In this document: one piece after another, positions 1-64,000 of the stretch
Layout of the letters: every line of letters begins with the position of its first letter
Numbering within the stretch: position 1 is the first letter of the stretch
Source of the DNA: Acidimicrobiia bacterium
GTDB lineage: Bacteria; Actinomycetota; Acidimicrobiia; Spongiisociales; ZC4RG35
Assembly (NCBI GenBank): GCA_040510135.1
Contig: JBEVJN010000042.1
Location: forward strand, 416-64,415
DNA length: 64,000 bases
Direction of reading: 5' to 3'
Notes under the pieces: generated by a model
Databases searched by the model: none
What the model saw: only the letters and a program-made list of their open reading frames with translations
Told to the model about the DNA's origin: nothing
Made by a program: the position numbers and the translations under genes

Positions 1-882
1 AGCCAGCAACTCGATTGCGACGGCGTCGAGTGTGTCGTGCTCCGAGATGGTCACCTCACCGACGTCCAGCGTGTCCATCACTCCCTCGGCGACGAGTGCC
101 CCCCCGAGGATCACTGGAGCACGCCGTGGATCGAGGGCAGGGATGGCTGCCGTCTCCTCCAGGGTCATCGAAGACAGCGAATCGACCAGCTCGACCAGCG
201 TGCCACGGCTCATCCCGTAACCGTGCACCCGCTCGCGCGAGTACTCGGGAAGCTCCTGGGCGATTGCCGCCAGACTGGTCCACGTCCCGGCGACCCCGAT
301 CAAGGTGCCTGTCTCCAAGTCGACGTCGGCGAAGAGACCCGCGAGGAGCTCACGCGCCGCGCTCATCTCGTTCGGCGACGCGGGGCGGCCGGTGATCGCT
401 CGCTCGGTGAGGCGAACCGACCCGATATCGAAAGACACCTCGCCTCCTGAACTCACGAACTCCGTGCTGCCTCCGCCGATGTCCGAGACCACGATCGGTT
501 CAGTGGCGTCGATCTGACGAGTGGCGCCGGCAAAGGCAAGACGGGCTTCCTCCTCCCCGGTGATCAGGCTCGGGCGCACTCCGAGGGCGGTCTCGACGAG
601 GTCGAAGAAATCCTCGCGATTCGCCGCGTCCCGCGAAGCCGATGTGGCGATCGCCGCCCGCTTGTCCACTTCCGCCCGATCCATGTCCGCCCGGAAACGG
701 GCCAGGGCGGCCAGCGACTCCTCAATTGCGTCTGGGGAGAGATTCCCGGTTCGATCGACGCCGCGGCCGAGCCCGGTCACCTCGACCTTGCGATCGATAT
801 CCACCGAACCGTCCGTCATCAGCAACCGCATCGAGTTGGTCCCGATGTCCACCACTCCCACCCTCACGGGCGGGCGATCCAT
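1..882 (-). CDS. ppx: Ppx/GppA-family exopolyphosphatase; the C-terminus runs off the window start
   Basis: My own translation from ATG 882-880 gives MDRPPVRVGVVDIGTNSMRLLM...VSDIGGGSTEF..., the ASKHA phosphate-binding motifs of Ppx/GppA. The frame stays open to position 1, so it is absent from the ORF track (no stop in the window). Conserved context eno-ftsB-DUF501-ppx. Confidence 0.8.
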   Translation of the reverse strand, partial: MDRPPVRVGVVDIGTNSMRLLMTDGSVDIDRKVEVTGLGRGVDRTGNLSPDAIEESLAALARFRADMDRAEVDKRAAIATSASRDAANREDFFDLVETALGVRPSLITGEEEARLAFAGATRQIDATEPIVVSDIGGGSTEFVSSGGEVSFDIGSVRLTERAITGRPASPNEMSAARELLAGLFADVDLETGTLIGVAGTWTSLAAIAQELPEYSRERVHGYGMSRGTLVELVDSLSSMTLEETAAIPALDPRRAPVILGGALVAEGVMDTLDVGEVTISEHDTLDAVAIELLA

Positions 883-1378
883 TCCGGGTTCATCTCCCCG
901 TTCAGCACACAGGGCACCGTGCAATCGAGGGGCTCGATCCAATCCTGGACCAGTTCTCCCACAGGGTTGTCACCACCGCCCCGCGTGTGTGCGTAGTGGG
1001 CGTGGAGACACTTGATGCCGGTCCGGGTGCCACCAACGCCTCCAGTGGGCAGGTTCGGGGGGTCCGGAGGGAGCAACGTGCGTCGCTCTGCCTCGTATGA
1101 CTCGTGCGCCTCGGTGAGCCTGGTCCCGAAAACCGGATCCACCTCGGCTTTGCGTTCGAGGCGCTTGATCCCGCCGGCCCCTTCCAGCCGCGCCACGCGG
1201 CCGACCGCAAGTGGGCAGCTCAGCCAGTAGAGGGTGGGGAAAGGGGTCCCATCGTCGAGGATGGGAGGGACCCGAACGACGACGGGCAGCCCGAGATGAC
1301 AACGCGACACCGGGGTGGATTCCGCCCGCATCGGACGCCCGATCTGGATCTCGACGACCTGACGGTCATCGGAGGGGG

Positions 1379-1382
<4 letters not shown>
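864..1382 (-). CDS. DUF501-domain protein
   Basis: 172-aa ORF. It holds the conserved actinobacterial position between ftsB and ppx, has the Cys/His-rich motif CLHAHYAH, and shares an ATGA overlap with ftsB. Confidence 0.75.
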
Positions 1383-3108
<1,726 letters not shown>

Positions 3109-3132
3109 TACAGCGCGAAACGGAGAACGCCG

Positions 3133-4536
3133 TCACTTCGATTGCTCCCAGCGGAGGTTCATGTCCTCGATCGACAGCCCCGCGATCGGACCCATGCCCT
3201 CCATTGCCCGAAATCGGGTCTCGAATCGATCGACGGCCCCACGCAGGGCGAGCTCGCCGTCGATGCCGAGGTGACGGGCCAGATTGATCACCGAGAACAG
3301 GACATCGCCCAGCTCTGACTGGGCCTCGGCTGGATCGGAGAGGACCGCCTCGAGCTCGTCGAGTTCCTCCCTGACCTTGGGCAGGACCTCGGACGCTTGT
3401 GACCAATCGAAACCCACCTTCGCCGCACGATTCTGGATCTTGGAGGCCAGATGGATGGCAGGCAAGGCGCTGGGAATCCCGTCCATTTGTGACTCCCGCC
3501 CAGAGCCCCTCTCTTCGTCCTTGATCTGATCCCAGTTTCGCTTCACATCGGCGGCTGAATCGACATCGACCTCCCCGAAGACATGCGGATGCCGACGCAC
3601 CAGCTTCTGTCTCATGACCTCTGCCACGTCGTCGATGTCGAAGGCCCCCTTCTCCCTGGCGATGGCGGCATGGAAGAGAACCGAGAGCAGGACATCTCCC
3701 AGCTCGTCCTCGACCGCTGCGTAGGCAACCAAATCAGTCTCGTCGCCATCGAGCTTGCCCACCGCGTCGATCAGCTCGTAGGTCTCCTCGACCAGATACT
3801 TGACCAGGGTTTGATGCGTCTGCTCCCGATCCCAGGGACACTCCTCGCGCAGGGTCGTCATCGTCCGAACTGCGCCGATGAGACCTCCTGGAACCGTGTC
3901 GATGAACAGCGACGTCCGATACCCGGCCAGCGCGGGGTCCACATGGTGGGGAGACGCCTCGACCCGCACCGCGTCGGCGGCACCCAGGCCCGCCAGGACC
4001 AGGATCGTCGCATCCTCGGGGATCACCCGCCCAATGTGAGCCGCGACGTCAGCCAGGACCTCCGGCCGGTCGAGTTGGGCGACAATGGTCGGCTTGTCCA
4101 ACGCGAGCGGGTCGGGCAAGTCGTGACCGTTGAGGATCTGCAAGCCCCGGTCCAAGGGGTCGTAGCCCACCTCGTCGAGGATTGCATCGATGAAGGACTC
4201 TGCCGGGATCAGCTCTATCTCGGCACCGGACTTCAGCAACATCCTCACCGCGAATTCGCCAACCAGCGGGCTGCCGGGGACCGCATAGACAACCGGCCCA
4301 TTCGATGCCGTCTCCAGGACGCGATCGGCGATCGCCCGATAGACGTTTTCGAACGAGCTGCCTACCTCGTACAGGTCATCGCAGGTGACAACGTCTCTTG
4401 AGGCGGCCAGCTGCTCGGCGGCGGGATGTTCTTGGGTGCGGACGATCACCACCCGGCCGGGATCGAGCAAGATCGAGCGGACAGCTGTCGGAATCCGGTC
4501 GAGATCGCCGGGACCCAGGCCGGTAACCGTGATCAC
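3133..4536 (-). CDS. mazG: YabN/MazG-type NTP pyrophosphohydrolase with an N-terminal tetrapyrrole-methylase-like domain
   Basis: The N-terminus VITVTGLGPGD... is methylase-like. The C-terminus has tandem MazG repeats (ETYELIDA...ELGDVLL; EELDEL...ELGDVLFSV). Start trimmed to GTG 4536, a GTGA overlap with the upstream stop. Confidence 0.85.
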   Translation of the reverse strand: MITVTGLGPGDLDRIPTAVRSILLDPGRVVIVRTQEHPAAEQLAASRDVVTCDDLYEVGSSFENVYRAIADRVLETASNGPVVYAVPGSPLVGEFAVRMLLKSGAEIELIPAESFIDAILDEVGYDPLDRGLQILNGHDLPDPLALDKPTIVAQLDRPEVLADVAAHIGRVIPEDATILVLAGLGAADAVRVEASPHHVDPALAGYRTSLFIDTVPGGLIGAVRTMTTLREECPWDREQTHQTLVKYLVEETYELIDAVGKLDGDETDLVAYAAVEDELGDVLLSVLFHAAIAREKGAFDIDDVAEVMRQKLVRRHPHVFGEVDVDSAADVKRNWDQIKDEERGSGRESQMDGIPSALPAIHLASKIQNRAAKVGFDWSQASEVLPKVREELDELEAVLSDPAEAQSELGDVLFSVINLARHLGIDGELALRGAVDRFETRFRAMEGMGPIAGLSIEDMNLRWEQSK

Positions 4537-5408
4537 TCGGCCGGTGGGACCACCTGTGGTTGAGGGGTCGCCTGCCAGGTGCCGTATGTCTCGTCGATTG
4601 TCACCTCGGCGGTCTCGAACTGCTCGGTGAACCAAGTGTTGGCCGCCTCGTTAGCTGCGGTGGCGGTAAGGGTGTCGATAGCCTCCTCCTCGTCGTCCCG
4701 GACCAGGATGACGTGGAATCCGAATTCGCTCTCGACCGGATCGGTGGGAACGTCCACCTCCGCGGTGGTAAGTGCTTCTGCGAAAGCGGGGTCATACACA
4801 TCGGGGGCAGAGCAACCAAGGTCGCCGCCTTGGGCGCCGCTGGTGGTGTCGGTCGACAACTCGGTAGCGAGCGTGGCGAAATCCTCACCGGCCTCTATGC
4901 GAGCAAGGACATCATTGGCCTCTTGCTCGGTCGCAACCACGATGTGCGAGGAGCAGTACAGGGCATCTACCTCTTCCGCCGTGGGCTGTTCGACACCTTC
5001 CTGCATGCTCTCGCCGATCTCGGCGACCAAGAGCTGGCTGTGGGCGAACTGCTGCAACAGCTCCTCCGTGATGCCTTGCGCCTCGAGGAACTCGTCGCGG
5101 GTCTGACCGTTGGCCGACTCCTCGAACAGTGCCGTCGCCTCGGCGGTGATCTCGTCCTCTGGTATCACGATGCCGAGGTCGGCCTCGGCGGCTTCGGACA
5201 CGATCTGCTGCTGGACGAGGAAGCCGAGGGCCCCGGCGAAGTCTGCCTTCGGGATCTCTTCCCCATCGCCGGTGATCAAGGCTTCGACTTGATCCACGGT
5301 GATGTCCTCGCCGTTGACTGTTGCGGCAACACCACCACCGCTGCCGCCACTGCCGCACGCGGCAAGGGCGAGGGCGGCAATGACCAAGAGAATTGCATGT
5401 TTCTTCAA
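4533..5408 (-). CDS. PpiC/parvulin-type peptidyl-prolyl isomerase lipoprotein (PrsA/SurA-like)
   Basis: Lipoprotein signal MKKHAILLVIAALALAAC and parvulin domain SHIVV...GGDLG...EFGFHVILV. Confidence 0.8.
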   Translation of the reverse strand: MKKHAILLVIAALALAACGSGGSGGGVAATVNGEDITVDQVEALITGDGEEIPKADFAGALGFLVQQQIVSEAAEADLGIVIPEDEITAEATALFEESANGQTRDEFLEAQGITEELLQQFAHSQLLVAEIGESMQEGVEQPTAEEVDALYCSSHIVVATEQEANDVLARIEAGEDFATLATELSTDTTSGAQGGDLGCSAPDVYDPAFAEALTTAEVDVPTDPVESEFGFHVILVRDDEEEAIDTLTATAANEAANTWFTEQFETAEVTIDETYGTWQATPQPQVVPPAE

Positions 5409-5475
5409 GACGGATTCCTTCGAAAGAGGGGAGATCAGAAGGGTACTCGGTGCCGCGTGGTAGGCGGATCCACCC

Positions 5476-8400
5476 TTATGACTCCTCCTCCCACATCTGA
5501 CGAAGGAACGTGATCAGACCGGGGACCAGATCGCGGGGCGCGGGAATGAAGATCACGCCCTCCTGTGCGTTCAGGACCGAGCGCGGCTGGAGTCGCTTCA
5601 GCCTCACCTCCTGTGAGCTCCTCAGGTCAACGGGGCCCATCCTGATCTCATGACGCAGCTGGACCAACTCCTCCAGACCGACCCGCAATGCCTCCACCCG
5701 GAGCCGGGCCAAGGAGATCAGAGCCTCCGCCTCTGTCGGCAGGGGGCCGTACCGATCGACCCATTCGGCCGCTACATCATCGACCTGGTCGTTGGTCGTG
5801 GTCGTCGCAAGGCGGCGGTAGGCCTCGAGTCTCAGTTCCTGATCCGCGACATAGGCATCGGGCAAATGGGCGTCCACGGGCAGATCGATGCGGACCTCGC
5901 GCTGTGCCGACGTCACCGGTTCCCGCCCCTCCAACTCCGACACCGCCTCGGCCACCAGCTCGGCGTACAAATCGAAGCCAACCGCAGCAATGTGGCCGCT
6001 CTGGACCTCTCCCAGGATCGAGCCTGCCCCCCTGATCTCGAGATCGCGCAGGGCGAGCTGGAAGCCGGATCCGAGATCGGTGGCTTCCCCGATCGCCTCC
6101 AGCCGCCGGTGGGCGTCCTCTGTCAGCGACTGGTCGGCGGGATGGAACAAATAGGCATAGGCGCGCTGATCCGACCGTCCCACCCGACCGCGGAGCTGAT
6201 AGAGCTGGGCGAGACCCAGGAGATCGGCGCGCTCGACGATGAGGGTGTTCACCTTGGGTAAGTCGAGACCGGACTCGATGATCGTCGTCGCGACCATCAC
6301 GTCGTATTCGCCGCTCCAGAAGTCGATCATCACCTGCTCGAGCTGGCCCTCGGACATCTGTCCGTGGGCAACTACGTAGGTTGCGTCGGGCACCAGTTCT
6401 TGAAGCCGCGCCACGGCTCGGTCGATCGACTGGACCCTGTTGTGGACGTAGAAGACCTGGCCTTCACGAAGTATCTCCCTTCGGATCGCAGCCGAGACCG
6501 ATTGCTCGTCGTAAGGCCCGACGTAGGTCAAGATCGGATGACGGTCCTCGGGAGGGGTCCTGATGTGGGAGACGTCGCGTATGCCGGTTAGCGCCATCTC
6601 CAGCGTCCTCGGGATCGGGGTCGCCGTGAGGGTGAGGACGTCCACGCCCACCTTGAGCCTCTTGATGGCGTCCTTTGCGGAAACTCCGAAACGCTGTTCC
6701 TCGTCGACGACGAGAAGCCCGAGGTCCTTGAAGTGGATGTCATCGGACAGCAATCGGTGGGTGCCGATCACGACGTCGACCTCGCCTGTGCCGAGACCGG
6801 CGACGACGGCCCTCTGCTGTTTGGGCGTGAGAAAGCGAGACAGGGCCTCGACCGTGACCGGATAGGTCTGGAATCGCTCGCCGAATGTCTGGTGGTGCTG
6901 TTGAGCCAGGAGTGTGGTGGGAGCGAGCACTGCGACCTGCTTTCCCGACTGGACCGCTTTGAACGCGGCTCTGATCGCCACCTCGGTCTTGCCATAGCCG
7001 ACATCACCGAAGACCAGGCGATCCATCGGTTGCCCGGCCTCCATGTCCCGCTTCACGTCGACGATGGCTTGCATCTGGTCGTGGGTCTCTTCGTAGGGGA
7101 AAGAGCCCTCCATCTCCCGCTGCCAGGGTGTGTCGGGCTCATAGGTGTGGCCGGCGGCGGCGGCCCTCTCGCGATGGAGCTCGACGACCTGCTGGGCGAC
7201 CGCGGCCACCGCCTTGCGAACCTTGGACTTCTGGTCGGTCCAGTCCTTCCCCCCCATCCGGGAGACACGGGGGACCTCGCCCCCGGTGTAACGGCGGACC
7301 GCGGCAAGCTGGTCGACGGGCACATAGAGCCGGTCCCCCGCGGCGTAGGCAATGACCAGATAATCACGCTCGATTCCGGCCATCGAACGCGACACCAAGC
7401 CTTCGAACCGGCCGATGCCATGCTGATGATGGACGACAAAGTCGCCCTCCGTGAGGTCCCGATACTGTTGGCCCACTTCGGCTCGGGCCCGGCCAGACCG
7501 GCGATGGGCGCGGCGGCGCCCGGCGATCTCCTGCTCGCCGAGGACGGCCACCCCGATCGACGGCACGACGAAGCCCTTGTGTATGCCGAGCGGAATCACC
7601 GCCGACCTCGTTGTCTCGAGGCGAGGGAGGCGGTCCAGCATGAGGCCCTGCTCCGCCAGCGCCGCAGCGACGCGGTCGGCTGCCGCTTCGCCGTCCATGG
7701 CGATCACGGTGTCGACCCTCCGGCCCAACAGCCTCCCCACCCCGGCGGCGACGGACTCCGGGCTCCCGGGGATGGCATCGAAGGCGCTGATCTCGAGCAC
7801 CCGATCGTCGGGGCCGGTGGGGCTCGACGGCATTCGCAGATGGCGCCGGCCGGTGAGACTGTCCTCGAGATCGAGAAACAGCGCTGGGTGCTCACCTGCG
7901 ATCGGCGCCTGGTCCCCCCAGGTCGGGGCCAGCGCCGCCGCGAGCTCAGACTCCTCCTTGACCAACTCGCGAGCGCGGTCAAGGGCGCGGCTTGGCTCGA
8001 CCAGGACCAGGCCGGCGCCGTCGGGCATGGCGTCGATCATCGACACGGGCTCGGCGAGCCAGGGAAGCCAGGACTCGATTCCGGGGAAAAGCTGTCCCTC
8101 AACGATCCGGTCCCACGTGAAGGCGCTCCATAGCTCACTCCGAACCAGTTGAGCGGCCCGATCGCGAATCAGCGGGTCCGGTCGAACCTCACGGGCCGGA
8201 AATGCGATCAGGCGGGGCACGACGTCCTCGGAGCGTTGCGTGGCCACCGAGAAGGCCCGTGTCTCCTCGAGCTGATCACCCCAGAAGTCAAGCCGCACCG
8301 GATTGTCCGCCTGGGCCGGGAACACGTCGACGATCCCGCCCCTCACCGCAAACTCGCCACGCGCCTCGACCCGGTCGGTTCGGGCATAGCCGAGGTCGGC

Positions 8401-8835
8401 GAGTGAACGGGAAAGGGCGTCCATGCTCACCTCGTCTCCCGGCGACAGGATCAGAGGTCCGTGAGGTGACGGGCTCAGCCGCTGGATCGCCCCGCGGACA
8501 CTGGTCACGACCACTGTCGGGCCACCCTGATCCAAGGCGTGTCTCGCCTCCGCGCGACGCGCCATCGTGCCGATGTTCGGCGAGACGTGCTCGAAAGGCA
8601 GGGTCTCCCACGCCGGGGCGAGAAGCACAGCGTCCACGAACAAAGAGATGTCGTCGACCAGTTCCTCGGCGTCTCGCTCTCCGGGCACGACGACGAGGAG
8701 TGATGACTCGATCTGGTCGGCGAGCCCTGCAATGGCGAAGGCGCGCCCGGCCGGTGCCACGGACCAGGTGCCGTGGAGATCGGGAAGAGGGGCGGACCGC
8801 CAACCTGACAGGAGTGGCTCGAGGGGGGCAACCAT
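5476..8835 (-). CDS. mfd: Transcription-repair coupling factor
   Basis: 1119 aa with a CarD-like region (GDFVVHHQHGIGRF), superfamily-2 helicase motifs (GDVGYGKTEV, DEEQRFG) and a TRCF C-terminus. Confidence 0.95.
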   Translation of the reverse strand: MVAPLEPLLSGWRSAPLPDLHGTWSVAPAGRAFAIAGLADQIESSLLVVVPGERDAEELVDDISLFVDAVLLAPAWETLPFEHVSPNIGTMARRAEARHALDQGGPTVVVTSVRGAIQRLSPSPHGPLILSPGDEVSMDALSRSLADLGYARTDRVEARGEFAVRGGIVDVFPAQADNPVRLDFWGDQLEETRAFSVATQRSEDVVPRLIAFPAREVRPDPLIRDRAAQLVRSELWSAFTWDRIVEGQLFPGIESWLPWLAEPVSMIDAMPDGAGLVLVEPSRALDRARELVKEESELAAALAPTWGDQAPIAGEHPALFLDLEDSLTGRRHLRMPSSPTGPDDRVLEISAFDAIPGSPESVAAGVGRLLGRRVDTVIAMDGEAAADRVAAALAEQGLMLDRLPRLETTRSAVIPLGIHKGFVVPSIGVAVLGEQEIAGRRRAHRRSGRARAEVGQQYRDLTEGDFVVHHQHGIGRFEGLVSRSMAGIERDYLVIAYAAGDRLYVPVDQLAAVRRYTGGEVPRVSRMGGKDWTDQKSKVRKAVAAVAQQVVELHRERAAAAGHTYEPDTPWQREMEGSFPYEETHDQMQAIVDVKRDMEAGQPMDRLVFGDVGYGKTEVAIRAAFKAVQSGKQVAVLAPTTLLAQQHHQTFGERFQTYPVTVEALSRFLTPKQQRAVVAGLGTGEVDVVIGTHRLLSDDIHFKDLGLLVVDEEQRFGVSAKDAIKRLKVGVDVLTLTATPIPRTLEMALTGIRDVSHIRTPPEDRHPILTYVGPYDEQSVSAAIRREILREGQVFYVHNRVQSIDRAVARLQELVPDATYVVAHGQMSEGQLEQVMIDFWSGEYDVMVATTIIESGLDLPKVNTLIVERADLLGLAQLYQLRGRVGRSDQRAYAYLFHPADQSLTEDAHRRLEAIGEATDLGSGFQLALRDLEIRGAGSILGEVQSGHIAAVGFDLYAELVAEAVSELEGREPVTSAQREVRIDLPVDAHLPDAYVADQELRLEAYRRLATTTTNDQVDDVAAEWVDRYGPLPTEAEALISLARLRVEALRVGLEELVQLRHEIRMGPVDLRSSQEVRLKRLQPRSVLNAQEGVIFIPAPRDLVPGLITFLRQMWEEES

Positions 8836-8859
8836 CGGGGAGCCGATGGTACCTGTGGT

Positions 8860-9831
8860 TCAGACCAGCAGGCCTTGCTGGCGAAACCAGTCCACGGTGC
8901 GACCGATGGTGATCTCCAGAGGGGTGTAATCGAGCCCCAGCTCGCGGGTTGCCCGGCTCCCGTCGTAGGTGTGACCGGCTCGCAGCACCTTGACCATCTC
9001 ACGGCACAGCGGGGGACGTCGCCCTGTGATCCGTCCGCCAAGCTCGAGCGTGGACGCTCCTCCGGACGCGACCCAGCCGGGCAGGAATCTCGGAACCAGG
9101 TCCCGGCCGGTGATCGCGTTGAACCTGTCGACCAGGTCGGAGATCGAGGAGCTGGAGCCGTTGAGGATGTAGCGCTGCCCGGCGATTCCACGTTCGGCGG
9201 CGAGAACGTGACCGCGGGCGCAGTCGTCGATATCGACGATCGACACCGTGGTCTCCACCAGGAAGGCGAGCCTCCCATTCAATATGTCGAGGATGAGCTT
9301 CCCCGTTCCGGTCGCCCGTCCCGGTCCCTGGACCGACGACGGGTTCACCGCCACCACGTCGAGATCCCCCGCATGGTCGAACAGGAGCCGTTCGGAGAGA
9401 TGTTTTGACCGCTCGTATCTGGACAGATAGCTCCCCCGATGAGGAGTGTCTTCGGATCCGATGGTCCGGTGCGCCTCACCGATGGCAGCGGCAGAGGACG
9501 TGTGGATCATCCTCCTCACCCCCGCAGAGCGGCATGCCTCCATCACGTTACGAGTGCCCACGATGTTGACCAGATCCATTCGATCCGGGTCCGGTGAGCA
9601 CAGCTCATTGATCCCGGCGACATGAAACACCCAGTCCTTACCGGCGACCAGCGCCTGGAGACCGGGAGCGTCGAGCACGTCACCCTCGACAGGCGTTGCC
9701 CCGCGATCTCTCAGATCCGCAGCGGACGCCGGAGTTCGGGTGAGAGCGTCGACCTGGTGACCTTCCTCGACGAGCCGACGGATGAGGGCGCGCCCAACGA
9801 CACCGCTGCCACCGGTGACCCCGACCCTCAC
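8860..9831 (-). CDS. NAD-dependent epimerase/dehydratase family protein
   Basis: Rossmann motif VGVTGGSGVVG near the trimmed GTG start at 9831 (GTGA overlap with the pgsA stop). The longer 388-aa ORF version overlaps pgsA. Confidence 0.8.
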   Translation of the reverse strand: MRVGVTGGSGVVGRALIRRLVEEGHQVDALTRTPASAADLRDRGATPVEGDVLDAPGLQALVAGKDWVFHVAGINELCSPDPDRMDLVNIVGTRNVMEACRSAGVRRMIHTSSAAAIGEAHRTIGSEDTPHRGSYLSRYERSKHLSERLLFDHAGDLDVVAVNPSSVQGPGRATGTGKLILDILNGRLAFLVETTVSIVDIDDCARGHVLAAERGIAGQRYILNGSSSSISDLVDRFNAITGRDLVPRFLPGWVASGGASTLELGGRITGRRPPLCREMVKVLRAGHTYDGSRATRELGLDYTPLEITIGRTVDWFRQQGLLV

Positions 9832-10385
9832 GTGCGGGTCGGAGTCGGCTCCGAGCGAACCGTGTGCCAGAAGGCGGAGATGTAGCCCCATGCTGAGCCC
9901 ACCGTGGCAATGACTGCGATGAGCATCATCCACTGATCGAGGTACCACGGCCCCCATCGATCTGCGAGCCGGAAATAGGCGAGGAAGATGGCGAGGAACT
10001 GGGTGCCGAATTTGATCTTCCCCCACGTCGACGGTCGGATGAGACCTCCCTGCGTTGCCACAACTCCTCGCAGCGCCATGACCAGGAACTCGCGGAAGAT
10101 GATGATCGAGGCCGGCCAGATGGAGACCCGATCGATCGAAACCAGGGCGAGAAGGGTTCCCGTGATCAGGATCTTGTCAGCTGTGGTGTCGAGAAAGGCG
10201 CCGAGCATCGTGCCCCCGCTGGTCTTGCGGGCCAGGTAACCGTCGAGGAAATCGGTGAAGGCAGCAACGGCGAAGAGAGTGGCCGCAATCACGAGAGCGT
10301 TGTCGATTCGATCGGAACGGGTGAACGCCATGATGAACGGCACCAGAAGGATCCGGGATAGCGCCAGGATGTCAGGCGTTGAGAT
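9828..10385 (-). CDS. pgsA: CDP-alcohol phosphatidyltransferase (PgsA-like); the start is probably non-canonical
   Basis: CDP-alcohol motif DFLDGYLARK...GAFLDTTADK. The conserved N-terminal helix TPDILALSRILLVP lies upstream of the first GTG (10343). The only SD-preceded codon is ATC 10385-10383 (AGGAGG followed by 6 nt). Confidence 0.75.
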   Translation of the reverse strand: MSTPDILALSRILLVPFIMAFTRSDRIDNALVIAATLFAVAAFTDFLDGYLARKTSGGTMLGAFLDTTADKILITGTLLALVSIDRVSIWPASIIIFREFLVMALRGVVATQGGLIRPSTWGKIKFGTQFLAIFLAYFRLADRWGPWYLDQWMMLIAVIATVGSAWGYISAFWHTVRSEPTPTRT

Positions 10386-10400
10386 CGGGGTCCTCCTCGA

Positions 10401-11303
10401 CTACCGATCCGATCTTATCGGTGACGCCGGTTCAGAGAAGAAGGACATCAATGCGACGCCGGTCTCCTCCGGAGCCTCTTCGGGGAGATAGTGCCCGCAG
10501 GGAAGAGCTGACCCGCGAATGTCGTCTGCCCACTCCCCCCAGACTTCGAGTATGTCGTACCAGGCGTCGATTGGACCCCTATCCGACCAGAGCACGAGAA
10601 GCGGGCACTGGATCTTGCGACCCTCGGCCTTGTCGGCCATGTCATGGTCGAAGTCGATCGTCGCCCCGGCCCGATAGTCCTCACAGATGCCACGAATCGT
10701 GTCCGGGTCGGCAAAGCAACGCAGATAGTCCTCCAGCGCCGCCTCGTCGAAGAACCTGGTGTCCGGGCCTCTCGTGGTGTGCCATCGCCAGAACCACTCA
10801 GGGTCGGCGCCGATCAGCGTCTCGGGCAATGGCGCCGGCTGGGCCAAGAAGAACCAGTGATAGTGGCTCAAGCCGAATTCACGGCCGCCTCGGGCGAACA
10901 TCTCCCCGGTCGGGATGATGTCGAGGACTGCCAGCTTTTCGACCGACTCGGGATGATCCAGGGCCAGCCGATAGCCCACCCGTGCCCCCCGGTCGTGCCC
11001 GGCGACGGAGAACCTGAGGTGTCCCAACGCCCTCATCAGAGCGATTTGGTCGAGCGCCATGGTGCGCTTCGAATAGGCGGTGTGGTCCGGCGTCGAAGCG
11101 GGCTTGGATGTCTTGCCGTAGCCACGCAGGTCGGGGGCTACGACGGTGAACTGCTCCGCAAGAGCAGGGGCGACGCGGTGCCACATCACATGGGTCTGCG
11201 GATTGCCGTGCAGCAAGAGCAGCGGTGGGCCTTCGCCACCAACCCGGACACGCACCCGGATCTCACCCAGGTCGAGCATCTCCAGTCGGAATCCATCGAA
11301 CAT
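10401..11303 (-). CDS. Alpha/beta hydrolase, haloacetate dehalogenase/epoxide hydrolase-like
   Basis: LLLLHGNPQTHVMW, nucleophile elbow VAGHDRGARV and a C-terminal GHYLPEE. Start trimmed to ATG 11303, 2 nt after the glpK stop. Confidence 0.75.
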   Translation of the reverse strand: MFDGFRLEMLDLGEIRVRVRVGGEGPPLLLLHGNPQTHVMWHRVAPALAEQFTVVAPDLRGYGKTSKPASTPDHTAYSKRTMALDQIALMRALGHLRFSVAGHDRGARVGYRLALDHPESVEKLAVLDIIPTGEMFARGGREFGLSHYHWFFLAQPAPLPETLIGADPEWFWRWHTTRGPDTRFFDEAALEDYLRCFADPDTIRGICEDYRAGATIDFDHDMADKAEGRKIQCPLLVLWSDRGPIDAWYDILEVWGEWADDIRGSALPCGHYLPEEAPEETGVALMSFFSEPASPIRSDR

Positions 11304-11305
11304 GC

Positions 11306-12796
11306 TCAGACCCAGCCGAGGGATCGCTCGACCGCCTGCTGCCAACGATGATGGAGCCGATCACGCTCCTCGACGCTCATCGAAGGGGACCAACGGGCAT
11401 CCTCCGACCACAGGCTCCGTATCTCGTCGAGACCCGACCAATATCCGACGGCGAGGCCCGCCCCGTAGGCGGCGCCGAGAGCGGTGGTCTCCGCGACCAC
11501 CGGTCGGATCACGTCCACTCCCAGGATGTCGGCCTGGAATTGCATGAGCAGGCCGTTGGCCGTCATCCCACCATCGACCCGGAGCTCCAACAGATCGACA
11601 CCGAAGTCGGCGACCATCGCATCGAGGACGTCGCGGGTCTGAAACGCCGTGGATTCGAGCGCAGCGCGTGCGATGTGACCCGCATTGGCGTACCGGGTGA
11701 GGCCCGCAATCACGCCTCGCGCATCGGGCCTCCAGTGCGGGGCGAAGAGACCGGAGAAGGCAGGGACGAAATAGACGTCGCCGTTGTCCTCGACCGATCG
11801 GGCCAGAGCTTCGACTTCGGAGGCGTCGTCGAGAAGCCGCAGATTGTCTCGAAGCCACTGCACCAGCGAACCGGTGACGGCAACAGAGCCTTCTAGAGCG
11901 AACACCGGACGCCGCCCGGCGACCCGGTAGGCCACCGTGGTCAAAAGCCCGGCGTCCGAGGTGACCGGGCTCTCCCCGGTGTTGAGCAGCATGAAATTCC
12001 CCGTGCCGTATGTGTTTTTCGCCTCGCCGGGATCGAAGCAGGCCTGACCGAACAGAGCCGCCTGCTGGTCGCCCAGGATCGCGGCCAGACGGACCCCGGC
12101 CAGCGGCCCGGTGCACCCGATGTCGATTCCGATCGACGGGACGATCTCGGGGAGAATGGCCGCCGGCACACCGATTTCGAGGCACAGGTCGGCGTCCCAG
12201 GTCGTCGTCGCCAGGTCCATGAGGAGCGTGCGCGAGGCATTTGTGCCATCGGTGACGTGACGTCCGCCGTCGGGGCCGCCGGTGAGATTCCAAGCAATCC
12301 AGGAGTCGATGGTGCCGAAGGCCAGCTCCCCCCGTTCGGCGCGCTCGCCGAGATCGAGATGATCGAGCAGATAGCGGGCCTTGGGCCCGGAGAAATAGGT
12401 GGCCAGGGGAAGCCCGGTCTTCGCCCTGAATCGGTCCGGGCCTGCATCGCCGGCCAACTGGGCGCAGAGGTCAGCGGTACGTGTGTCCTGCCATACGATG
12501 GCGTTGTGCACCGGCTCGCCTGTCGCCCGGTCCCAGATCACGGTCGTCTCCCGTTGATTGGTGAGACCAACTGCCGCGAGCTCCGATGCCTTGAGTCCCA
12601 CTCGGGATAGAGCGCCTTCGATGACCGATGTCGTGTTCGACCAGATCTCGACCGGATCGTGCTCCACCCACCCTGGCTGGGGGAATATCTGGCGATGCTC
12701 TCGCTGATCGACCGCCACGACCGCCCCGTCGTGGTCGAAGATCATGAAGCGAGTCGAGGTGGTGCCCTGATCGAGGGCGCCAATGAGGTCGGGCAT
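11306..12796 (-). CDS. glpK: Glycerol kinase
   Basis: [15 protein letters not shown]...[13 protein letters not shown]...; FGGY kinase family. Start trimmed to ATG 12796, because the 586-aa ORF version overlaps the upstream gene. Confidence 0.95.
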
Positions 12797-12804
12797 GTCG
12801 ATTC

Positions 12805-13602
12805 CTAACTTTGGAACGCGGCCCGGCGATCGTCCACCGACAACCCCCGCCGGATGTAGCTGGACGTGCCTTCCGACAGCAACTCCCTGGCCGCGGCGGC
12901 CAGCGCCCCGTAGGCGGCGAAGGCAAGGGCACCACCGGTCGAGACCCGTCTGACACCGGCTGCGGCCAGTTCCGCGACCGTTGGCCCATCGACCCGAGCC
13001 AGGACATTGACCGGGGCCCCGGATTCGGATACGGCTCTGGCGATTTGGCCGATGTCGACCAACCACGGCGCGTACACGACGTCTGCTCCCGCCTGGCGGT
13101 AAGCCGTCAGCCGGGCGATCGTGTCACCAAGATCGTCGATCCCGTAGAGGTGGTTCTCAGCCCTGGCGGTCAGCACAATCCCATGCGATCGGGACACCTC
13201 GGCTGCAGCGGCCACCCGTTCGACGGCGATGCCGATCGGGTCGATCCCGGAGTCAGGGTCATAGTCCTCGATCGATACCCCTGCAGCCCCGGTGCCGGCA
13301 ATCCTCTCCACGGTTGCTGACACACCGGCGGCGTCGTCGGCAAAGCATCGCTCGGCGTCGACGCTGACCGGCACCTCGACCGCTCTCACCAACGCGTCCA
13401 CATGCGCCAGCAGTTCCTCGATCGTCACCTGCTGATCCATCCGGCCCAACGAGGCGGCGTGCCCCGAGCTGGTAGTTGCGATCGCCTCGAACCCGAGCGA
13501 GGCGAGAACGCGGGCCGATCCGATGTCCCAGGCATTGGGCATCACGAAGCAGCCGGCCTCGTGGAGCTCGGCGAATCGGGTGCGCTTGCCGGCCGGAGAC
13601 AT
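12805..13602 (-). CDS. Isocitrate lyase/PEP mutase superfamily protein (2-methylisocitrate lyase-like)
   Basis: [29 protein letters not shown]...GVSIEDY are typical ICL/PEPM motifs. Confidence 0.75.
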
Positions 13603-13665
13603 CGTGGCCGGAGGCTAACGATGTGAGATGGCCCTCGATCTGATCAGTCAGCCAAACGGAAGAAG

Positions 13666-14310
13666 TCAGGACAACGGTTCCCGACCCCTGTGGGCTGCCA
13701 TCTCCTGGGCCCGAGCCGGGTCGGTTCGCCAGAGCTCGACAACATCGGCGGCATCCTCGATCATCAGCGCGACCTCGCCGCGCTCCGCCTTGTTGAAGGG
13801 GCGAAGTACGAAATCTGCTGGATCCATCTGGCCCGGCGGTCGCCCGACACCCAGCTTGAGACGGTTGAAGTCCTTGGTCCCGAGGGCAGATTCGATGGAG
13901 CGGACCCCGTTGTTGCCCCCGCTCCCCCCACCCACCTGGAGACGGAGTCGACCGAAGGCGAGGTCGATGTCGTCGTGCAACACGAGAACGGCCTCAGGGG
14001 CCAGCCCGAAGTAGTCGAGCAGGGAGCGGACCGCGCGGCCCGACTCGTTCATGTATGTCATCGGCACGGCGTAGAGAAGACGCTCGCCTCCCACCCCGAC
14101 CTGGGTCATCTGGGCTTGCACCCGCGAGGGGCCTTTGCCCAGCTTCTCACCCGCTCGTTCCAGGACGCGGGCCAGCACCTCGTATCCGAAGTTGTGTCGC
14201 GTACCTTCGTAGTCGGAGCCGGGGTTGCGCAGCCCGATGACGGCGCGGGCCGGCTTACCCGCCTGACTCGCTTCCGGATTCGTCCGCAGCAGATTCCTCA
14301 GCCTGGCCAT
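13666..14310 (-). CDS. pth: Peptidyl-tRNA hydrolase
   Basis: VIGLRNPGSDYEGTRHNFGYEV...HDDIDL...GGHNG-like core. The start is uncertain: ATG 14310 overlaps the rplY 3' end by 56 nt, and no ATG/GTG/TTG lies closer. Confidence 0.85.
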   Translation of the reverse strand: MARLRNLLRTNPEASQAGKPARAVIGLRNPGSDYEGTRHNFGYEVLARVLERAGEKLGKGPSRVQAQMTQVGVGGERLLYAVPMTYMNESGRAVRSLLDYFGLAPEAVLVLHDDIDLAFGRLRLQVGGGSGGNNGVRSIESALGTKDFNRLKLGVGRPPGQMDPADFVLRPFNKAERGEVALMIEDAADVVELWRTDPARAQEMAAHRGREPLS

Positions 14311-14947
14311 CGGGCTCCTCACCCTCGACGAGCTCCTCGCCCTCGACCTCCTCACCCTCGACCTCTTCGGGCTCCTCTTCGATCTCAGCGGCCGGGGCGG
14401 TGACGCTCATCAGCACGGTCTCGGGATCCTCGGTGTAGAGCACTCCTTCGAGCTCAGGTAGATCGGCGATGCGAAGGGCATCACCGATGCCGACGCCGGA
14501 GATGTCGAGTTCGATGCCCGAGGGAATCGCCGTTGCCAGTGTCTCCACGACGACATGGGTCTTGCTGGGGGAAAGCACTCCACCCTCCTCGACTCCCGCC
14601 GGCGTGCCCAAGAAGTGAATGACGACCTCGGCGTGAACCGTCTCGTCGAGGGAGACGGTCACGAAGTCGATGTGGCGGTACTCGTTGCGGAACGGGTGTC
14701 TCTCGATTACCCGGGCCATGGTCAGGACCAGGTCCTGGCCCTCGATCTCGAGGTTGATCAGCGCATTCGCCCCGGCCTCGGTGTGGAGGGCCATGTGGAG
14801 GTCGTGGGCATCGACTGCGACGTTGATGGGGTCAATGGCCTTGCCGTACACGATCGCCGGGACGCGGCCGGTCCGGCGAAGACGACGCGATTCACGCGAG
14901 CCGGTGGGCCGGCCCGTCTCGGCGCGCAGAGTTACTTGCGAGGACAT
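14255..14947 (-). CDS. rplY: 50S ribosomal protein L25/Ctc with an acidic C-terminal tail
   Basis: RRLRRTGRVPAIVYGK...NALINLEI... matches the L25/Ctc fold sequence. The tail is Glu-rich. Confidence 0.9.
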   Translation of the reverse strand: MSSQVTLRAETGRPTGSRESRRLRRTGRVPAIVYGKAIDPINVAVDAHDLHMALHTEAGANALINLEIEGQDLVLTMARVIERHPFRNEYRHIDFVTVSLDETVHAEVVIHFLGTPAGVEEGGVLSPSKTHVVVETLATAIPSGIELDISGVGIGDALRIADLPELEGVLYTEDPETVLMSVTAPAAEIEEEPEEVEGEEVEGEELVEGEEPDGQAEESAADESGSESGG

Positions 14948-14983
14948 CTAAAGGGCTCCTTGAGGAGGTGGGTGGAGGCCCAA

Positions 14984-15646
14984 TTATGGCCCGGTTACGT
15001 TGCTTGTGCCAGACGAGACCGAGTCCATCCAGGCTGATGTGGCGGAAACGAGACGGTCCAGCATCGCGTCCTCTGTCCACCCTCCTCCCCGGAAGGAGTG
15101 GCTCGCCCCTTCGAGCAGCTCGACGCTGACGTTGGGCAGAGACCGGATGTGCCGATCGAAGAGCTCCATGCGGCTCAGGGCATCCCGGGTCCCCTGGAAG
15201 AAGAGCAGCGGGACATGCACATCCTGGAAATGGGCGACGCGGAGCCGATCTTCCTTGCCGGCAGGATGAAGCGGATAGGCATAGAGAATGATCCCGGCGG
15301 TGGAAAAGCCCTCGGCAACGAGATAGGTCGCCATGCGCCCCCCCATCGACCTTCCCGCCAGGAAGAGATCATCGACTCGTGCGCCGAGGAATTCGGCAGC
15401 GGCACGATGGACCTCGACGAGCCGCTCGGTACGATCGGGCCGCTTCGAGCCCCTCTCGGTGTAGGGATAGTTGAAGGTCATCACCGTGTAGCCGGCCCCG
15501 GCCAGCCCATCCCGAAGGGAGGTCATGAAAGGATGTTCCTGGTTCGTCCCGGCACCGTGGGCGAGGAGCACACCGGATGGGCCCGACCCGGCGAGGCGCC
15601 CGGAGACCTGGCCGTCGGGCAAAGTGATCGCGGTGGTGGTGGCCAT
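14984..15646 (-). CDS. Alpha/beta hydrolase (dienelactone-hydrolase/KANL3-like)
   Basis: LLAHGAGTNQEHPFM and nucleophile elbow GRSMGG in a 220-aa single domain. Confidence 0.7.
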   Translation of the reverse strand: MATTTAITLPDGQVSGRLAGSGPSGVLLAHGAGTNQEHPFMTSLRDGLAGAGYTVMTFNYPYTERGSKRPDRTERLVEVHRAAAEFLGARVDDLFLAGRSMGGRMATYLVAEGFSTAGIILYAYPLHPAGKEDRLRVAHFQDVHVPLLFFQGTRDALSRMELFDRHIRSLPNVSVELLEGASHSFRGGGWTEDAMLDRLVSATSAWMDSVSSGTSNVTGP

Positions 15647-15677
15647 GGGGCAAATTTAGGGCAGGTACCGTGGTCGG

Positions 15678-16355
15678 ATGGAGACGATGGTCCATGAGAC
15701 GCCCGAGGATGTGGCCGAAGCGGCCGCGAAGAGGGTGGCCGACCTCCTGATGACGTCGGTCGATCGATTCTCCTTCGGTCTGGCCGGTGGCTCCACGCCG
15801 GAGGCCACCTACAAGGATCTGCGGGGTCGGGCTTCAGGCTGGAACAAGGTCGACGCGTGGCTGGCAGACGAGAGATGGGTGCATCCCGACCACGAGCGGT
15901 CGAACGGGCGAATGGCCGCGAGCGTCCTCTTCGACCATGTCGACGCCGTTCTTCACCGTCCGCAGTGGAGCGAATTGATCGAGCCCGCCGACTCAGCGGC
16001 CCACTACGAGGCCAGGCTCAGGTCGATCCACGCCGGAGGCCGCCCCGACGTTGTCTTGCTCGGCGTTGGGGAAGACGGCCACACGGCCTCGCTCTTCCCG
16101 GGCACGAGGGCGCTCTCGGAGACGGGCCGATGGTTCGTGGCCAACCACGTGCCTGCTCTCGATGAGGATCGGCTCACAGCTACCTTCAATCTCCTGTGGA
16201 GGACGCGGCTCCTGATGGTCCTCGCGGTCGGCGTCGCCAAGGCAACCGCAGTGCTCGCGAGCTTCGAGGGGACGACGCCAGCCGGACAGTTGGGCGATGG
16301 CGAGGCCAAGGTCGAGTGGTACCTGGATCGGGACGCCGCGTCGCTGCTCGGCTGA
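15678..16355 (+). CDS. pgl: 6-phosphogluconolactonase
   Basis: FGLAGGSTPEATY...LLGVGEDGHTASLFPG. Confidence 0.85.
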   Translation: METMVHETPEDVAEAAAKRVADLLMTSVDRFSFGLAGGSTPEATYKDLRGRASGWNKVDAWLADERWVHPDHERSNGRMAASVLFDHVDAVLHRPQWSELIEPADSAAHYEARLRSIHAGGRPDVVLLGVGEDGHTASLFPGTRALSETGRWFVANHVPALDEDRLTATFNLLWRTRLLMVLAVGVAKATAVLASFEGTTPAGQLGDGEAKVEWYLDRDAASLLG

Positions 16356-17200
16356 TCGCCGGCGCCCTGGCCATCTTCGTCGTGGTCGCTTGCGACCCGC
16401 CCTCAGGTTCTGAAATGAGCAGGACCATATCTATCGACGTGACGACAACCGCCCGGCTCACGCCCTCCTCCTCAACGGGCGCCACGACCACCACACACGT
16501 CTCCCCGGTCGATCTCGAGGTCCGGGTGCCAGAGGGGGAGGGACCGTTCCCCACTGTCGTCCTAGCTCATGGGGGTGGATGGGTCGGCGGGTCGCTGGTG
16601 CTCATGAGCGACCTGGCGCAGTTCCTCACGGAGGCCGGTTTTCTCACCTTCAACACCGAGTACACCCTCTCCAACGGCGTCGCTGGCTTTCCATCGGCGG
16701 TCGACGATGTCGCCTGCGCCGTCCGCACTGCCGCCGATCATCCGGCCAGCGACGGCACGGTCACGGTCGTGGGCCACTCGGCGGGGGCGCATCTGGCCGC
16801 GCTCGTCGCTCTAGACACCGATGTGTACGGCCGGGGGTGCGCGCTCACTGAGCCCGTGATCCCGGACCGTCTGGTCGGGCTCGCGGGCCCCTACGACGTG
16901 GCGCGGCTCGGGCCGTTGATTCTTCCGTTCTTCGGGGTCCGCCCCAACGAGGACCCCGAGATGTGGCAGGCCGGCAATCCGCTCAACCAGGTGACGAACA
17001 ACCCCGACCTGGCCAGCCTGATCATGCATGGCGAAGAGGACGGCCTGGTAGACCTGAGCTTCGCCACCGACTTCGCAGAAGCGCTCACCGCTGCGGGATC
17101 CGAGGCGGTTGTCGAGGTGGTGGAGGGGGCACGTCACAACGAGATGCATGACCCGGACGTCGTCGGCGATTTGATCCTCGCCTGGTTGGACCGGGACTAG
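16316..17200 (+). CDS. Lipoprotein esterase/lipase (alpha/beta hydrolase fold-3)
   Basis: An in-frame GTG at 16316 gives the signal peptide VVPGSGRRVAARLIAGALAIFVVVAC (lipobox). It also has the HGGGW oxyanion motif and the GHSAG nucleophile elbow. The longer ORF version overlaps pgl. Confidence 0.7.
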   Translation: MVPGSGRRVAARLIAGALAIFVVVACDPPSGSEMSRTISIDVTTTARLTPSSSTGATTTTHVSPVDLEVRVPEGEGPFPTVVLAHGGGWVGGSLVLMSDLAQFLTEAGFLTFNTEYTLSNGVAGFPSAVDDVACAVRTAADHPASDGTVTVVGHSAGAHLAALVALDTDVYGRGCALTEPVIPDRLVGLAGPYDVARLGPLILPFFGVRPNEDPEMWQAGNPLNQVTNNPDLASLIMHGEEDGLVDLSFATDFAEALTAAGSEAVVEVVEGARHNEMHDPDVVGDLILAWLDRD

Positions 17201-17604
17201 ACCGGCCTTTCTCCTGGCCGGAGGATCCACGCGCTGTCGTGAGGTGTCATCCCGATCTTCGGGTAATAATCGACCGCGGCCGGCGCAGCGAGGAGAATCA
17301 CCGTGGCCTCGGGCGTCGCCTCGCAAGTGAGACGTACCAGCTCTTTGCCGATGCCCTGGCCCTGGTAGTCGGCTCGCACCGCCAGGTCGGAGAGATATGT
17401 GCAATAGACCCAGTCGGTGACGCACCGTGAGATCCCGACCATCAACTCCTCGTCCCAGGCGGATATCACCAGATCGGCATCACCGAGCATCCGAGCCATT
17501 CGTTCCGGGTCGTCGACGGGGCGTCTCTCGCCGAGGGTGGAGTCGACGTAGAGCTCGATCATCTCGTCCAGGCCGATGTCATTACCGGTGCGATAGGTGA
17601 TCAT
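17197..17604 (-). CDS. GNAT family N-acetyltransferase
   Basis: DLAVRADYQGQGIGKELV is acetyl-CoA binding motif A. Start trimmed to ATG 17604. It shares the palindromic stop CTAG with the esterase gene. Confidence 0.75.
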   Translation of the reverse strand: MITYRTGNDIGLDEMIELYVDSTLGERRPVDDPERMARMLGDADLVISAWDEELMVGISRCVTDWVYCTYLSDLAVRADYQGQGIGKELVRLTCEATPEATVILLAAPAAVDYYPKIGMTPHDSAWILRPGERPV

Positions 17605-17710
17605 TGGTCTTGATCGTAGGATGACCTGGTGAGGGCCCCGGCGAACAGGCTGGCTGTGTGATCGGGCTCGAGTCCGGTTCTGTTCGGTCAGGACCACCCG
17701 ACGACGGTTC

Positions 17711-18610
17711 TCAGCTTCGGCTGATGTCCCTGGCGGCAACGCGAGGGCCAAAGCTCGGCTCATGGCCCAGAGTGTGGAGGAGCCGGGTCACCCGCCCTCG
17801 ATGAGGCCGGAATGGCTCGAGCAGCTCCAGCATCTCCTCGTCTGTTCCCCGCGGCCGGCGAGTCAGGTGATACACCACGATGTGCTTGAGGTGGAAGTCG
17901 CCGACATCGACCTGGTCGGCGTCACCATGGGATACGGAGAGGGTCTTCGACACCGTCCAGAGCCCCACCCCTTGGATCGTGACCAACTGCGCCGCCGCCT
18001 CTGATGGAGTCGCTTCTCTGGCTCTGTCGATGCGGACCGCGGACGCCGCAACTCTTCTGAGCAGGTCCGCCCGACGCTTCTCCAGGTGCAGCCCGTGATA
18101 GACCCAATACGGTGCAGAGGACATTCGGCCCGGGTCCGGTGGCAGACGCAGCTCCCGCGGCCCCGGCGCCGGATCACCGAACTGGCGCCGCAGGCCCCGG
18201 AGCGCGGCTGTCGCCTGTTCCCCCGTCACCTTCTGGCCGCAGATCGCGCGCACCAGGGCATCGAAAACCAGATCAGTCCTCCCGAAACGCCAGCCCGGGT
18301 GACGTTGATGCAGTTCTCCGACCAGAGGGTGGTCGGTCTCGAATTCCGTAGGGTCATCACCGAGCCCGGCGATGATGCCGAGACGGTCGAGCAGCCATGG
18401 CCCACCGGTCCCCCAGGCATCACCAAATAGGTCTTCCTTGGTTCGTCTGATCCGAAGTGAGCCCGGTCCGAGCGGGGTGCGCGCTGTCAACCACCAGCCA
18501 TCATCGGCGAACCATCCATGCAATGGACGAAGGGTCGCCTTGAGATCGAGGGGTCCGTCGATCGGTATCGAATCGCTGATCGCATCCACGGGCGAAATCA
18601 TCGTCACCAT
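17711..18610 (-). CDS. DNA-3-methyladenine glycosylase II-like (HhH-GPD)
   Basis: HhH motif VTIQGVGLWTVSKTL followed by HGDADQVDVGDFHL. Confidence 0.7.
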   Translation of the reverse strand: MVTMISPVDAISDSIPIDGPLDLKATLRPLHGWFADDGWWLTARTPLGPGSLRIRRTKEDLFGDAWGTGGPWLLDRLGIIAGLGDDPTEFETDHPLVGELHQRHPGWRFGRTDLVFDALVRAICGQKVTGEQATAALRGLRRQFGDPAPGPRELRLPPDPGRMSSAPYWVYHGLHLEKRRADLLRRVAASAVRIDRAREATPSEAAAQLVTIQGVGLWTVSKTLSVSHGDADQVDVGDFHLKHIVVYHLTRRPRGTDEEMLELLEPFRPHRGRVTRLLHTLGHEPSFGPRVAARDISRS

Positions 18611-19119
18611 CGATCGTGATGGACAACCTCCTCGAACGGTCTGCGGGCCGGGTTCTTGATCGGCTTCAGCGGCCGGTCTCCTGGATAACCGAGCCCGAGC
18701 AGCCAGGTGAGACGCCGATCGTCGGGTAGACCGAGGACCCCCGCCGCAAGCTCGTAGTCATGCACCGAAGCCGTACGACTTCCGATCCCGAGATCGGCGG
18801 CGGCGATCATCATCGACATTGCCGCCTGCCCCAGGTCGTAATTGATCACCGCCGTGAGACGTAGATCGTCGCTGAACGGGGCCACCAGGCCGACAGCTGC
18901 GGCGGCGTTGGCGATGTGGCCCGCGCCTTGCCAGACGTGAGAGATTTTTTCCAACTGTGCACGATCCCGGATCAGGACGAAATCCCATCCCTGTTTGTTG
19001 CTTGCAGACGGAGCACGGCGCCCCGCTTCGAGGATCCGCTCGAGGTCGGCATCCGCGAGCGGTGTCGCGTCGTACTCCCTGGTGGCGCGTCGCGCCGTGA
19101 TGGCATCCCATGTTTCCAT
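18604..19119 (-). CDS. Nitroreductase family protein
   Basis: RRATREY...APSASNKQGWDFVLI is the typical nitroreductase N-terminus. Confidence 0.8.
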   Translation of the reverse strand: METWDAITARRATREYDATPLADADLERILEAGRRAPSASNKQGWDFVLIRDRAQLEKISHVWQGAGHIANAAAAVGLVAPFSDDLRLTAVINYDLGQAAMSMMIAAADLGIGSRTASVHDYELAAGVLGLPDDRRLTWLLGLGYPGDRPLKPIKNPARRPFEEVVHHDRW

Positions 19120-19142
19120 CGGCGCAACCTAACGCGGGCGGA

Positions 19143-21359
19143 TCAGACCGGGATCACCTCGACCGGGATCCCGTTCAGAATGGCGTTGCCGGAAATCGGA
19201 TCCATGGCACCGGTAGAAAGGCGGTTGGTATTGACCCCGGGGCGTTCGGCGGCCACCGAGAGAACCGAGCCGTCGAGGTCGTGCCCCCAGCCGTGGGGCA
19301 GACTGACCACGCCACTCATTATCGAGTCCGTGATCTCGATCGGAACGGTGAGCGTCCCCGCCGCGGATGAGACTTTGACCCGGGCCTCGCCGCTCAGACC
19401 CAAACGTGCTGCATCGTCCTGGTTGATCTGAAGGGTGCAGCGCTCTTTGCCCTTGACCAGCACATCGATGTTGTGCATCCACGAGTTGTTGGATCTGATG
19501 TGCCTTCGTCCGATGAGCAGGAAACCGCCGTTCGGCGAGCGACCGACCGAGCCAAAGAGCCTCGGTACGTCGGCCAGCAGTGGCTCGGGCGCCAGTTCGA
19601 CTTTCCCCGAAGGGGTACACAAGTCCTCGGGCAGGCGGGAGTGGAGTGGCCCGAGGTCGATCCCATGCGGCGCCCCTTTCAACCGCTCCAGAGTCAGCCC
19701 GTCGGGATCGGCCCCGTACCCATCTCCGTACGGGCCGGTCCGCACCAGGAAATCCAGCATTCTCTCCGGGCCGCGGCCCCCGGTCGTCGCCGTGAAGATC
19801 TCTTCGGGATCGCGGCCGTGGATCGGCGAGCGCGGGTTGCCGGCTGCCGATCCGACCATCAACCCGAACACGCCGTCGTCCAGCACGTCGAGGTCGGCGT
19901 CCCGGCCCTGCCCGGACACCGTGGCACCGAGCCGGAGCAACACCTCCCACTCATCGGGAGTGTCATCGGCCAGCGGGAACAGCGGTGGTGAGTAGTTGGC
20001 GATGTTGCGGACGGCAAGCTGATTGAAGGCGAAGTCGTAATGGGGCCTGCGGAGGGGAGAGGCGCCGGGAAGGATCACGTCGGCGTGACGGGTCGTCTCA
20101 TTCAGGTAGATGTCGATCGACACCATGAAGTCGAGTCCGGCGAGCGCCCCATCGAGGCGATCACTGGACGGCGCGGACAAGACAGGGTTCCCGGCGATGG
20201 TGACGAGGGCGCGAATCTGGCCGGGGCCTGGCTCCAGGATCTCATCGGCCATGGTCGACACCGGGAGCTCGCCCCTGACCTCGCCTAGCCCCTTGACCCG
20301 GCTCTGCCATCGCCCGACCTGGAATCCCCTCGGTGCCCTCGGCTGCTCGTGGGCGGCATGAGAGAACATGGCGCCGCCGGGACGGTCCAGGTTCCCGGTC
20401 AAGACATTGAGGACGTCGACCATCCAGGACGCCATCGTCCCGAACTCGGCGGTGTGGGTCCCGATCCGACCGTAAACGGCGGCCGAGTCGGCGCTTGCCA
20501 GCTCTCTCGCCAGCCGCCGGACACGACCCGGGTCGACACCAGTCGCATCGGCGACCCGCTCCGGAGTGAAGGGCTCGACGGTTGCCGCCAACTCGTCGAT
20601 GCCGGCGACGTGGGCCTCGAGGGACCCCGGGTCGACCAGACCCTCCTCGAAGAGGACACTGGCAAGGGCAAAGAGAAACAAGGCATCGGCGCCGGGGCGG
20701 ATGAAGACGTGCTCGTCGGCGGCGTCTGCGGTCCGAGTACGACGTGGGTCAACCACGACCACTTTGCCACCGCGCTCCCTGATCGTCTGGAGACGACCAG
20801 GCCAGTCGGGGGCGGTGGCCAGGCTCCCGTTCGACTCAAACGGGTTGGCGCCGAGCATCAGGAGGTAGGAGGTCCGGTCGATGTCGGGGACCGGGATCAG
20901 ATCCGGATGGCCGAACATGAAACCGGAGGAGACGTGCTTTGGCATTTGGTCGACGGTGGCTGCGCTGAAGATGCTCTTGGTCCCGAGCATCTTCAGAAAG
21001 ACCCGCGGATAGAGAGTGCCCGACATCGAGTGGACATTGGGGTTTCCCAGATAGACCCCCACTGAGCCAGTCCCGTGCTCGGCGATGATCGGCAGGAAAC
21101 GGGACTCGATCAGCTCGAATGCCTCATCCCACGTCGCCGGCTCATGACGGCCGCGCCGCTTGATCAGCGGCCAACGCACCCGATCCGGGTCCTCGTCGAT
21201 CTTGCCCAGAGTCGAGCCCTTGGGACAGATGAACCCGTGACTGAAGACGTCGTCACGGTCACCCCTGATCCTGACGACCTTCTCGTCCTCGTGCGTCACC
21301 TCGAGACCGCAGGTCGCCTCGCAGAGTGGGCAAGTCCTGAAGTCGATCGAGGTGGTCAT
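19143..21359 (-). CDS. Molybdopterin-dependent oxidoreductase (formate-dehydrogenase-like family)
   Basis: N-terminal 4Fe-4S motif CPLCEATCGL plus molybdopterin and C-terminal molydop-binding regions. No in-frame TGA. Start trimmed to ATG 21359, an ATGA overlap with hxlR. Confidence 0.85.
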   Translation of the reverse strand: MTTSIDFRTCPLCEATCGLEVTHEDEKVVRIRGDRDDVFSHGFICPKGSTLGKIDEDPDRVRWPLIKRRGRHEPATWDEAFELIESRFLPIIAEHGTGSVGVYLGNPNVHSMSGTLYPRVFLKMLGTKSIFSAATVDQMPKHVSSGFMFGHPDLIPVPDIDRTSYLLMLGANPFESNGSLATAPDWPGRLQTIRERGGKVVVVDPRRTRTADAADEHVFIRPGADALFLFALASVLFEEGLVDPGSLEAHVAGIDELAATVEPFTPERVADATGVDPGRVRRLARELASADSAAVYGRIGTHTAEFGTMASWMVDVLNVLTGNLDRPGGAMFSHAAHEQPRAPRGFQVGRWQSRVKGLGEVRGELPVSTMADEILEPGPGQIRALVTIAGNPVLSAPSSDRLDGALAGLDFMVSIDIYLNETTRHADVILPGASPLRRPHYDFAFNQLAVRNIANYSPPLFPLADDTPDEWEVLLRLGATVSGQGRDADLDVLDDGVFGLMVGSAAGNPRSPIHGRDPEEIFTATTGGRGPERMLDFLVRTGPYGDGYGADPDGLTLERLKGAPHGIDLGPLHSRLPEDLCTPSGKVELAPEPLLADVPRLFGSVGRSPNGGFLLIGRRHIRSNNSWMHNIDVLVKGKERCTLQINQDDAARLGLSGEARVKVSSAAGTLTVPIEITDSIMSGVVSLPHGWGHDLDGSVLSVAAERPGVNTNRLSTGAMDPISGNAILNGIPVEVIPV

Positions 21360-21844
21360 GTCGCGGCGGCCGTCACCTCGCCGGTGCGGTCCCGGACAAC
21401 CGGCAGGGGCGGCTCGATCCGGACATCCCTCCGAGTGAGCCTCTCCCCGCAATGAGCGCAGTGGGTCACGGCCTGTGCCTCGTTCCCACAACTGACATGC
21501 ACGACCGTCTGCCTATCACTACCAGCAGGTGGCTTCCATCGCTCGCCGTAACTCCACAGAGTCATCAAGACATCGAAAAGGTCCTTGCCCTGCTCGGTGA
21601 GTCGGTACTCGTATCGGGGAGGGCGATCCTGATAGAGCCGCGTCTCCAGCATGCCGTTGCCGACCAGTCGCTCGAGACGGTCGGTGAGGACATTGCGGGC
21701 GATTCCGAGGTCGTTGACGAACTCGTCGAAGCGACGGACCCCGAGGAAGGCGTCGCGGAGGACGAGGATCGTCCACGAATCATTGACCATCTCGACGGTG
21801 TTGGCCACTGCGCAATCGAGGTGCTGAAGCGACTTTCGGGACAT
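21356..21844 (-). CDS. HxlR-family transcriptional regulator
   Basis: CAVANTVEMVNDSWTILVLRDAFLGVRRFDEF...GMLETRLYQDRPPRYEYRLTEQG is the HxlR winged helix. Start trimmed to ATG 21844. Confidence 0.8.
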   Translation of the reverse strand: MSRKSLQHLDCAVANTVEMVNDSWTILVLRDAFLGVRRFDEFVNDLGIARNVLTDRLERLVGNGMLETRLYQDRPPRYEYRLTEQGKDLFDVLMTLWSYGERWKPPAGSDRQTVVHVSCGNEAQAVTHCAHCGERLTRRDVRIEPPLPVVRDRTGEVTAAAT

Positions 21845-21879
21845 GACGATCAGAATAGCGAGTTTTGGGTTGCAATGCA

Positions 21880-21907
21880 CTACTGATTCGGGTACGGTCG
21901 TCAGTAG
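21880..21907. promoter_or_regulatory. 7-bp perfect inverted repeat with a 14-nt spacer, between hxlR and a small divergent ORF
   Basis: CTACTGA-n14-TCAGTAG, 36 nt upstream of the hxlR start. Candidate HxlR operator. Confidence 0.25.
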
Positions 21908-21948
21908 CTATTCGAAACTCACAGTAGGGGTTCAGCAAGGAGGCCTGT

Positions 21949-22080
21949 ATGCGATTCTTCCGAAGCTTGCGGAGGCAACGGCGTCAGCCCAATCCGCCCT
22001 TCTACCTTCTCGATCTGGATCTGCCCTTCGACGAGATCATGGCCGACCTGGTCTACCCGGCGCCGTCCACCGTCACCTGA
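21949..22080 (+). CDS. Candidate 43-aa small protein
   Basis: Too short for the ORF track. It has a strong SD (AAGGAGG) 6 nt before the ATG and mostly G/C at third codon positions. Sequence: MRFFRSLRRQRRQPNPPFYLLDLDLPFDEIMADLVYPAPSTVT. Its 3' end overlaps the convergent amidotransferase gene by 8 nt. Confidence 0.3.
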   Translation: MRFFRSLRRQRRQPNPPFYLLDLDLPFDEIMADLVYPAPSTVT

Positions 22081-22771
22081 CCTCTCCGGCCACCTCGTCG
22101 AGAAACCAGTCGAGCAATGTTTCCAATGCCGGCTGTGACTCGATCTCCTGAAGACGGCTCTCCCCGATGAGGTCATCGGGACTCAGGCCCGCCTCGACCA
22201 GCTCCTCTACGCCTCCCTCCACGCGACACCATGAGGCGAGCAAGTCGGCAGTCATCTCGGGATGGAACTGGACTGCCAGACCCCGTCCGGCCCGGAACGA
22301 TTGGACTCCGGACTCGTTCCTGGCCAGCTCTATGGCTCCGGGTGGCACAGTGAACTCGTCGTGATGGAACTGGAACCAGGGGCCCTCGGCAATGTGCTCC
22401 GTGGCCGACCCGACCTCTGTCCAGCCGTATTCGGGCCTGACCGCGTGCGTGACCTTCCCGCCGAGGGCGGCAGACATCGTCTGGGCGCCGAAACAGATAC
22501 CGAACATGGGGACACCGGCGGCCAAACGTCTCCGGACGAAGTCGAGCTCCGGGCCGACCCATCCCTGGACGCGCTCCTCGTAGACCGACCATGGGGAGCC
22601 CATCAGGACCACGAGATCGTATGGGTCTTCGGGGAAGGTGGCGGTGACCGCGGGGTCGGCGATGTCCTCCACCACCACGAAAGACTCGAGGTTCGCGCCC
22701 CGTTTCTCGAGATGGGCTCCCACGCGTTCCGCTGTGGACAAAGGGTCGTGTTCGACTACGAGAGTGCGCAC
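22073..22771 (-). CDS. Class I glutamine amidotransferase (PuuD/gamma-glutamyl hydrolase-like)
   Basis: Catalytic GICFGAQ and the HPE triad motif (VQFHPEM). Start trimmed to GTG 22771. Confidence 0.8.
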   Translation of the reverse strand: MRTLVVEHDPLSTAERVGAHLEKRGANLESFVVVEDIADPAVTATFPEDPYDLVVLMGSPWSVYEERVQGWVGPELDFVRRRLAAGVPMFGICFGAQTMSAALGGKVTHAVRPEYGWTEVGSATEHIAEGPWFQFHHDEFTVPPGAIELARNESGVQSFRAGRGLAVQFHPEMTADLLASWCRVEGGVEELVEAGLSPDDLIGESRLQEIESQPALETLLDWFLDEVAGEVR

Positions 22772-22817
22772 GGGGCTGCAGCGTAACGAGACCCACAATC
22801 AGGTCTGTCGCAGCCGG

Positions 22818-24131
22818 ATGTCCGTTGATACTGTGTCCGGGCGAGTGACCGACCTCCCCTACGCCCGTGTCCGCTTCCTCTGGCCTGATCATCTTGGCTT
22901 GGCCCGGGGCAAGTACCTCGCGGCAGCCCGCGCCTCCGAAGGCTCGAACCACTGCGTCGCCCTGTTCTCACTTCAGCTGAACCGCGTGATGATCCCCTTC
23001 CCCGGGGCACATCACGAGAGCTTCCCCGATGTCGAAGCGCGGTTCGACACCGATGCGATCAGACCAGGGTGGGAGAAGGACACGGGAGTCGTGGTCGCCT
23101 CCATCACCAAGGAGGGCGTGCCGGTTGAGCTGGCGCCCCGGTCGATCCTGGAACGAGTCGTTGGTGAATGGCGAACCGCGGGCTACGACCCGATGGTCGG
23201 GCTCGAGCTAGAGGCGTTCCTCTTTGAGCCCAACGGGGACCGGGGTTGGGCTCCGATACACTCCCCCGGCTCGTACGTATATGGGACCGGGACCTCGGTA
23301 GACCCCAGCGGGACGATCGAAGAGATCATGCAGACCGCTTACGCAATGGGCATCGAGTTGGAATCGGTCAACTCCGAGTACGACGACGGCCAGTTCGAGC
23401 TCACCCTGCGCTATGGAGAGGCGCTGAAGGCAGCCGACGATGCGTTCTTGTTCAAGGTCATGGCCCGGGAGGTGGCGGCCCGCCGCGGATACCTGCTCGC
23501 TTTCATGGGTAAGCCCATCACAGATCGGGGCGGAAGCGGCATCCATGTCAACTTCTCCCTCCTCGCCGAAGACGGGAAGAATGCTCTCGCCGACGAATCG
23601 GCGCGAGACGGCCTCAGCGATCTGGCCCGACGATGCATCGCGGGCATCGTCCACGACCATGTCTCGATGTCAGCGCTGGTGGCGCCGACCGTCAACGCCT
23701 ACAAGCGACTTCGCCCGGGCTCACTCAATGGCTTCTACGCCAACTGGGGATTTGATCATCGGGGTGTCGCTCTCCGGGTGCCGCCGGCCCGGGGCCGCGC
23801 CACCAGGCTGGAGCACAGACTTGCCGACGGTGCAGCCGGGGCTCACCTGGCCACAGCCGCAACCCTGCTGGCGGCGCTGCGAGGAGTGACGAAGGGCCTG
23901 GAATGCCCTCCGGCCGAGACCCAGGACTGCATCACCGGCGCCGACGCCGATGTCACCGTCCCCGCGGACCTGGGGGCAGCTCTGGACGCGTTGGAGACAG
24001 ACAAGGACTTCGTCGAGGCATTCTCACCCGCATATGTCGAAGGTTTCCTGGCCGTGAAACGGGCCGAGTGGGAGCGCTTCCGACAGCACACGACCGACTG
24101 GGAGATCGCCGAATACCTGGAGTACTACTAG
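22818..24131 (+). CDS. Glutamine synthetase family protein (GlnA3/PuuA-like gamma-glutamyl ligase)
   Basis: GLELEAFLF...NSEYDDGQFEL...GSGIHVNFSL...NAYKRL are GS catalytic-domain motifs. Start trimmed to ATG 22818. Confidence 0.85.
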   Translation: MSVDTVSGRVTDLPYARVRFLWPDHLGLARGKYLAAARASEGSNHCVALFSLQLNRVMIPFPGAHHESFPDVEARFDTDAIRPGWEKDTGVVVASITKEGVPVELAPRSILERVVGEWRTAGYDPMVGLELEAFLFEPNGDRGWAPIHSPGSYVYGTGTSVDPSGTIEEIMQTAYAMGIELESVNSEYDDGQFELTLRYGEALKAADDAFLFKVMAREVAARRGYLLAFMGKPITDRGGSGIHVNFSLLAEDGKNALADESARDGLSDLARRCIAGIVHDHVSMSALVAPTVNAYKRLRPGSLNGFYANWGFDHRGVALRVPPARGRATRLEHRLADGAAGAHLATAATLLAALRGVTKGLECPPAETQDCITGADADVTVPADLGAALDALETDKDFVEAFSPAYVEGFLAVKRAEWERFRQHTTDWEIAEYLEYY

Positions 24132-24326
24132 TAGTCGGTGGGACCGGGGGATGGTGGAAGGTCAAGAAGCGGGACGGATCGGGCGGGGTGGGGCTTGTGC
24201 TCGCCGAGGGAGGCGGGAGCGGTTTCCAGACCCGTCCCACGTTCTTGACTTTCCAAGCCGGGTTGGTTACCCCGCCCCGCCAACCCTCAAACAACTTTCT
24301 CTTCGGCTCGGTGACCCCGGCGCGAC

Positions 24327-24356
24327 GATGCCCGGGCCGTGACGAGCCCGGGCATC
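24327..24356. terminator. Bidirectional terminator-like hairpin between convergent genes
   Basis: GATGCCCGGGC-cgtgacga-GCCCGGGCATC, a perfect 11-bp stem with an 8-nt loop, 14 nt from the stop of the minus-strand SHOCT gene. Confidence 0.5.
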
Positions 24357-24369
24357 GCGGCAGTGATAC

Positions 24370-24744
24370 TCAGCTGAGGAGCTTGGCCTTCTGGGCGGCG
24401 AACTCCTCGTCGGTGATGACCCCCTGGCTCTGCAGCTTGGCCAGTTTCTCCAGTTCGTCAGCAGACGAGGCAGCGCTCGAAGCGGATACCTGCTGGATGT
24501 ACTCTCTTTGCGCTTTCTCCTGCTGCACCGCTTGAGCCATCGCGCGCTCCTGCATCGAGCCGCCGCGGGCGATCAGGTAGATCAACACTCCGAGCCAGGG
24601 CAGGATCACGACAAAGATCGTCCAGAACGCCTTCCCCCACCCACTGAGGTCGTGGCTGCGGAAGATGTCGGAGAAGATCATGATGAGCAGCCAGATCCAG
24701 GCAAAGAACAAGAAGAACCAGAGCATGCTCCAGAACAGATCCAT
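24370..24744 (-). CDS. Membrane protein with PLD-nuclease-N-like TM pair and a C-terminal SHOCT domain
   Basis: Two TM helices (LWFFLFFAWIWLLIMIFSDI; FWTIFVVILPWLGVLIYLI) and the SHOCT motif ELEKLAKLQSQGVITDEEFAAQKAKLL. The start is uncertain: ATG 24744, GTG 24753 or TTG 24795. Confidence 0.7.
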   Translation of the reverse strand: MDLFWSMLWFFLFFAWIWLLIMIFSDIFRSHDLSGWGKAFWTIFVVILPWLGVLIYLIARGGSMQERAMAQAVQQEKAQREYIQQVSASSAASSADELEKLAKLQSQGVITDEEFAAQKAKLLS

Positions 24745-24912
24745 TAAGGGCACGACGCCACCTTTCTTATTTCGTTGGCTCTTGGAGACGGCCAACTATT
24801 CCATTTCACGGCGATGCTACATCCTCCGAGATGCCCTCAATCACCCAGATCGGGCGAATACTCTCTAGGTTTGGCAGTCCAGAATCGACCTGGCCGAAAA
24901 TAGGAGGAGCAA

Positions 24913-25311
24913 ATGACCCAAGAAACCAGCGGTTGGGCGGTCGGTTGGACCACCTTTGCCGCCTTGATGATGATCATGATCGGCTTCTGGCACGCAATCG
25001 CCGGACTGGTTGCCCTCTTCGAGAACGAGTTCTATGTCGTCGGCACGGAGTATGTGTTCCAGCTCGATGTGACCACCTGGGGTTGGATCCACCTGATCCT
25101 CGGCATCGTTGTGATCCTCGCCGGTGTGGCCCTCTTCAGCGGCGCGGTTTGGGCAAGGACGATCGGGGTGATCCTGGCAGTGGTGAGTGCAATCGCCGCT
25201 TTCGCCTGGCTTCCCTACTACCCGCTCTGGGGCGGGCTGATCGCTGCCGCGGCCATCTTCGTCATTTGGGCGCTGACCGCCCATGGACGAGACATCGTCC
25301 AGGGCGTGTGA
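24913..25311 (+). CDS. Four-TM membrane protein (DUF7144-like)
   Basis: SD AGGAGG before the ATG. Sequence WAVGWTTFAALMMIMIGFWHAIAGLVALFENEFY... with four hydrophobic helices. Confidence 0.65.
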   Translation: MTQETSGWAVGWTTFAALMMIMIGFWHAIAGLVALFENEFYVVGTEYVFQLDVTTWGWIHLILGIVVILAGVALFSGAVWARTIGVILAVVSAIAAFAWLPYYPLWGGLIAAAAIFVIWALTAHGRDIVQGV

Positions 25312-26743
25312 TCAACAGTTGACCACCACGAGCGACACGACGACGGACAGGTCCAGGCCACGCAAGTGGATCGCGGTCCTGCTCGTCGTCGTGTCCTCGA
25401 TTTTCGTGGTGATCTCGGCGGTGGCGGTTTGGGCCCATCGCACCATCTTCGACACAGACGTCTTCATGGCGACAATCGAGCCCGCCATCGAAGACCCCCA
25501 GTTCACGGCTGCCTTGGGTGATTATCTGACCGATGAGATCACCAGCGCGCTGGACCTGGAGCAGCGACTCCAGGAGCCGCTGCAGAATCTGGATGCCTTC
25601 CTGACCTCCGCGTTGTTCGGGTTGCTCGGCATCGATGAGGGAACACTGGGCTTCCTCGGCCAAATCGACCGCCCCACCCTGGCCGCTCTGGCCGGCCCCA
25701 TCGCCGATGAGCTCAATGGACGGATCGAAATGAGAGTGGACCAGGTCGTTGAATCCAACGAGATGGCCGAGCTGATCCCCCAGGTGGTGAGAAGGGCCCA
25801 TCAGGGTGCCGTCGCCTTGTTGCGCGGCGACATCGAAGAGACCCCCAACATCTCCATCACAGAGGGGGAAGTTCGTCTCAACACGTTGCCGATCATCGCC
25901 ACGGTGTTGCAGGAGGTCGTCGCGGAGCTGCGCGACGTGCTCCCCGATGTGAACCTGCCCTCGGCCATCTCAGATCGGGTACCCGAGGCAGTCGCCCAGT
26001 TGAAGGAGTCGCTCGGGGATCGGATACCCGATGACTTCGGGCAGATCGCCCTGATGTCCGAAGAACGGCTGACCGCGGCCCAGGCTTCGGCCGACCGAAT
26101 CGATCGCTGGGTGTGGGGCATCGTGATCCTCACCATCGCCCTGATCGTCATCACGATGTTCGTGTCGCAAACGCGTCGCCGGACCGGCATCCAGCTCGCG
26201 ATTGGGATCGCGGTGGCTTTTGTCGTGTCTGCCGCAGTGGTCAACCGTGTCGAGTCCGCGCTGGTCGCCGAAATCGCCGACCCGGTTGCGGGAGAGACCG
26301 CCGCCGTCCTGATCGGTCATCTCCTCGCCGGTCTGCGCAATGGGATTATCGCCGTGATCGTCATCTCGACGGTGATCGCGCTGGTGCTCTATCTGGTCAG
26401 CCGACCTCAGTGGGTCACTACCACCGGCGAAAAGGTCAGCACCGTCATGCCCGGGAGCTCAGAGACCGGTGGCATGAATCGATGGATCGCCGGTCATTAC
26501 GACCTGCTCAGGATCGGTGCGGTGGCAATCGCCCTGGTGGCTCTCTTTCTCATCGGTTTCGGATGGGTCGCCGTCCTCGTGATCGGAGCGCTGCTCGCTC
26601 TCGTCCTCCGGTGGCTGGCACAGGCCCGGGACGCGGCCGATGCGCTGCCCGAGATGTTGGCGGTGAGCGACCCAGAGCAGATCGAGACGGTCAGCGACCT
26701 AGAGCAGATCGAGACGGTCAGCGACCCAAAGCCCGACGTCTAG
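25283..26743 (+). CDS. Large integral membrane protein of unknown function
   Basis: One N-terminal TM helix, a soluble region of about 230 aa, several C-terminal TM helices and a repeat-containing acidic tail. No family recognised. Confidence 0.6.
   Translation: MDETSSRACDQQLTTTSDTTTDRSRPRKWIAVLLVVVSSIFVVISAVAVWAHRTIFDTDVFMATIEPAIEDPQFTAALGDYLTDEITSALDLEQRLQEPLQNLDAFLTSALFGLLGIDEGTLGFLGQIDRPTLAALAGPIADELNGRIEMRVDQVVESNEMAELIPQVVRRAHQGAVALLRGDIEETPNISITEGEVRLNTLPIIATVLQEVVAELRDVLPDVNLPSAISDRVPEAVAQLKESLGDRIPDDFGQIALMSEERLTAAQASADRIDRWVWGIVILTIALIVITMFVSQTRRRTGIQLAIGIAVAFVVSAAVVNRVESALVAEIADPVAGETAAVLIGHLLAGLRNGIIAVIVISTVIALVLYLVSRPQWVTTTGEKVSTVMPGSSETGGMNRWIAGHYDLLRIGAVAIALVALFLIGFGWVAVLVIGALLALVLRWLAQARDAADALPEMLAVSDPEQIETVSDLEQIETVSDPKPDV
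26666..26732 (+). repeat. In-frame 27-nt tandem repeat (about 2.5 copies) at the 3' end of the membrane protein gene
   Basis: agcgacccagagcagatcgagacggtc / agcgacctagagcagatcgagacggtc / agcgacccaaagc, encoding SDPEQIETV-SDLEQIETV-SDPKP. Confidence 0.85.
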
Positions 26744-27027
26744 GTGATCGCCCGGACCCGGCCGTCCACCACCAGCTGGTCGACGATGCCCACCACAACG
26801 GCGCGGACCGCGCCGTGGTCGAGGCCCAATATCTGGCGGGCGGAGCTCCCCTCGTCGAGGATGAGCACGGTGTCGCCCACTCCGGCGTCGACCACATCCA
26901 CTGCGATGGTGTAGCCCGACGGGATCCCGTTGACGTCATGCACGTCGCAGAGGAGGAGCCGGTGCTCTTCGAGCAACGGGATGTTGATCGTCGAGATCAC
27001 GGTCCCCGCGACTCTTCCCACCTTCAT
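26740..27027 (-). CDS. BMC-P pentamer vertex protein (EutN/CcmL family), paralog 3
   Basis: MKVGRVAGTVISTINIPLLEEHRLLLC...VVDAGVGDTVLILDEGSSARQ is the canonical EutN/CcmL sequence. Its ATG directly follows the upstream TGA. Confidence 0.9.
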   Translation of the reverse strand: MKVGRVAGTVISTINIPLLEEHRLLLCDVHDVNGIPSGYTIAVDVVDAGVGDTVLILDEGSSARQILGLDHGAVRAVVVGIVDQLVVDGRVRAIT

Positions 27028-27303
27028 TCATTCCTCCTCGAGATTGACGTCGTCGACGATCCCGACAATTGCATGATCGACGGGGACGAACCGCTCGGGC
27101 AAAGCTTCGGCCGCCTCTCGGGACGCGACGAAATAGACGAGTTCACCCGCCCCGGCCATCGAGACTGCGTCGGCGGCGACCAGAGTCTCGCCACTGGGCT
27201 GGCCCGCTTTGTCGAGCGGTTGCACGATGAGTAAGCGAATCGCCTCCAGGCCGGGCGCTTTTTCGGTCGCAACGACACTGCCGAGGACACGACCCAGCTG
27301 CAC
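27028..27303 (-). CDS. BMC-P pentamer vertex protein (EutN/CcmL family), paralog 2
   Basis: GTG 27303 preceded by GGGGAGGA. Sequence VQLGRVLGSVVATEKAPGLEAIRLLIVQPL...GELVYFVASREAA. The upstream part of the 181-aa ORF overlaps the BMC-T gene and is rejected. Confidence 0.85.
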   Translation of the reverse strand: MQLGRVLGSVVATEKAPGLEAIRLLIVQPLDKAGQPSGETLVAADAVSMAGAGELVYFVASREAAEALPERFVPVDHAIVGIVDDVNLEEE

Positions 27304-27304
27304 C

Positions 27305-27910
27305 TCATCCTCCCCTTGCGGGCGCAGACACGCGGCTGAGGAATCGAAGCTCGGCACGGAGATTCTCGGCCATCTCCTCGTGCAGCTGGGCGATGAGGTC
27401 GCTGCGGACCAGAGTGCCGTGGCCCTCGACCCGTTCGACGGCGGCGGCAAGGGCCGCCTCGACCTCGGCGACCACACCTGAGAAGAGGACATAGCCTTTG
27501 CCCCCCAACCCGTCGGAGAGACGAATCGCGGCCAGATCGACTTCGGCGGCTTTTGCGCCCGCATCGGCGCCATCGATGGCGGCTGCAGCCGTGGTCGTCT
27601 CGATGACCCCCAGTGCCTCTTCGCCTACAGGAGCCCGGGAAGCATTCCCCGCGATGGCGGACGCAACAGCAGGATGGACGTCGGGGAGGAAGACCATGTC
27701 GGTCAGCGAGTGCGATTCATTGCCCACGTGCACCGCCTCGTCGACGCTGGCCGTGTCACCTGTCACCAGCACCAGGTATTTACCCGGATGCACCGTTCCC
27801 GCGTAGATGGCGCCCAAAGGGGCCGTCTTCACCATGGCGTCACCGGCGACGATGCCGGCGCTGATCGAATCGAATTCGAAAAGGGCGATGGCGGAGTCGC
27901 GGTCAAACAA
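27305..27910 (-). CDS. BMC-T tandem-domain shell protein (single-layer trimer type)
   Basis: Two BMC domains: AIALFEFDSISAGIVAGDAMVKTAP... and ALGVIETTTAAAAIDGADAGAKAAEV... About 200 aa, as in H. ochraceum BMC-T1. Confidence 0.85.
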   Translation of the reverse strand: MFDRDSAIALFEFDSISAGIVAGDAMVKTAPLGAIYAGTVHPGKYLVLVTGDTASVDEAVHVGNESHSLTDMVFLPDVHPAVASAIAGNASRAPVGEEALGVIETTTAAAAIDGADAGAKAAEVDLAAIRLSDGLGGKGYVLFSGVVAEVEAALAAAVERVEGHGTLVRSDLIAQLHEEMAENLRAELRFLSRVSAPARGG

Positions 27911-29360
27911 TGCGCAGGGCCCCGACCACCGTCACTCGCCGCACCCGGGAGAAGGTGCGAGGCCGGGTCAAACCCTCCCCGGTCGGGCTGGCGATCGAGA
28001 AGGAGGTGAACCCCTCCCCACCCTCACCCAGGCCGTTGAAGTTGGAGCCATTGGCCACGAAGATGCTGCAGTTCATGGCCCGAGCCATCCTGGTGATGGT
28101 CTCGACGTTGGTGCTGTGGATCGAGGCCGTATGGCGAAATCCGTGCTCGGATCGCACGGCCAGGTCGATGGCATCGTCCACGTTGCTCACCCGGACCACC
28201 GGCATCACCGGCATCATCTGCTCGGTCCACACCAGGTTGTGATCGCGGGAGACTTCGGCGACGAGCAGACGCGTGTCCTCTCCGGACGTCACTCCGATCT
28301 CGGCGAGGATCCTGGCCGCATCCTTGCCGATCCACTCCGGGTTGATCATCCCCGGCTTCTCGGGCGGGCCCATTTCCTTGAAGATGATTCGCTCCAAGCG
28401 CTTGAGCTCATGCTCCTTGAGGCGGTAGGCGCCCGCCGCCACCATCGCCTGCACAAGGCGGTCGGCCACGGTGTCGACCACGATCGTGGTCTTCTCGTCG
28501 GTGCAGATCACGTTGTTGTCGAACGAGGCGCCCCGCACGATGGCCCGGCCCGCCGCCTCTATATCGGCGGTCTGGTCAACGACCGCCGGTGGGTTGCCCG
28601 GCCCGGCAGTGATCGCTTTCTTGCTCGTCTTCAAGGCCTCCTTGACCACACCCGGCCCCCCGGTGACGAGCAGCACCCTGACCTCGGCGTGATTCATCAA
28701 CTCTTTGGCCGTCTCCAGGGTCGGCGACGGGATAGCGGTGACCAGGTCGGGAGGGCCGCCGGCGCCGACGATGGCCCTGTTGAGGAGTTGCACGTTCTCC
28801 ACTGAGACCATCCGGGCGTTGGGATGGACGTTGAAGGTGACGGCGTTGCCCGCCGAGACGATGGCTATGGCATTGTTGATGATCGTCGACGTCGGATTTG
28901 TGGTGGGGGTGATGGACCCGATGACCCCGTATGGGGCGAACTCGGTGACCATCATCCCGGAGTCTCCGGTCACAACCTGAGGCTCCAGGTCCTCGGGCCC
29001 GGGGGTCTTGGTCGTCACCAGGCGGTTCTTGATCGCCTTGTCCTCCCCGCGCCCCAGGCCGGTCTCCTCGGCAGCCATGTATCCGAGGCGCTCGCCTTCA
29101 CGCAGCATGGCGGCGCGCATGGCCTCGACGATGGTCTTCCGCGCTCCGAGCCCCATCTCGCGATAGTCGACGAACGCGGCTCTGGCTGCGGTCACTGCGG
29201 CGTCGATATCGGTGTGGATCCCGTCACCGAGCTCGACCTCCGACACCGCGAGCTCGTCCGCAGCGCGCAACGCCGGCGCCGTCCGCCCCGAAATCTCGGC
29301 GGCGGCCACTCGACCCCTGACCCGCTCGATGATGGCCTGTATCTCTGTGTCGCTCAGCAT
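27903..29360 (-). CDS. CoA-acylating aldehyde dehydrogenase (PduP/EutE-like) with an N-terminal encapsulation-peptide-like helix
   Basis: Catalytic FDNNVICTDEK, ITAGPGNPP and the C-terminus TFSRVRRVTVVG, all typical of BMC AldDh. The N-terminus is MLSDTEIQAIIERVRGRVAA. Start trimmed to ATG 29360, 2 nt after the upstream stop. Confidence 0.9.
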   Translation of the reverse strand: MLSDTEIQAIIERVRGRVAAAEISGRTAPALRAADELAVSEVELGDGIHTDIDAAVTAARAAFVDYREMGLGARKTIVEAMRAAMLREGERLGYMAAEETGLGRGEDKAIKNRLVTTKTPGPEDLEPQVVTGDSGMMVTEFAPYGVIGSITPTTNPTSTIINNAIAIVSAGNAVTFNVHPNARMVSVENVQLLNRAIVGAGGPPDLVTAIPSPTLETAKELMNHAEVRVLLVTGGPGVVKEALKTSKKAITAGPGNPPAVVDQTADIEAAGRAIVRGASFDNNVICTDEKTTIVVDTVADRLVQAMVAAGAYRLKEHELKRLERIIFKEMGPPEKPGMINPEWIGKDAARILAEIGVTSGEDTRLLVAEVSRDHNLVWTEQMMPVMPVVRVSNVDDAIDLAVRSEHGFRHTASIHSTNVETITRMARAMNCSIFVANGSNFNGLGEGGEGFTSFSIASPTGEGLTRPRTFSRVRRVTVVGALRIV

Positions 29361-29362
29361 CG

Positions 29363-29674
29363 CTATCGCGTACGACCCTCCTCCCGGCCCTTGTGGTATC
29401 GCTCCTCGCCACCCACGTCCCATGAGTCCACAATCGCCATGACCACAGCGTCTACCGGTCGGTCACGGGTGAGCTCGGTCTGACGCGCCGAGCTGCCCGA
29501 GGCATACAAGACGATCTCTCCCTCGCCTGCCCCGACCGCATCCACAGCCACGACGTAGCTCCCGGTCTCTGCGTTGTCCGCGTCGAGTTGCCGTACGACC
29601 AGCAGCTTCATCCCCTCCATGAGGGGCTCTTTCCTGCTGGCGACCAGAGTCCCGGCGACGCGGCCTAGATGCAC
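29363..29674 (-). CDS. BMC-P pentamer vertex protein (EutN/CcmL family), paralog 1, with a charged C-terminal tail
   Basis: GTG start after AGGAGG. Sequence [29 protein letters not shown]...[14 protein letters not shown], with the tail [16 protein letters not shown]. Confidence 0.9.
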
Positions 29675-29710
29675 GGTGCGACCTCCTGCCCGGTTCGAAC
29701 TCGGATTCCG

Positions 29711-30013
29711 CTAACCGAGGTCGTCCTGCGCCTGGTCCTGACGACCCAGCGGGAGCACCAGATCGATGTTGACGTGGGGCCGGGCGATGACGTGCGTGGC
29801 GACGACCTCGCCCACCTTCTCCGCACCGCGAACTCCAGCGTCGACCGCCGCCTTGACTGCGGCGACATCACCACGAACCACGGCGGTGACGTATCCGCCA
29901 CCCGTTTTCTCCATGCCCACCAATTCGACCTTGGCCGCCTTGACCATGGCATCTGCCGCTTCCACCATCGCCGGGAAGCTGCGTGCCTCGATCATTCCCA
30001 GAGCTTCAGCCAT
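29711..30013 (-). CDS. BMC-H hexamer shell protein (PduA/EutM-like)
   Basis: [60 protein letters not shown] is a canonical BMC domain. SD AAGGAGGAG. Confidence 0.95.
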
Positions 30014-30048
30014 GAAGCTCCTCCTTTCCTTGTGTTCGACTCATCGGC

Positions 30049-30684
30049 TCAACCAGACCCAGCGTCCCGCCCGGTCAGGCCCTCCAGGGCCGCCACCGCC
30101 GCCTGCCATCCGACATCGATGTCCTGCTCCTCGCCACCGAGATATACCCGGCCCATCGAGCCGAAGCTGCGCACCTCGAGGACATTGATCTCCGCTGCTT
30201 TTTCCGCTTCGTTGGCGGCAAGAGAGGCGTAGGCGGCCGGCTCGCACTCGAGGACATAGAGGGTCTGGCCCGGGATGATCATTTGGCCATGCCGGGTCCG
30301 GTTGATGAGCTGGGCGTGGTGGTCGTCCAGTCGTCGGATGATCTGCGACGAGAGAATGCGCGGCTTGATCCGGTCGTCCTCGCGGCTCTCCATCCCCTCG
30401 AGGATGGCCTCACCGGCCGCTCGGGTGTCTGACTGGTCGGGAGAATGCACCTCGAGGACCCCGTAGTAACGCTCGATGATCTGAAGGCCCGGCTTGACCG
30501 AGGTCGCTTTGAGGGCCACGTCGGTAAGTCTGTTGATCTCGATCCCGGGAGCTACTTCGATCCAGAGGGAGGCATCGCCGGCGAGGGGGAGAAAGCCCTG
30601 GGCCACCGTTCCCAGAAACGCAGCGTATTGAGGCTGGAGACTGTCCAGGAACGCAAACGACCTCAGCTCAATACCTTTCGCCAC
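30049..30684 (-). CDS. BMC-T tandem permuted-domain shell protein (CsoS1D/CcmP-like, double-stacking type)
   Basis: [29 protein letters not shown]...[23 protein letters not shown]... and [33 protein letters not shown] 30684 is preceded by GGAGGGAAGG and overlaps the deoC end by 17 nt. Confidence 0.85.
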
Positions 30685-31498
30685 TGCCTCCGTCCTTCCC
30701 TCCGACGATCTCGATCCCGGCCGACGCCCCGATTCTGGTCGCACCGGCAGCGATCATGTCTTCTGCATCCCCGGTGGTGCGGACGCCTCCCGACGCCTTG
30801 ACCCCCATTTCAGGGCCCACGGTCTCTCGCATCAGAGCCACGTCGTACACCGTGGCTCCTCCGGGACCAAACCCTGTCGATGTCTTGACGAAGTCGGCCC
30901 TTGCCTTCTTGGCCAGCGAGGAGGCGATGACCTTTTCCTCGTCGGTAAGCAAAGCTGTCTCCAGTATGACCTTGCAGAGCGCACCCCCGTCGTGGGCGGC
31001 GTCCACCACCTTTTCGATATCGGTCCCCACCAGCTCATAGTCGCCAGACTTGAGGGCGCCGATATTGAGCACCATGTCGACCTCCCGAGCCCCATCACGC
31101 AGCGCCCGACGCGCCTCCATCGCTTTGATCTCCGGCGTACTCGCCCCCAAAGGGAACCCGATCACGGTGCAGACGGGTACCGACGTGCCTCTGAGGTTCT
31201 CGGCGGCGCGTTTCACCCACGTTGGGTTGATGCACACCGAGGCGAAGTGATACTGCTCCGCCTCGCGGCAGAGTTGATCTATCTCTGCTGCTGTTGCCTC
31301 CGGCTTGAGCAGGGTGTGGTCGATGTAGCGGGCCATGTCCAGGGGCACCTCGGCCGCCTCTCCATGGAACGCCACCCGATCGGCCCCATTGGCGACGACC
31401 TCACGGACCTTCTCACCTGTTTCGCAGACGTCGTTGCCGGCGGCAAGTGCGGCCAGCACCTCACGAGTGACTGCCTCGACGAGGGCCTCCCGGTTCAT
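30668..31498 (-). CDS. deoC: Deoxyribose-phosphate aldolase (DERA) with an N-terminal extension of about 50 aa
   Basis: [11 protein letters not shown]...ASVCINP...[10 protein letters not shown]...DMVLNIG...KVILET...FVKTSTGF, including the Schiff-base Lys. The N-terminus is [25 protein letters not shown] overlap with rpiB. The 376-aa ORF version is rejected. Confidence 0.9.
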
Positions 31499-32124
31499 CG
31501 GTGATCCTGACTCATCTCGGCTTTGGAGTATTGCCGTTCGATGTCGTCGATCTTGGCAACCCGCCGGGCGTGGCGGTCGCCACCCCATTCGACCGACAGC
31601 CACTCCTCGACGATCTGCCAGGCCAGTGCCTCCCCGATCAATCCCGCCCCGAGTGTCAGCACGTTGGCGTGATTGTGCTCGCGGCTGTTCCGGGCCGTGG
31701 ACAGGTCGTAACAGAGGGCGGCTCGCACTCCCGGCACCTTGTTGGCCACCATCGCCGAGCCGATTCCGGCCCCGTCGACGACGATCCCGTAACTGCAAGC
31801 GCCCGTGGCGACCTCTCGGGCGACGGCGTGGGCGAAATCGGGGTAGTCGACCGCCTCGTGGCTGTCCGTTCCGCAGTCGAACACGTCGTATCCGGCCTCC
31901 CTCAGCCGGAACCCGATCCTCTCCTTGAGGGGGAAGCCACCATGGTCTGCTCCGATCGCGACCTTCGGCTTGACTTCTCGGTGTGGAGCCGCCCCGGCCG
32001 GTGGGCCGGTGGTGATCTCAGAGGCAGCTGGCGAGTCGGAAGCGATGACCCCATCGAGGACACGTTCGACAAGGGACCGAACTTCTTGCTCGGAGGGTGA
32101 CCTGGGCCCGGCGGGTGCTGTCAT
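31495..32124 (-). CDS. rpiB: RpiB/LacAB-family sugar-phosphate isomerase with an N-terminal extension of about 55 aa
   Basis: [15 protein letters not shown]...DYPDFA...[25 protein letters not shown]...[13 protein letters not shown]. The N-terminus [18 protein letters not shown] is followed by a Pro/Ala/Gly linker. SD GAGGAGG. Confidence 0.85.
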
Positions 32125-32211
32125 CGCGTTGGCTACGGCCTCCTCACGGGACCCATCCTAGGAAGATGGCCTGACGCCAAGGACCGCGCCGTCTGATGTT
32201 CTTATGATGCG

Positions 32212-32868
32212 GTGATGGTCAACCGGGACCCCGCGTTCCTCTGGGAAACCGAAGCGCTCCGCACCTCGGCGACCCAGGCCCCAACCGCGAGCAGGTTCGC
32301 GTCAGGCGACTGGGTGACCCTTCGAGAGGCCAGCGATGCCACCGGTGTTCAGCTCTCGACACTCCGCAACTGGGCCAGGAAGGGCCGGGTGCCAACCGCC
32401 CTCGAGGAGTCGGCCGAGGGCACCCACCGGATGGTCTCGTTGGACGGGGTGAGGGCGCGGGCCCGGCAGCTCGGCCACCCTGTCGTCGAGCCACGGGCGA
32501 CGACTGAGTCGGTTGCCCCGCCGGCGACGACGTCGCATGTCGACGAGGCAGCCACCCCGCCCCCGGGCACGATGCTGGTGCCGATCGACGCCTGGGACAA
32601 GATGCTCTTGCAGCTTGGGAACCTGCACCAGGCAGGCCAGCAATTGGCGGAGGCCAGAGAACGGGCCGCACGCGCCGAAACCGAAGCCACCTTCCTGCGT
32701 GAGCGTCTCGCCGAGCTGAGAGGACCTCCCGGTCCGCCACCGGAGGACGAGGGCCCGCCACTGGAGGAAACGCAGATCACTGCCGATCCCGAACCGGCAA
32801 GGCCGGTCAGAATGCCCAGATTCACCGCTTATTTGTGGCGAATGGCGGTCTCGGGCCGCCGCAAGTAG
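32212..32868 (+). CDS. MerR/excisionase-type HTH protein with a C-terminal coiled coil (candidate regulator, divergent from the BMC operon)
   Basis: WVTLREASDATGVQLSTLRNWARKGRVP is the HTH. The coiled coil is LQLGNLHQAGQQLAEARERAARAETEATFLRERLAEL. The real start may be ATG 32215, on a leaderless mRNA (TATGAT lies 6 nt upstream). Confidence 0.55.
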   Translation: MMVNRDPAFLWETEALRTSATQAPTASRFASGDWVTLREASDATGVQLSTLRNWARKGRVPTALEESAEGTHRMVSLDGVRARARQLGHPVVEPRATTESVAPPATTSHVDEAATPPPGTMLVPIDAWDKMLLQLGNLHQAGQQLAEARERAARAETEATFLRERLAELRGPPGPPPEDEGPPLEETQITADPEPARPVRMPRFTAYLWRMAVSGRRK

Positions 32869-32878
32869 CAGCCGCGAT

Positions 32879-33913
32879 TCAAGCCGGCCCGCTGATCAGC
32901 CGGTAGGTGACGTCCTGATCGAGAGTCAGGTCCATGACGAAGCCGGCCATCTCGCCGGTCTTCTCGTCGGGGATGTTCATGTCCATCGAGACGCTGGAAC
33001 CAGCCGTGGTCTCCGACTGCCGGGCCAAGCCGGCCTCTGCGTCGAACCAGGTCGTGCTGTCGGCGGTGCTGTCGTCGACGGTGATCAGGAACTGGAGCTG
33101 ATCCAGCAGCGCGTCGATTTCGGCGGTTTCCTCGGCCGGGGCCCCCTCCGGGGCCATGCCACCGATCATGCCGGCGAAGAACTCAGCGAGATCGACCTCG
33201 ATCAATGAAGTGGTCGCATTGCTGTCGATGACGAGAACCTCGGCCCCGTCCAACTCCTCGACACCGGTCACCGTGCTGTTGATGCTCGTCACGATCGGGT
33301 CTTCGCCGGGACCGGTGGTCTCGATCTCGTCCGACCAGGAGTCGCCCACCGTCACTTCCTCGTCGGGCAGTGGGGGGCCGACGAACTGGCCAGGATCCAA
33401 TCCGGGAGCCGGGCTGGCACCGCCACCCAGTGCGCCCAGGCCGCCGAGAAGCCCGCTCATCGGATCCTCGATCTCGGTGCCTTCATGGATGATGTTGCCC
33501 TGTTCGTCTACCACGACGGTGACGTCGATCGGCTCCATCGCGGCAAAGTCGGGGATGTCGCTCGAATCGACGGACTCGCCGTCGACAGTCCCAGAGGCGC
33601 TGACATCGGTGAACTCACCGGTGATGTGCACCTCGAACGTCCCCGGTTCAGGCCCGTCGGATATCGCGTGGGTGAAGGTGGCGGTTCCGGCGATGTCGAC
33701 CGAGGCATCGCCCGGGACATCCTCACCCGCCAGCATGGCGGCTTCGCCCGAGGCAGTCATCTCGATGTGCTGGTCGAGCCCGACCTCGTATTGGAACTCG
33801 TCCCCGGAAGTCAGGGTGTAAGAGAGGAGCATGGCATCGGGATTGCTGGATGGCTCGCCGCAGGCTGCGAGGGCGAGCGCGAGCACCGCGACGGGAGCGA
33901 GAAGACGTTTCAT
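32879..33913 (-). CDS. Acidic secreted lipoprotein of unknown function
   Basis: Signal MKRLLAPVAVLALALAAC. The mature part is Asp/Glu/Thr/Gly-rich. No family recognised. Confidence 0.65.
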   Translation of the reverse strand: MKRLLAPVAVLALALAACGEPSSNPDAMLLSYTLTSGDEFQYEVGLDQHIEMTASGEAAMLAGEDVPGDASVDIAGTATFTHAISDGPEPGTFEVHITGEFTDVSASGTVDGESVDSSDIPDFAAMEPIDVTVVVDEQGNIIHEGTEIEDPMSGLLGGLGALGGGASPAPGLDPGQFVGPPLPDEEVTVGDSWSDEIETTGPGEDPIVTSINSTVTGVEELDGAEVLVIDSNATTSLIEVDLAEFFAGMIGGMAPEGAPAEETAEIDALLDQLQFLITVDDSTADSTTWFDAEAGLARQSETTAGSSVSMDMNIPDEKTGEMAGFVMDLTLDQDVTYRLISGPA

Positions 33914-33980
33914 ACCGACACGTTATCGGTGACCGGGGCCTTATCTTTTAGCCCCAAACCGCCTTGTAGCGTCCCGCCTC

Positions 33981-34889
33981 GTGAATCCGTGGACCCCGCT
34001 CGTGGCAGCGATCCTCGGGTGGGGTTCGGCAGCGGTCCTCACCCGTGCTGTCCTCACCAGCGGCGTGTCGCCCTTTGTCGTGGTGCCGATGCGCTTTGGT
34101 GTCGCCCTGGCCGTACTCCTCCTCGTCTCCCTCTTCTGGACCCGCTTCCGTGGGCTCGAGCGACGCCACTGGGCAAGAGGCGTCGTCCTTGGCACGATCG
34201 CCCTGGTCATACCAAACACCCTCTTCACCCTCGGGCTGGTGGAGCTTCCAGTCAACATCGGCGGGCTTCTCATCGCCCTGATCCCGATCGCGACCGTCGG
34301 CGCGGCCCACTTCCTCGTCGAAGGTGAGCTGTTCAATCCACGATCGATTCCCGGTTTGATCACATCCCTGGTCGGGACCGGGATCCTGGTTGGGCTGGGT
34401 GGTGAGGGAATGGAAGGCGTCGGCAATCTTTGGCGAGGTGTCGGCCTCACCTTGATCGGGGTGATCCTCGCCGGAACCGGCGGAGCCCTCACCCGCAGGT
34501 TCGCCCTGGAGGTGGGCGGAGACCGGCTGGTGATACCTCAGTTCGCTACTGCCACGACCCTCGGGGTGCTCGCGACGCCATTCCTCAACACAACTCCGCT
34601 GTCGTCGATCGAGACGCAGCAGTGGGTTTTGCTACTCGCCCTGGGCGTGTTCGCCACGGCGATCCCGTTCACTTCGTTCCTGATCGCCGCCGAGGTGAAT
34701 CCGGCGGCGCGACTCGGCATCGCCGCGTACTTCGTCCCGGTGGTCGCGGTCACTCTGGCGGTCATCTTCCTCGGCGAGAACCTGACCCCAGCCGTGGTCG
34801 TCGGAGCCGTCCTCATCATCAGCGGCGTCATCGTCACCGAGCGCTCCAGCCGTCACGTCCCCGTCCCCGGCGTCGATATCGCCGAGTGA
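33981..34889 (+). CDS. EamA/DMT-family transporter
   Basis: About 10 TM segments in two EamA-like halves. GTG start. Confidence 0.8.
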   Translation: MNPWTPLVAAILGWGSAAVLTRAVLTSGVSPFVVVPMRFGVALAVLLLVSLFWTRFRGLERRHWARGVVLGTIALVIPNTLFTLGLVELPVNIGGLLIALIPIATVGAAHFLVEGELFNPRSIPGLITSLVGTGILVGLGGEGMEGVGNLWRGVGLTLIGVILAGTGGALTRRFALEVGGDRLVIPQFATATTLGVLATPFLNTTPLSSIETQQWVLLLALGVFATAIPFTSFLIAAEVNPAARLGIAAYFVPVVAVTLAVIFLGENLTPAVVVGAVLIISGVIVTERSSRHVPVPGVDIAE

Positions 34890-34918
34890 CACACCGGGGT
34901 CGCGTTTACTCTCCGAGC

Positions 34919-36559
34919 ATGAGTAGGCGGATCTTGGTGGCGGTGGCCTGGCCCTACGCCAGTGGGTCGTTACATCTCGGGCATCTCGGCGGCGCCTACC
35001 TCCCAGCCGACATATTCGCCCGCTACCACCGGATCGCCGGGAACGACGTGCTGATGGTCTCCGGATCCGACGCGCACGGGACCCCGATCACGGTCAAGGC
35101 GGACGAAGAGGGGATCACTCCCCGAGAGGTGGTGGAGCGCTACCACCCCGAGATCCTCGGCTATTGGGAGGCGATCGGGATCTCCTTCGACCTGTTCACG
35201 ACCACGATGACCGATAACCACGCCGCCGTGACCCAGGACATCTTCCTTCGCTTGCTGGAGAAAGGGTATCTGGTCAAAGGGTCGTCCACCCAGTACTTCG
35301 ACCCCGAGGCCGAGCGATTTCTCCCCGACCGTTATGTCGAAGGAACCTGCCCTCATTGCGGTTACTCCCGCGCCCGTGGTGACCAGTGCGAAAACTGCGG
35401 TCGCACTCTCGACGTCACCGACCTGATCGATCCCCGCTCCCGTCTCACCGGGGCCACGCCGGTGCTCAGGGAGACGGAGCACTACTTCTTCAAGCTTCCC
35501 GAGTTCGCCGAACCGCTTCGCGCCTGGCTGGAGTCGAAGACGAGCTGGCGCCGGCATGTGAGGAACTGGGCACTGGGGATGATCGACGAGGGGATGCCGG
35601 AACGGGCGATGACCCGTGACATCGACTGGGGCGTCGAAGTGCCTGTCGACGATCTCGGGCCGGGGAAGCGAATCTATGTGTGGTTCGACGCGGTGATCGG
35701 GTACCTGAGCGCGGCCAAGGAATGGGCGTCGTCGACCGACGATCCCGACGCGTGGAGGACGTGGTGGGAGGACACCGATGCCGAGTCGTACTACTTCGTC
35801 GGCAAGGACAACATCCCGTTCCACACCGTCATCTGGCCGGCGATGTTGATGGGCTACGGCGGGCTCAACCTGCCCACGGATGTCCCGGCTAACCAGTACA
35901 TCACGTTCAAGGGCCAGAAGGCCTCGAAATCCCAGGGGATCGGGCGGTCGATCGGGTGGTACGCACAGCGCCTCGAGCCCGATGCTCTGCGTTATGCCAT
36001 CGCCTCCGTGCTTCCCGAGCAGAACGACACCGACCTCAGCGACGACGACATGATCCGAAGGATCAACGAAGAGCTGGTTGCCACCTGGGGCAACCTGGTC
36101 AATCGGGTTCTTTCGCTGAGCGATCGGAACTTCGAGGGCCGAGTCCCCGACCCGGGACCGCTCACGGCCACCGACGAGGCGCTGGTCGCCTCGATCGACA
36201 AGGCATTGAGCACTGCTGCCGGTCACATCGAGGCAGTCGAGCTACGGGCCGGGCTGCGTGCGGCGATGGACGCTGCCTCGGAGGTCAACGCCTATCTCAA
36301 CTCCGAGGAGCCGTGGCACGTGATGAAGGAGGACCCGAAGCGGGCGGGCACGATTCTGTGGACCGCGATCCAGGCGATTAGCGGGATCCGGGTGGCCCTC
36401 ACCCCCTTCTTGCCGTGGACGTCGGGGCGGTTGGGAGAGATGCTGGGGATCGGCACCGAAGTGACCGGTTGGGAGCGACCCGAGGTGGCCGGGGGCGGCG
36501 ACTTGGGAGTCGTCACGACCCTCTTCACCAAGCTGGATGCCGACGTCTTGGACGACTGA
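34919..36559 (+). CDS. metG: Methionine--tRNA ligase
   Basis: WPYASGSLHLGHLGG (HIGH), zinc knuckle CPHCG...CENCG and the KMSKS-like KASKSQG. Start trimmed to ATG 34919. Confidence 0.95.
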   Translation: MSRRILVAVAWPYASGSLHLGHLGGAYLPADIFARYHRIAGNDVLMVSGSDAHGTPITVKADEEGITPREVVERYHPEILGYWEAIGISFDLFTTTMTDNHAAVTQDIFLRLLEKGYLVKGSSTQYFDPEAERFLPDRYVEGTCPHCGYSRARGDQCENCGRTLDVTDLIDPRSRLTGATPVLRETEHYFFKLPEFAEPLRAWLESKTSWRRHVRNWALGMIDEGMPERAMTRDIDWGVEVPVDDLGPGKRIYVWFDAVIGYLSAAKEWASSTDDPDAWRTWWEDTDAESYYFVGKDNIPFHTVIWPAMLMGYGGLNLPTDVPANQYITFKGQKASKSQGIGRSIGWYAQRLEPDALRYAIASVLPEQNDTDLSDDDMIRRINEELVATWGNLVNRVLSLSDRNFEGRVPDPGPLTATDEALVASIDKALSTAAGHIEAVELRAGLRAAMDAASEVNAYLNSEEPWHVMKEDPKRAGTILWTAIQAISGIRVALTPFLPWTSGRLGEMLGIGTEVTGWERPEVAGGGDLGVVTTLFTKLDADVLDD

Positions 36560-36601
36560 GTCCCCTGAACTCCAACCTGGCAGGGCCGATACACTTCTCA
36601 C

Positions 36602-36817
36602 ATGGAAATGGAACGGGCAGCCCGCATTGCAGGTGGATTCGCCCTGCTCGGCGCCGGCACTGCCATGCTCGTCCTCCCCGGGCCTGGTGTCCTCGCCATC
36701 CTCGGAGGTCTGACCCTTCTGGAGCGTGACATACCCTGGGCCAAGCGCGTGACCGATCGGATCAGGCCGAAGAAGGCCGGCCCACCCGAGCCGGAGCAGG
36801 ATCAACCAGGCGGGTAG
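36602..36817 (+). CDS. PGPGW-motif small membrane protein
   Basis: MLVLPGPGVLAILGG motif in 71 aa. Its 3' end overlaps sodN convergently by 16 nt. Confidence 0.6.
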   Translation: MEMERAARIAGGFALLGAGTAMLVLPGPGVLAILGGLTLLERDIPWAKRVTDRIRPKKAGPPEPEQDQPGG

Positions 36818-37209
36818 ACCCCCGCGGTCTTCGCCTTCTCGGTCTGCCAGAAGACTCCGGCGATCTCGTCGATGAGATCGACCAACTTCTGGCCATCGGC
36901 CGGGTCCACCGACTTCTTGGCATTGCCCGCCTGCAGGATTGCGCGCCAGAAGAGATCATCGAGGTCGGGGAACTCCTTGCGATGGTCCGCGGTGAAGAAG
37001 TCGACCCAGAGCACCATCAGATGATGCTTGACGAGCTCCGCACGCTCCTCCTTGATCGAGATAGCCCTCGAGCGGAACACCTCGTCGTCCGACGCCTGGT
37101 ACTTCTCGGCTGACTTGAGGACCGACATCGCCTCGATCTTGGCTTGCGCCGGGTCGTACACCCCGCAGAAGAGATCGCAGTGGGCGTGAGCAATCGTTGT
37201 CTGCCGCAT
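36802..37209 (-). CDS. sodN: Nickel superoxide dismutase precursor
   Basis: Pro-peptide MRQTTIAHA followed by the Ni-hook HCDLFCGVYDPA, then a four-helix-bundle sequence. Confidence 0.92.
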   Translation of the reverse strand: MRQTTIAHAHCDLFCGVYDPAQAKIEAMSVLKSAEKYQASDDEVFRSRAISIKEERAELVKHHLMVLWVDFFTADHRKEFPDLDDLFWRAILQAGNAKKSVDPADGQKLVDLIDEIAGVFWQTEKAKTAGVYPPG

Positions 37210-37265
37210 GGCACTCCTTCGTTGTCGAGTTGCTCAGCCGACCATACCCTGCGTGGTCGATTCTC

Positions 37266-38231
37266 ATGCAGCGATTCCAGGTGTCCGAAGACTCGATGAG
37301 GCCCACGCTGGCGCCCGGCGACGAGTTCGTCGCCACTTCCTCGAGACAACCTGAAATCGGCGAGGTTGTCGCCCTCCCCCATCCCGACCGCCCAGACTTC
37401 TGGCTGGTAAAACGTCTCGACGCAGGCCCCGGCGACCGGGTCGATGGCCACGGCCCCCTGGCGCCCGATGCGGCCTGGGTGATCTCGGACAATCCCGAAG
37501 TGACGGCGGCCGACTCGCGCACCTTCGGCCCCGTCCCGATCTCCACCCTGCTGCCCATGGTCACCCGCATCGACGAGGCGTCCTTTCACGAAGCCGTGAC
37601 CCTCCTCGCCTCCGAGGATCCGGCGTTGGCCGCCGTCATCGACCGGCACGGGGTGCCACGGTTCTGGTCCCGCCCGGCCGGCTTCGCCACGCTGGTCTGG
37701 CTCATCATGGAGCAACAGGTCTCCCTCGAGTCGGGGGCGGCGATGTACCGAAGACTTCACGGGCTGCTCGGAGCCATCACACCGGAGGCTGTCACCGGCT
37801 CGACCGAGTTGGCCCTCCGTGACATCGGAATGACCCGGCAGAAGACCGCCTATCTCATCGAGTTGGGCCGGGCGGTGGCGAGTGGCGAGCTCGATCTCGA
37901 TGGGCTCGCCACGATGCCCCTCAGCGAAGCGAGAGACCTTCTGCTCGGGGTCAAGGGCATCGGCCCCTGGACCGCAGACGTGTACCTTCTCTCCGCGCTT
38001 CGCTTCCCCGACGTCTTCCCTCTCGGCGACCGGGCTCTCCAGGTCGGTGCCGGGGAGGCTCTCGGCATGACGTCGGTGCCGGATGGGGAGGAGCTCGAGC
38101 TCCTCTCCCTCCCCTGGCGCCCGATCCGGGCCGTGGCGGCGAGAATCATCTGGCATGCCTATCTGGGACACAGAGGGCGGGCTGAGCCACCGGACCCCAC
38201 CATTGGACGCGGAGTCGTGCGACCGGCGTAG
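37266..38231 (+). CDS. Fusion protein: SodX-like S26 maturation peptidase (N-terminal) plus HhH-GPD DNA glycosylase domain (C-terminal)
   Basis: N-terminal VSEDSMRPTLAPGDEF...WLVKRL...SDNP...DSRTFGPVP carries the S26 Ser/Lys dyad. C-terminal MEQQVSLESGAAMY...LLGVKGIGPWTADVYLL...FPLGDRAL is AlkA-like. There is no stop between the two parts. Confidence 0.7.
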   Translation: MQRFQVSEDSMRPTLAPGDEFVATSSRQPEIGEVVALPHPDRPDFWLVKRLDAGPGDRVDGHGPLAPDAAWVISDNPEVTAADSRTFGPVPISTLLPMVTRIDEASFHEAVTLLASEDPALAAVIDRHGVPRFWSRPAGFATLVWLIMEQQVSLESGAAMYRRLHGLLGAITPEAVTGSTELALRDIGMTRQKTAYLIELGRAVASGELDLDGLATMPLSEARDLLLGVKGIGPWTADVYLLSALRFPDVFPLGDRALQVGAGEALGMTSVPDGEELELLSLPWRPIRAVAARIIWHAYLGHRGRAEPPDPTIGRGVVRPA

Positions 38232-38240
38232 AGTCATCCC

Positions 38241-38642
38241 ATGACCGAGTTCGTGGTCCAGATGGAGAATCGTCCGGGCCGACTCGCGGCGCTGACCGAG
38301 GCCCTCGCCGCTTTCGGGGTCAACATCGAGGCCCTCGCCGCCTATGGCCACGATGGGGAAGGGACCGTCCGGCTGATCGTCGACGATGCCGCTACGACTC
38401 GGCGGGTGCTCGCCGAAGCCGCACTCAACAACGAAGAGCGCACCGTGCTCACCGCACAACTCCCGCATCGTCCGGGCGAGCTCGCCCGGCTCACTCGCCT
38501 CCTGGCAGACGCCGGTGTGAATATCGACGCCCTCTACGTGTTGAGGTCGAACGCCGAAGGAATCGAATTGGCGATCTCCATCGACCAGACCGACGAGGCC
38601 GTGCCCGAGTTGCCGATAACCGGTGGGGCGTTAGTGGTCTAA
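38241..38642 (+). CDS. ACT-domain protein
   Basis: Two ACT-like repeats (VQMENRPGRLAALTEALAAFGVNIEAL; LPHRPGELARLTRLLADAGVNIDAL). Confidence 0.7.
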   Translation: MTEFVVQMENRPGRLAALTEALAAFGVNIEALAAYGHDGEGTVRLIVDDAATTRRVLAEAALNNEERTVLTAQLPHRPGELARLTRLLADAGVNIDALYVLRSNAEGIELAISIDQTDEAVPELPITGGALVV

Positions 38643-38670
38643 TAACGGGGCAGCGATACTCTGCCGCCCC

Positions 38671-39762
38671 ATGTTCTCATCATTCGCACAATGGGTCAGT
38701 GCCCATAAGGTCATCTCGATATTGGCTGGCGCCGTTCTCGTCGTCGGCGTCGGCACCGGAATCTTCATGGCAGCCAACGCGTCAACAGGAGCCACCACGA
38801 CGACAAGCGAGCCATCGACGACCAGTGCTCCCAGCACCACCCTGGCCACCACCACATCGGCCCCCACCACCACCGTGGCCTCCACAATGTCGCCGATCAA
38901 CGGGGTGCAGGTCGACGACCCTGCCCTCCTGGACCGCCGATTGCTGGCGGTCAAGGTCGACAACCATCCCAATGCGCGGCCGCAATCCGGGATCAACCTC
39001 GCCGACATGGTCTTCGAGATCAGAGTGGAGGGGATCACCCGCTTCCTGACCCTCTGGATGCAGTCGGACGCAGAGTTCCTGGGCCCAATGCGATCGGGAC
39101 GACCGACGGACGCAACTCTCCTCAGCGCCCTCAACACCCCGACGTTCGCCATCTCCGGGGCTCAGGGTTGGGTTCAGGCGATGATCACCTCGATGAACAT
39201 CAACCTCCTCACCGAGACGACACCGGCGGCTTTCCGAGTTCCGTTCCGCAGCGCTCCACACAATCTCTACACCACTACCCCGGGTCTGAGAGCCGATGCA
39301 GACGCCAGGGGATATGAGGATCTGCCTCCGACCGGCCCGGTTTGGGAGTTCGGGCCGATGCCCGCCGACGCGGCACCTGCCAGCACGGTCCACATCGATT
39401 TCCAGGGGACCAGTGTCGACTGGACGTGGGATGAGGCAACAGGAACCTGGTTGCGCAGCACCGACGGTGCTGATTCCAACTGGCGCAACGAGGACGAGAC
39501 GGAGGGCCGCATCGGGTTCCCCAACTTGATCGGTCTCGTCTCCGAGCAGTACTCGAACAACGGCCTGCCCAGCTCGCACACCACTGGCACCGGACAGGCG
39601 TGGGTGTTCGCCGAAGGCAAGGTCGTCGAGGGGACCTGGACACGCGAAACCGAGACCGAGTGGTACACCCTGACCGATGCCGATGGGAACACGATCGCGG
39701 TGCCCCCGGGCCAGGTGTGGATCTCGCTGGTACCGGACACCGGCGGCCTCACCTTTGAATAG
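38671..39762 (+). CDS. DUF3048-family secreted/membrane-anchored protein
   Basis: N-terminal TM helix, Thr/Ser/Pro linker, then VKVDNHPNARPQSGINLADMVFEIRVEGITRFL. Confidence 0.75.
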   Translation: MFSSFAQWVSAHKVISILAGAVLVVGVGTGIFMAANASTGATTTTSEPSTTSAPSTTLATTTSAPTTTVASTMSPINGVQVDDPALLDRRLLAVKVDNHPNARPQSGINLADMVFEIRVEGITRFLTLWMQSDAEFLGPMRSGRPTDATLLSALNTPTFAISGAQGWVQAMITSMNINLLTETTPAAFRVPFRSAPHNLYTTTPGLRADADARGYEDLPPTGPVWEFGPMPADAAPASTVHIDFQGTSVDWTWDEATGTWLRSTDGADSNWRNEDETEGRIGFPNLIGLVSEQYSNNGLPSSHTTGTGQAWVFAEGKVVEGTWTRETETEWYTLTDADGNTIAVPPGQVWISLVPDTGGLTFE

Positions 39763-39794
39763 CGCGGCGTGGCGGCTGCATTAGCTTCGTCCCG

Positions 39795-41093
39795 GTGAAC
39801 GCAGCGCTCGCCGTCGAACGGGTCACCGTGGCGCTGGAGCGGGCAGACGAAGCTCAGGCCACGTTGAACGTGTTCACCCAGCTCGACCACGATGCGGCCA
39901 TGGACCGCGCGGCCGGAATCGACGCGGCTGCCGGAGAAGGCATGCCCGACGGGGACCTGGCCGGAGTGCCGATAGGGATCAAGGATCTGATCGATCATGA
40001 GGGTCGGATCACCACTGCCGGCTCTGCCTTCTACCGCCACGAGGCCCAACGGTCTTCCTCGGTTGTCAGCCGGCTGGAGGAAGCGGGGGCGGTGGTGATC
40101 GGTCGGACCGGTCTTCATGAGTTCGCCTTCGGCTTTTCCTCGGAGAACCCGCATTTCGGGCCGGTGCGCAATCCGTGGGACCCGGGCACTTCACCGGGAG
40201 GGTCGTCGGGCGGTTCGGCCGCAGCGATTGCCGCCGGGATCACCCCGATCGCCATCGGCACGGACACCGGCGGCTCGGTTCGGGTCCCGGCCGCACTGTG
40301 TGGGTGCTACGGGCTCAAGGTGACCCACGGGCGCATTCCGCTCGACGGCGTGTTCCCCCTGGCCGGCTCGGTCGACACCGTCGGCCCTCTCGCCGACTCG
40401 ATCGATGGCCTCGACCGCTCGTACCGGGCCCTTTCCGGCGATCGAAGCGACGGGTCACGTGAGGTACTTCGTCTCGGTGTGCCCGAGCCCTGGGTCGGAC
40501 AGTCCCCGACGGACGACGAGGTGGGAGAAGCGTTCGAGGAGGCGGTGATTGCACTCGCTGCCGTCGGGCACCAGGTGACTCGCATCGAGATGCCCGGGGT
40601 CTTGCCGGCACCCGAGCTGATCGATGCCATCGCAGGCGAGGTCGCAGCGGTGCATCGTCGATTCCGCGAGGAGGGCCTCCCCTATGGCGCCGACGTGGCC
40701 AAGAGAGTGGACGACTGTCTAGAGACCGGCCGGGACAGGATCGACGAAGGCCGGGCCTGGCAGCAGATGATCCGGAGCCGGTTCGCCGATGCCTTCGAAG
40801 AGGTAGACCTCGTCCTCACTCCGACCACCCCAGTGATGCGAAAGGTCATCGGCGAGGACATGATCGGTGACCGTCATTACCGGGCGGTCCTCTCCTGGTT
40901 CAGCGCTCTGGTCAATCACGCGTTGCTCCCCGCGATCGCCCTTCCCCTGGCCGGCGCGGGCGCCCCGCCGGTTTCCCTCCAGGCCATTGGGCCGCTCGGC
41001 TCAGAGACAACTCTCCTCCGGTTCGGTAGAACTCTGGAGGATTCCGGGCTGGTCGGATTCTTCCCGGCGCCTATGGCTGCGGGTAGCACATGA
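39795..41093 (+). CDS. Amidase (amidase-signature family)
   Basis: GGSSGGSAAAIAAG...GTDTGGSVRVPAA. GTG start. Confidence 0.85.
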   Translation: MNAALAVERVTVALERADEAQATLNVFTQLDHDAAMDRAAGIDAAAGEGMPDGDLAGVPIGIKDLIDHEGRITTAGSAFYRHEAQRSSSVVSRLEEAGAVVIGRTGLHEFAFGFSSENPHFGPVRNPWDPGTSPGGSSGGSAAAIAAGITPIAIGTDTGGSVRVPAALCGCYGLKVTHGRIPLDGVFPLAGSVDTVGPLADSIDGLDRSYRALSGDRSDGSREVLRLGVPEPWVGQSPTDDEVGEAFEEAVIALAAVGHQVTRIEMPGVLPAPELIDAIAGEVAAVHRRFREEGLPYGADVAKRVDDCLETGRDRIDEGRAWQQMIRSRFADAFEEVDLVLTPTTPVMRKVIGEDMIGDRHYRAVLSWFSALVNHALLPAIALPLAGAGAPPVSLQAIGPLGSETTLLRFGRTLEDSGLVGFFPAPMAAGST

Positions 41094-41204
41094 GGCCGAT
41101 AAACTGAGATGGCGCGGCAACCGGGATGCGGTCTTCTCACCAGAACCTCGTTTCAAGGCCCTGGCGATACGCGCACTGGTGACAACTCAAGGATGTGAAC
41201 CAAA

Positions 41205-43082
41205 GTGGCCGACGAGATCGCCACAGCTGAACCCTCAACCCCGACCAAGACCGAGACCCTCGACAAAGTAGTGATCCGCTTCGCCGGAGATTCCGGCGAC
41301 GGGATGCAGGTAGCCGGATCAAGGTTCACCGACGCCAGTGCCCTGTTCGGCAATGACCTGGCGACCCTTCCCTCCTTCCCGGCCGAGATCCGCGCCCCGG
41401 CGGGGACGCTCCCCGGGGTGTCGAGCTTCCAGGTCCAGATCGCCGACTTCGACATCCTCACCGCCGGTGACTCGCCCGACTGCCTGGTGGCGATGAACCC
41501 GGCGGCGCTGAAGAAGAACCTCAAGGACCTGCGTCAGGGCGGGACCCTGATCATGAACACTGACGCCTTCGACGAGCGCAACCTGGCCAAGGCCGGATAT
41601 GAGAGCGACCCCCTCGAGGACGGCACGCTGGACGGATACCGTGTGATCAAGGTCCCCATGGACGACTTGACCAAGGAAGCGGTCAAAAACACCGGGGTGT
41701 CGGGTCGGAGCGTGCTTCGCTCCAAGAACTTCTTCGCCCTGGGCCTGCTCGCCTGGCTGTTCCACCGACCCACCCAGCCGACCATCGATTGGGCTCAGAA
41801 GAAGTTCTCACGCACCCCCGAGGTGGCTGCTGCCAACGTCGCCGCATTTCAGGCCGGGTACACCTTCGGTGAGGCCACCGAGGCAGCCAAGATCACATTC
41901 GAGGTCAAGCCTGCCTCGCTTCCCCCCGGCACCTACACCAATGTCAATGGCAACACCGCACTCGCCTGGGGACTGATCGCCGCCTCCAAGCTCTCCGGCC
42001 TCCCCTTGTTCTACGGCACCTATCCGATCACTCCCGCCTCGGACATCCTTCACGAACTGGCCCGTCACAAGAACTTCGGGGTTCGCACCTTCCAGGCCGA
42101 GGATGAGATCGCTGGCGTCGGGAGCGCCATCGGCGCCGCCTTCGCCGGGAGCCTGGCCGTCACCGGCTCATCCGGACCTGGTATCGCGCTGAAGAGCGAG
42201 GCCATATCTCTCGCCTTCATGATGGAGTTGCCACTCATCGTCATCAACGTCCAGCGCGGCGGCCCATCGACCGGTCTGCCCACCAAGCCCGAGCAATCCG
42301 ACCTGCTGTTCTCCCTGTACGGTCGTCACGGTGAGTCACCGATCCCGGTTCTGGCGATCGCCTCGCCGTCGGACGCCTTCGAGCTGACCATCGAGGCAGC
42401 CAGACTCGCAATCAAGTACATGACCCCGGTCCTGCTCCTCAGCGACAACCAGGTCGCGAACGGCTCCGAGCCCTGGATGCTGCCCGACGTGAATGCCCTG
42501 GCGCCGATCGAAGTCACGTTCGCCCAGCATCCCAACGGGCCTGACGGCACGTTCCTTCCCTACATGCGGGACATCGACACCTTTGCCCGCCCGTGGGCCG
42601 TGCCCGGCACTCCCGGGCTGGAGCACCGGATAGGTGGTCTGGAGAAAGAGGCGATCACCGGGAACGTGTCCTATGACCCGGCCAACCACCAGCTCATGAC
42701 CGACACGAGAGCGTGGAAGGTGGCCAACATCGTCAACGACATCCCCGACCTCGAGGTGGCTGGTGACGAGGATGCCGACATCCTGGTGCTCGGGTGGGGA
42801 TCGACCTTCGGCTCGATACGCGCTGCCGCCCGGCGAGTGCGGCTGGACCACGGCGGCAAGGTGGCGACGCTCCACCTGCGTCATCTCAACCCGATGCCTC
42901 AGAATCTCGGGGACATCCTGCACCGCTATGACAAGATCCTGATCCCGGAGTTGAACACCGGCCAACTGCGCAAGGTGATCAGGGCCGAGTTCCTCGTCGA
43001 CGCCAAGGGCTTGAACAAGGTCGCCGGCGAGCCGTTCAAGATCTCGGAGATAACAGAGAAGATCCTGGAGATGATCAAGTGA
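41205..43082 (+). CDS. korA: 2-oxoacid:ferredoxin oxidoreductase subunit alpha
   Basis: FAGDSGDGMQ...YPITPAS...SGPGIALK. GTG start. Confidence 0.9.
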   Translation: MADEIATAEPSTPTKTETLDKVVIRFAGDSGDGMQVAGSRFTDASALFGNDLATLPSFPAEIRAPAGTLPGVSSFQVQIADFDILTAGDSPDCLVAMNPAALKKNLKDLRQGGTLIMNTDAFDERNLAKAGYESDPLEDGTLDGYRVIKVPMDDLTKEAVKNTGVSGRSVLRSKNFFALGLLAWLFHRPTQPTIDWAQKKFSRTPEVAAANVAAFQAGYTFGEATEAAKITFEVKPASLPPGTYTNVNGNTALAWGLIAASKLSGLPLFYGTYPITPASDILHELARHKNFGVRTFQAEDEIAGVGSAIGAAFAGSLAVTGSSGPGIALKSEAISLAFMMELPLIVINVQRGGPSTGLPTKPEQSDLLFSLYGRHGESPIPVLAIASPSDAFELTIEAARLAIKYMTPVLLLSDNQVANGSEPWMLPDVNALAPIEVTFAQHPNGPDGTFLPYMRDIDTFARPWAVPGTPGLEHRIGGLEKEAITGNVSYDPANHQLMTDTRAWKVANIVNDIPDLEVAGDEDADILVLGWGSTFGSIRAAARRVRLDHGGKVATLHLRHLNPMPQNLGDILHRYDKILIPELNTGQLRKVIRAEFLVDAKGLNKVAGEPFKISEITEKILEMIK

Positions 43083-44107
43083 CCGCCCCGTCCTACACCC
43101 GCGCCGACTTCCAGACGGATCAGGAGGTTCGCTGGTGCCCCGGATGCGGGGACTACACCATCCTCGCCTCGGTTCAGCAGTTCCTCGCCGGTCTCGGTCG
43201 ACCCCGGGAGGAATTCGTCTTCGTCTCGGGCATCGGGTGCGCTGCCCGCTTCCCCTACTACATGAACACCTTCGGGATGCACTCCATCCACGGGCGCGCC
43301 CCGGCCATCGCCTCCGGGATCGTCGCAACCCGCCCCGACCTCTCGGTGTGGGTGATCACCGGTGACGGTGACGCCCTCTCCATCGGCGGCAACCATCTGA
43401 TCCACGCCCTCCGCCGCAACGTCGATATGAAGATCCTGCTCTTCAACAACCAGATCTACGGGTTGACCAAGGGGCAGTACTCGCCGACATCGGAGGCCGG
43501 GAAGACCACCAAGTCCTCGCCGTACGGCTCGATCGATTACCCCTTCAATCCGGTGTCATTGGCCCTTGGCGCCGAGGCGACCTTCGTGGCCCGCACGCTC
43601 GACATGGATCGGAACCACACCCAGGCCCTGCTCCAGGCTGCCTACGAGCACGAGGGCTCGGCTTTCATCGAGATCTATCAAAACTGCAATGTCTTCAATG
43701 ACAAGGCCTTCATCCAGCTCACCGGGAAAGAGGAGCGGGTCCACAACCGGATCGACCTGGAGGCAGGCAAGCCGATCGTGTTCGACGGCGGGGCCAAGGC
43801 CGTGGTGATGAGAGAGGGCCAGGCGACCATCGTCGACTCGTCGAGCGTCGACCCAAAGGCAATCCTGGTCCATGATCCGACCCGGCCCGACCCGGCGATC
43901 GCCTTCGCCCTCAGCAGGCTCTCCCATGGGCCATATGGGCCGACTCCGCTCGGCATCTTCCGCGATGTGAGCCGTCCCACCTACGAAGGTCAGATGCACG
44001 CCCAGATCGAGGCCGCCAAAGAGAAGAACGGTGAGGGTGACCTGTCCCGCCTCATAACCAGCCAGGGCACCTGGACGGTGAAAGACCCGTCGTCCAACGG
44101 GGGCTGA
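43079..44107 (+). CDS. korB: 2-oxoacid:ferredoxin oxidoreductase subunit beta
   Basis: WCPGCGDY...GIGC...ITGDGD (TPP-binding). 4-nt overlap with korA. Confidence 0.9.
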   Translation: MTAPSYTRADFQTDQEVRWCPGCGDYTILASVQQFLAGLGRPREEFVFVSGIGCAARFPYYMNTFGMHSIHGRAPAIASGIVATRPDLSVWVITGDGDALSIGGNHLIHALRRNVDMKILLFNNQIYGLTKGQYSPTSEAGKTTKSSPYGSIDYPFNPVSLALGAEATFVARTLDMDRNHTQALLQAAYEHEGSAFIEIYQNCNVFNDKAFIQLTGKEERVHNRIDLEAGKPIVFDGGAKAVVMREGQATIVDSSSVDPKAILVHDPTRPDPAIAFALSRLSHGPYGPTPLGIFRDVSRPTYEGQMHAQIEAAKEKNGEGDLSRLITSQGTWTVKDPSSNGG

Positions 44108-44141
44108 ATCCGACTTCCGGCCGGGTCCGGGATCGAGCCCA

Positions 44142-44720
44142 TCACCTGACGATGCCGTGCGTTGCTGCGGCGACGATGGCGTCGACCAGGCCGCCACGAT
44201 CCAGAGCCCCATCGGGGGAGTACCAGCGTTGCACCGCATTGAGGATGGACAGGATGAATATCGACGCGATCTTGGGATCCGTCCCCGCCCCGAACGTTCC
44301 GTCCTCCGCTCCGTCGGCGATAACGGCCCGAAAAGCCGCCTCGTAGGCATCCCGGGCGGCAATCACACGGGCACGATGCACCTCGTCGAGCATGCGCGCC
44401 TCGTTGAGGAAGGTGCGGACGACATCGGAGTTGTCGACGACCACTGCGACATGGCCGGCAACGAGGCGACGCAGCCTCTCGGCTGCGGTCCCACCCCGGC
44501 CGAGCGCTTCCTCCGCCGAATCCTGGAAGAGACGCGCCCCCTCCTCCACGACCTCGACCAGAAGGTCCTGCTTCGATTCGACATGCGCGTATAGCGACGA
44601 ACCGAGAAGGCCAAGCTCTCGTCCCAGGTCGCGCATCGATGTTCCGTGATAGCCACGCTCCGCAAAAAGCCTCCCGGCAGCGGCCACAACGTCGGAGCGA
44701 CTGTTGCGAGTGGTGACCAT
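44142..44720 (-). CDS. TetR-family regulator (PaaR-like), last gene of the paa operon
   Basis: AAAGRLFAERGYHGTSMRDLGRELGLLGSSLYAHV is the TetR HTH. Start trimmed to ATG 44720 (TGATG junction with paaE). Confidence 0.8.
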   Translation of the reverse strand: MVTTRNSRSDVVAAAGRLFAERGYHGTSMRDLGRELGLLGSSLYAHVESKQDLLVEVVEEGARLFQDSAEEALGRGGTAAERLRRLVAGHVAVVVDNSDVVRTFLNEARMLDEVHRARVIAARDAYEAAFRAVIADGAEDGTFGAGTDPKIASIFILSILNAVQRWYSPDGALDRGGLVDAIVAAATHGIVR

Positions 44721-45790
44721 CAGCGGTGGTCGTAACGGACGACGACCCGATCCGAGACCGGGTGCGATTGGCAGGTGAGCACGTAGCCGGCCTCGAGCTC
44801 GGAGTCGACCAAGGCGTAGTTCTTGTCCATACGCACCTCGCCCTCTTCGATGCGTCCCTTGCATGTGGCACACATCCCGCCCTTGCACGAAAAGGGGAGC
44901 TCGGATCGCACCCTGAGTGCCGCGTCGAGGATCGAAGTCTCTGGCGTCATCCTCGTCTCGACGGCCCTTCCGTCGAGTATGACGGTCAGATCGATCGACC
45001 CCTCCCCGGGCGGAGGCTCAGGCGGCAGGGAATCAGGGTCCAATGGCCCGGCAAAGAAGAGCTCGTCGTGAATGCGAGCTTGGTCTACCCCAAGATCACT
45101 CAAGGTGCGCCGTGCGGCCATCACCATGTCGTAAGGGCCGCAGAGATACCAGCCATCGACCTCCCGCCCGCCAAGCAGGCGATCGTGGACGACGCGGATC
45201 TTGGCGTCGTCGATTCGGCCGGAGAGAAGCGGCAGATCCGAGCCCTCCCGGCTGAGGAGGTGAAACAGCTGGAAACGGCCGGGATAGCGGTCCTTCAATC
45301 CCTCCAGTTCCTCCAGGAACATGACAGTGTTGGCCGTTCTGTTCCCGTAGAGAAGCGTCCATGACGAGTCTGGCTCGATCTCGAGCGTGGTGGCGATGAG
45401 TGCCAGCACAGGCGTTATCCCCGAGCCTGCGGCGATGGCGACCCGATGCCCGGGCATCGCGGGATCAGGGTGGATGGTGAACTCCCCCACCGGCGGCATC
45501 ACCCCGAGGACGTCTCCGGCTTTCAGCTGGTCGATAGCCCAGGCCGAGAAGACGCCTCCCGGCAAACGCTTGATTCCCACCCTGAGTTTGCCGCCGGCCG
45601 CGTTCGAGCAGATCGAGTACGAACGCCGCAGATCCTCGCCATCGATTTCCGCGCGCACGGTGACGTGCTGGCCCGGGAGGTAGTGGAAAACGTCGCTGAG
45701 GTGCTCAGGCACGTCGAAGGTGACCGCGATCGAGTCCTCGGTGAGAGGCGACACCTCGAGCACCCGCAACGGGTGGAAATCGACGCTCAT
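44720..45790 (-). CDS. paaE: Phenylacetyl-CoA epoxidase reductase subunit
   Basis: FNR-like RSYSICS...GSGITP plus C-terminal plant-type 2Fe-2S motifs (CKGGMCATCK...C). Start trimmed to ATG 45790. Confidence 0.85.
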   Translation of the reverse strand: MSVDFHPLRVLEVSPLTEDSIAVTFDVPEHLSDVFHYLPGQHVTVRAEIDGEDLRRSYSICSNAAGGKLRVGIKRLPGGVFSAWAIDQLKAGDVLGVMPPVGEFTIHPDPAMPGHRVAIAAGSGITPVLALIATTLEIEPDSSWTLLYGNRTANTVMFLEELEGLKDRYPGRFQLFHLLSREGSDLPLLSGRIDDAKIRVVHDRLLGGREVDGWYLCGPYDMVMAARRTLSDLGVDQARIHDELFFAGPLDPDSLPPEPPPGEGSIDLTVILDGRAVETRMTPETSILDAALRVRSELPFSCKGGMCATCKGRIEEGEVRMDKNYALVDSELEAGYVLTCQSHPVSDRVVVRYDHR

Positions 45791-45791
45791 C

Positions 45792-46253
45792 TCAGAACTC
45801 CTTGAAATGATCGAATGGCTCGCCACACGTGCGGCAGGCCATCAGTGCCTTGCAGGCAGTGGACCCGAACCTCGACACAAGCCGGGCCGACCCCGATCGG
45901 CACCTCGGGCAGACGATCTCTGCTCCAGGCGGTGCGATTCCGAAGCTGGTCAGCTTCTCCAGGCCCTCCGGTGTGATCCATTCGCTGCTCCACGGAGGCT
46001 CGTGCTCCGTGACGACATCGACTTCGTCGAAGCCGGCGGCTCGGAGCGCGGCGCGCAGGTCATCTTCGATCTGCCGCATGGCCGGGCATCCCGAATAGGT
46101 GGGTGTGATGGTGGCTACCACCCGGTGCCCGTCACTACGAACATCGCGCAGGATCCCCAGTTCGGCGATGCTCAGCACGGGGATCTCGGGGTCGACGACA
46201 CGTGACGCCACGGAGCGGGCCCGGTCGTTGTCGAGCGTGGTCGCCGTCACCAT
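45792..46253 (-). CDS. paaD: Phenylacetyl-CoA epoxidase subunit PaaD
   Basis: VVDPEIPVLSIAELGILRDV...PTYSGCPAM...CPRCRS...C..C. Confidence 0.85.
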   Translation of the reverse strand: MVTATTLDNDRARSVASRVVDPEIPVLSIAELGILRDVRSDGHRVVATITPTYSGCPAMRQIEDDLRAALRAAGFDEVDVVTEHEPPWSSEWITPEGLEKLTSFGIAPPGAEIVCPRCRSGSARLVSRFGSTACKALMACRTCGEPFDHFKEF

Positions 46254-47005
46254 TCCAGCCCCGGATGACTGCGCTGCATCCATTGCATCTCGGCGAGAAG
46301 CGCCCCGAGATGCTCGGAGTGAAAGCCGCGGCGGCCCCCGCTCCGCTGATAGGGATCGTCGGGAATTCGCAGGCCGGCCTCGTCAAGGATCTCTCCAACA
46401 GTCTTCTCCCATACGTCTCGATACCCCGATGCCTCTCCTTCGAAGAGCTCTGCGGTGTATCTCCAGAGGTGGTCGACCGCCGCCTGAGCCCGACGATGCG
46501 ACTCACCTGTGCCGTCACCGAGGCGGATCACCCAGGACGATGAATGGAGCAGGTGATAGCGCGCCTCTTTGAGGGCCCGCGCCGCGATCCCGGACAGAGA
46601 CGTGTCTTCGGCAAACGACGGATCGGCCCAGAGCTCGACCTGATAGACGTCGAAGAAGACTCCCCGCACCATGGTGTGGGCGAAATCGCCATTGGGTTGC
46701 TCAACCAGGAGGAGGTTGAGGAACTCCCGCTCCGACCGCCGCATGGCGAAGTCGTCCTCGCTGCGCCCTTTCCCTTCCAAGGACCCGGCCTGCGTGTATA
46801 GAGCGCGTGCCACGCCGATGTGATCGAGGGCGATGTTGCCCAGGGCGATGTCCTCCTCGAGCTCGGGGGCTCGGGAAATCCATTCAGCGAGCCGTTGGGC
46901 GAGGATCAGGTTGTCGTCAGCATGGGCGACCAGGGCGTGAACCGGGTCCGATCGGTCGGAATCAGGCGCGCCCTGGGGAGCCGTGGACAGGGTCGCCTCG
47001 CTCAC
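46247..47005 (-). CDS. paaC: Phenylacetyl-CoA epoxidase subunit PaaC
   Basis: ADDNLILAQRLAEWISRAPELEEDIALGNIALDHIG. GTGA overlap with paaB. Confidence 0.85.
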   Translation of the reverse strand: MSEATLSTAPQGAPDSDRSDPVHALVAHADDNLILAQRLAEWISRAPELEEDIALGNIALDHIGVARALYTQAGSLEGKGRSEDDFAMRRSEREFLNLLLVEQPNGDFAHTMVRGVFFDVYQVELWADPSFAEDTSLSGIAARALKEARYHLLHSSSWVIRLGDGTGESHRRAQAAVDHLWRYTAELFEGEASGYRDVWEKTVGEILDEAGLRIPDDPYQRSGGRRGFHSEHLGALLAEMQWMQRSHPGLEW

Positions 47006-47346
47006 ATGTGACCGACTTCGTCGGGTATGTCATAGGAGGTAGCCAACCGGTATGTCTTCTCATTGGCGTCGACGTAGTCGGAGATCTCGCCTGGCTCGAA
47101 GGCCTGGATCTCATTGCTGCGCACCACCCAAAGACTGGCCCCCTCGCCCCGGCGGGTGTACACATCCCGGGCGTTCTGGAGGGCAGCCTCGGCGTCCGCG
47201 GCGTGAAGGCTCCCAATGTGCACATGGGAGATCCCACGTCGCGCCCGGACGAAGACCTCCCACATCGGCCATGCCTCCGCAGTCAGATCAGCCGTCTCTT
47301 CGATCTCCGCGCTCTCGCCAGGCGCCACGGGCACTTCGTAGGTCAT
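47002..47346 (-). CDS. paaB: Phenylacetyl-CoA epoxidase subunit PaaB
   Basis: [26 protein letters not shown]...[12 protein letters not shown] overlap with paaA. Confidence 0.9.
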
Positions 47347-48275
47347 GTCGCGCTCCCGTCGGCAGACCTCTTCGCCGCATGAGCGAGGGCGGCTTCCCTG
47401 ACCCACGCTCCTTCCTCCCATGCCCGGACCTTGTGCTCGACACGATCGCGATTCATCGGCCCGTTGCCCTTCACGACCGACCAGAACTCGTCCCAGTCGA
47501 TCTCACCGAAGTCGTAGTGCCCTCGCTCCTTGTTCCATTTCAAGTCGGGGTCGGGGATGTGCAGGCCCAGATAGTCGGCTTGAGGGACGGTCATGTCGAC
47601 GAATTGCTGTCGCAGATCGTCGTTGGAGACCCGCTTGATCTTCCATTCCATCGACTGCTCGGTGTGCGTGGAATCGGTGTCGTGGGGGCCGAACATCATC
47701 AGCGATGGCCACCACCACCGATCGAGGGAGTCCTGAGCCATGGCCTTCTGCTCAGGAGAGCCGGAGCAGAGCCGGATAAGGCTCTCATAACCCTGCCGTT
47801 GGTGGAACGACTCCTCCTTGCAGATACGCACCATCGCCCGCGCATAGGGCCCGTAGGAGCAGCGAGTCAGCATCACCTGGTTGGTGATCGCCGCGCCATC
47901 GACCAGCCAGCCGATAGTGCCGATGTCCGCCCAGCTCAAGCTGGGATAGTTGAAGATCGACGAGTACTTGTGCTTCCCCTGGTGGAGCAGGGTTTGCAAC
48001 TGGTCGCGATCCACGCCCAGGGTCTCCGCGGCCGAATACAGATAGAGCCCATGGCCCGCCTCGTCCTGGACCTTCGCCATCAGGATCGCCTTTCGATGGA
48101 GCGTCGGTGCCCGCGAGATCCAGTTCCCCTCCGGTTGCATCCCGATGATCTCGGAGTGGGCATGCTGGGCGATCTGGCGGATCAGGGTCTTTCGGTAGTC
48201 CTCCGGCATCCAGTCGGATGGCTCGATCTTGTCCTCGGCGGCGACGATCACGTCGAAACGTTCTTCGGGTGTCAC
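47343..48275 (-). CDS. paaA: Phenylacetyl-CoA epoxidase catalytic subunit PaaA
   Basis: [19 protein letters not shown]...[11 protein letters not shown] carries the di-iron ligand motifs. GTG start with no obvious SD. Confidence 0.92.
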
Positions 48276-48290
48276 GAAGCCAGGTTAACA

Positions 48291-48308
48291 CAAACGAACG
48301 TTCGTTTG
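48291..48308. promoter_or_regulatory. Perfect 18-bp palindrome; probable TetR/PaaR operator at the paa promoter
   Basis: CAAACGAACGTTCGTTTG lies 16 nt upstream of the paaA GTG, next to a TANNNT-type -10 (TAACCT on the minus strand, 48287-48282). Confidence 0.6.
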
Positions 48309-48496
48309 CCAGGGTCAGATGGACTAGTTACCAGGGGTGAATCGGGAACGGCTCTGGAGCCGGCCGCGGAAACGAGTGAGATTGGTCAGTGCGCTGGGAG
48401 AGAGCGCGAAGGAAGCGGGGATCGAGGCCAGGGGCTCACCCCTTCGGCATTTGGCTTGCAGTCGAGAGTGCCTTGGAACGGTCTCTGAAATCACCC

Positions 48497-48532
48497 GAAG
48501 GGAGGGTCTCACCACAGGGAGGCCCTCCCTTC
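48497..48532 (-). terminator. Terminator-like hairpin after the lipoprotein/ABC-F transcription unit
   Basis: GAAGGGAGGG-n16-CCCTCCCTTC, a 10-bp perfect stem, 13 nt downstream of the minus-strand stop at 48545. The U-tract is weak. Confidence 0.45.
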
Positions 48533-48544
48533 ACCGTTTACGGC

Positions 48545-49042
48545 TCAGGTCTCGAAGGAGCCGACAACCTCGCCGTTGAGCCGGATCTCCCGGGTCTCCT
48601 CGGTCCAGCTGCCCAGGGGCACCGCGATCGTGAAGGGCTCGATCACCTGGGCGCAGCTCTGCTCAGTGGCGACCTGGGAGATCATCTCGATCTCAATCAC
48701 CTCGCCGTCGTCTTCGACAGTCCAGAAGATCTCATGGCATGGCGTCGGCTTGTCGCCGGTGACGTCGAGCATGATCTGAACGGGGAAGCTCTCCATGACC
48801 CTCACGTCAGCGCCGGTCACCCACACCTCGCCATCGACACTCCCCTGGATCGGCGGCCGCGGCTCGGGGATGGAGCCAACCGGCCCGGGCTCGGCGATCG
48901 GCTGGTCGCCGTCGGAGTCGACGGGCTGATCAGGGTCGATCGAAGTTGTCGGCGCCGGGACACCCCCACCTCCGATGACATCGGGCGAGCCACAGGCGGT
49001 GCCCACGACGACAAGTGCGAGGATCACGAGATGCCTTCTCAT
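48545..49042 (-). CDS. Small lipoprotein of unknown function
   Basis: MRRHLVILALVVVGTAC lipobox, Pro/Asp-rich linker, then a beta-rich domain of about 110 aa with two Cys. Confidence 0.6.
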   Translation of the reverse strand: MRRHLVILALVVVGTACGSPDVIGGGGVPAPTTSIDPDQPVDSDGDQPIAEPGPVGSIPEPRPPIQGSVDGEVWVTGADVRVMESFPVQIMLDVTGDKPTPCHEIFWTVEDDGEVIEIEMISQVATEQSCAQVIEPFTIAVPLGSWTEETREIRLNGEVVGSFET

Positions 49043-49085
49043 GACGCTTGGATGCCCCGGGCCGGCCAATGGTTCCCGTCTGGCA

Positions 49086-50684
49086 TCAGGCCAGGGAAAC
49101 GAGGTCGAGCAGCTCCTCGTCGAAGAACCTCATCTCACCTTCCGGCATCAGGACCGCGCGGTCGGGCATGAGCTGGGCCACGAAGTCTGTGTCGTGGCTG
49201 ACCAGCACCACGGTCCCCTCATAGATGGTGAGGGCGTCGAGCAGCGCCTCCTTCGCCTGCGGGTCGAGGTTGTTGGTCGGCTCGTCGAGGAGGAGCACGT
49301 TCGGACGTGCGGCAACCAACATGGCCAGAGCCAGCTTGGTCTTCTCCCCCCCAGAGAGGGTCGCGCCATCCTGTTCGACCTTGTCGGCAAGAAGGAAATG
49401 ACCGAGCAGCGATCTGAGGGTCTGTTCGGTCAGGGCGCCATCCTGTCGCATGTGATCGAGCACAGTGCGGCCGGCTTGGATCTGTTCGTGCTCCTGGGCG
49501 TAGTACCCGACGCTGGCGTTGTGCCCCAGAGACACATCGCCCAGGTCGGCAGTCTCGACACCGGCCAGGATTCGGAGCAGTGTCGTCTTTCCGGCGCCAT
49601 TGAGTCCGATCAGCAGCATGCGCTCACCACGCTCCACAGCGAATTCGACGTCGACGAAGACGAGATTGTCACCGAAAGACTTGGCCAGGCCCATGGCGGA
49701 CAGGGGCACTCGGCCCGACTTCTCCGGCTGGGGGAAGGCAACCCGCACCTGCTTCCCGCCCTTCTGGACCTCCACGAGGTCTCGCTTCATTCGATCGACG
49801 CGTGTCTCCCAGGATCGGGCGATCTTCGCCATTTTCTCGGTGGTGCCCTTGAAGCGCCTGATGTTCTCCTCGAGGCGGGCGATTGCCTCGTCCTGATGCT
49901 TGCGCTCTCGCTCCTTTTGCAACCGGCGACGATCGCGCTCGACCAGGTAGTGGCTGTAATTGCCCCGGTAGGCCTCGAGCTCGCCATGCTCCAGGGCGAG
50001 GACGGAGGTGATCGCCTCGTCGAGCAAGGGGAGGTCGTGGGACACGACCAGCATTCCGCCTCTATAGGTGGTGAGCCACTCGATCAGCCAGGCCTTGGCA
50101 TCGAGGTCGAGATGGTTGGTCGGCTCGTCGAGCAGGAGGACATCGGTCTCGGCGAAGAGGATTCTGGCCAGTTCCACCCGACGGCGCTGGCCACCGGACA
50201 TGGTGACCACAGACTGGTCCAGCTCGTCGTTACCGATCCCGAGAGCAGCTGCCATCCGCTTCGCTTCTGCTTCGGCAACGAACCCGCCCTTCGCCTCGAA
50301 CTCCTCATGGAGACGGCTGAAGCGGGCGATTCCCCTATCCCGCTCCGCGCCGTGAAGGTCATGGAGCCGGTGTCTGGCCTCCTCGATCCGGCGCTGCAGG
50401 GCCCCGATCTCTCTCGCCATGAGGATCCGCTCCAGCGCCGTGGCGTCGGGATGCTCCAATTCGGGAAGGGCTGCCTCCTGGGAGAAGTAGCCAATGCGTC
50501 CGGAACGGAGGACGGTGCCTTCGACCGGAGTAAGCGCGCCAGTGAGCGTCCTCATCAAGGTGGTCTTGCCGGCACCGTTCCGGCCCACCAGGCCGATGCG
50601 ATCGCCTGATTGCACGCTGAAAGAGGCCCCTTCGAGCAAGGTGCGGGGGCCAACATCGATCCGTAGGTCGCGTGCGATCAGCAT
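49086..50684 (-). CDS. ABC-F family ATPase (no TM domain; ribosome-associated type)
   Basis: Two ABC cassettes (GRNGAGKTT, LSGGQRRR, LLLDEPTNHLD; GLNGAGKTT, LSGGEKTK, LLLDEPTNNLD) joined by a charged linker. Confidence 0.9.
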   Translation of the reverse strand: MLIARDLRIDVGPRTLLEGASFSVQSGDRIGLVGRNGAGKTTLMRTLTGALTPVEGTVLRSGRIGYFSQEAALPELEHPDATALERILMAREIGALQRRIEEARHRLHDLHGAERDRGIARFSRLHEEFEAKGGFVAEAEAKRMAAALGIGNDELDQSVVTMSGGQRRRVELARILFAETDVLLLDEPTNHLDLDAKAWLIEWLTTYRGGMLVVSHDLPLLDEAITSVLALEHGELEAYRGNYSHYLVERDRRRLQKERERKHQDEAIARLEENIRRFKGTTEKMAKIARSWETRVDRMKRDLVEVQKGGKQVRVAFPQPEKSGRVPLSAMGLAKSFGDNLVFVDVEFAVERGERMLLIGLNGAGKTTLLRILAGVETADLGDVSLGHNASVGYYAQEHEQIQAGRTVLDHMRQDGALTEQTLRSLLGHFLLADKVEQDGATLSGGEKTKLALAMLVAARPNVLLLDEPTNNLDPQAKEALLDALTIYEGTVVLVSHDTDFVAQLMPDRAVLMPEGEMRFFDEELLDLVSLA

Positions 50685-50742
50685 TTGCGGTGAACCTGTG
50701 GGTCAGACGTTAGAAGAAGGCACAGGGCAACCACGTCTGAAT

Positions 50743-50774
50743 AAGTGCCGTCAGAGCGCTCTCTGACGGCACTT
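50743..50774. promoter_or_regulatory. Strong 14-bp stem / 4-nt loop hairpin in the divergent ABC-F / channel intergenic region
   Basis: AAGTGCCGTCAGAG-cgct-CTCTGACGGCACTT. A second 8-bp inverted repeat, TCAGACGT-n22-ACGTCTGA, lies at 50703-50740. Confidence 0.4.
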
Positions 50775-50794
50775 CCCTACTAACTTCGGGGCCG

Positions 50795-51877
50795 ATGTTG
50801 GGGCGGATCAGGGCTTTGTTCGACTCGCCTTTCCTCCGCCGGGTGAGCTGGCACGTGAAAAGGGTGGGAGAAAAGATCGACCGGCGATTCTTCGTCTCGC
50901 TCGTCCTCGGCCTCGTGGTCATCCTGGCGCTGGCGGCGGCAGTGGTCTGGCTGGCGGAGACGGACGGCTCGGTCGACATGTTGGGTAAGTCGTTCTATTG
51001 GGCCGGGGCCACCGTGCTCGGACTGGGCGAGGGCGGATTGGTGTCCGGCCCGGTGGGCTGGGTCGTCGGCTGGCTGCTCGGGCTGTTCGGGGTGGCGATC
51101 GTGGCGACGATCACGGGCGCGCTCGTCGGATTCGTGATCGATTTCCTGTTGAAGGAGGGACAAGGGATGGGTGCATCGGGATACAAGGGCCACATCGTGG
51201 TGTGCGGTTGGAACTCCACCGCACGCGACCTCATCGATGAGCTGAGCAGGGACGAGTACGGAACCAAGGTGGTACTCCTCTACGACGCAGAGCGAAGCCC
51301 TGCGGCCGAAAGCGTGTATTTCGTGAGAGGCAACCCCAGCCACGATCCCGACTTGCACCGGGCCGGGATCGAGCACGCAACCGCCGCCATCGTCTGTCCG
51401 ATCGATGGCTCCGATCAGGCCGACATGTCATCGATCCTCACCGTTCTCGCCATCGAGTCGATCAATCCGGAAGTGCGAACCGTCGTGGAGGTCAACAACC
51501 CCGACCACGTCGAGCATTTTCGGAGGGCGAACGTCAACGAGATCATGGTCACCTCGAAGCTCGCAGCCCACCTGCTCGCTCGCTCGGCGATGTACCCAGG
51601 CCTGTCGCAGCTCGTGACAGACATCGTTTCAGGCGGAGAGGGATCCGAGCTCTATCGCGTCGCGCTGCCCGGGGATTGCGACGGCATGTCGATTGACGAG
51701 CTCGCGTCGAAACTCCGCTCAGAACACCAGGCGACCTTGCTGGCGGTGGTCCGCGGAGGTCTCACCTTCGCCAATCCGGATCAGGACTTCCGGGTGGGCC
51801 TCGACGACGACCTCGTCATCGTGGCCGAATCGCTGGGCGACCTTCAACCGTTGCGCGAGCCTTCGGCAGTGGCCTAG
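50795..51877 (+). CDS. 2-TM ion channel with cytoplasmic RCK (TrkA-N/TrkA-C) domains
   Basis: TM1, pore helix SFYWAGATVLGLGEGG and TM2, then the Rossmann motif HIVVCGWNSTARDL and a TrkA-C-like end. Confidence 0.8.
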   Translation: MLGRIRALFDSPFLRRVSWHVKRVGEKIDRRFFVSLVLGLVVILALAAAVVWLAETDGSVDMLGKSFYWAGATVLGLGEGGLVSGPVGWVVGWLLGLFGVAIVATITGALVGFVIDFLLKEGQGMGASGYKGHIVVCGWNSTARDLIDELSRDEYGTKVVLLYDAERSPAAESVYFVRGNPSHDPDLHRAGIEHATAAIVCPIDGSDQADMSSILTVLAIESINPEVRTVVEVNNPDHVEHFRRANVNEIMVTSKLAAHLLARSAMYPGLSQLVTDIVSGGEGSELYRVALPGDCDGMSIDELASKLRSEHQATLLAVVRGGLTFANPDQDFRVGLDDDLVIVAESLGDLQPLREPSAVA

Positions 51878-51960
51878 CGGCGAGACAAAGCGCGGAACGT
51901 TCGGACGGACGAAAGAACCCGTTCACCGTCCGGTCATGTCCTCCCGGTACAAATGCCTTG

Positions 51961-52040
51961 CCAGGGATCCTCCCGGTATCACTGGCGACAACAGATCCCT
52001 CCTCCCAGGATCATCGGGGCGACACCAGTGTCGCCCCGAT
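51961..52040 (+). ncRNA. Candidate small RNA: two hairpins with C-rich loops plus a terminator hairpin (6C-RNA-like architecture)
   Basis: Hairpin CCAGGGAU-[CCUCCCGGU]-AUCACUGG (51961-51985). Hairpin GAUCC-[CUCCUCCCA]-GGAUC (51994-52012). A 12-bp perfect hairpin sits at 52013-52040. No ORF. Strand and ends are not established. Confidence 0.25.
52013..52040 (+). terminator. Perfect 12-bp stem hairpin
   Basis: ATCGGGGCGACA-ccag-TGTCGCCCCGAT, 136 nt after the channel stop and 44 nt before the pobA ATG. Confidence 0.45.
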
Positions 52041-52083
52041 CTCGTTGCGCTCCAGGTGTTCGCAATAGGCTTCCGTTTCGCAG

Positions 52084-53271
52084 ATGAGCGAGATCCCTAC
52101 GCGCACCCCGGTCGTCATCATCGGCGGCGGGCCGGCCGGGTCGTTACTGGCCCATCTGCTCCAACTGCGCGGGATCGACAGCGTCATCCTCGAGCTTCGC
52201 ACTCGTGAGCACGTGATGGAGCGAGTGCGGGCCGGGGTGATCGAGCACGGAAGCGCCGAGGTCCTGCGGGAGACAGGGGCGGGCAAACGCATGGATGCCG
52301 AGGGCTTCGTCCACTTAGGAGTCAACGTTGCGCACGGCGGCGACATGCTGCGGATCGATTTCCAGGAACTGACCGGAAAGCACGTCACGATCTACGGGCA
52401 GACCGAGTTGCAAAAGGACCTCTATGACCTGATCGACGCCGACGGAATCCCGCTGATCGATGAGGCCGAGAAGGTACATGTCAACGGCATCGAAGGAGAC
52501 GCGCCGAGTGTTGGCTTCGACCATCGTGGTGTTGCTCACGTCATCGCCTGTGACTTCGTCATCGGCTGCGACGGGGCACACGGCGTGAGCCGGGACTTCA
52601 TCCCTCGCGGCGCCCGACGGTCTTTCGAGCGGCAGTACCCGTTCTGTTGGGTCGGGCTCCTCTCCGAGACCCCACCCGTCGACGAGGAGCTGATCTACGC
52701 CAGCCACGAGCGGGGTTTCGCCCTCTGCTCGATGCGAAACGAGCGTCTCAGCCGGTACTACGTCCAGGGTCCAGCGGACACCACCCTCGACGAATGGCCC
52801 GACGAGCGTTTCTGGTCCGAGCTGACGGCGAGACTGCCCGACGCGGTGGCCGAGACGCTGGTCACCGGGCCCTCGATCGAGAAGATCATCACCCCTCTGC
52901 GAAGCTGGGTCTCCGAGCCCATGCGTCATGGGAGATTGCTTCTGGCCGGGGATGCAGCCCACGTGGTGCCTCCGACCGGGGCGAAGGGCCTCAATCTCGC
53001 CATTTCCGATGTCGTGTATCTCGTCGATGCCGTTGCCGGCCACTACGGCAACGGCTCGATGGCCGGTCTCGACGAGTATTCACCGAGAGCGCTGGCGCGA
53101 GTGTGGAAAGCCGTGCGATTCTCCTGGTGGATGACGACCATGCTCCATCGTTTCCCGGGACTGAACGATGACTTCGAGCGGCGTCTCCAGGAGGCCGACC
53201 TGGACTATCTGTTCGGCTCTGAGAATGCGCAGCGCACGATGGCCGAGAACTACGTGGGGCTGCCCTACTGA
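52084..53271 (+). CDS. pobA: 4-hydroxybenzoate 3-monooxygenase
   Basis: VVIIGGGPAGSLLAHLL...LAGDAAHVVPPTGAKGLNLA... Confidence 0.92.
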   Translation: MSEIPTRTPVVIIGGGPAGSLLAHLLQLRGIDSVILELRTREHVMERVRAGVIEHGSAEVLRETGAGKRMDAEGFVHLGVNVAHGGDMLRIDFQELTGKHVTIYGQTELQKDLYDLIDADGIPLIDEAEKVHVNGIEGDAPSVGFDHRGVAHVIACDFVIGCDGAHGVSRDFIPRGARRSFERQYPFCWVGLLSETPPVDEELIYASHERGFALCSMRNERLSRYYVQGPADTTLDEWPDERFWSELTARLPDAVAETLVTGPSIEKIITPLRSWVSEPMRHGRLLLAGDAAHVVPPTGAKGLNLAISDVVYLVDAVAGHYGNGSMAGLDEYSPRALARVWKAVRFSWWMTTMLHRFPGLNDDFERRLQEADLDYLFGSENAQRTMAENYVGLPY

Positions 53272-53296
53272 ACATGACGACGAGCGAGGATTTCCC

Positions 53297-53665
53297 ATGG
53301 GTGCATACGAGGACGGGATGAAGGTGCGAAGAGCCGTGCTCGGCGACGAGTACGTCGACGCCGCCGTCGAGGCGGCGACAAGTCTCGACGCCGACTTCCA
53401 ACGCTGGATCACCGAGAGCGCCTGGGCTGGGGTTTGGGGCCGGCCCGACCTCGATCTGAGAACCCGGAGCCTGATCACCATCGCCATCCTCGGTGCTCTG
53501 AACCACGACGAGCTCGAGCTTCATCTTCGCGCTGCTCGCAACACAGGGGTCACCCCCGACGAGATCCGGGAAGCGCTGTTGCACGTTGCGGTTTATGCCG
53601 GAGTCCCCGCCGCCAACCGGGCATTCAAGGTCGCCAAGGACGTCTACGGGGATGAGGGCTCATGA
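53297..53665 (+). CDS. pcaC: 4-carboxymuconolactone decarboxylase
   Basis: GMKVRRAVLGDEYV...GVWGRPDLDLRTRSLITIA...HLRAARNTGVT..EIREALLHVAVYAGVPAA. Start trimmed to ATG 53297. Confidence 0.88.
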   Translation: MGAYEDGMKVRRAVLGDEYVDAAVEAATSLDADFQRWITESAWAGVWGRPDLDLRTRSLITIAILGALNHDELELHLRAARNTGVTPDEIREALLHVAVYAGVPAANRAFKVAKDVYGDEGS

Positions 53666-54387
53666 GCGAGCCGGTCATCAGACACTACGGGCCGAAGGCA
53701 TACGCCGATCATCCCCCGTTCTCCTACCCCGATTACCGGTCGACAGTGAAGCGAAGCCCGACACACGACCTGATCCGGATCGTCCAGACCCTGTCGGAGA
53801 CCACCGGCCCAGGACCGGCGTGGACAGAGATCTCTGAGGAGGACACCGATCTCACCACCAACACCGGGACGGGAAGCCCCGCAATCGGCGAGCGGATCAT
53901 CGTCACCGGGAGGGTGCTCGACGAGCATGGTCGTGGCATGTCCGACACAGTCCTCGAGATATGGCAACCGAACGCCAGCGGCCGTTACGCCCACTGGCGG
54001 GAGACCGAGTTTCCCGCCCCGCTCGACCCCAACTTCGTCGGGGTGGGCCAATGCCTCACCGACGTCGAAGGCGGGTACCGGTTCACCACGATCAAGCCAG
54101 GCCCCTACCCTTGGGGGAACCACCCCAACGCCTGGCGGCCTTCACACATACATTTCTCGATCATGGGGTCATCGCTCGGAATGAGGCTGGTCACCCAGAT
54201 GTACTTCCCGGGCGACCCTTTGATCCCGCTGGACCCCATCTTCAACTCCGTGCCACCTCATGCCAGGTCGCGGATGATTGCCAATTACGACCACGATGTG
54301 ACCGAGGCCAATTGGGCACTCGGGTATCGGTGGGACATCGTCCTGCGCGGAAAGCGGGCCACGCCGATGGATGAGGGGGGCGATTGA
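53662..54387 (+). CDS. pcaH: Protocatechuate 3,4-dioxygenase beta subunit
   Basis: LEIWQPNASGRYAH...YRFTTIKPGPYPW...RPSHIHFSI. Confidence 0.92.
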   Translation: MSEPVIRHYGPKAYADHPPFSYPDYRSTVKRSPTHDLIRIVQTLSETTGPGPAWTEISEEDTDLTTNTGTGSPAIGERIIVTGRVLDEHGRGMSDTVLEIWQPNASGRYAHWRETEFPAPLDPNFVGVGQCLTDVEGGYRFTTIKPGPYPWGNHPNAWRPSHIHFSIMGSSLGMRLVTQMYFPGDPLIPLDPIFNSVPPHARSRMIANYDHDVTEANWALGYRWDIVLRGKRATPMDEGGD

Positions 54388-54965
54388 GTCAGCTGCTGGG
54401 GCAGACCCCGTCGCAGACCGTCGGCCCGTACTACACCCTGCGGCTGTATCGAGATGGTGAGAACATCCTGGTTGGCCCGGGCCGCCCGGGACGGATCGCC
54501 ATCCGGGGGAGGGTGCTCGACGGCGATCGAAAGCCCATCGAGGACGCCCTCCTCGAGATCTGGCAGGCCAACTCGGTGGGCCGGTACCGCCATCCCGACG
54601 ACACCCGCGAGCTGGCCATGGACAATGGCTTCAGCGGCTTCGGCCGGGCTACAACCGATTTCGAGACCGGGGAGTACACATTCGAAACGCTCAAACCGGG
54701 CCCGGTCCCCGATGTCGAAGGGGTCTTCCAGGCGCCCCACATCTCGTTGATCGTGCAGGGACGTGGAATGCTCAACCCGGTGTTCACCAGGATCTACTTC
54801 TCCGATGAAGACGAGGCAAACCGCGACGATCTCATCCTCCGCACCGTGCCGGCTGATCGTCGCGGCACACTGATCGCAGAATTGGTCGACGACGGGGAGC
54901 CCAGGGTGTACCGATTCGACGTCCTCTTCCAGGGTGATGACGAGACCGTCTTCTTCGACTTCTGA
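54384..54965 (+). CDS. pcaG: Protocatechuate 3,4-dioxygenase alpha subunit
   Basis: TPSQTVGPYY...LEIWQANSVGRYRHP...YTFETLKPGPVP. TTG start overlapping the pcaH stop. Confidence 0.9.
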   Translation: MSQLLGQTPSQTVGPYYTLRLYRDGENILVGPGRPGRIAIRGRVLDGDRKPIEDALLEIWQANSVGRYRHPDDTRELAMDNGFSGFGRATTDFETGEYTFETLKPGPVPDVEGVFQAPHISLIVQGRGMLNPVFTRIYFSDEDEANRDDLILRTVPADRRGTLIAELVDDGEPRVYRFDVLFQGDDETVFFDF

Positions 54966-56083
54966 TGCTTGATCCCGGCTTCACCACCGAGGAGATGGCA
55001 AGAGTCTTCACCGCGGCTCGTCGGGTCGAGGCGATGACGCGGTTCGAGGCGGCCCTTGCCCTGGCCCTTGCCGACGCAGGCGTCGCACCCGGCAAGGACG
55101 CCAAGGCAGTGGCGGAAGCCTGTCAAACCTCGGTGATCGACCCCGACACCGTCCACGCAGCCACTTGGAGTGACGGAACGCCACTGACACCCCTTCTCGA
55201 AGAGATTCGTGGGCGTCTGCCCGAGGAACACGCAAAATGGGTTCATTACGGGACGACCACCCAAGATGCCATCGACACCGCCACCATGCTCCAGGCGGGT
55301 GAGGCGCTCGACATCCTCGACTCTGCGCTGCTGACGATCTCGGGCCAGATGGCCGAGCTGGTCCGAGAGCACCGGGATCAGCCTCAGGTGGCGAGGACCT
55401 TCCTCCAACACGCTCTGCCCACCACATTCGGGATGACGGTGGCGGGCTGGCTCGAGCCCACCGTCCGTCACGTCGCCGAGCTCCGCCAGATGAAATCGGG
55501 TCTGGCAGTCCAACTGGGTGGGCCAGTTGGGAATCTCGGCGGATATGAAGGCAAGGGTGTGGCGGTGATGGAGGCCCTGGCTGTACGGCTCGGGCTCATC
55601 GCTCCGGCCCTTCCCTGGCACTCCGATCGATCCCGAATTGCGGCTCTCGCGTCGGCCTTGGAGCGATGCGCTCGAACCATGGCGAAGGTGGGTCTCGACG
55701 TCGCGCTCCTCGCGTCGAGCGACATCGCCGAGATCACAGTGCGACCGGGCGGCTCGACCAGCATGGTCGAGAAGCGCAACCCGATCGATTCGGTCCGGGC
55801 GATGGCAGCTGCCGAGCTGGCGACGGCGGGGACGGGCATGATCACCGATGGCCGAGTCTCCGAGCTGGACCGCGGCATCGGTGGCTGGCATGCGGAGTGG
55901 GTGGCGCTGCCGCTGGTCTTCCAAGCCACGGCGGCGACGGTGGAGGCGATGACCATCTGCCTCGGCTCTGTCGAAGTGGAGGCAGGGAATATGTCCGCCC
56001 GAGCCGCGGGGGGCGGGCCGATCGACCAGGCCCTGATCGACGGCGTCCTCGCCGAGTTCGAACGTGTCGCAGGCCGCCAATGA
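54965..56083 (+). CDS. pcaB: 3-carboxy-cis,cis-muconate cycloisomerase (fumarate-lyase superfamily)
   Basis: HYGTTTQDAIDTA...GGSTSMVEKRNP signature. At 372 aa it is shorter than the roughly 450 aa I expect for PcaB. Confidence 0.85.
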   Translation: MLDPGFTTEEMARVFTAARRVEAMTRFEAALALALADAGVAPGKDAKAVAEACQTSVIDPDTVHAATWSDGTPLTPLLEEIRGRLPEEHAKWVHYGTTTQDAIDTATMLQAGEALDILDSALLTISGQMAELVREHRDQPQVARTFLQHALPTTFGMTVAGWLEPTVRHVAELRQMKSGLAVQLGGPVGNLGGYEGKGVAVMEALAVRLGLIAPALPWHSDRSRIAALASALERCARTMAKVGLDVALLASSDIAEITVRPGGSTSMVEKRNPIDSVRAMAAAELATAGTGMITDGRVSELDRGIGGWHAEWVALPLVFQATAATVEAMTICLGSVEVEAGNMSARAAGGGPIDQALIDGVLAEFERVAGRQ

Positions 56084-56871
56084 CCACTTCCGGGCGCACC
56101 GGGACACTGACCTGGTACACGGTCGGGGACGAGATGGCGCGACCTCTGGTCATGATCCACGCCCTTGGCGCCGACAGCGAGATGTGGGATGCCGAACTCC
56201 CCGAGCTCTCGATTATGAGGAGAGTGGTGACGGTGGATCTCCCCGGGCACGGAAACTCAGTGGCAGGGCCGGGGCCGTACACGATCCGGGCTCTGGGTGA
56301 GGACATACTGGACATCGCCACCACCGCCGGGATCCTCCAATTCGACCTCTGCGGCATGTCATTGGGCGGCGTCATCTCACTGTGGATGGCGGCCCACTCA
56401 CCGGACCGGGTCATGAGCCTGGTCGCATCGAACACCTCAGCCAGAGTCGGAAGCGAGGAGATCTGGCAGGCCAGGATCGACGCGGTCACCGACGGTGGAA
56501 TGGAGGCGGTCTCGGAGCAAGCCCTCGCCAGGTTCTTTACCTCGAGCTTTGCCTCCGAGCAGCCTGACGTCTTCGCCCGCACATCTCGATCCCTGCTCGC
56601 CACCGACCCGGGCGGCTACGCGGCCTGCTGTGCCGCCCTGCGCGACGCCGACCTTCGGGAGTTGGTGGAGGCGATCCGTTGCCCGACCCTGGTGATCGGT
56701 GGGGGCGAGGACATCTCCACCCCACCCGAGCAGTCGGTCTGGCTGCACGAGCACATCCCGGGCAGCACACTTCACATCCTGGAGGGCGCCCCCCATTTCG
56801 CCAATCTCGAACAACCACAGGCCTGGACCGAGGTGGTCGCTCGATTCCTGGCGGAGCAGGGAGCCGCCTAG
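56080..56871 (+). CDS. pcaD: 3-oxoadipate enol-lactonase
   Basis: LVMIHALGADSEMW...CGMSLGG...GAPHFANLEQP. ATGA overlap with pcaB. Start trimmed to ATG 56080. Confidence 0.85.
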   Translation: MTTSGRTGTLTWYTVGDEMARPLVMIHALGADSEMWDAELPELSIMRRVVTVDLPGHGNSVAGPGPYTIRALGEDILDIATTAGILQFDLCGMSLGGVISLWMAAHSPDRVMSLVASNTSARVGSEEIWQARIDAVTDGGMEAVSEQALARFFTSSFASEQPDVFARTSRSLLATDPGGYAACCAALRDADLRELVEAIRCPTLVIGGGEDISTPPEQSVWLHEHIPGSTLHILEGAPHFANLEQPQAWTEVVARFLAEQGAA

Positions 56872-57665
56872 GCCCCGGCTCGGGAATGCGCCTCGTTGGT
56901 GCGCGCCTTCAGGGCGCGAAGCGTGGCGAGCTCCGCCGTCGTCGGCGGCTCGCTGACTTCGAGGGGCTCCCTCACCGCGAGATCCCAACCGGTGGCGGCC
57001 ACGGTCTGCTCGACAGTGACCCCTGGGTGAACCGACACCAGGTTCAGCTCGTGGGTGACCGGATCCGGTCGAAGGACCCCTAGATCGGTGATCACCACAG
57101 TTGGCCCGGCTCCCACATTCCCCTGGCGCCCCTCGCCATGACGCCCGAAACCGACCGAGGTGACGAAATCGACCGCATCGACGAAGGATCTCGGATTCTG
57201 ACGCAGCATCACGATGACCTCACCCGCGGATGAGGCGATCTCGGGAGCGCCGCCCGCCCCGGGCAGCCTCACATCGGGGTTCTCGTAGGAGCCGATCACC
57301 GTGCTGTTGAGATTCCCGTAGCGGTCGATCTGGGCAGCCGACAGGAACCCGACATCGATCCGACCACCCTGGAGCCAGTAACTGAACACCTCGGGGACAC
57401 TGACGACCAGGTCTGCCTTCTCGGCCAGCTCGCCATCGCCGATGGAGAGCGGAAGGATCTCGGGGCGCGTCCCGATCGTGCCCGACTCGTAGATGAGCAC
57501 CACCTCGGGAGCATGGGACAGGCGGGCCAGATTTGCCGCCTCGCTGGGAAGACCGATCCCGACGAAGCAGACCTGCCCGTTTCTGAGGCCACGGGACGCA
57601 GTCACCGTCATCATCTCATCCGGCGTGAACGTCTCCCCGTCGGGACCTGTCTCAACCATGGGCAC
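56868..57665 (-). CDS. pcaJ: 3-oxoacid/3-oxoadipate CoA-transferase subunit B
   Basis: CFVGIGLPSEAANL...ESGTIG includes the glutamate active-site region. Its context is convergent with the pca operon. Confidence 0.88.
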   Translation of the reverse strand: MPMVETGPDGETFTPDEMMTVTASRGLRNGQVCFVGIGLPSEAANLARLSHAPEVVLIYESGTIGTRPEILPLSIGDGELAEKADLVVSVPEVFSYWLQGGRIDVGFLSAAQIDRYGNLNSTVIGSYENPDVRLPGAGGAPEIASSAGEVIVMLRQNPRSFVDAVDFVTSVGFGRHGEGRQGNVGAGPTVVITDLGVLRPDPVTHELNLVSVHPGVTVEQTVAATGWDLAVREPLEVSEPPTTAELATLRALKARTNEAHSRAGA

Positions 57666-58506
57666 GGCTCGAGATCAGGTCCAGATAGGCGCCGTGATCG
57701 GGCGTGCCGACTACGAACTCGTTCATCCACTGCGAGAACGAATCCCGGTCCCGGGAGATGGCGTCCCAGTCGGTGTAGAAGGCGTTGTCCCGCTTCGTGA
57801 ACCCCATCGAGTACGAGGGGTGGGAGCCACGGGGCACGTGGGCCACGGCCGTCACGGTCCATGAGGGCAGCACCACGTGGTTTGGCCCCGTCACAGAGAG
57901 CTCATCGACTACCTCCTCGACGGTCACGATCGACGACCTTGCGGCCAGCACCGCCTCACGCTGGACACCGGTGATGCCCCACAGGCCGACGTTTCCCTTT
58001 CGATCCGCCTGCTGGGCGTGAATGACGGCGACGTCTGGCGTCAGCGCCGGCACCGCCGCCAGCTCCTCGCCGGTGAACGGGCACGAAATGCGGGCGACCG
58101 CGGTGTGAGCCAAGAGGTCCGAGCCGGCGTATCCCCTGAGGACGCCAAAAGGAAGACCAGAGGCACCGGCCGCATACCGGGCCGCCATGCCGGCATGACT
58201 GTGTTCCTCCAGCTCCAACGGCCGGGGATGACCATGCTCGACCGCGTCCCGAAGTCTGTGCAGCGAACCGACACCCGGATTCCCGCCCCAGGAGAAGATC
58301 AGGCCGCGGGCGCAGCCCATGCCGATCAACTGGTCGTAGATCACATCGGGAGTCATGCGAGCCAGCGTCAAGTCCTTCCGCTCCTGCCTGATCAACTCGT
58401 GACCGGCGGCGAACGGAATCAGATGGGTGAACCCCTCCATGGCCACAGTCGCCCCGTCCGCGACCAGGTCACCGACGGCGTCGGTGAGCGACACGATCTC
58501 GGCCAT
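57652..58506 (-). CDS. pcaI: 3-oxoacid/3-oxoadipate CoA-transferase subunit A
   Basis: LVADGATVAMEGFTHLIPFAAGHELIRQ... Overlaps pcaJ by 14 nt. Confidence 0.88.
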   Translation of the reverse strand: MAEIVSLTDAVGDLVADGATVAMEGFTHLIPFAAGHELIRQERKDLTLARMTPDVIYDQLIGMGCARGLIFSWGGNPGVGSLHRLRDAVEHGHPRPLELEEHSHAGMAARYAAGASGLPFGVLRGYAGSDLLAHTAVARISCPFTGEELAAVPALTPDVAVIHAQQADRKGNVGLWGITGVQREAVLAARSSIVTVEEVVDELSVTGPNHVVLPSWTVTAVAHVPRGSHPSYSMGFTKRDNAFYTDWDAISRDRDSFSQWMNEFVVGTPDHGAYLDLISSRAHG

Positions 58507-58597
58507 CGCTAATTCCTATTGGGCCAAGCAGACAACCCGCCCACGATACCGCTGGCCGATTCCGTCGCTCCGCCACTCCGATCATTAGCTTGCCCGC

Positions 58598-59029
58598 ATG
58601 CCAGGGCAGAGCTTTCAGCACTCAACGACGACATCACTGGAGCCTTCTCGGGTGTGGGCGTCCCTCGACGAGCCTCATACCTGGGAAGCGATCCCGGGCG
58701 TAGATCGGGTAATCGACGCCGCCGTGGATCCGGATGGCCGTCTGCGCGGCTTCTCTTTCGAGAGCGACGTCGGCGGCCGGAAATACCTGGGGAAGGCGAC
58801 CCCTGGCGGTCGGGAGGAGGGTCGTCTGATGGCCTGGGACATCGACTCCTCGGAGGTCAAGGGCAAGGTGTCGATCGAGCTCGGGCCGAATGCCGACGGC
58901 ACGAGAGTCCAGGTCCGTCTCGACGTCGAAGGAGTCGGGATGCTCGGCTCCCTCTTCTTCCCCGTCATCGCCTCTGCCATCGGCAGCGGGTTCGCGGCGA
59001 CAGTGGAGGAGTTCGTCGCCGGCCTGTGA
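58598..59029 (+). CDS. SRPBCC (START/cyclase-dehydrase-like) family protein
   Basis: 143 aa with a pattern typical of SRPBCC ligand-binding proteins (WASLDEPHTWEAIPGVD...). Weak call. Confidence 0.6.
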   Translation: MPGQSFQHSTTTSLEPSRVWASLDEPHTWEAIPGVDRVIDAAVDPDGRLRGFSFESDVGGRKYLGKATPGGREEGRLMAWDIDSSEVKGKVSIELGPNADGTRVQVRLDVEGVGMLGSLFFPVIASAIGSGFAATVEEFVAGL

Positions 59030-59032
59030 CGT

Positions 59033-59389
59033 TCAGGGCTCGGGTTCGGATTCGGGAGCTTCCTCAGGTTCCTCCGAGTCGGCCGCGAGCTGTTCCGCCA
59101 CCTGTCTCGCCTCATCGCGGCCGCCCGCCGTGATCTGGGCCCGGTCGGTGATGAGGGTTACCTGGTTGTCGAGGACCTGGAGGAACCCGCCGTGGACACC
59201 GATGGTGGTGCGAGCGCCGTCCGCGGCCTCCACAATCACCGCCCCGGTGACGAGGGAGCCCATCAGCGGCTCATGGTTGGCCATGATCCCGAGCTCACCC
59301 TCCGGAGTCTTGGCCAGGAGGAACGTTGCGGTGCCACTCCACACCGTCTCCTCAGGGGAGACCACGTCGACCTGGAAGGTGTTAGCCAT
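59033..59389 (-). CDS. atpC: F1 ATP synthase epsilon subunit
   Basis: FQVDVVSPEETVWSG...GELGIMANHEPL. Acidic tail. Confidence 0.92.
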   Translation of the reverse strand: MANTFQVDVVSPEETVWSGTATFLLAKTPEGELGIMANHEPLMGSLVTGAVIVEAADGARTTIGVHGGFLQVLDNQVTLITDRAQITAGGRDEARQVAEQLAADSEEPEEAPESEPEP

Positions 59390-59395
59390 GCGGGA

Positions 59396-60850
<1,455 letters not shown>

Positions 60851-61735
60851 TCATCTGCTCGCCTCGGCCAGGGCCTCGGCACCGCCCACGATCTCGGAGA
60901 TGGCCGTGGTGATCTCGGCTTGCCGGGCCCGGTTGGCCTGAACGGAGAGGACCCTGATCAGGTCCTCGGCGTTGTCCGTGGCGGCCTTCATTGCGCGGCG
61001 CCGGGCGCTGTGCTCCGACGCAGACGCCTCGAGCAGGACGTTGAAGACCGTAGCCTCGACATATCTCGGAAGGAGGCGGTCGAGGATCTCTTCGGGCGAG
61101 GGCTCGAACTCGTACGTGGCCGACGGGCCTTCCTTTTCGGTTCGATCCGGTGGGGTGATGGGAAGCAGGTCGAGACGAGTCGGGGCCTGATTCATCGCCG
61201 ATTGGTATCGGGTGAAGAAAACCTCGACCGAATCGATGTGCTCGGTCGCGAAAGCGGTCAGCACCGAGCTGGCCACAGCCCGAGCATCCCCGTATCCGGG
61301 GGTGTCGGTGACCCCGATATAGGCGCCATCGATGCGGAACCCCCGATAACGGAAGTAGGCCTGCGCCTTCTTCCCGATCGCGTACAGAGCGACGTCTTTT
61401 CCCTCTCGGTCCAGCTGGCGAATCCGGTTCTCCGCCAGCCTGATGATGTTGGATGCATAGGACCCGGCGAGCCCGCGGTCCGAAGTCACGATGACCAGCC
61501 CGACCGTCTTGACCTCACGTTGCTCGAGGAGGCGATGCTTGGCCCCGGCGCCGGCGGCGCCGACGTTCTCGATGACCTCGATCAGCTTGGCGGTGTATGG
61601 CTTCGAGGCATTGACCCGGGCCTGCGCTTTCGGGATCCGGCTGGTGGCGATCAGCTCCATGGCGCGAGTGATCTTCTTGATCGCCTCGACGCTCCTGATG
61701 CGACGCCGGGTGTCCCTCAGCTGGGCGGAGGCCAT
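60851..61735 (-). CDS. atpG: F1 ATP synthase gamma subunit
   Basis: RRIRSVEAIKKITRAMELIA...EITTAISEIVGGAEAL. Confidence 0.95.
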   Translation of the reverse strand: MASAQLRDTRRRIRSVEAIKKITRAMELIATSRIPKAQARVNASKPYTAKLIEVIENVGAAGAGAKHRLLEQREVKTVGLVIVTSDRGLAGSYASNIIRLAENRIRQLDREGKDVALYAIGKKAQAYFRYRGFRIDGAYIGVTDTPGYGDARAVASSVLTAFATEHIDSVEVFFTRYQSAMNQAPTRLDLLPITPPDRTEKEGPSATYEFEPSPEEILDRLLPRYVEATVFNVLLEASASEHSARRRAMKAATDNAEDLIRVLSVQANRARQAEITTAISEIVGGAEALAEASR

Positions 61736-61747
61736 GCCCGGTTCTCC

Positions 61748-63289
61748 CTACTCCTCGACCCCGGAGCCTTCAAAGGTCTCCTTGAACTGGGTGATTGCGT
61801 TGGGCACCTCGTCACCCTCCGCGAGCTTGCCCGTGTCGCGGATCTCGGAGAGGAGGCCGGGGTGCCGGCTTCGGAAAAACTCGCGTAGCTCCCCTTCGAA
61901 GCGGCGGATATCCGCGATAGGGACATCGTCCATATGGCCCTCGGTGACCGCGTAGACAGATACCACCTGCTCCTCGATCGGGACCGGGGCGAACTGCGGC
62001 TGCTTGAGCACCTCGACCACCCGGCGCCCACGCTCCAACTGGGCCAGCGAGGTGGCGTCCAACTCCGAACCGAACTCGGCGAAAGCGGCCAGCTCGCGGA
62101 ACTGCGCCAAGTTGAGGCGAAGGGGCCCGGCGATCTTTCTCATGGCCGGAACCTGGGCGGCGCCTCCGACCCGGGAAACCGAGATGCCGGCGTCGAGTGC
62201 AGGGCGGATGCCCTGGAAGAAGAGATCGGCAAGCAGATAGCACTGCCCATCCGTGATCGAGATCACGTTGGTCGGGATGTAGGCCGAGATGTCGTTGGCC
62301 TTGGTCTCGATCACCGGGAGACCGGTGAGGGAGCCGCCACCGAGCTCGTCGGAGAGCTTGGCGCAGCGCTCGAGGAGACGGCTGTGCAGATAGAACACGT
62401 CGCCGGGGTACGCCTCACGGCCCGGGGGGCGGCGCAAGAGCAGCGAGATCTCGCGATAGGCCACGGCCTGTTTGGAGAGGTCATCGAAGATGACCAGGGC
62501 ATGCTCACCGTTGTACATCCAGTGCTGGCCGATGGCCGATCCCGCATACGGGGCATACATCTGCAACGCAGGGGCGGCAGAGGCTGCGGCATTGACCACG
62601 ACCGTGTACTCCATGGCGCCGTGCTCTTCGAGAGTGGCGACGATCTCGGCCACGGTGGAGGCCTTTTGCCCGATGGCCACGTAGATGCACTTGACCTGGT
62701 CCTTGGTCCCCTGGTTGACCTTCTGGTTGATGATCGTGTCGACCACGATGGCGGTCTTGCCGATCTGGCGGTCGCCGATGATCAACTGGCGCTGACCACG
62801 ACCGATCGGGGTCATCGAATCGATGGCCTTGATCCCGGTCTGAAGCGGCTCCTTGACCGGCTGCCGCTCCACCACAGAGGGCGCCTGAGTCTCGAGGAGG
62901 CGGCGCTCGGTGGTGTTGATCGGGCCCTTGCCGTCCACCGGATTGCCCAGCGGGTCGATGACACGTCCGAGCAAGGCATCCCCCACCGGGACCGACAGCA
63001 CCGTGCCCGTCTGCTTGACCGGGTCGCCCTCCTGGATGTGGCTGGCCTCTCCCAGGACCACCACACCGAGGTCCTCCTCGTCGATGTTGAGGGTGACACC
63101 GATCAGCCCACCGGGGAACTCGAGCAGCTCGGATGCCATGACTTTGGGCAGGCCTTCGACACGAGCGACGCCGTCGGCGATGGCGGTGACGTATCCGACC
63201 GTTTCCTTGTCGACCTCAGGTTGCCAGCCCGCGAGCTGCTCCTTGAGCGACTTGGTGATCTGATCGGCAGTGATGGTCAAATCGGTCAT
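61748..63289 (-). CDS. atpA: F1 ATP synthase alpha subunit
   Basis: [15 protein letters not shown] (Walker A)...[20 protein letters not shown]. Confidence 0.97.
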
Positions 63290-63297
63290 ATGACTCC

Positions 63298-63831
63298 TCA
63301 GCGGCTCAGTACGGCCTGGCGAAGGTCGCCAATGGCGTTGGCAATGGTCCCGTCGATCACGACGTCCCCGACGCGGGCCACGATGCCGCCGATGACCGAC
63401 TCGTCGACAACGACCTTCACCTCGACCTTCTTTCCGGTGGCCTTGCCCAGAGCCCCAGCAAGACGCTCGATGGTCGCGTCGTCGAGTGGCACAGCAGAAC
63501 GCACCTCGGCCAGAGCCTTGGACCGCGACTCCACTGCCTTCTCGACGAAGCTCTTGGCTATCTCCGGGATGTCGGACGATCGGCCCTGACTGACGATGAA
63601 TTGGACGAACCCCACCGTGAGCGACGAGGCACGGCCACTCATCAGGTCGTCGATGATCGCACTTTTCTTGTCCAGGGGAAGGTTGGGGTCGGTCAGTGTC
63701 GACCTGAGCTCAGCGGACTTCTCGAAGGCCTGGCCCAGGGCCAGGAACTCGGTCTCGACGCGACTCAGCTCACCCTCGGCCTCGGCAAGGTCGAGGATGG
63801 CGCTGGCGTAACCGCTGATCCGATCATCCAT
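63298..63831 (-). CDS. atpH: F1 ATP synthase delta (OSCP) subunit
   Basis: [16 protein letters not shown]...[22 protein letters not shown]. Confidence 0.9.
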
Positions 63832-64000
63832 CTAGAGCTGCTCCAGGTCCGCCAGGTAGCGATCGATCAGGTCCTGCTGCATCTTGTCGTCGAGCGATTC
63901 ACCGACGATCTTCTCGGCCAGGCCGACCGAGATCTCCCCCACCTCGCGGCGGGCCTCCGCCAGGGCACGGGTCTTCTCGTTCTCGGCCTCTTCGCGCGCC
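63832..64000 (-). CDS. atpF: Fo ATP synthase subunit b, C-terminal part (5' end outside the window)
   Basis: My own translation gives ...AREEAENEKTRALAEARREVGEISVGLAEKIVGESLDDKMQQDLIDRYLADLEQL*. The TAG stop abuts the atpH ATG. Confidence 0.75.
   Translation of the reverse strand, partial: AREEAENEKTRALAEARREVGEISVGLAEKIVGESLDDKMQQDLIDRYLADLEQL

Follow-up and report, generated by a model that had tools for sequence, protein, structure and literature searches.

The window, a 64-kb stretch of DNA from an uncultured Acidimicrobiia bacterium, carries nine genes on the minus strand (26740..32124). They encode, in order of transcription, an RpiB-like protein, DERA (deoxyribose-5-phosphate aldolase), a BMC-T(dp), a BMC-H, a first BMC-P (P1), an acylating aldehyde dehydrogenase (AldDh), a BMC-T(s) and two further BMC-P (P2 and P3). 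The sequence-only reading of this DNA had named the same genes in the same order, and every open reading frame was recovered at its minus-strand position with the expected Pfam domain. The models BMC, EutN_CcmL, Aldedh, DeoC and LacAB_rpiB, suggested there as a check, all found their targets, with a weak BMC match of the permuted T(dp) (3.1e-5). The gene lengths of 209, 276, 211, 100, 103, 485, 201, 91 and 95 aa equal, for all nine genes, those of an independent gene caller in three public assemblies with an identical AldDh.

The genes are tightly packed. The rpiB and deoC genes overlap by 4 nt in an ATGA (31498..31495), deoC and the T(dp) gene by 17 nt (30684..30668), and the AldDh and T(s) genes by 8 nt (27910..27903). 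Gaps of 2 nt and 1 nt separate P1 from AldDh and T(s) from P2, respectively, and the ATG of P3 follows immediately on the TGA of P2. Direct reading of the sequence bore out each junction that had been listed before. The T(dp)/BMC-H and BMC-H/P1 junctions, which had gone unmentioned, are gaps of 35 and 36 nt, each with a GGAGG-type ribosome-binding site. Of the proposed single translationally coupled unit, the tight packing stands, but coupling does not extend to every junction because these two gaps have ribosome-binding sites of their own. The identical nine-gene order was present in 80 of 80 related species-level Acidimicrobiia genomes fetched, in which the AldDh is 71-96% identical; the operon is therefore under selection as a unit.

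The CoA-acylating AldDh (27903..29360, minus strand; catalytic Cys286) matches Pfam Aldedh (1.2e-37), NCBIfam PRK15398 (600.8 bits) and the BMC-type AldDh structure 5JFL (3.1e-121). The cysteine of FDNNVICTDEK aligns with the catalytic, modified cysteine of that structure, and the catalytic residue is conserved in 78 orthologs. An EP-like helix at aa 4-21 (DTEIQAIIERVRGRVAAA; 29298..29351, minus strand) was recognized by pattern and conservation. It shows the succession [ST]-E-hydrophobic-x-x-hydrophobic-hydrophobic, typical of PduP- and PduD-type EPs. Mean conservation is 0.74 in the helix versus 0.63 in the linker, and a hydrophobic-moment test on the helix was not discriminating. The helix is N-terminal, the C-terminus being a plain family end.

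DERA (30668..31498, minus strand) was identified by Pfam DeoC (4.9e-15), the NCBIfam deoC equivalog (288.8 bits, cutoff 117.3) and a match to structure 8QPS (1.2e-85). Asp141, Lys205 (in KTSTGF) and Lys234 (in KASGG) correspond to D102, K167 and K201 of the E. coli enzyme, and these catalytic residues are kept across 67 orthologs. An N-terminal extension of approximately 52 aa is absent from non-BMC DERA structures, with alignments beginning at query aa 53. It includes an EP-like helix at aa 3-21 (31436..31492, minus strand; mean conservation 0.73 in the 67 orthologs). Such an extension has been described for all SPU DERAs, and the protein encoded here fits this description. Purified SPU6 DERA cleaves deoxyribose-5-phosphate in vitro and binds its RPI partner 1:1, without a gain in DERA kinetics from complex formation (Dwyer, Sutter, Kerfeld 2024, PMC11585597).

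The RpiB-like protein (31495..32124, minus strand) consists of an N-terminal EP-like helix, a variable linker of approximately 25 aa and an RpiB fold (LacAB_rpiB 4.8e-52, aa 55-192). The amphipathic helix (aa 12-27; 32044..32091, minus strand) ranks first of 196 in the protein by helical hydrophobic moment and has a mean conservation of 0.66, versus 0.27 in the linker after it. Judged from sequence and published SPU work, the N-terminal amphipathic helices with variable linkers on DERA, the RpiB-like protein and AldDh would act as encapsulation peptides steering cargo into the lumen.

In the alignment with Clostridium thermocellum RpiB (3HE8, 2.8e-46), VVDGAG faces VICGTG, so that Asp117 and Ala119 occupy the positions of the catalytic cysteine and threonine. 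The replacement of Cys66 by Asp occurs in all SPU RPIs as an SPU hallmark, and the single SPU RPI assayed was nearly inactive on ribose-5-phosphate (PMC11585597). On both grounds, the label RpiB in the sense of a working ribose-5-phosphate isomerase is not supported. A second, canonical RpiB (VVCGSGAG) is encoded a few kb away in at least 16 related genomes; the operon copy is therefore not the pentose-phosphate enzyme. Most likely, the RpiB-like protein is a DERA-binding partner in core assembly, perhaps still with the capacity to bind a sugar phosphate. Its isomerase base is lost through the exchanges Cys to Asp and Thr to Ala, with all other pocket residues kept.

Across 66 orthologs of just 56-87% overall identity, none of the nine substrate-pocket positions varies, the substituted Asp and Ala among them, whereas only 41% of domain positions are equally conserved (P ~2e-4). 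This invariance exceeds the needs of a pure scaffold and counts against a partner-only role. A working enzyme that catalyzes a different reaction, in which Asp117 would serve as the carboxylate base beside the retained His150 and a sugar phosphate other than ribose-5-phosphate would be the substrate, is nevertheless doubtful. Candidate reactions are the ring opening or anomerization of deoxyribose-5-phosphate furanose for DERA, or the isomerization of a tetrose or triose phosphate product. The universal Asp substitution in SPU RPIs points to a selected state and not to decay, and ribose-5-phosphate is the only substrate assayed for an SPU RPI (PMC11585597). RpiB-family members take varied sugar phosphates, and their relatives include the D-erythrulose-4-phosphate isomerase family of NCBIfam. 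The negligible isomerase activity of the assayed RPI and the unimproved DERA kinetics in the complex speak for the assembly partner, and the conserved pocket could equally reflect ligand binding for assembly or regulation. Aldose-ketose isomerization of 2-deoxyribose-5-phosphate is impossible because the sugar has no C2 hydroxyl. A role like that of triosephosphate isomerase is disfavored by SPU1 and SPU4, which have a true triosephosphate isomerase besides RPI (PMC11585597). Catalysis by the RpiB-like protein would extend the published pathway by one step.

The shell-protein classes had all been called correctly in the sequence-only reading. BMC-T(dp) (30049..30684, minus strand) is a permuted, double-stacking, CcmP-like pseudohexamer with the gating pair Glu71-Arg72. 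It matches CcmP (4HT5, 3.4e-83), HO-T3 (5V76, 2.3e-72) and HO-T2 (5V74, 9.5e-71) of Haliangium ochraceum (HO), and CsoS1D (3F56, 3.3e-54). PF27545 CsoS1D_N is annotated on an identical public protein. BMC-H (29711..30013, minus strand; Pfam BMC 3.3e-29) is the single main shell tile, matches the HO-5815 BMC-H 5DJB (1.6e-41) and keeps the edge motifs KAAKV and RPH. BMC-T(s) (27305..27910, minus strand) is a PduT-like single-layer pseudohexamer of two BMC domains (2.8e-30), with matches to 3NWG (2.2e-31), PduT 3VCD (1.5e-28) and HO-T1 (1.9e-17). Its His41 stands at the position of the PduT Fe-S cluster cysteine (HPGK aligned to CPGK). Three distinct pentamers, two of them adjoining, are encoded as P1 (29363..29674; EutN_CcmL 1.1e-29), P2 (27028..27303; 4.6e-23) and P3 (26740..27027; 6.2e-19), all on the minus strand. 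P2 is 43% identical to P1 and 40% to P3, and P1 matches the HO BMC-P of the solved shell 5V74 (7.3e-34). By homology, BMC-H would tile the facets, with the PduT-like single trimer and the CcmP-like gated double-stacking trimer inserted among the hexamers, and the three pentamers would be available for the vertices. HO shell proteins are the closest solved relatives; one can therefore reasonably expect a T=9-like shell of 40 nm.

A conserved CCTAGGATG element (32154..32162, minus strand) precedes the ATG of rpiB by 30 nt. A search of both strands of related loci, 1.14 Mb in total, gave 30 occurrences of this 9-mer, and 28 of them fall within 150 nt upstream of rpiB. The element is probably a -10 box (TAGGAT) of the actinobacterial TANNNT type, possibly an operator. 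On the plus strand, a divergent gene (32215..32868) encodes 217 aa from the ATG at 32215, as in the public call. The protein has weak matches to MerR (3e-4) and HTH_17 (6.8e-4), both under the gathering score, followed by a coiled coil and a Pro-rich tail. The gene takes the same position in about 55 of the 80 loci and is a candidate regulator of the operon; its mRNA is probably leaderless, with a TATGAT at 32203-32208. Transcription of the nine genes would proceed from the promoter marked by CCTAGGATG, and the HTH protein may control it.

The wider window holds housekeeping genes together with those for phenylacetate and protocatechuate catabolism, in agreement with the first description of the context. 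An aerobic lifestyle is encoded by a Ni superoxide dismutase, ring-hydroxylating and ring-cleaving oxygenases and an F-type ATP synthase. Neither nucleoside phosphorylase, phosphopentomutase and deoxyribokinase nor PTAC, PduS and an iron alcohol dehydrogenase are encoded in the 64 kb. Because the window contains neither synthesis nor import genes for deoxyribose-5-phosphate, the local context does not support a link to DNA scavenging.

In the proposed pathway, genes located elsewhere than in the window would provide for the cytosolic formation of 2-deoxyribose-5-phosphate from deoxynucleosides, and this product would enter the shell. DERA, probably in complex with the RpiB-like protein as sequence and published SPU work suggest, would cleave it via Asp141, Lys205 and Lys234 into acetaldehyde and glyceraldehyde-3-phosphate, the latter of which leaves. 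Acetaldehyde would be retained by the shell, and AldDh (Cys286) would convert it with NAD+ and CoA into acetyl-CoA and NADH. This encapsulated route from DERA to AldDh, also put forward in the sequence-only reading, is the published and best-supported model. By analogy, DERA would be active on 2-deoxyribose-5-phosphate here, and the organelle most likely degrades deoxyribose-5-phosphate from DNA. PTAC, alcohol dehydrogenase and PduS are missing from the locus; acetyl-CoA, CoA, NAD+ and NADH therefore must cross the shell. Most plausibly, though by conjecture, they would exchange through the large gated T(dp) pore (Glu71/Arg72). The published argument that a T(dp) is typical of SPU loci lacking PTAC, as the way out for acetyl-CoA, applies here (PMC11585597).

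In the opposite direction, AldDh would serve as an NADH sink by reducing acetyl-CoA to acetaldehyde, and DERA would condense aldehydes into storage sugar phosphates. The DERA equilibrium favors synthesis, and the absence of PTAC and alcohol dehydrogenase departs from the textbook catabolic metabolosome. Condensation has been proposed for those BMC loci in Atribacteria that contain DERA and RPI (Nobu et al. 2016, as summarized in PMC6281690). This model was devised for strict anaerobes that have additional enzymes, e.g. PduS, absent here. The AldDh is nearest to oxidative BMC acylating dehydrogenases, and a fermentative NADH sink would be of little use to the aerobic lifestyle encoded in the window, which leaves this direction highly improbable.

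The SPU kind of microcompartment recognized in the sequence-only reading is supported, and the operon is assigned, with a probability of roughly 0.85, to the SPU3-type catabolic BMCs (metabolosomes), an assignment based on the written description and not on the catalogue's own HMMs and trees. SPU3, which lists Actinobacteria among its phyla, shares AldDh, PF02502 and PF01791, with PF02502 first (RPI ahead of DERA), N-terminal EPs on AldDh and DERA, and one BMC-H whose edge motifs are standard. Three BMC-P (two of their genes adjoining), a T(dp) of the CcmP-like clade and a T(s) without pore Cys or PduS partner are likewise common to both, and satellite genes are not needed (Sutter et al. 2021, PMC8217296, Supplementary Data 2). 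No contradicting feature was found in the point-by-point match. Some SPU3 loci encode RPI fused to DERA, which form two proteins in this operon; the Acidimicrobiia loci add the divergent HTH gene and the CCTAGGATG element, both unmentioned in the catalogue. The locus type is already catalogued and partly characterized, and the operon is a good example of it and no discovery. Its ranking as the strongest candidate for an uncharacterized organelle system is accordingly not upheld. Nor does the statement hold that the enzyme set was only predicted computationally without a demonstrated substrate, given the SPU6 DERA activity and 1:1 complex (PMC11585597) and the reconstitution of SPU-type shells of Hodarchaeales (2025 preprint, PMC12747264). 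In vivo induction, organelle imaging or a growth phenotype of SPU systems was not found in the searchable literature.

Another catalogued type resembling SPU3 (SPU2, SPU6, an HO-type compartment or part of a carboxysome) is improbable. SPU2 also combines AldDh, RPI, DERA and a CcmP-like T(dp), but usually includes a fourth BMC-P; 80% of its T(s) contain the pore Cys, and Actinobacteria are absent from its phylum list. SPU6 is likewise a small operon without PduS, but is confined to Chloroflexi, lacks T(s) and has a C-terminal EP on AldDh (PMC8217296), in contrast to the N-terminal helix found here. The only SPU with biochemistry, SPU6 of Chloroflexi bacterium GWB2_54_36, belongs to a different phylum and shares the RPI-DERA-AldDh core, the DERA D/K/K triad, the exchange of RPI Cys66 for Asp with His99 kept, and N-terminal extensions on DERA and RPI. 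It also has the BMC-P triplet, a single BMC-H and a T(dp), and no PTAC. Its AldDh lies on another tree branch, its T(dp) falls in another clade, and its regulator is of the GntR/UTRA type instead of the HTH protein (PMC11585597).

The HO model shell (5V74 and related structures) supplies the PDB-closest relatives of BMC-H and P1, the T(dp) nearest after CcmP (~1e-71), and the same complement of a BMC-P triplet and one BMC-H. The HO main locus lacks DERA and RPI, contrary to the earlier claim that it shares this enzyme set; its shell proteins alone are close. The HO shell proteins include one T(s) and two T(dp), three trimers in all, and the T(s) encoded here is nearer to the PduT type than to HO-T1. 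T(dp) barely exceeds the NCBIfam CcmP equivalog cutoff (341.2 versus 340 bits), and automated annotation might suggest part of a carboxysome. RuBisCO, CcmM/N and carbonic anhydrase are not encoded in the window, and the name CcmP would be a functional misannotation. Beta-carboxysome CcmP (4HT5, 5LSR) remains the best structural relative of T(dp), with the gating Glu-Arg pair kept, and the role proposed for both is to let phosphorylated or bulky metabolites through a gated channel.

The operon at 26740-32124 (5.4 kb) encodes a bacterial microcompartment (BMC) of the sugar phosphate utilisation (SPU) type. Its nine open reading frames all lie on the minus strand, in the order RpiB-like protein (RPI), DERA, T(dp) (a permuted double-stacking BMC-T trimer), BMC-H, BMC-P1, AldDh, T(s) (a PduT-like single-layer BMC-T), BMC-P2 and BMC-P3. 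Pfam profile searches assigned, in this order, LacAB_rpiB, DeoC, BMC (a weak match, in the permuted protein), BMC, EutN_CcmL, Aldedh, two BMC domains, EutN_CcmL and EutN_CcmL. This is the domain list proposed earlier in a sequence-only reading, and NCBIfam agrees (deoC equivalog, 288.8 bits; EutE/PduP-type aldehyde dehydrogenase subfamily, PRK15398, 600.8 bits; CcmP, 341.2 bits). The tight coupling described in that reading was likewise found in the sequence. The rpiB and deoC genes share an ATGA overlap, deoC and T(dp) overlap by 17 nt, and AldDh and T(s) by 8 nt. Gaps of 2 nt and 1 nt separate P1 from AldDh and T(s) from P2, and P2 and P3 abut in TGAATG, the stop TGA being followed at once by ATG. 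Two further junctions were absent from the earlier list: BMC-H and BMC-P1 are each preceded by a gap (35 and 36 nt, respectively) with a GGAGG-type ribosome-binding site. In three public assemblies with an identical AldDh, an independent gene caller yielded proteins of 209, 276, 211, 100, 103, 485, 201, 91 and 95 aa, equal to the present gene model.

One BMC-H, two tandem-BMC trimers and three EutN_CcmL proteins are encoded within 3.9 kb, and this clustering of PF00936 hexamer and trimer genes with PF03319 pentamer genes characterizes a BMC locus. T(dp) (30049-30684) matches CcmP (3.4e-83), the Haliangium ochraceum (HO) proteins HO-T3 and HO-T2 (about 1e-71) and CsoS1D (3.3e-54), and keeps the Glu-Arg gating pair. 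In T(s), His41 of an HPGK motif occupies the position at which PduT-type proteins carry the Fe-S cysteine of CPGK. BMC-H resembles the HO shell protein 5DJB (1.6e-41), with the KAAKV and RPH edge motifs kept, and BMC-P1 the HO shell protein in 5V74 (7.3e-34). The three BMC-P proteins are mutually 40-45% identical, with P2 and P3 adjacent, and form the pentamer triplet of SPU loci. BMC-P1 ends (29363-29420) in a short charged tail past the EutN fold. This tail can be aligned in its first part with that of the HO pentamer and is far shorter than the K/R-rich DNA-binding tails reported for Hodarchaeales SPU pentamers.

Downstream lies a convergent plus-strand gene (25283..26743) for a multi-pass membrane protein of 486 aa that matches no Pfam family; only close relatives retain this gene. 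A tandem DNA repeat at its 3' end (26650-26743) is translated into VSDPEQIET / VSDLEQIET / VSDP, and its stop overlaps that of BMC-P3 by 4 nt (26740-26743). Between this gene and the GlnA-like gene, small membrane proteins are encoded at 24370-25311, one with PLDc_N and SHOCT domains (141 aa) and one of the DUF7144 family (132 aa). A DUF7144 gene also adjoins the downstream neighbour of the operon in L081, a public contig.

DERA aligns with a solved DERA structure (1.2e-85). Its catalytic residues Asp141, Lys205 (KTSTGF) and Lys234 (KASGG) are conserved in 67 orthologs, so it qualifies as the DeoC-type PF01791 aldolase with intact Asp/Lys/Lys expected of an SPU locus. AldDh, the expected acylating aldehyde dehydrogenase, matches the BMC-associated enzyme 5JFL (3.1e-121), and Cys286 aligns with the catalytic cysteine. 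This alignment reaches the last residues of both proteins, which leaves no C-terminal encapsulation peptide (EP). N-terminal extensions missing from non-BMC relatives are present on all three enzymes; structure alignments begin at residue 54 (RpiB-like protein), 53 (DERA) and about 22-44 (AldDh). In the RpiB-like protein, no other 14-mer region is as amphipathic as residues 12-27 (hydrophobic-moment rank 1), which show a conservation of 0.66 and are followed by a linker of 0.27. The same helix motif is conserved in DERA (residues 3-21) and AldDh (residues 4-21, an extra helix relative to 5JFL). The DERA extension is conserved over all 52 residues, in keeping with the helix-plus-strands element reported from every SPU DERA (Dwyer et al., 2024; PMC11585597). 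Of the three helices, that of the RpiB-like protein is supported as an EP by the hydrophobic-moment test, which is weak for DERA and does not discriminate for AldDh; the calls for the latter two rest on conservation pattern and motif resemblance. We infer from these sequence features that the three core enzymes are probably packaged in the shell via N-terminal EPs.

The RpiB-like protein (31495-32124) is related to RpiB of Clostridium thermocellum (2.8e-46) but carries VVDGAG in place of VICGTG. Neither canonical RpiB base (EC 5.3.1.6), Cys66 of the E. coli type or Glu75 of the M. tuberculosis type, is present: Asp occupies the Cys site and Ser the Glu site (GAGIGSA). Replacement of E. coli Cys66 by Asp has been reported for all SPU RPIs (PMC11585597), and this PF02502 protein shows the hallmark, together with the kept His99; the corresponding Asp117 and His150 are invariant in 66 orthologs. 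Although the catalytic Cys is lacking, the protein passes the NCBIfam rpiB equivalog (148.9 against a cutoff of 138.65), which carries a risk of automated misannotation. A second RpiB with the canonical VVCGSGAG is encoded in at least 16 related genomes, on the opposite strand and roughly 4-9 kb downstream of the operon (loci L038, L033, L057, L043, L039, L041, L049, L066, L062, L056, L060, L061, L065, L046, L042 and L069 among the fetched relatives), and shares 42-49% identity with the copy in the operon. This coexistence marks the operon copy as a diverged paralog, not the pentose-phosphate enzyme. Elsewhere in the 64-kb window, no second RpiB, DERA, AldDh or shell gene was found.

Across the 66 orthologs, whose overall identity is 56-87%, nine pocket residues never vary, Asp117 and Ala119 among them; no more than 41% of the RpiB-like domain positions are equally conserved (hypergeometric P about 2e-4). 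The invariant pocket favours a new catalytic or sensing role inside the compartment over a dead scaffold. The SPU6 assays speak against it: purified RPI, which formed a roughly 1:1 complex with DERA, showed negligible ribose-5-phosphate isomerase activity (PMC11585597). A new activity of the RpiB-like protein is regarded as unlikely. It might consist in presenting open-chain deoxyribose-5-phosphate to DERA or, alternatively, in isomerising a product, and in either case the published two-step SPU pathway would be incomplete. The strong constraint on the pocket and the coexisting canonical RpiB are the new elements here. What this protein does concerns SPU compartments in general and is not particular to this locus.

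The published SPU model, applied to this locus, is the best-supported reading of the operon. Deoxyribose-5-phosphate would enter an HO-like shell, in which the Asp-variant RPI, by analogy with SPU6, would bind DERA and help to build the core. Acetaldehyde, released by DERA along with glyceraldehyde-3-phosphate, would be held by the shell until the acylating dehydrogenase turns it into acetyl-CoA and NADH, and products and cofactors may exchange via the CcmP-like gated trimer. Of this scheme, the sequence-level features are shown here for the locus itself; aldolase activity, binding of RPI to DERA and the inactivity of RPI on ribose-5-phosphate come from SPU6, and substrate in vivo, packaging, transport routes and regulation are its inferred parts. 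The function suggested in the sequence-only reading, encapsulated cleavage of deoxyribose-5-phosphate with oxidation of acetaldehyde to acetyl-CoA, was essentially correct. Its further statement that neither substrate nor physiology had been demonstrated holds for physiology in vivo. For the substrate it has been overtaken: the SPU6 DERA, purified in 2024 together with its RPI, is active on deoxyribose-5-phosphate (PMC11585597), and shells of SPU-type compartments from Hodarchaeales have been reconstituted (2025 preprint, PMC12747264).

Virtually every remaining ORF of the window (50-odd) was scanned. Among them, no PTAC (PF06130), iron alcohol dehydrogenase (PF00465) or PduS was found, so cofactor recycling must cross the shell; for SPU loci without PTAC, the large gated T(dp) pore has been suggested as the route (PMC11585597). 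As noted in the earlier reading, the window holds no recognisable deoxyribose or nucleoside uptake or kinase genes; nucleoside phosphorylase, phosphopentomutase and deoxyribokinase were all absent from the 64 kb. The ORFs encode Ppx/GppA, enolase, MazG, Mfd, an FGGY kinase, Pth, L25, 6-phosphogluconolactonase, a molybdopterin oxidoreductase, a GlnA-like protein, MetRS, Ni-SOD, a 2-oxoacid:ferredoxin oxidoreductase, phenylacetate-CoA oxygenase subunits, an ABC-F protein, protocatechuate 3,4-dioxygenase with pobA- and CMD-type genes, a CoA transferase and ATP synthase. A condensing direction of the compartment, as proposed for Atribacteria, is unlikely in an organism with Ni-SOD, an F-type ATP synthase and oxygenases encoded in this window.

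Two aromatic-catabolism clusters occupy 44720-48284, 52069-54965 and 56868-58515. One comprises the phenylacetate-CoA oxygenase subunits PaaA/C and PaaD and a PaaE-type reductase. The other, of the protocatechuate branch, comprises an FAD hydroxylase, a CMD-family decarboxylase, the alpha and beta subunits of protocatechuate 3,4-dioxygenase and a two-subunit CoA transferase. At 36802-38231, the Ni-superoxide dismutase gene adjoins a divergent ORF that matches S26 peptidase and probably encodes the SodX maturation protease. Within its stop-to-stop frame this ORF runs on into an HhH-GPD base-excision-repair domain and may represent two genes or a fusion.

An Rfam scan of 24000-35000 (E up to 0.1) returned no RNA family, hence no riboswitch or leader RNA. 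A sigma-70 consensus scan gave no promoter, the consensus being a poor model for an actinobacterium of 65% GC. Terminator-like hairpins occur only on the plus strand within minus-strand genes and are thus irrelevant to the operon; none lies between the convergent BMC-P3 and membrane-protein genes. Alignment of the intergenic regions between rpiB and the divergent upstream gene from 55 loci was more informative than the sigma-70 scan and revealed two conserved blocks. The first, CCTAGGATG (32162-32154), lies 30 nt upstream of the rpiB ATG; it occurs 30 times in 1.14 Mb of loci, and in 28 cases within 150 nt upstream of rpiB. Its TAGGAT fits the TANNNT pattern of actinobacterial -10 boxes. The second, TATGAT, stands six bases before the ATG at 32215 of the divergent gene. 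This spacing points to a leaderless mRNA and to a product of 217 aa, in agreement with the public gene call. The 217-aa protein has a weak MerR/HTH_17 match, and in about 55 of the 80 loci its gene occupies the same position. This conserved divergent position suggests that it may regulate the operon. The gene is missing from nine more distant loci (L044, L047, L055, L063, L064, L067, L072, L076 and L079). In L044, the one of the nine that was viewed, a same-strand gene pair directly upstream of rpiB (5944-7148) appears ECF sigma/anti-sigma-like by eye, which suggests a different regulatory arrangement.

Relatives of AldDh were sought in one genome per species, and at least 551 stretches matched. 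The best 80 share 71-96% identity and stem nearly all from metagenome-assembled Acidimicrobiia. Order and orientation of the nine genes are the same in all 80, wherever the contig extends far enough. The searchable literature yielded no discussion of microcompartments in Acidimicrobiia, with reference-list matches only, and the names Acidimicrobiia, Ilumatobacter and Microthrix do not occur in the supplementary files, including trees, of the 2021 catalogue. These actinobacteria, aerobes of soil and sediment, may form a large and so far overlooked reservoir of the SPU organelle. With only nine genes in 5.4 kb, strict conservation in at least 80 species and an HO-like shell, the locus would be a convenient SPU3 system to reconstitute.

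The SPU locus type was named in 2014; its expansion in 2021 brought the number to over 280 loci from 26 phyla, in seven subtypes (Sutter et al., 2021; PMC8217296). Subtype SPU3, whose phyla include Actinobacteria, is described with the enzymes AldDh, pfam02502 and pfam01791 (pfam02502 first), N-terminal EPs on AldDh and aldolase, a BMC-P triplet, a T(dp) of the CcmP-like clade and a T(s) without PduS partner and without pore cysteine (PMC8217296). Judged within the 64-kb window, the enzyme set is the same: AldDh, and PF02502 upstream of PF01791, with PduS, PTAC and alcohol dehydrogenase absent. The T(dp) is closer to CcmP than to CsoS1D, the T(s) has neither pore cysteine nor PduS partner, and the putative EP of AldDh is N-terminal, not C-terminal. 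The assignment follows the written description of the catalogue, and on this basis the novelty claimed in the sequence-only reading does not hold. Membership of another subtype or type was considered, and SPU2, SPU6, HO and carboxysome were rejected since each lacks agreement in at least one defining feature. In the HO type, the main locus contains AldDh and shell genes only, with two T(dp) and one T(s), whereas DERA, RPI and a single T(dp) are present here. T(dp) just passes the NCBIfam model 'beta-carboxysome protein CcmP' (cutoff 340), a further risk of automated misannotation. A beta-carboxysome, in which CcmP occurs with RuBisCO, CcmM/CcmN and CcmK/L/O, is rejected as the window contains no such genes. 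The locus is, by this written description, a member of SPU3 in Acidimicrobiia, a clean and complete example of an organelle type already catalogued.
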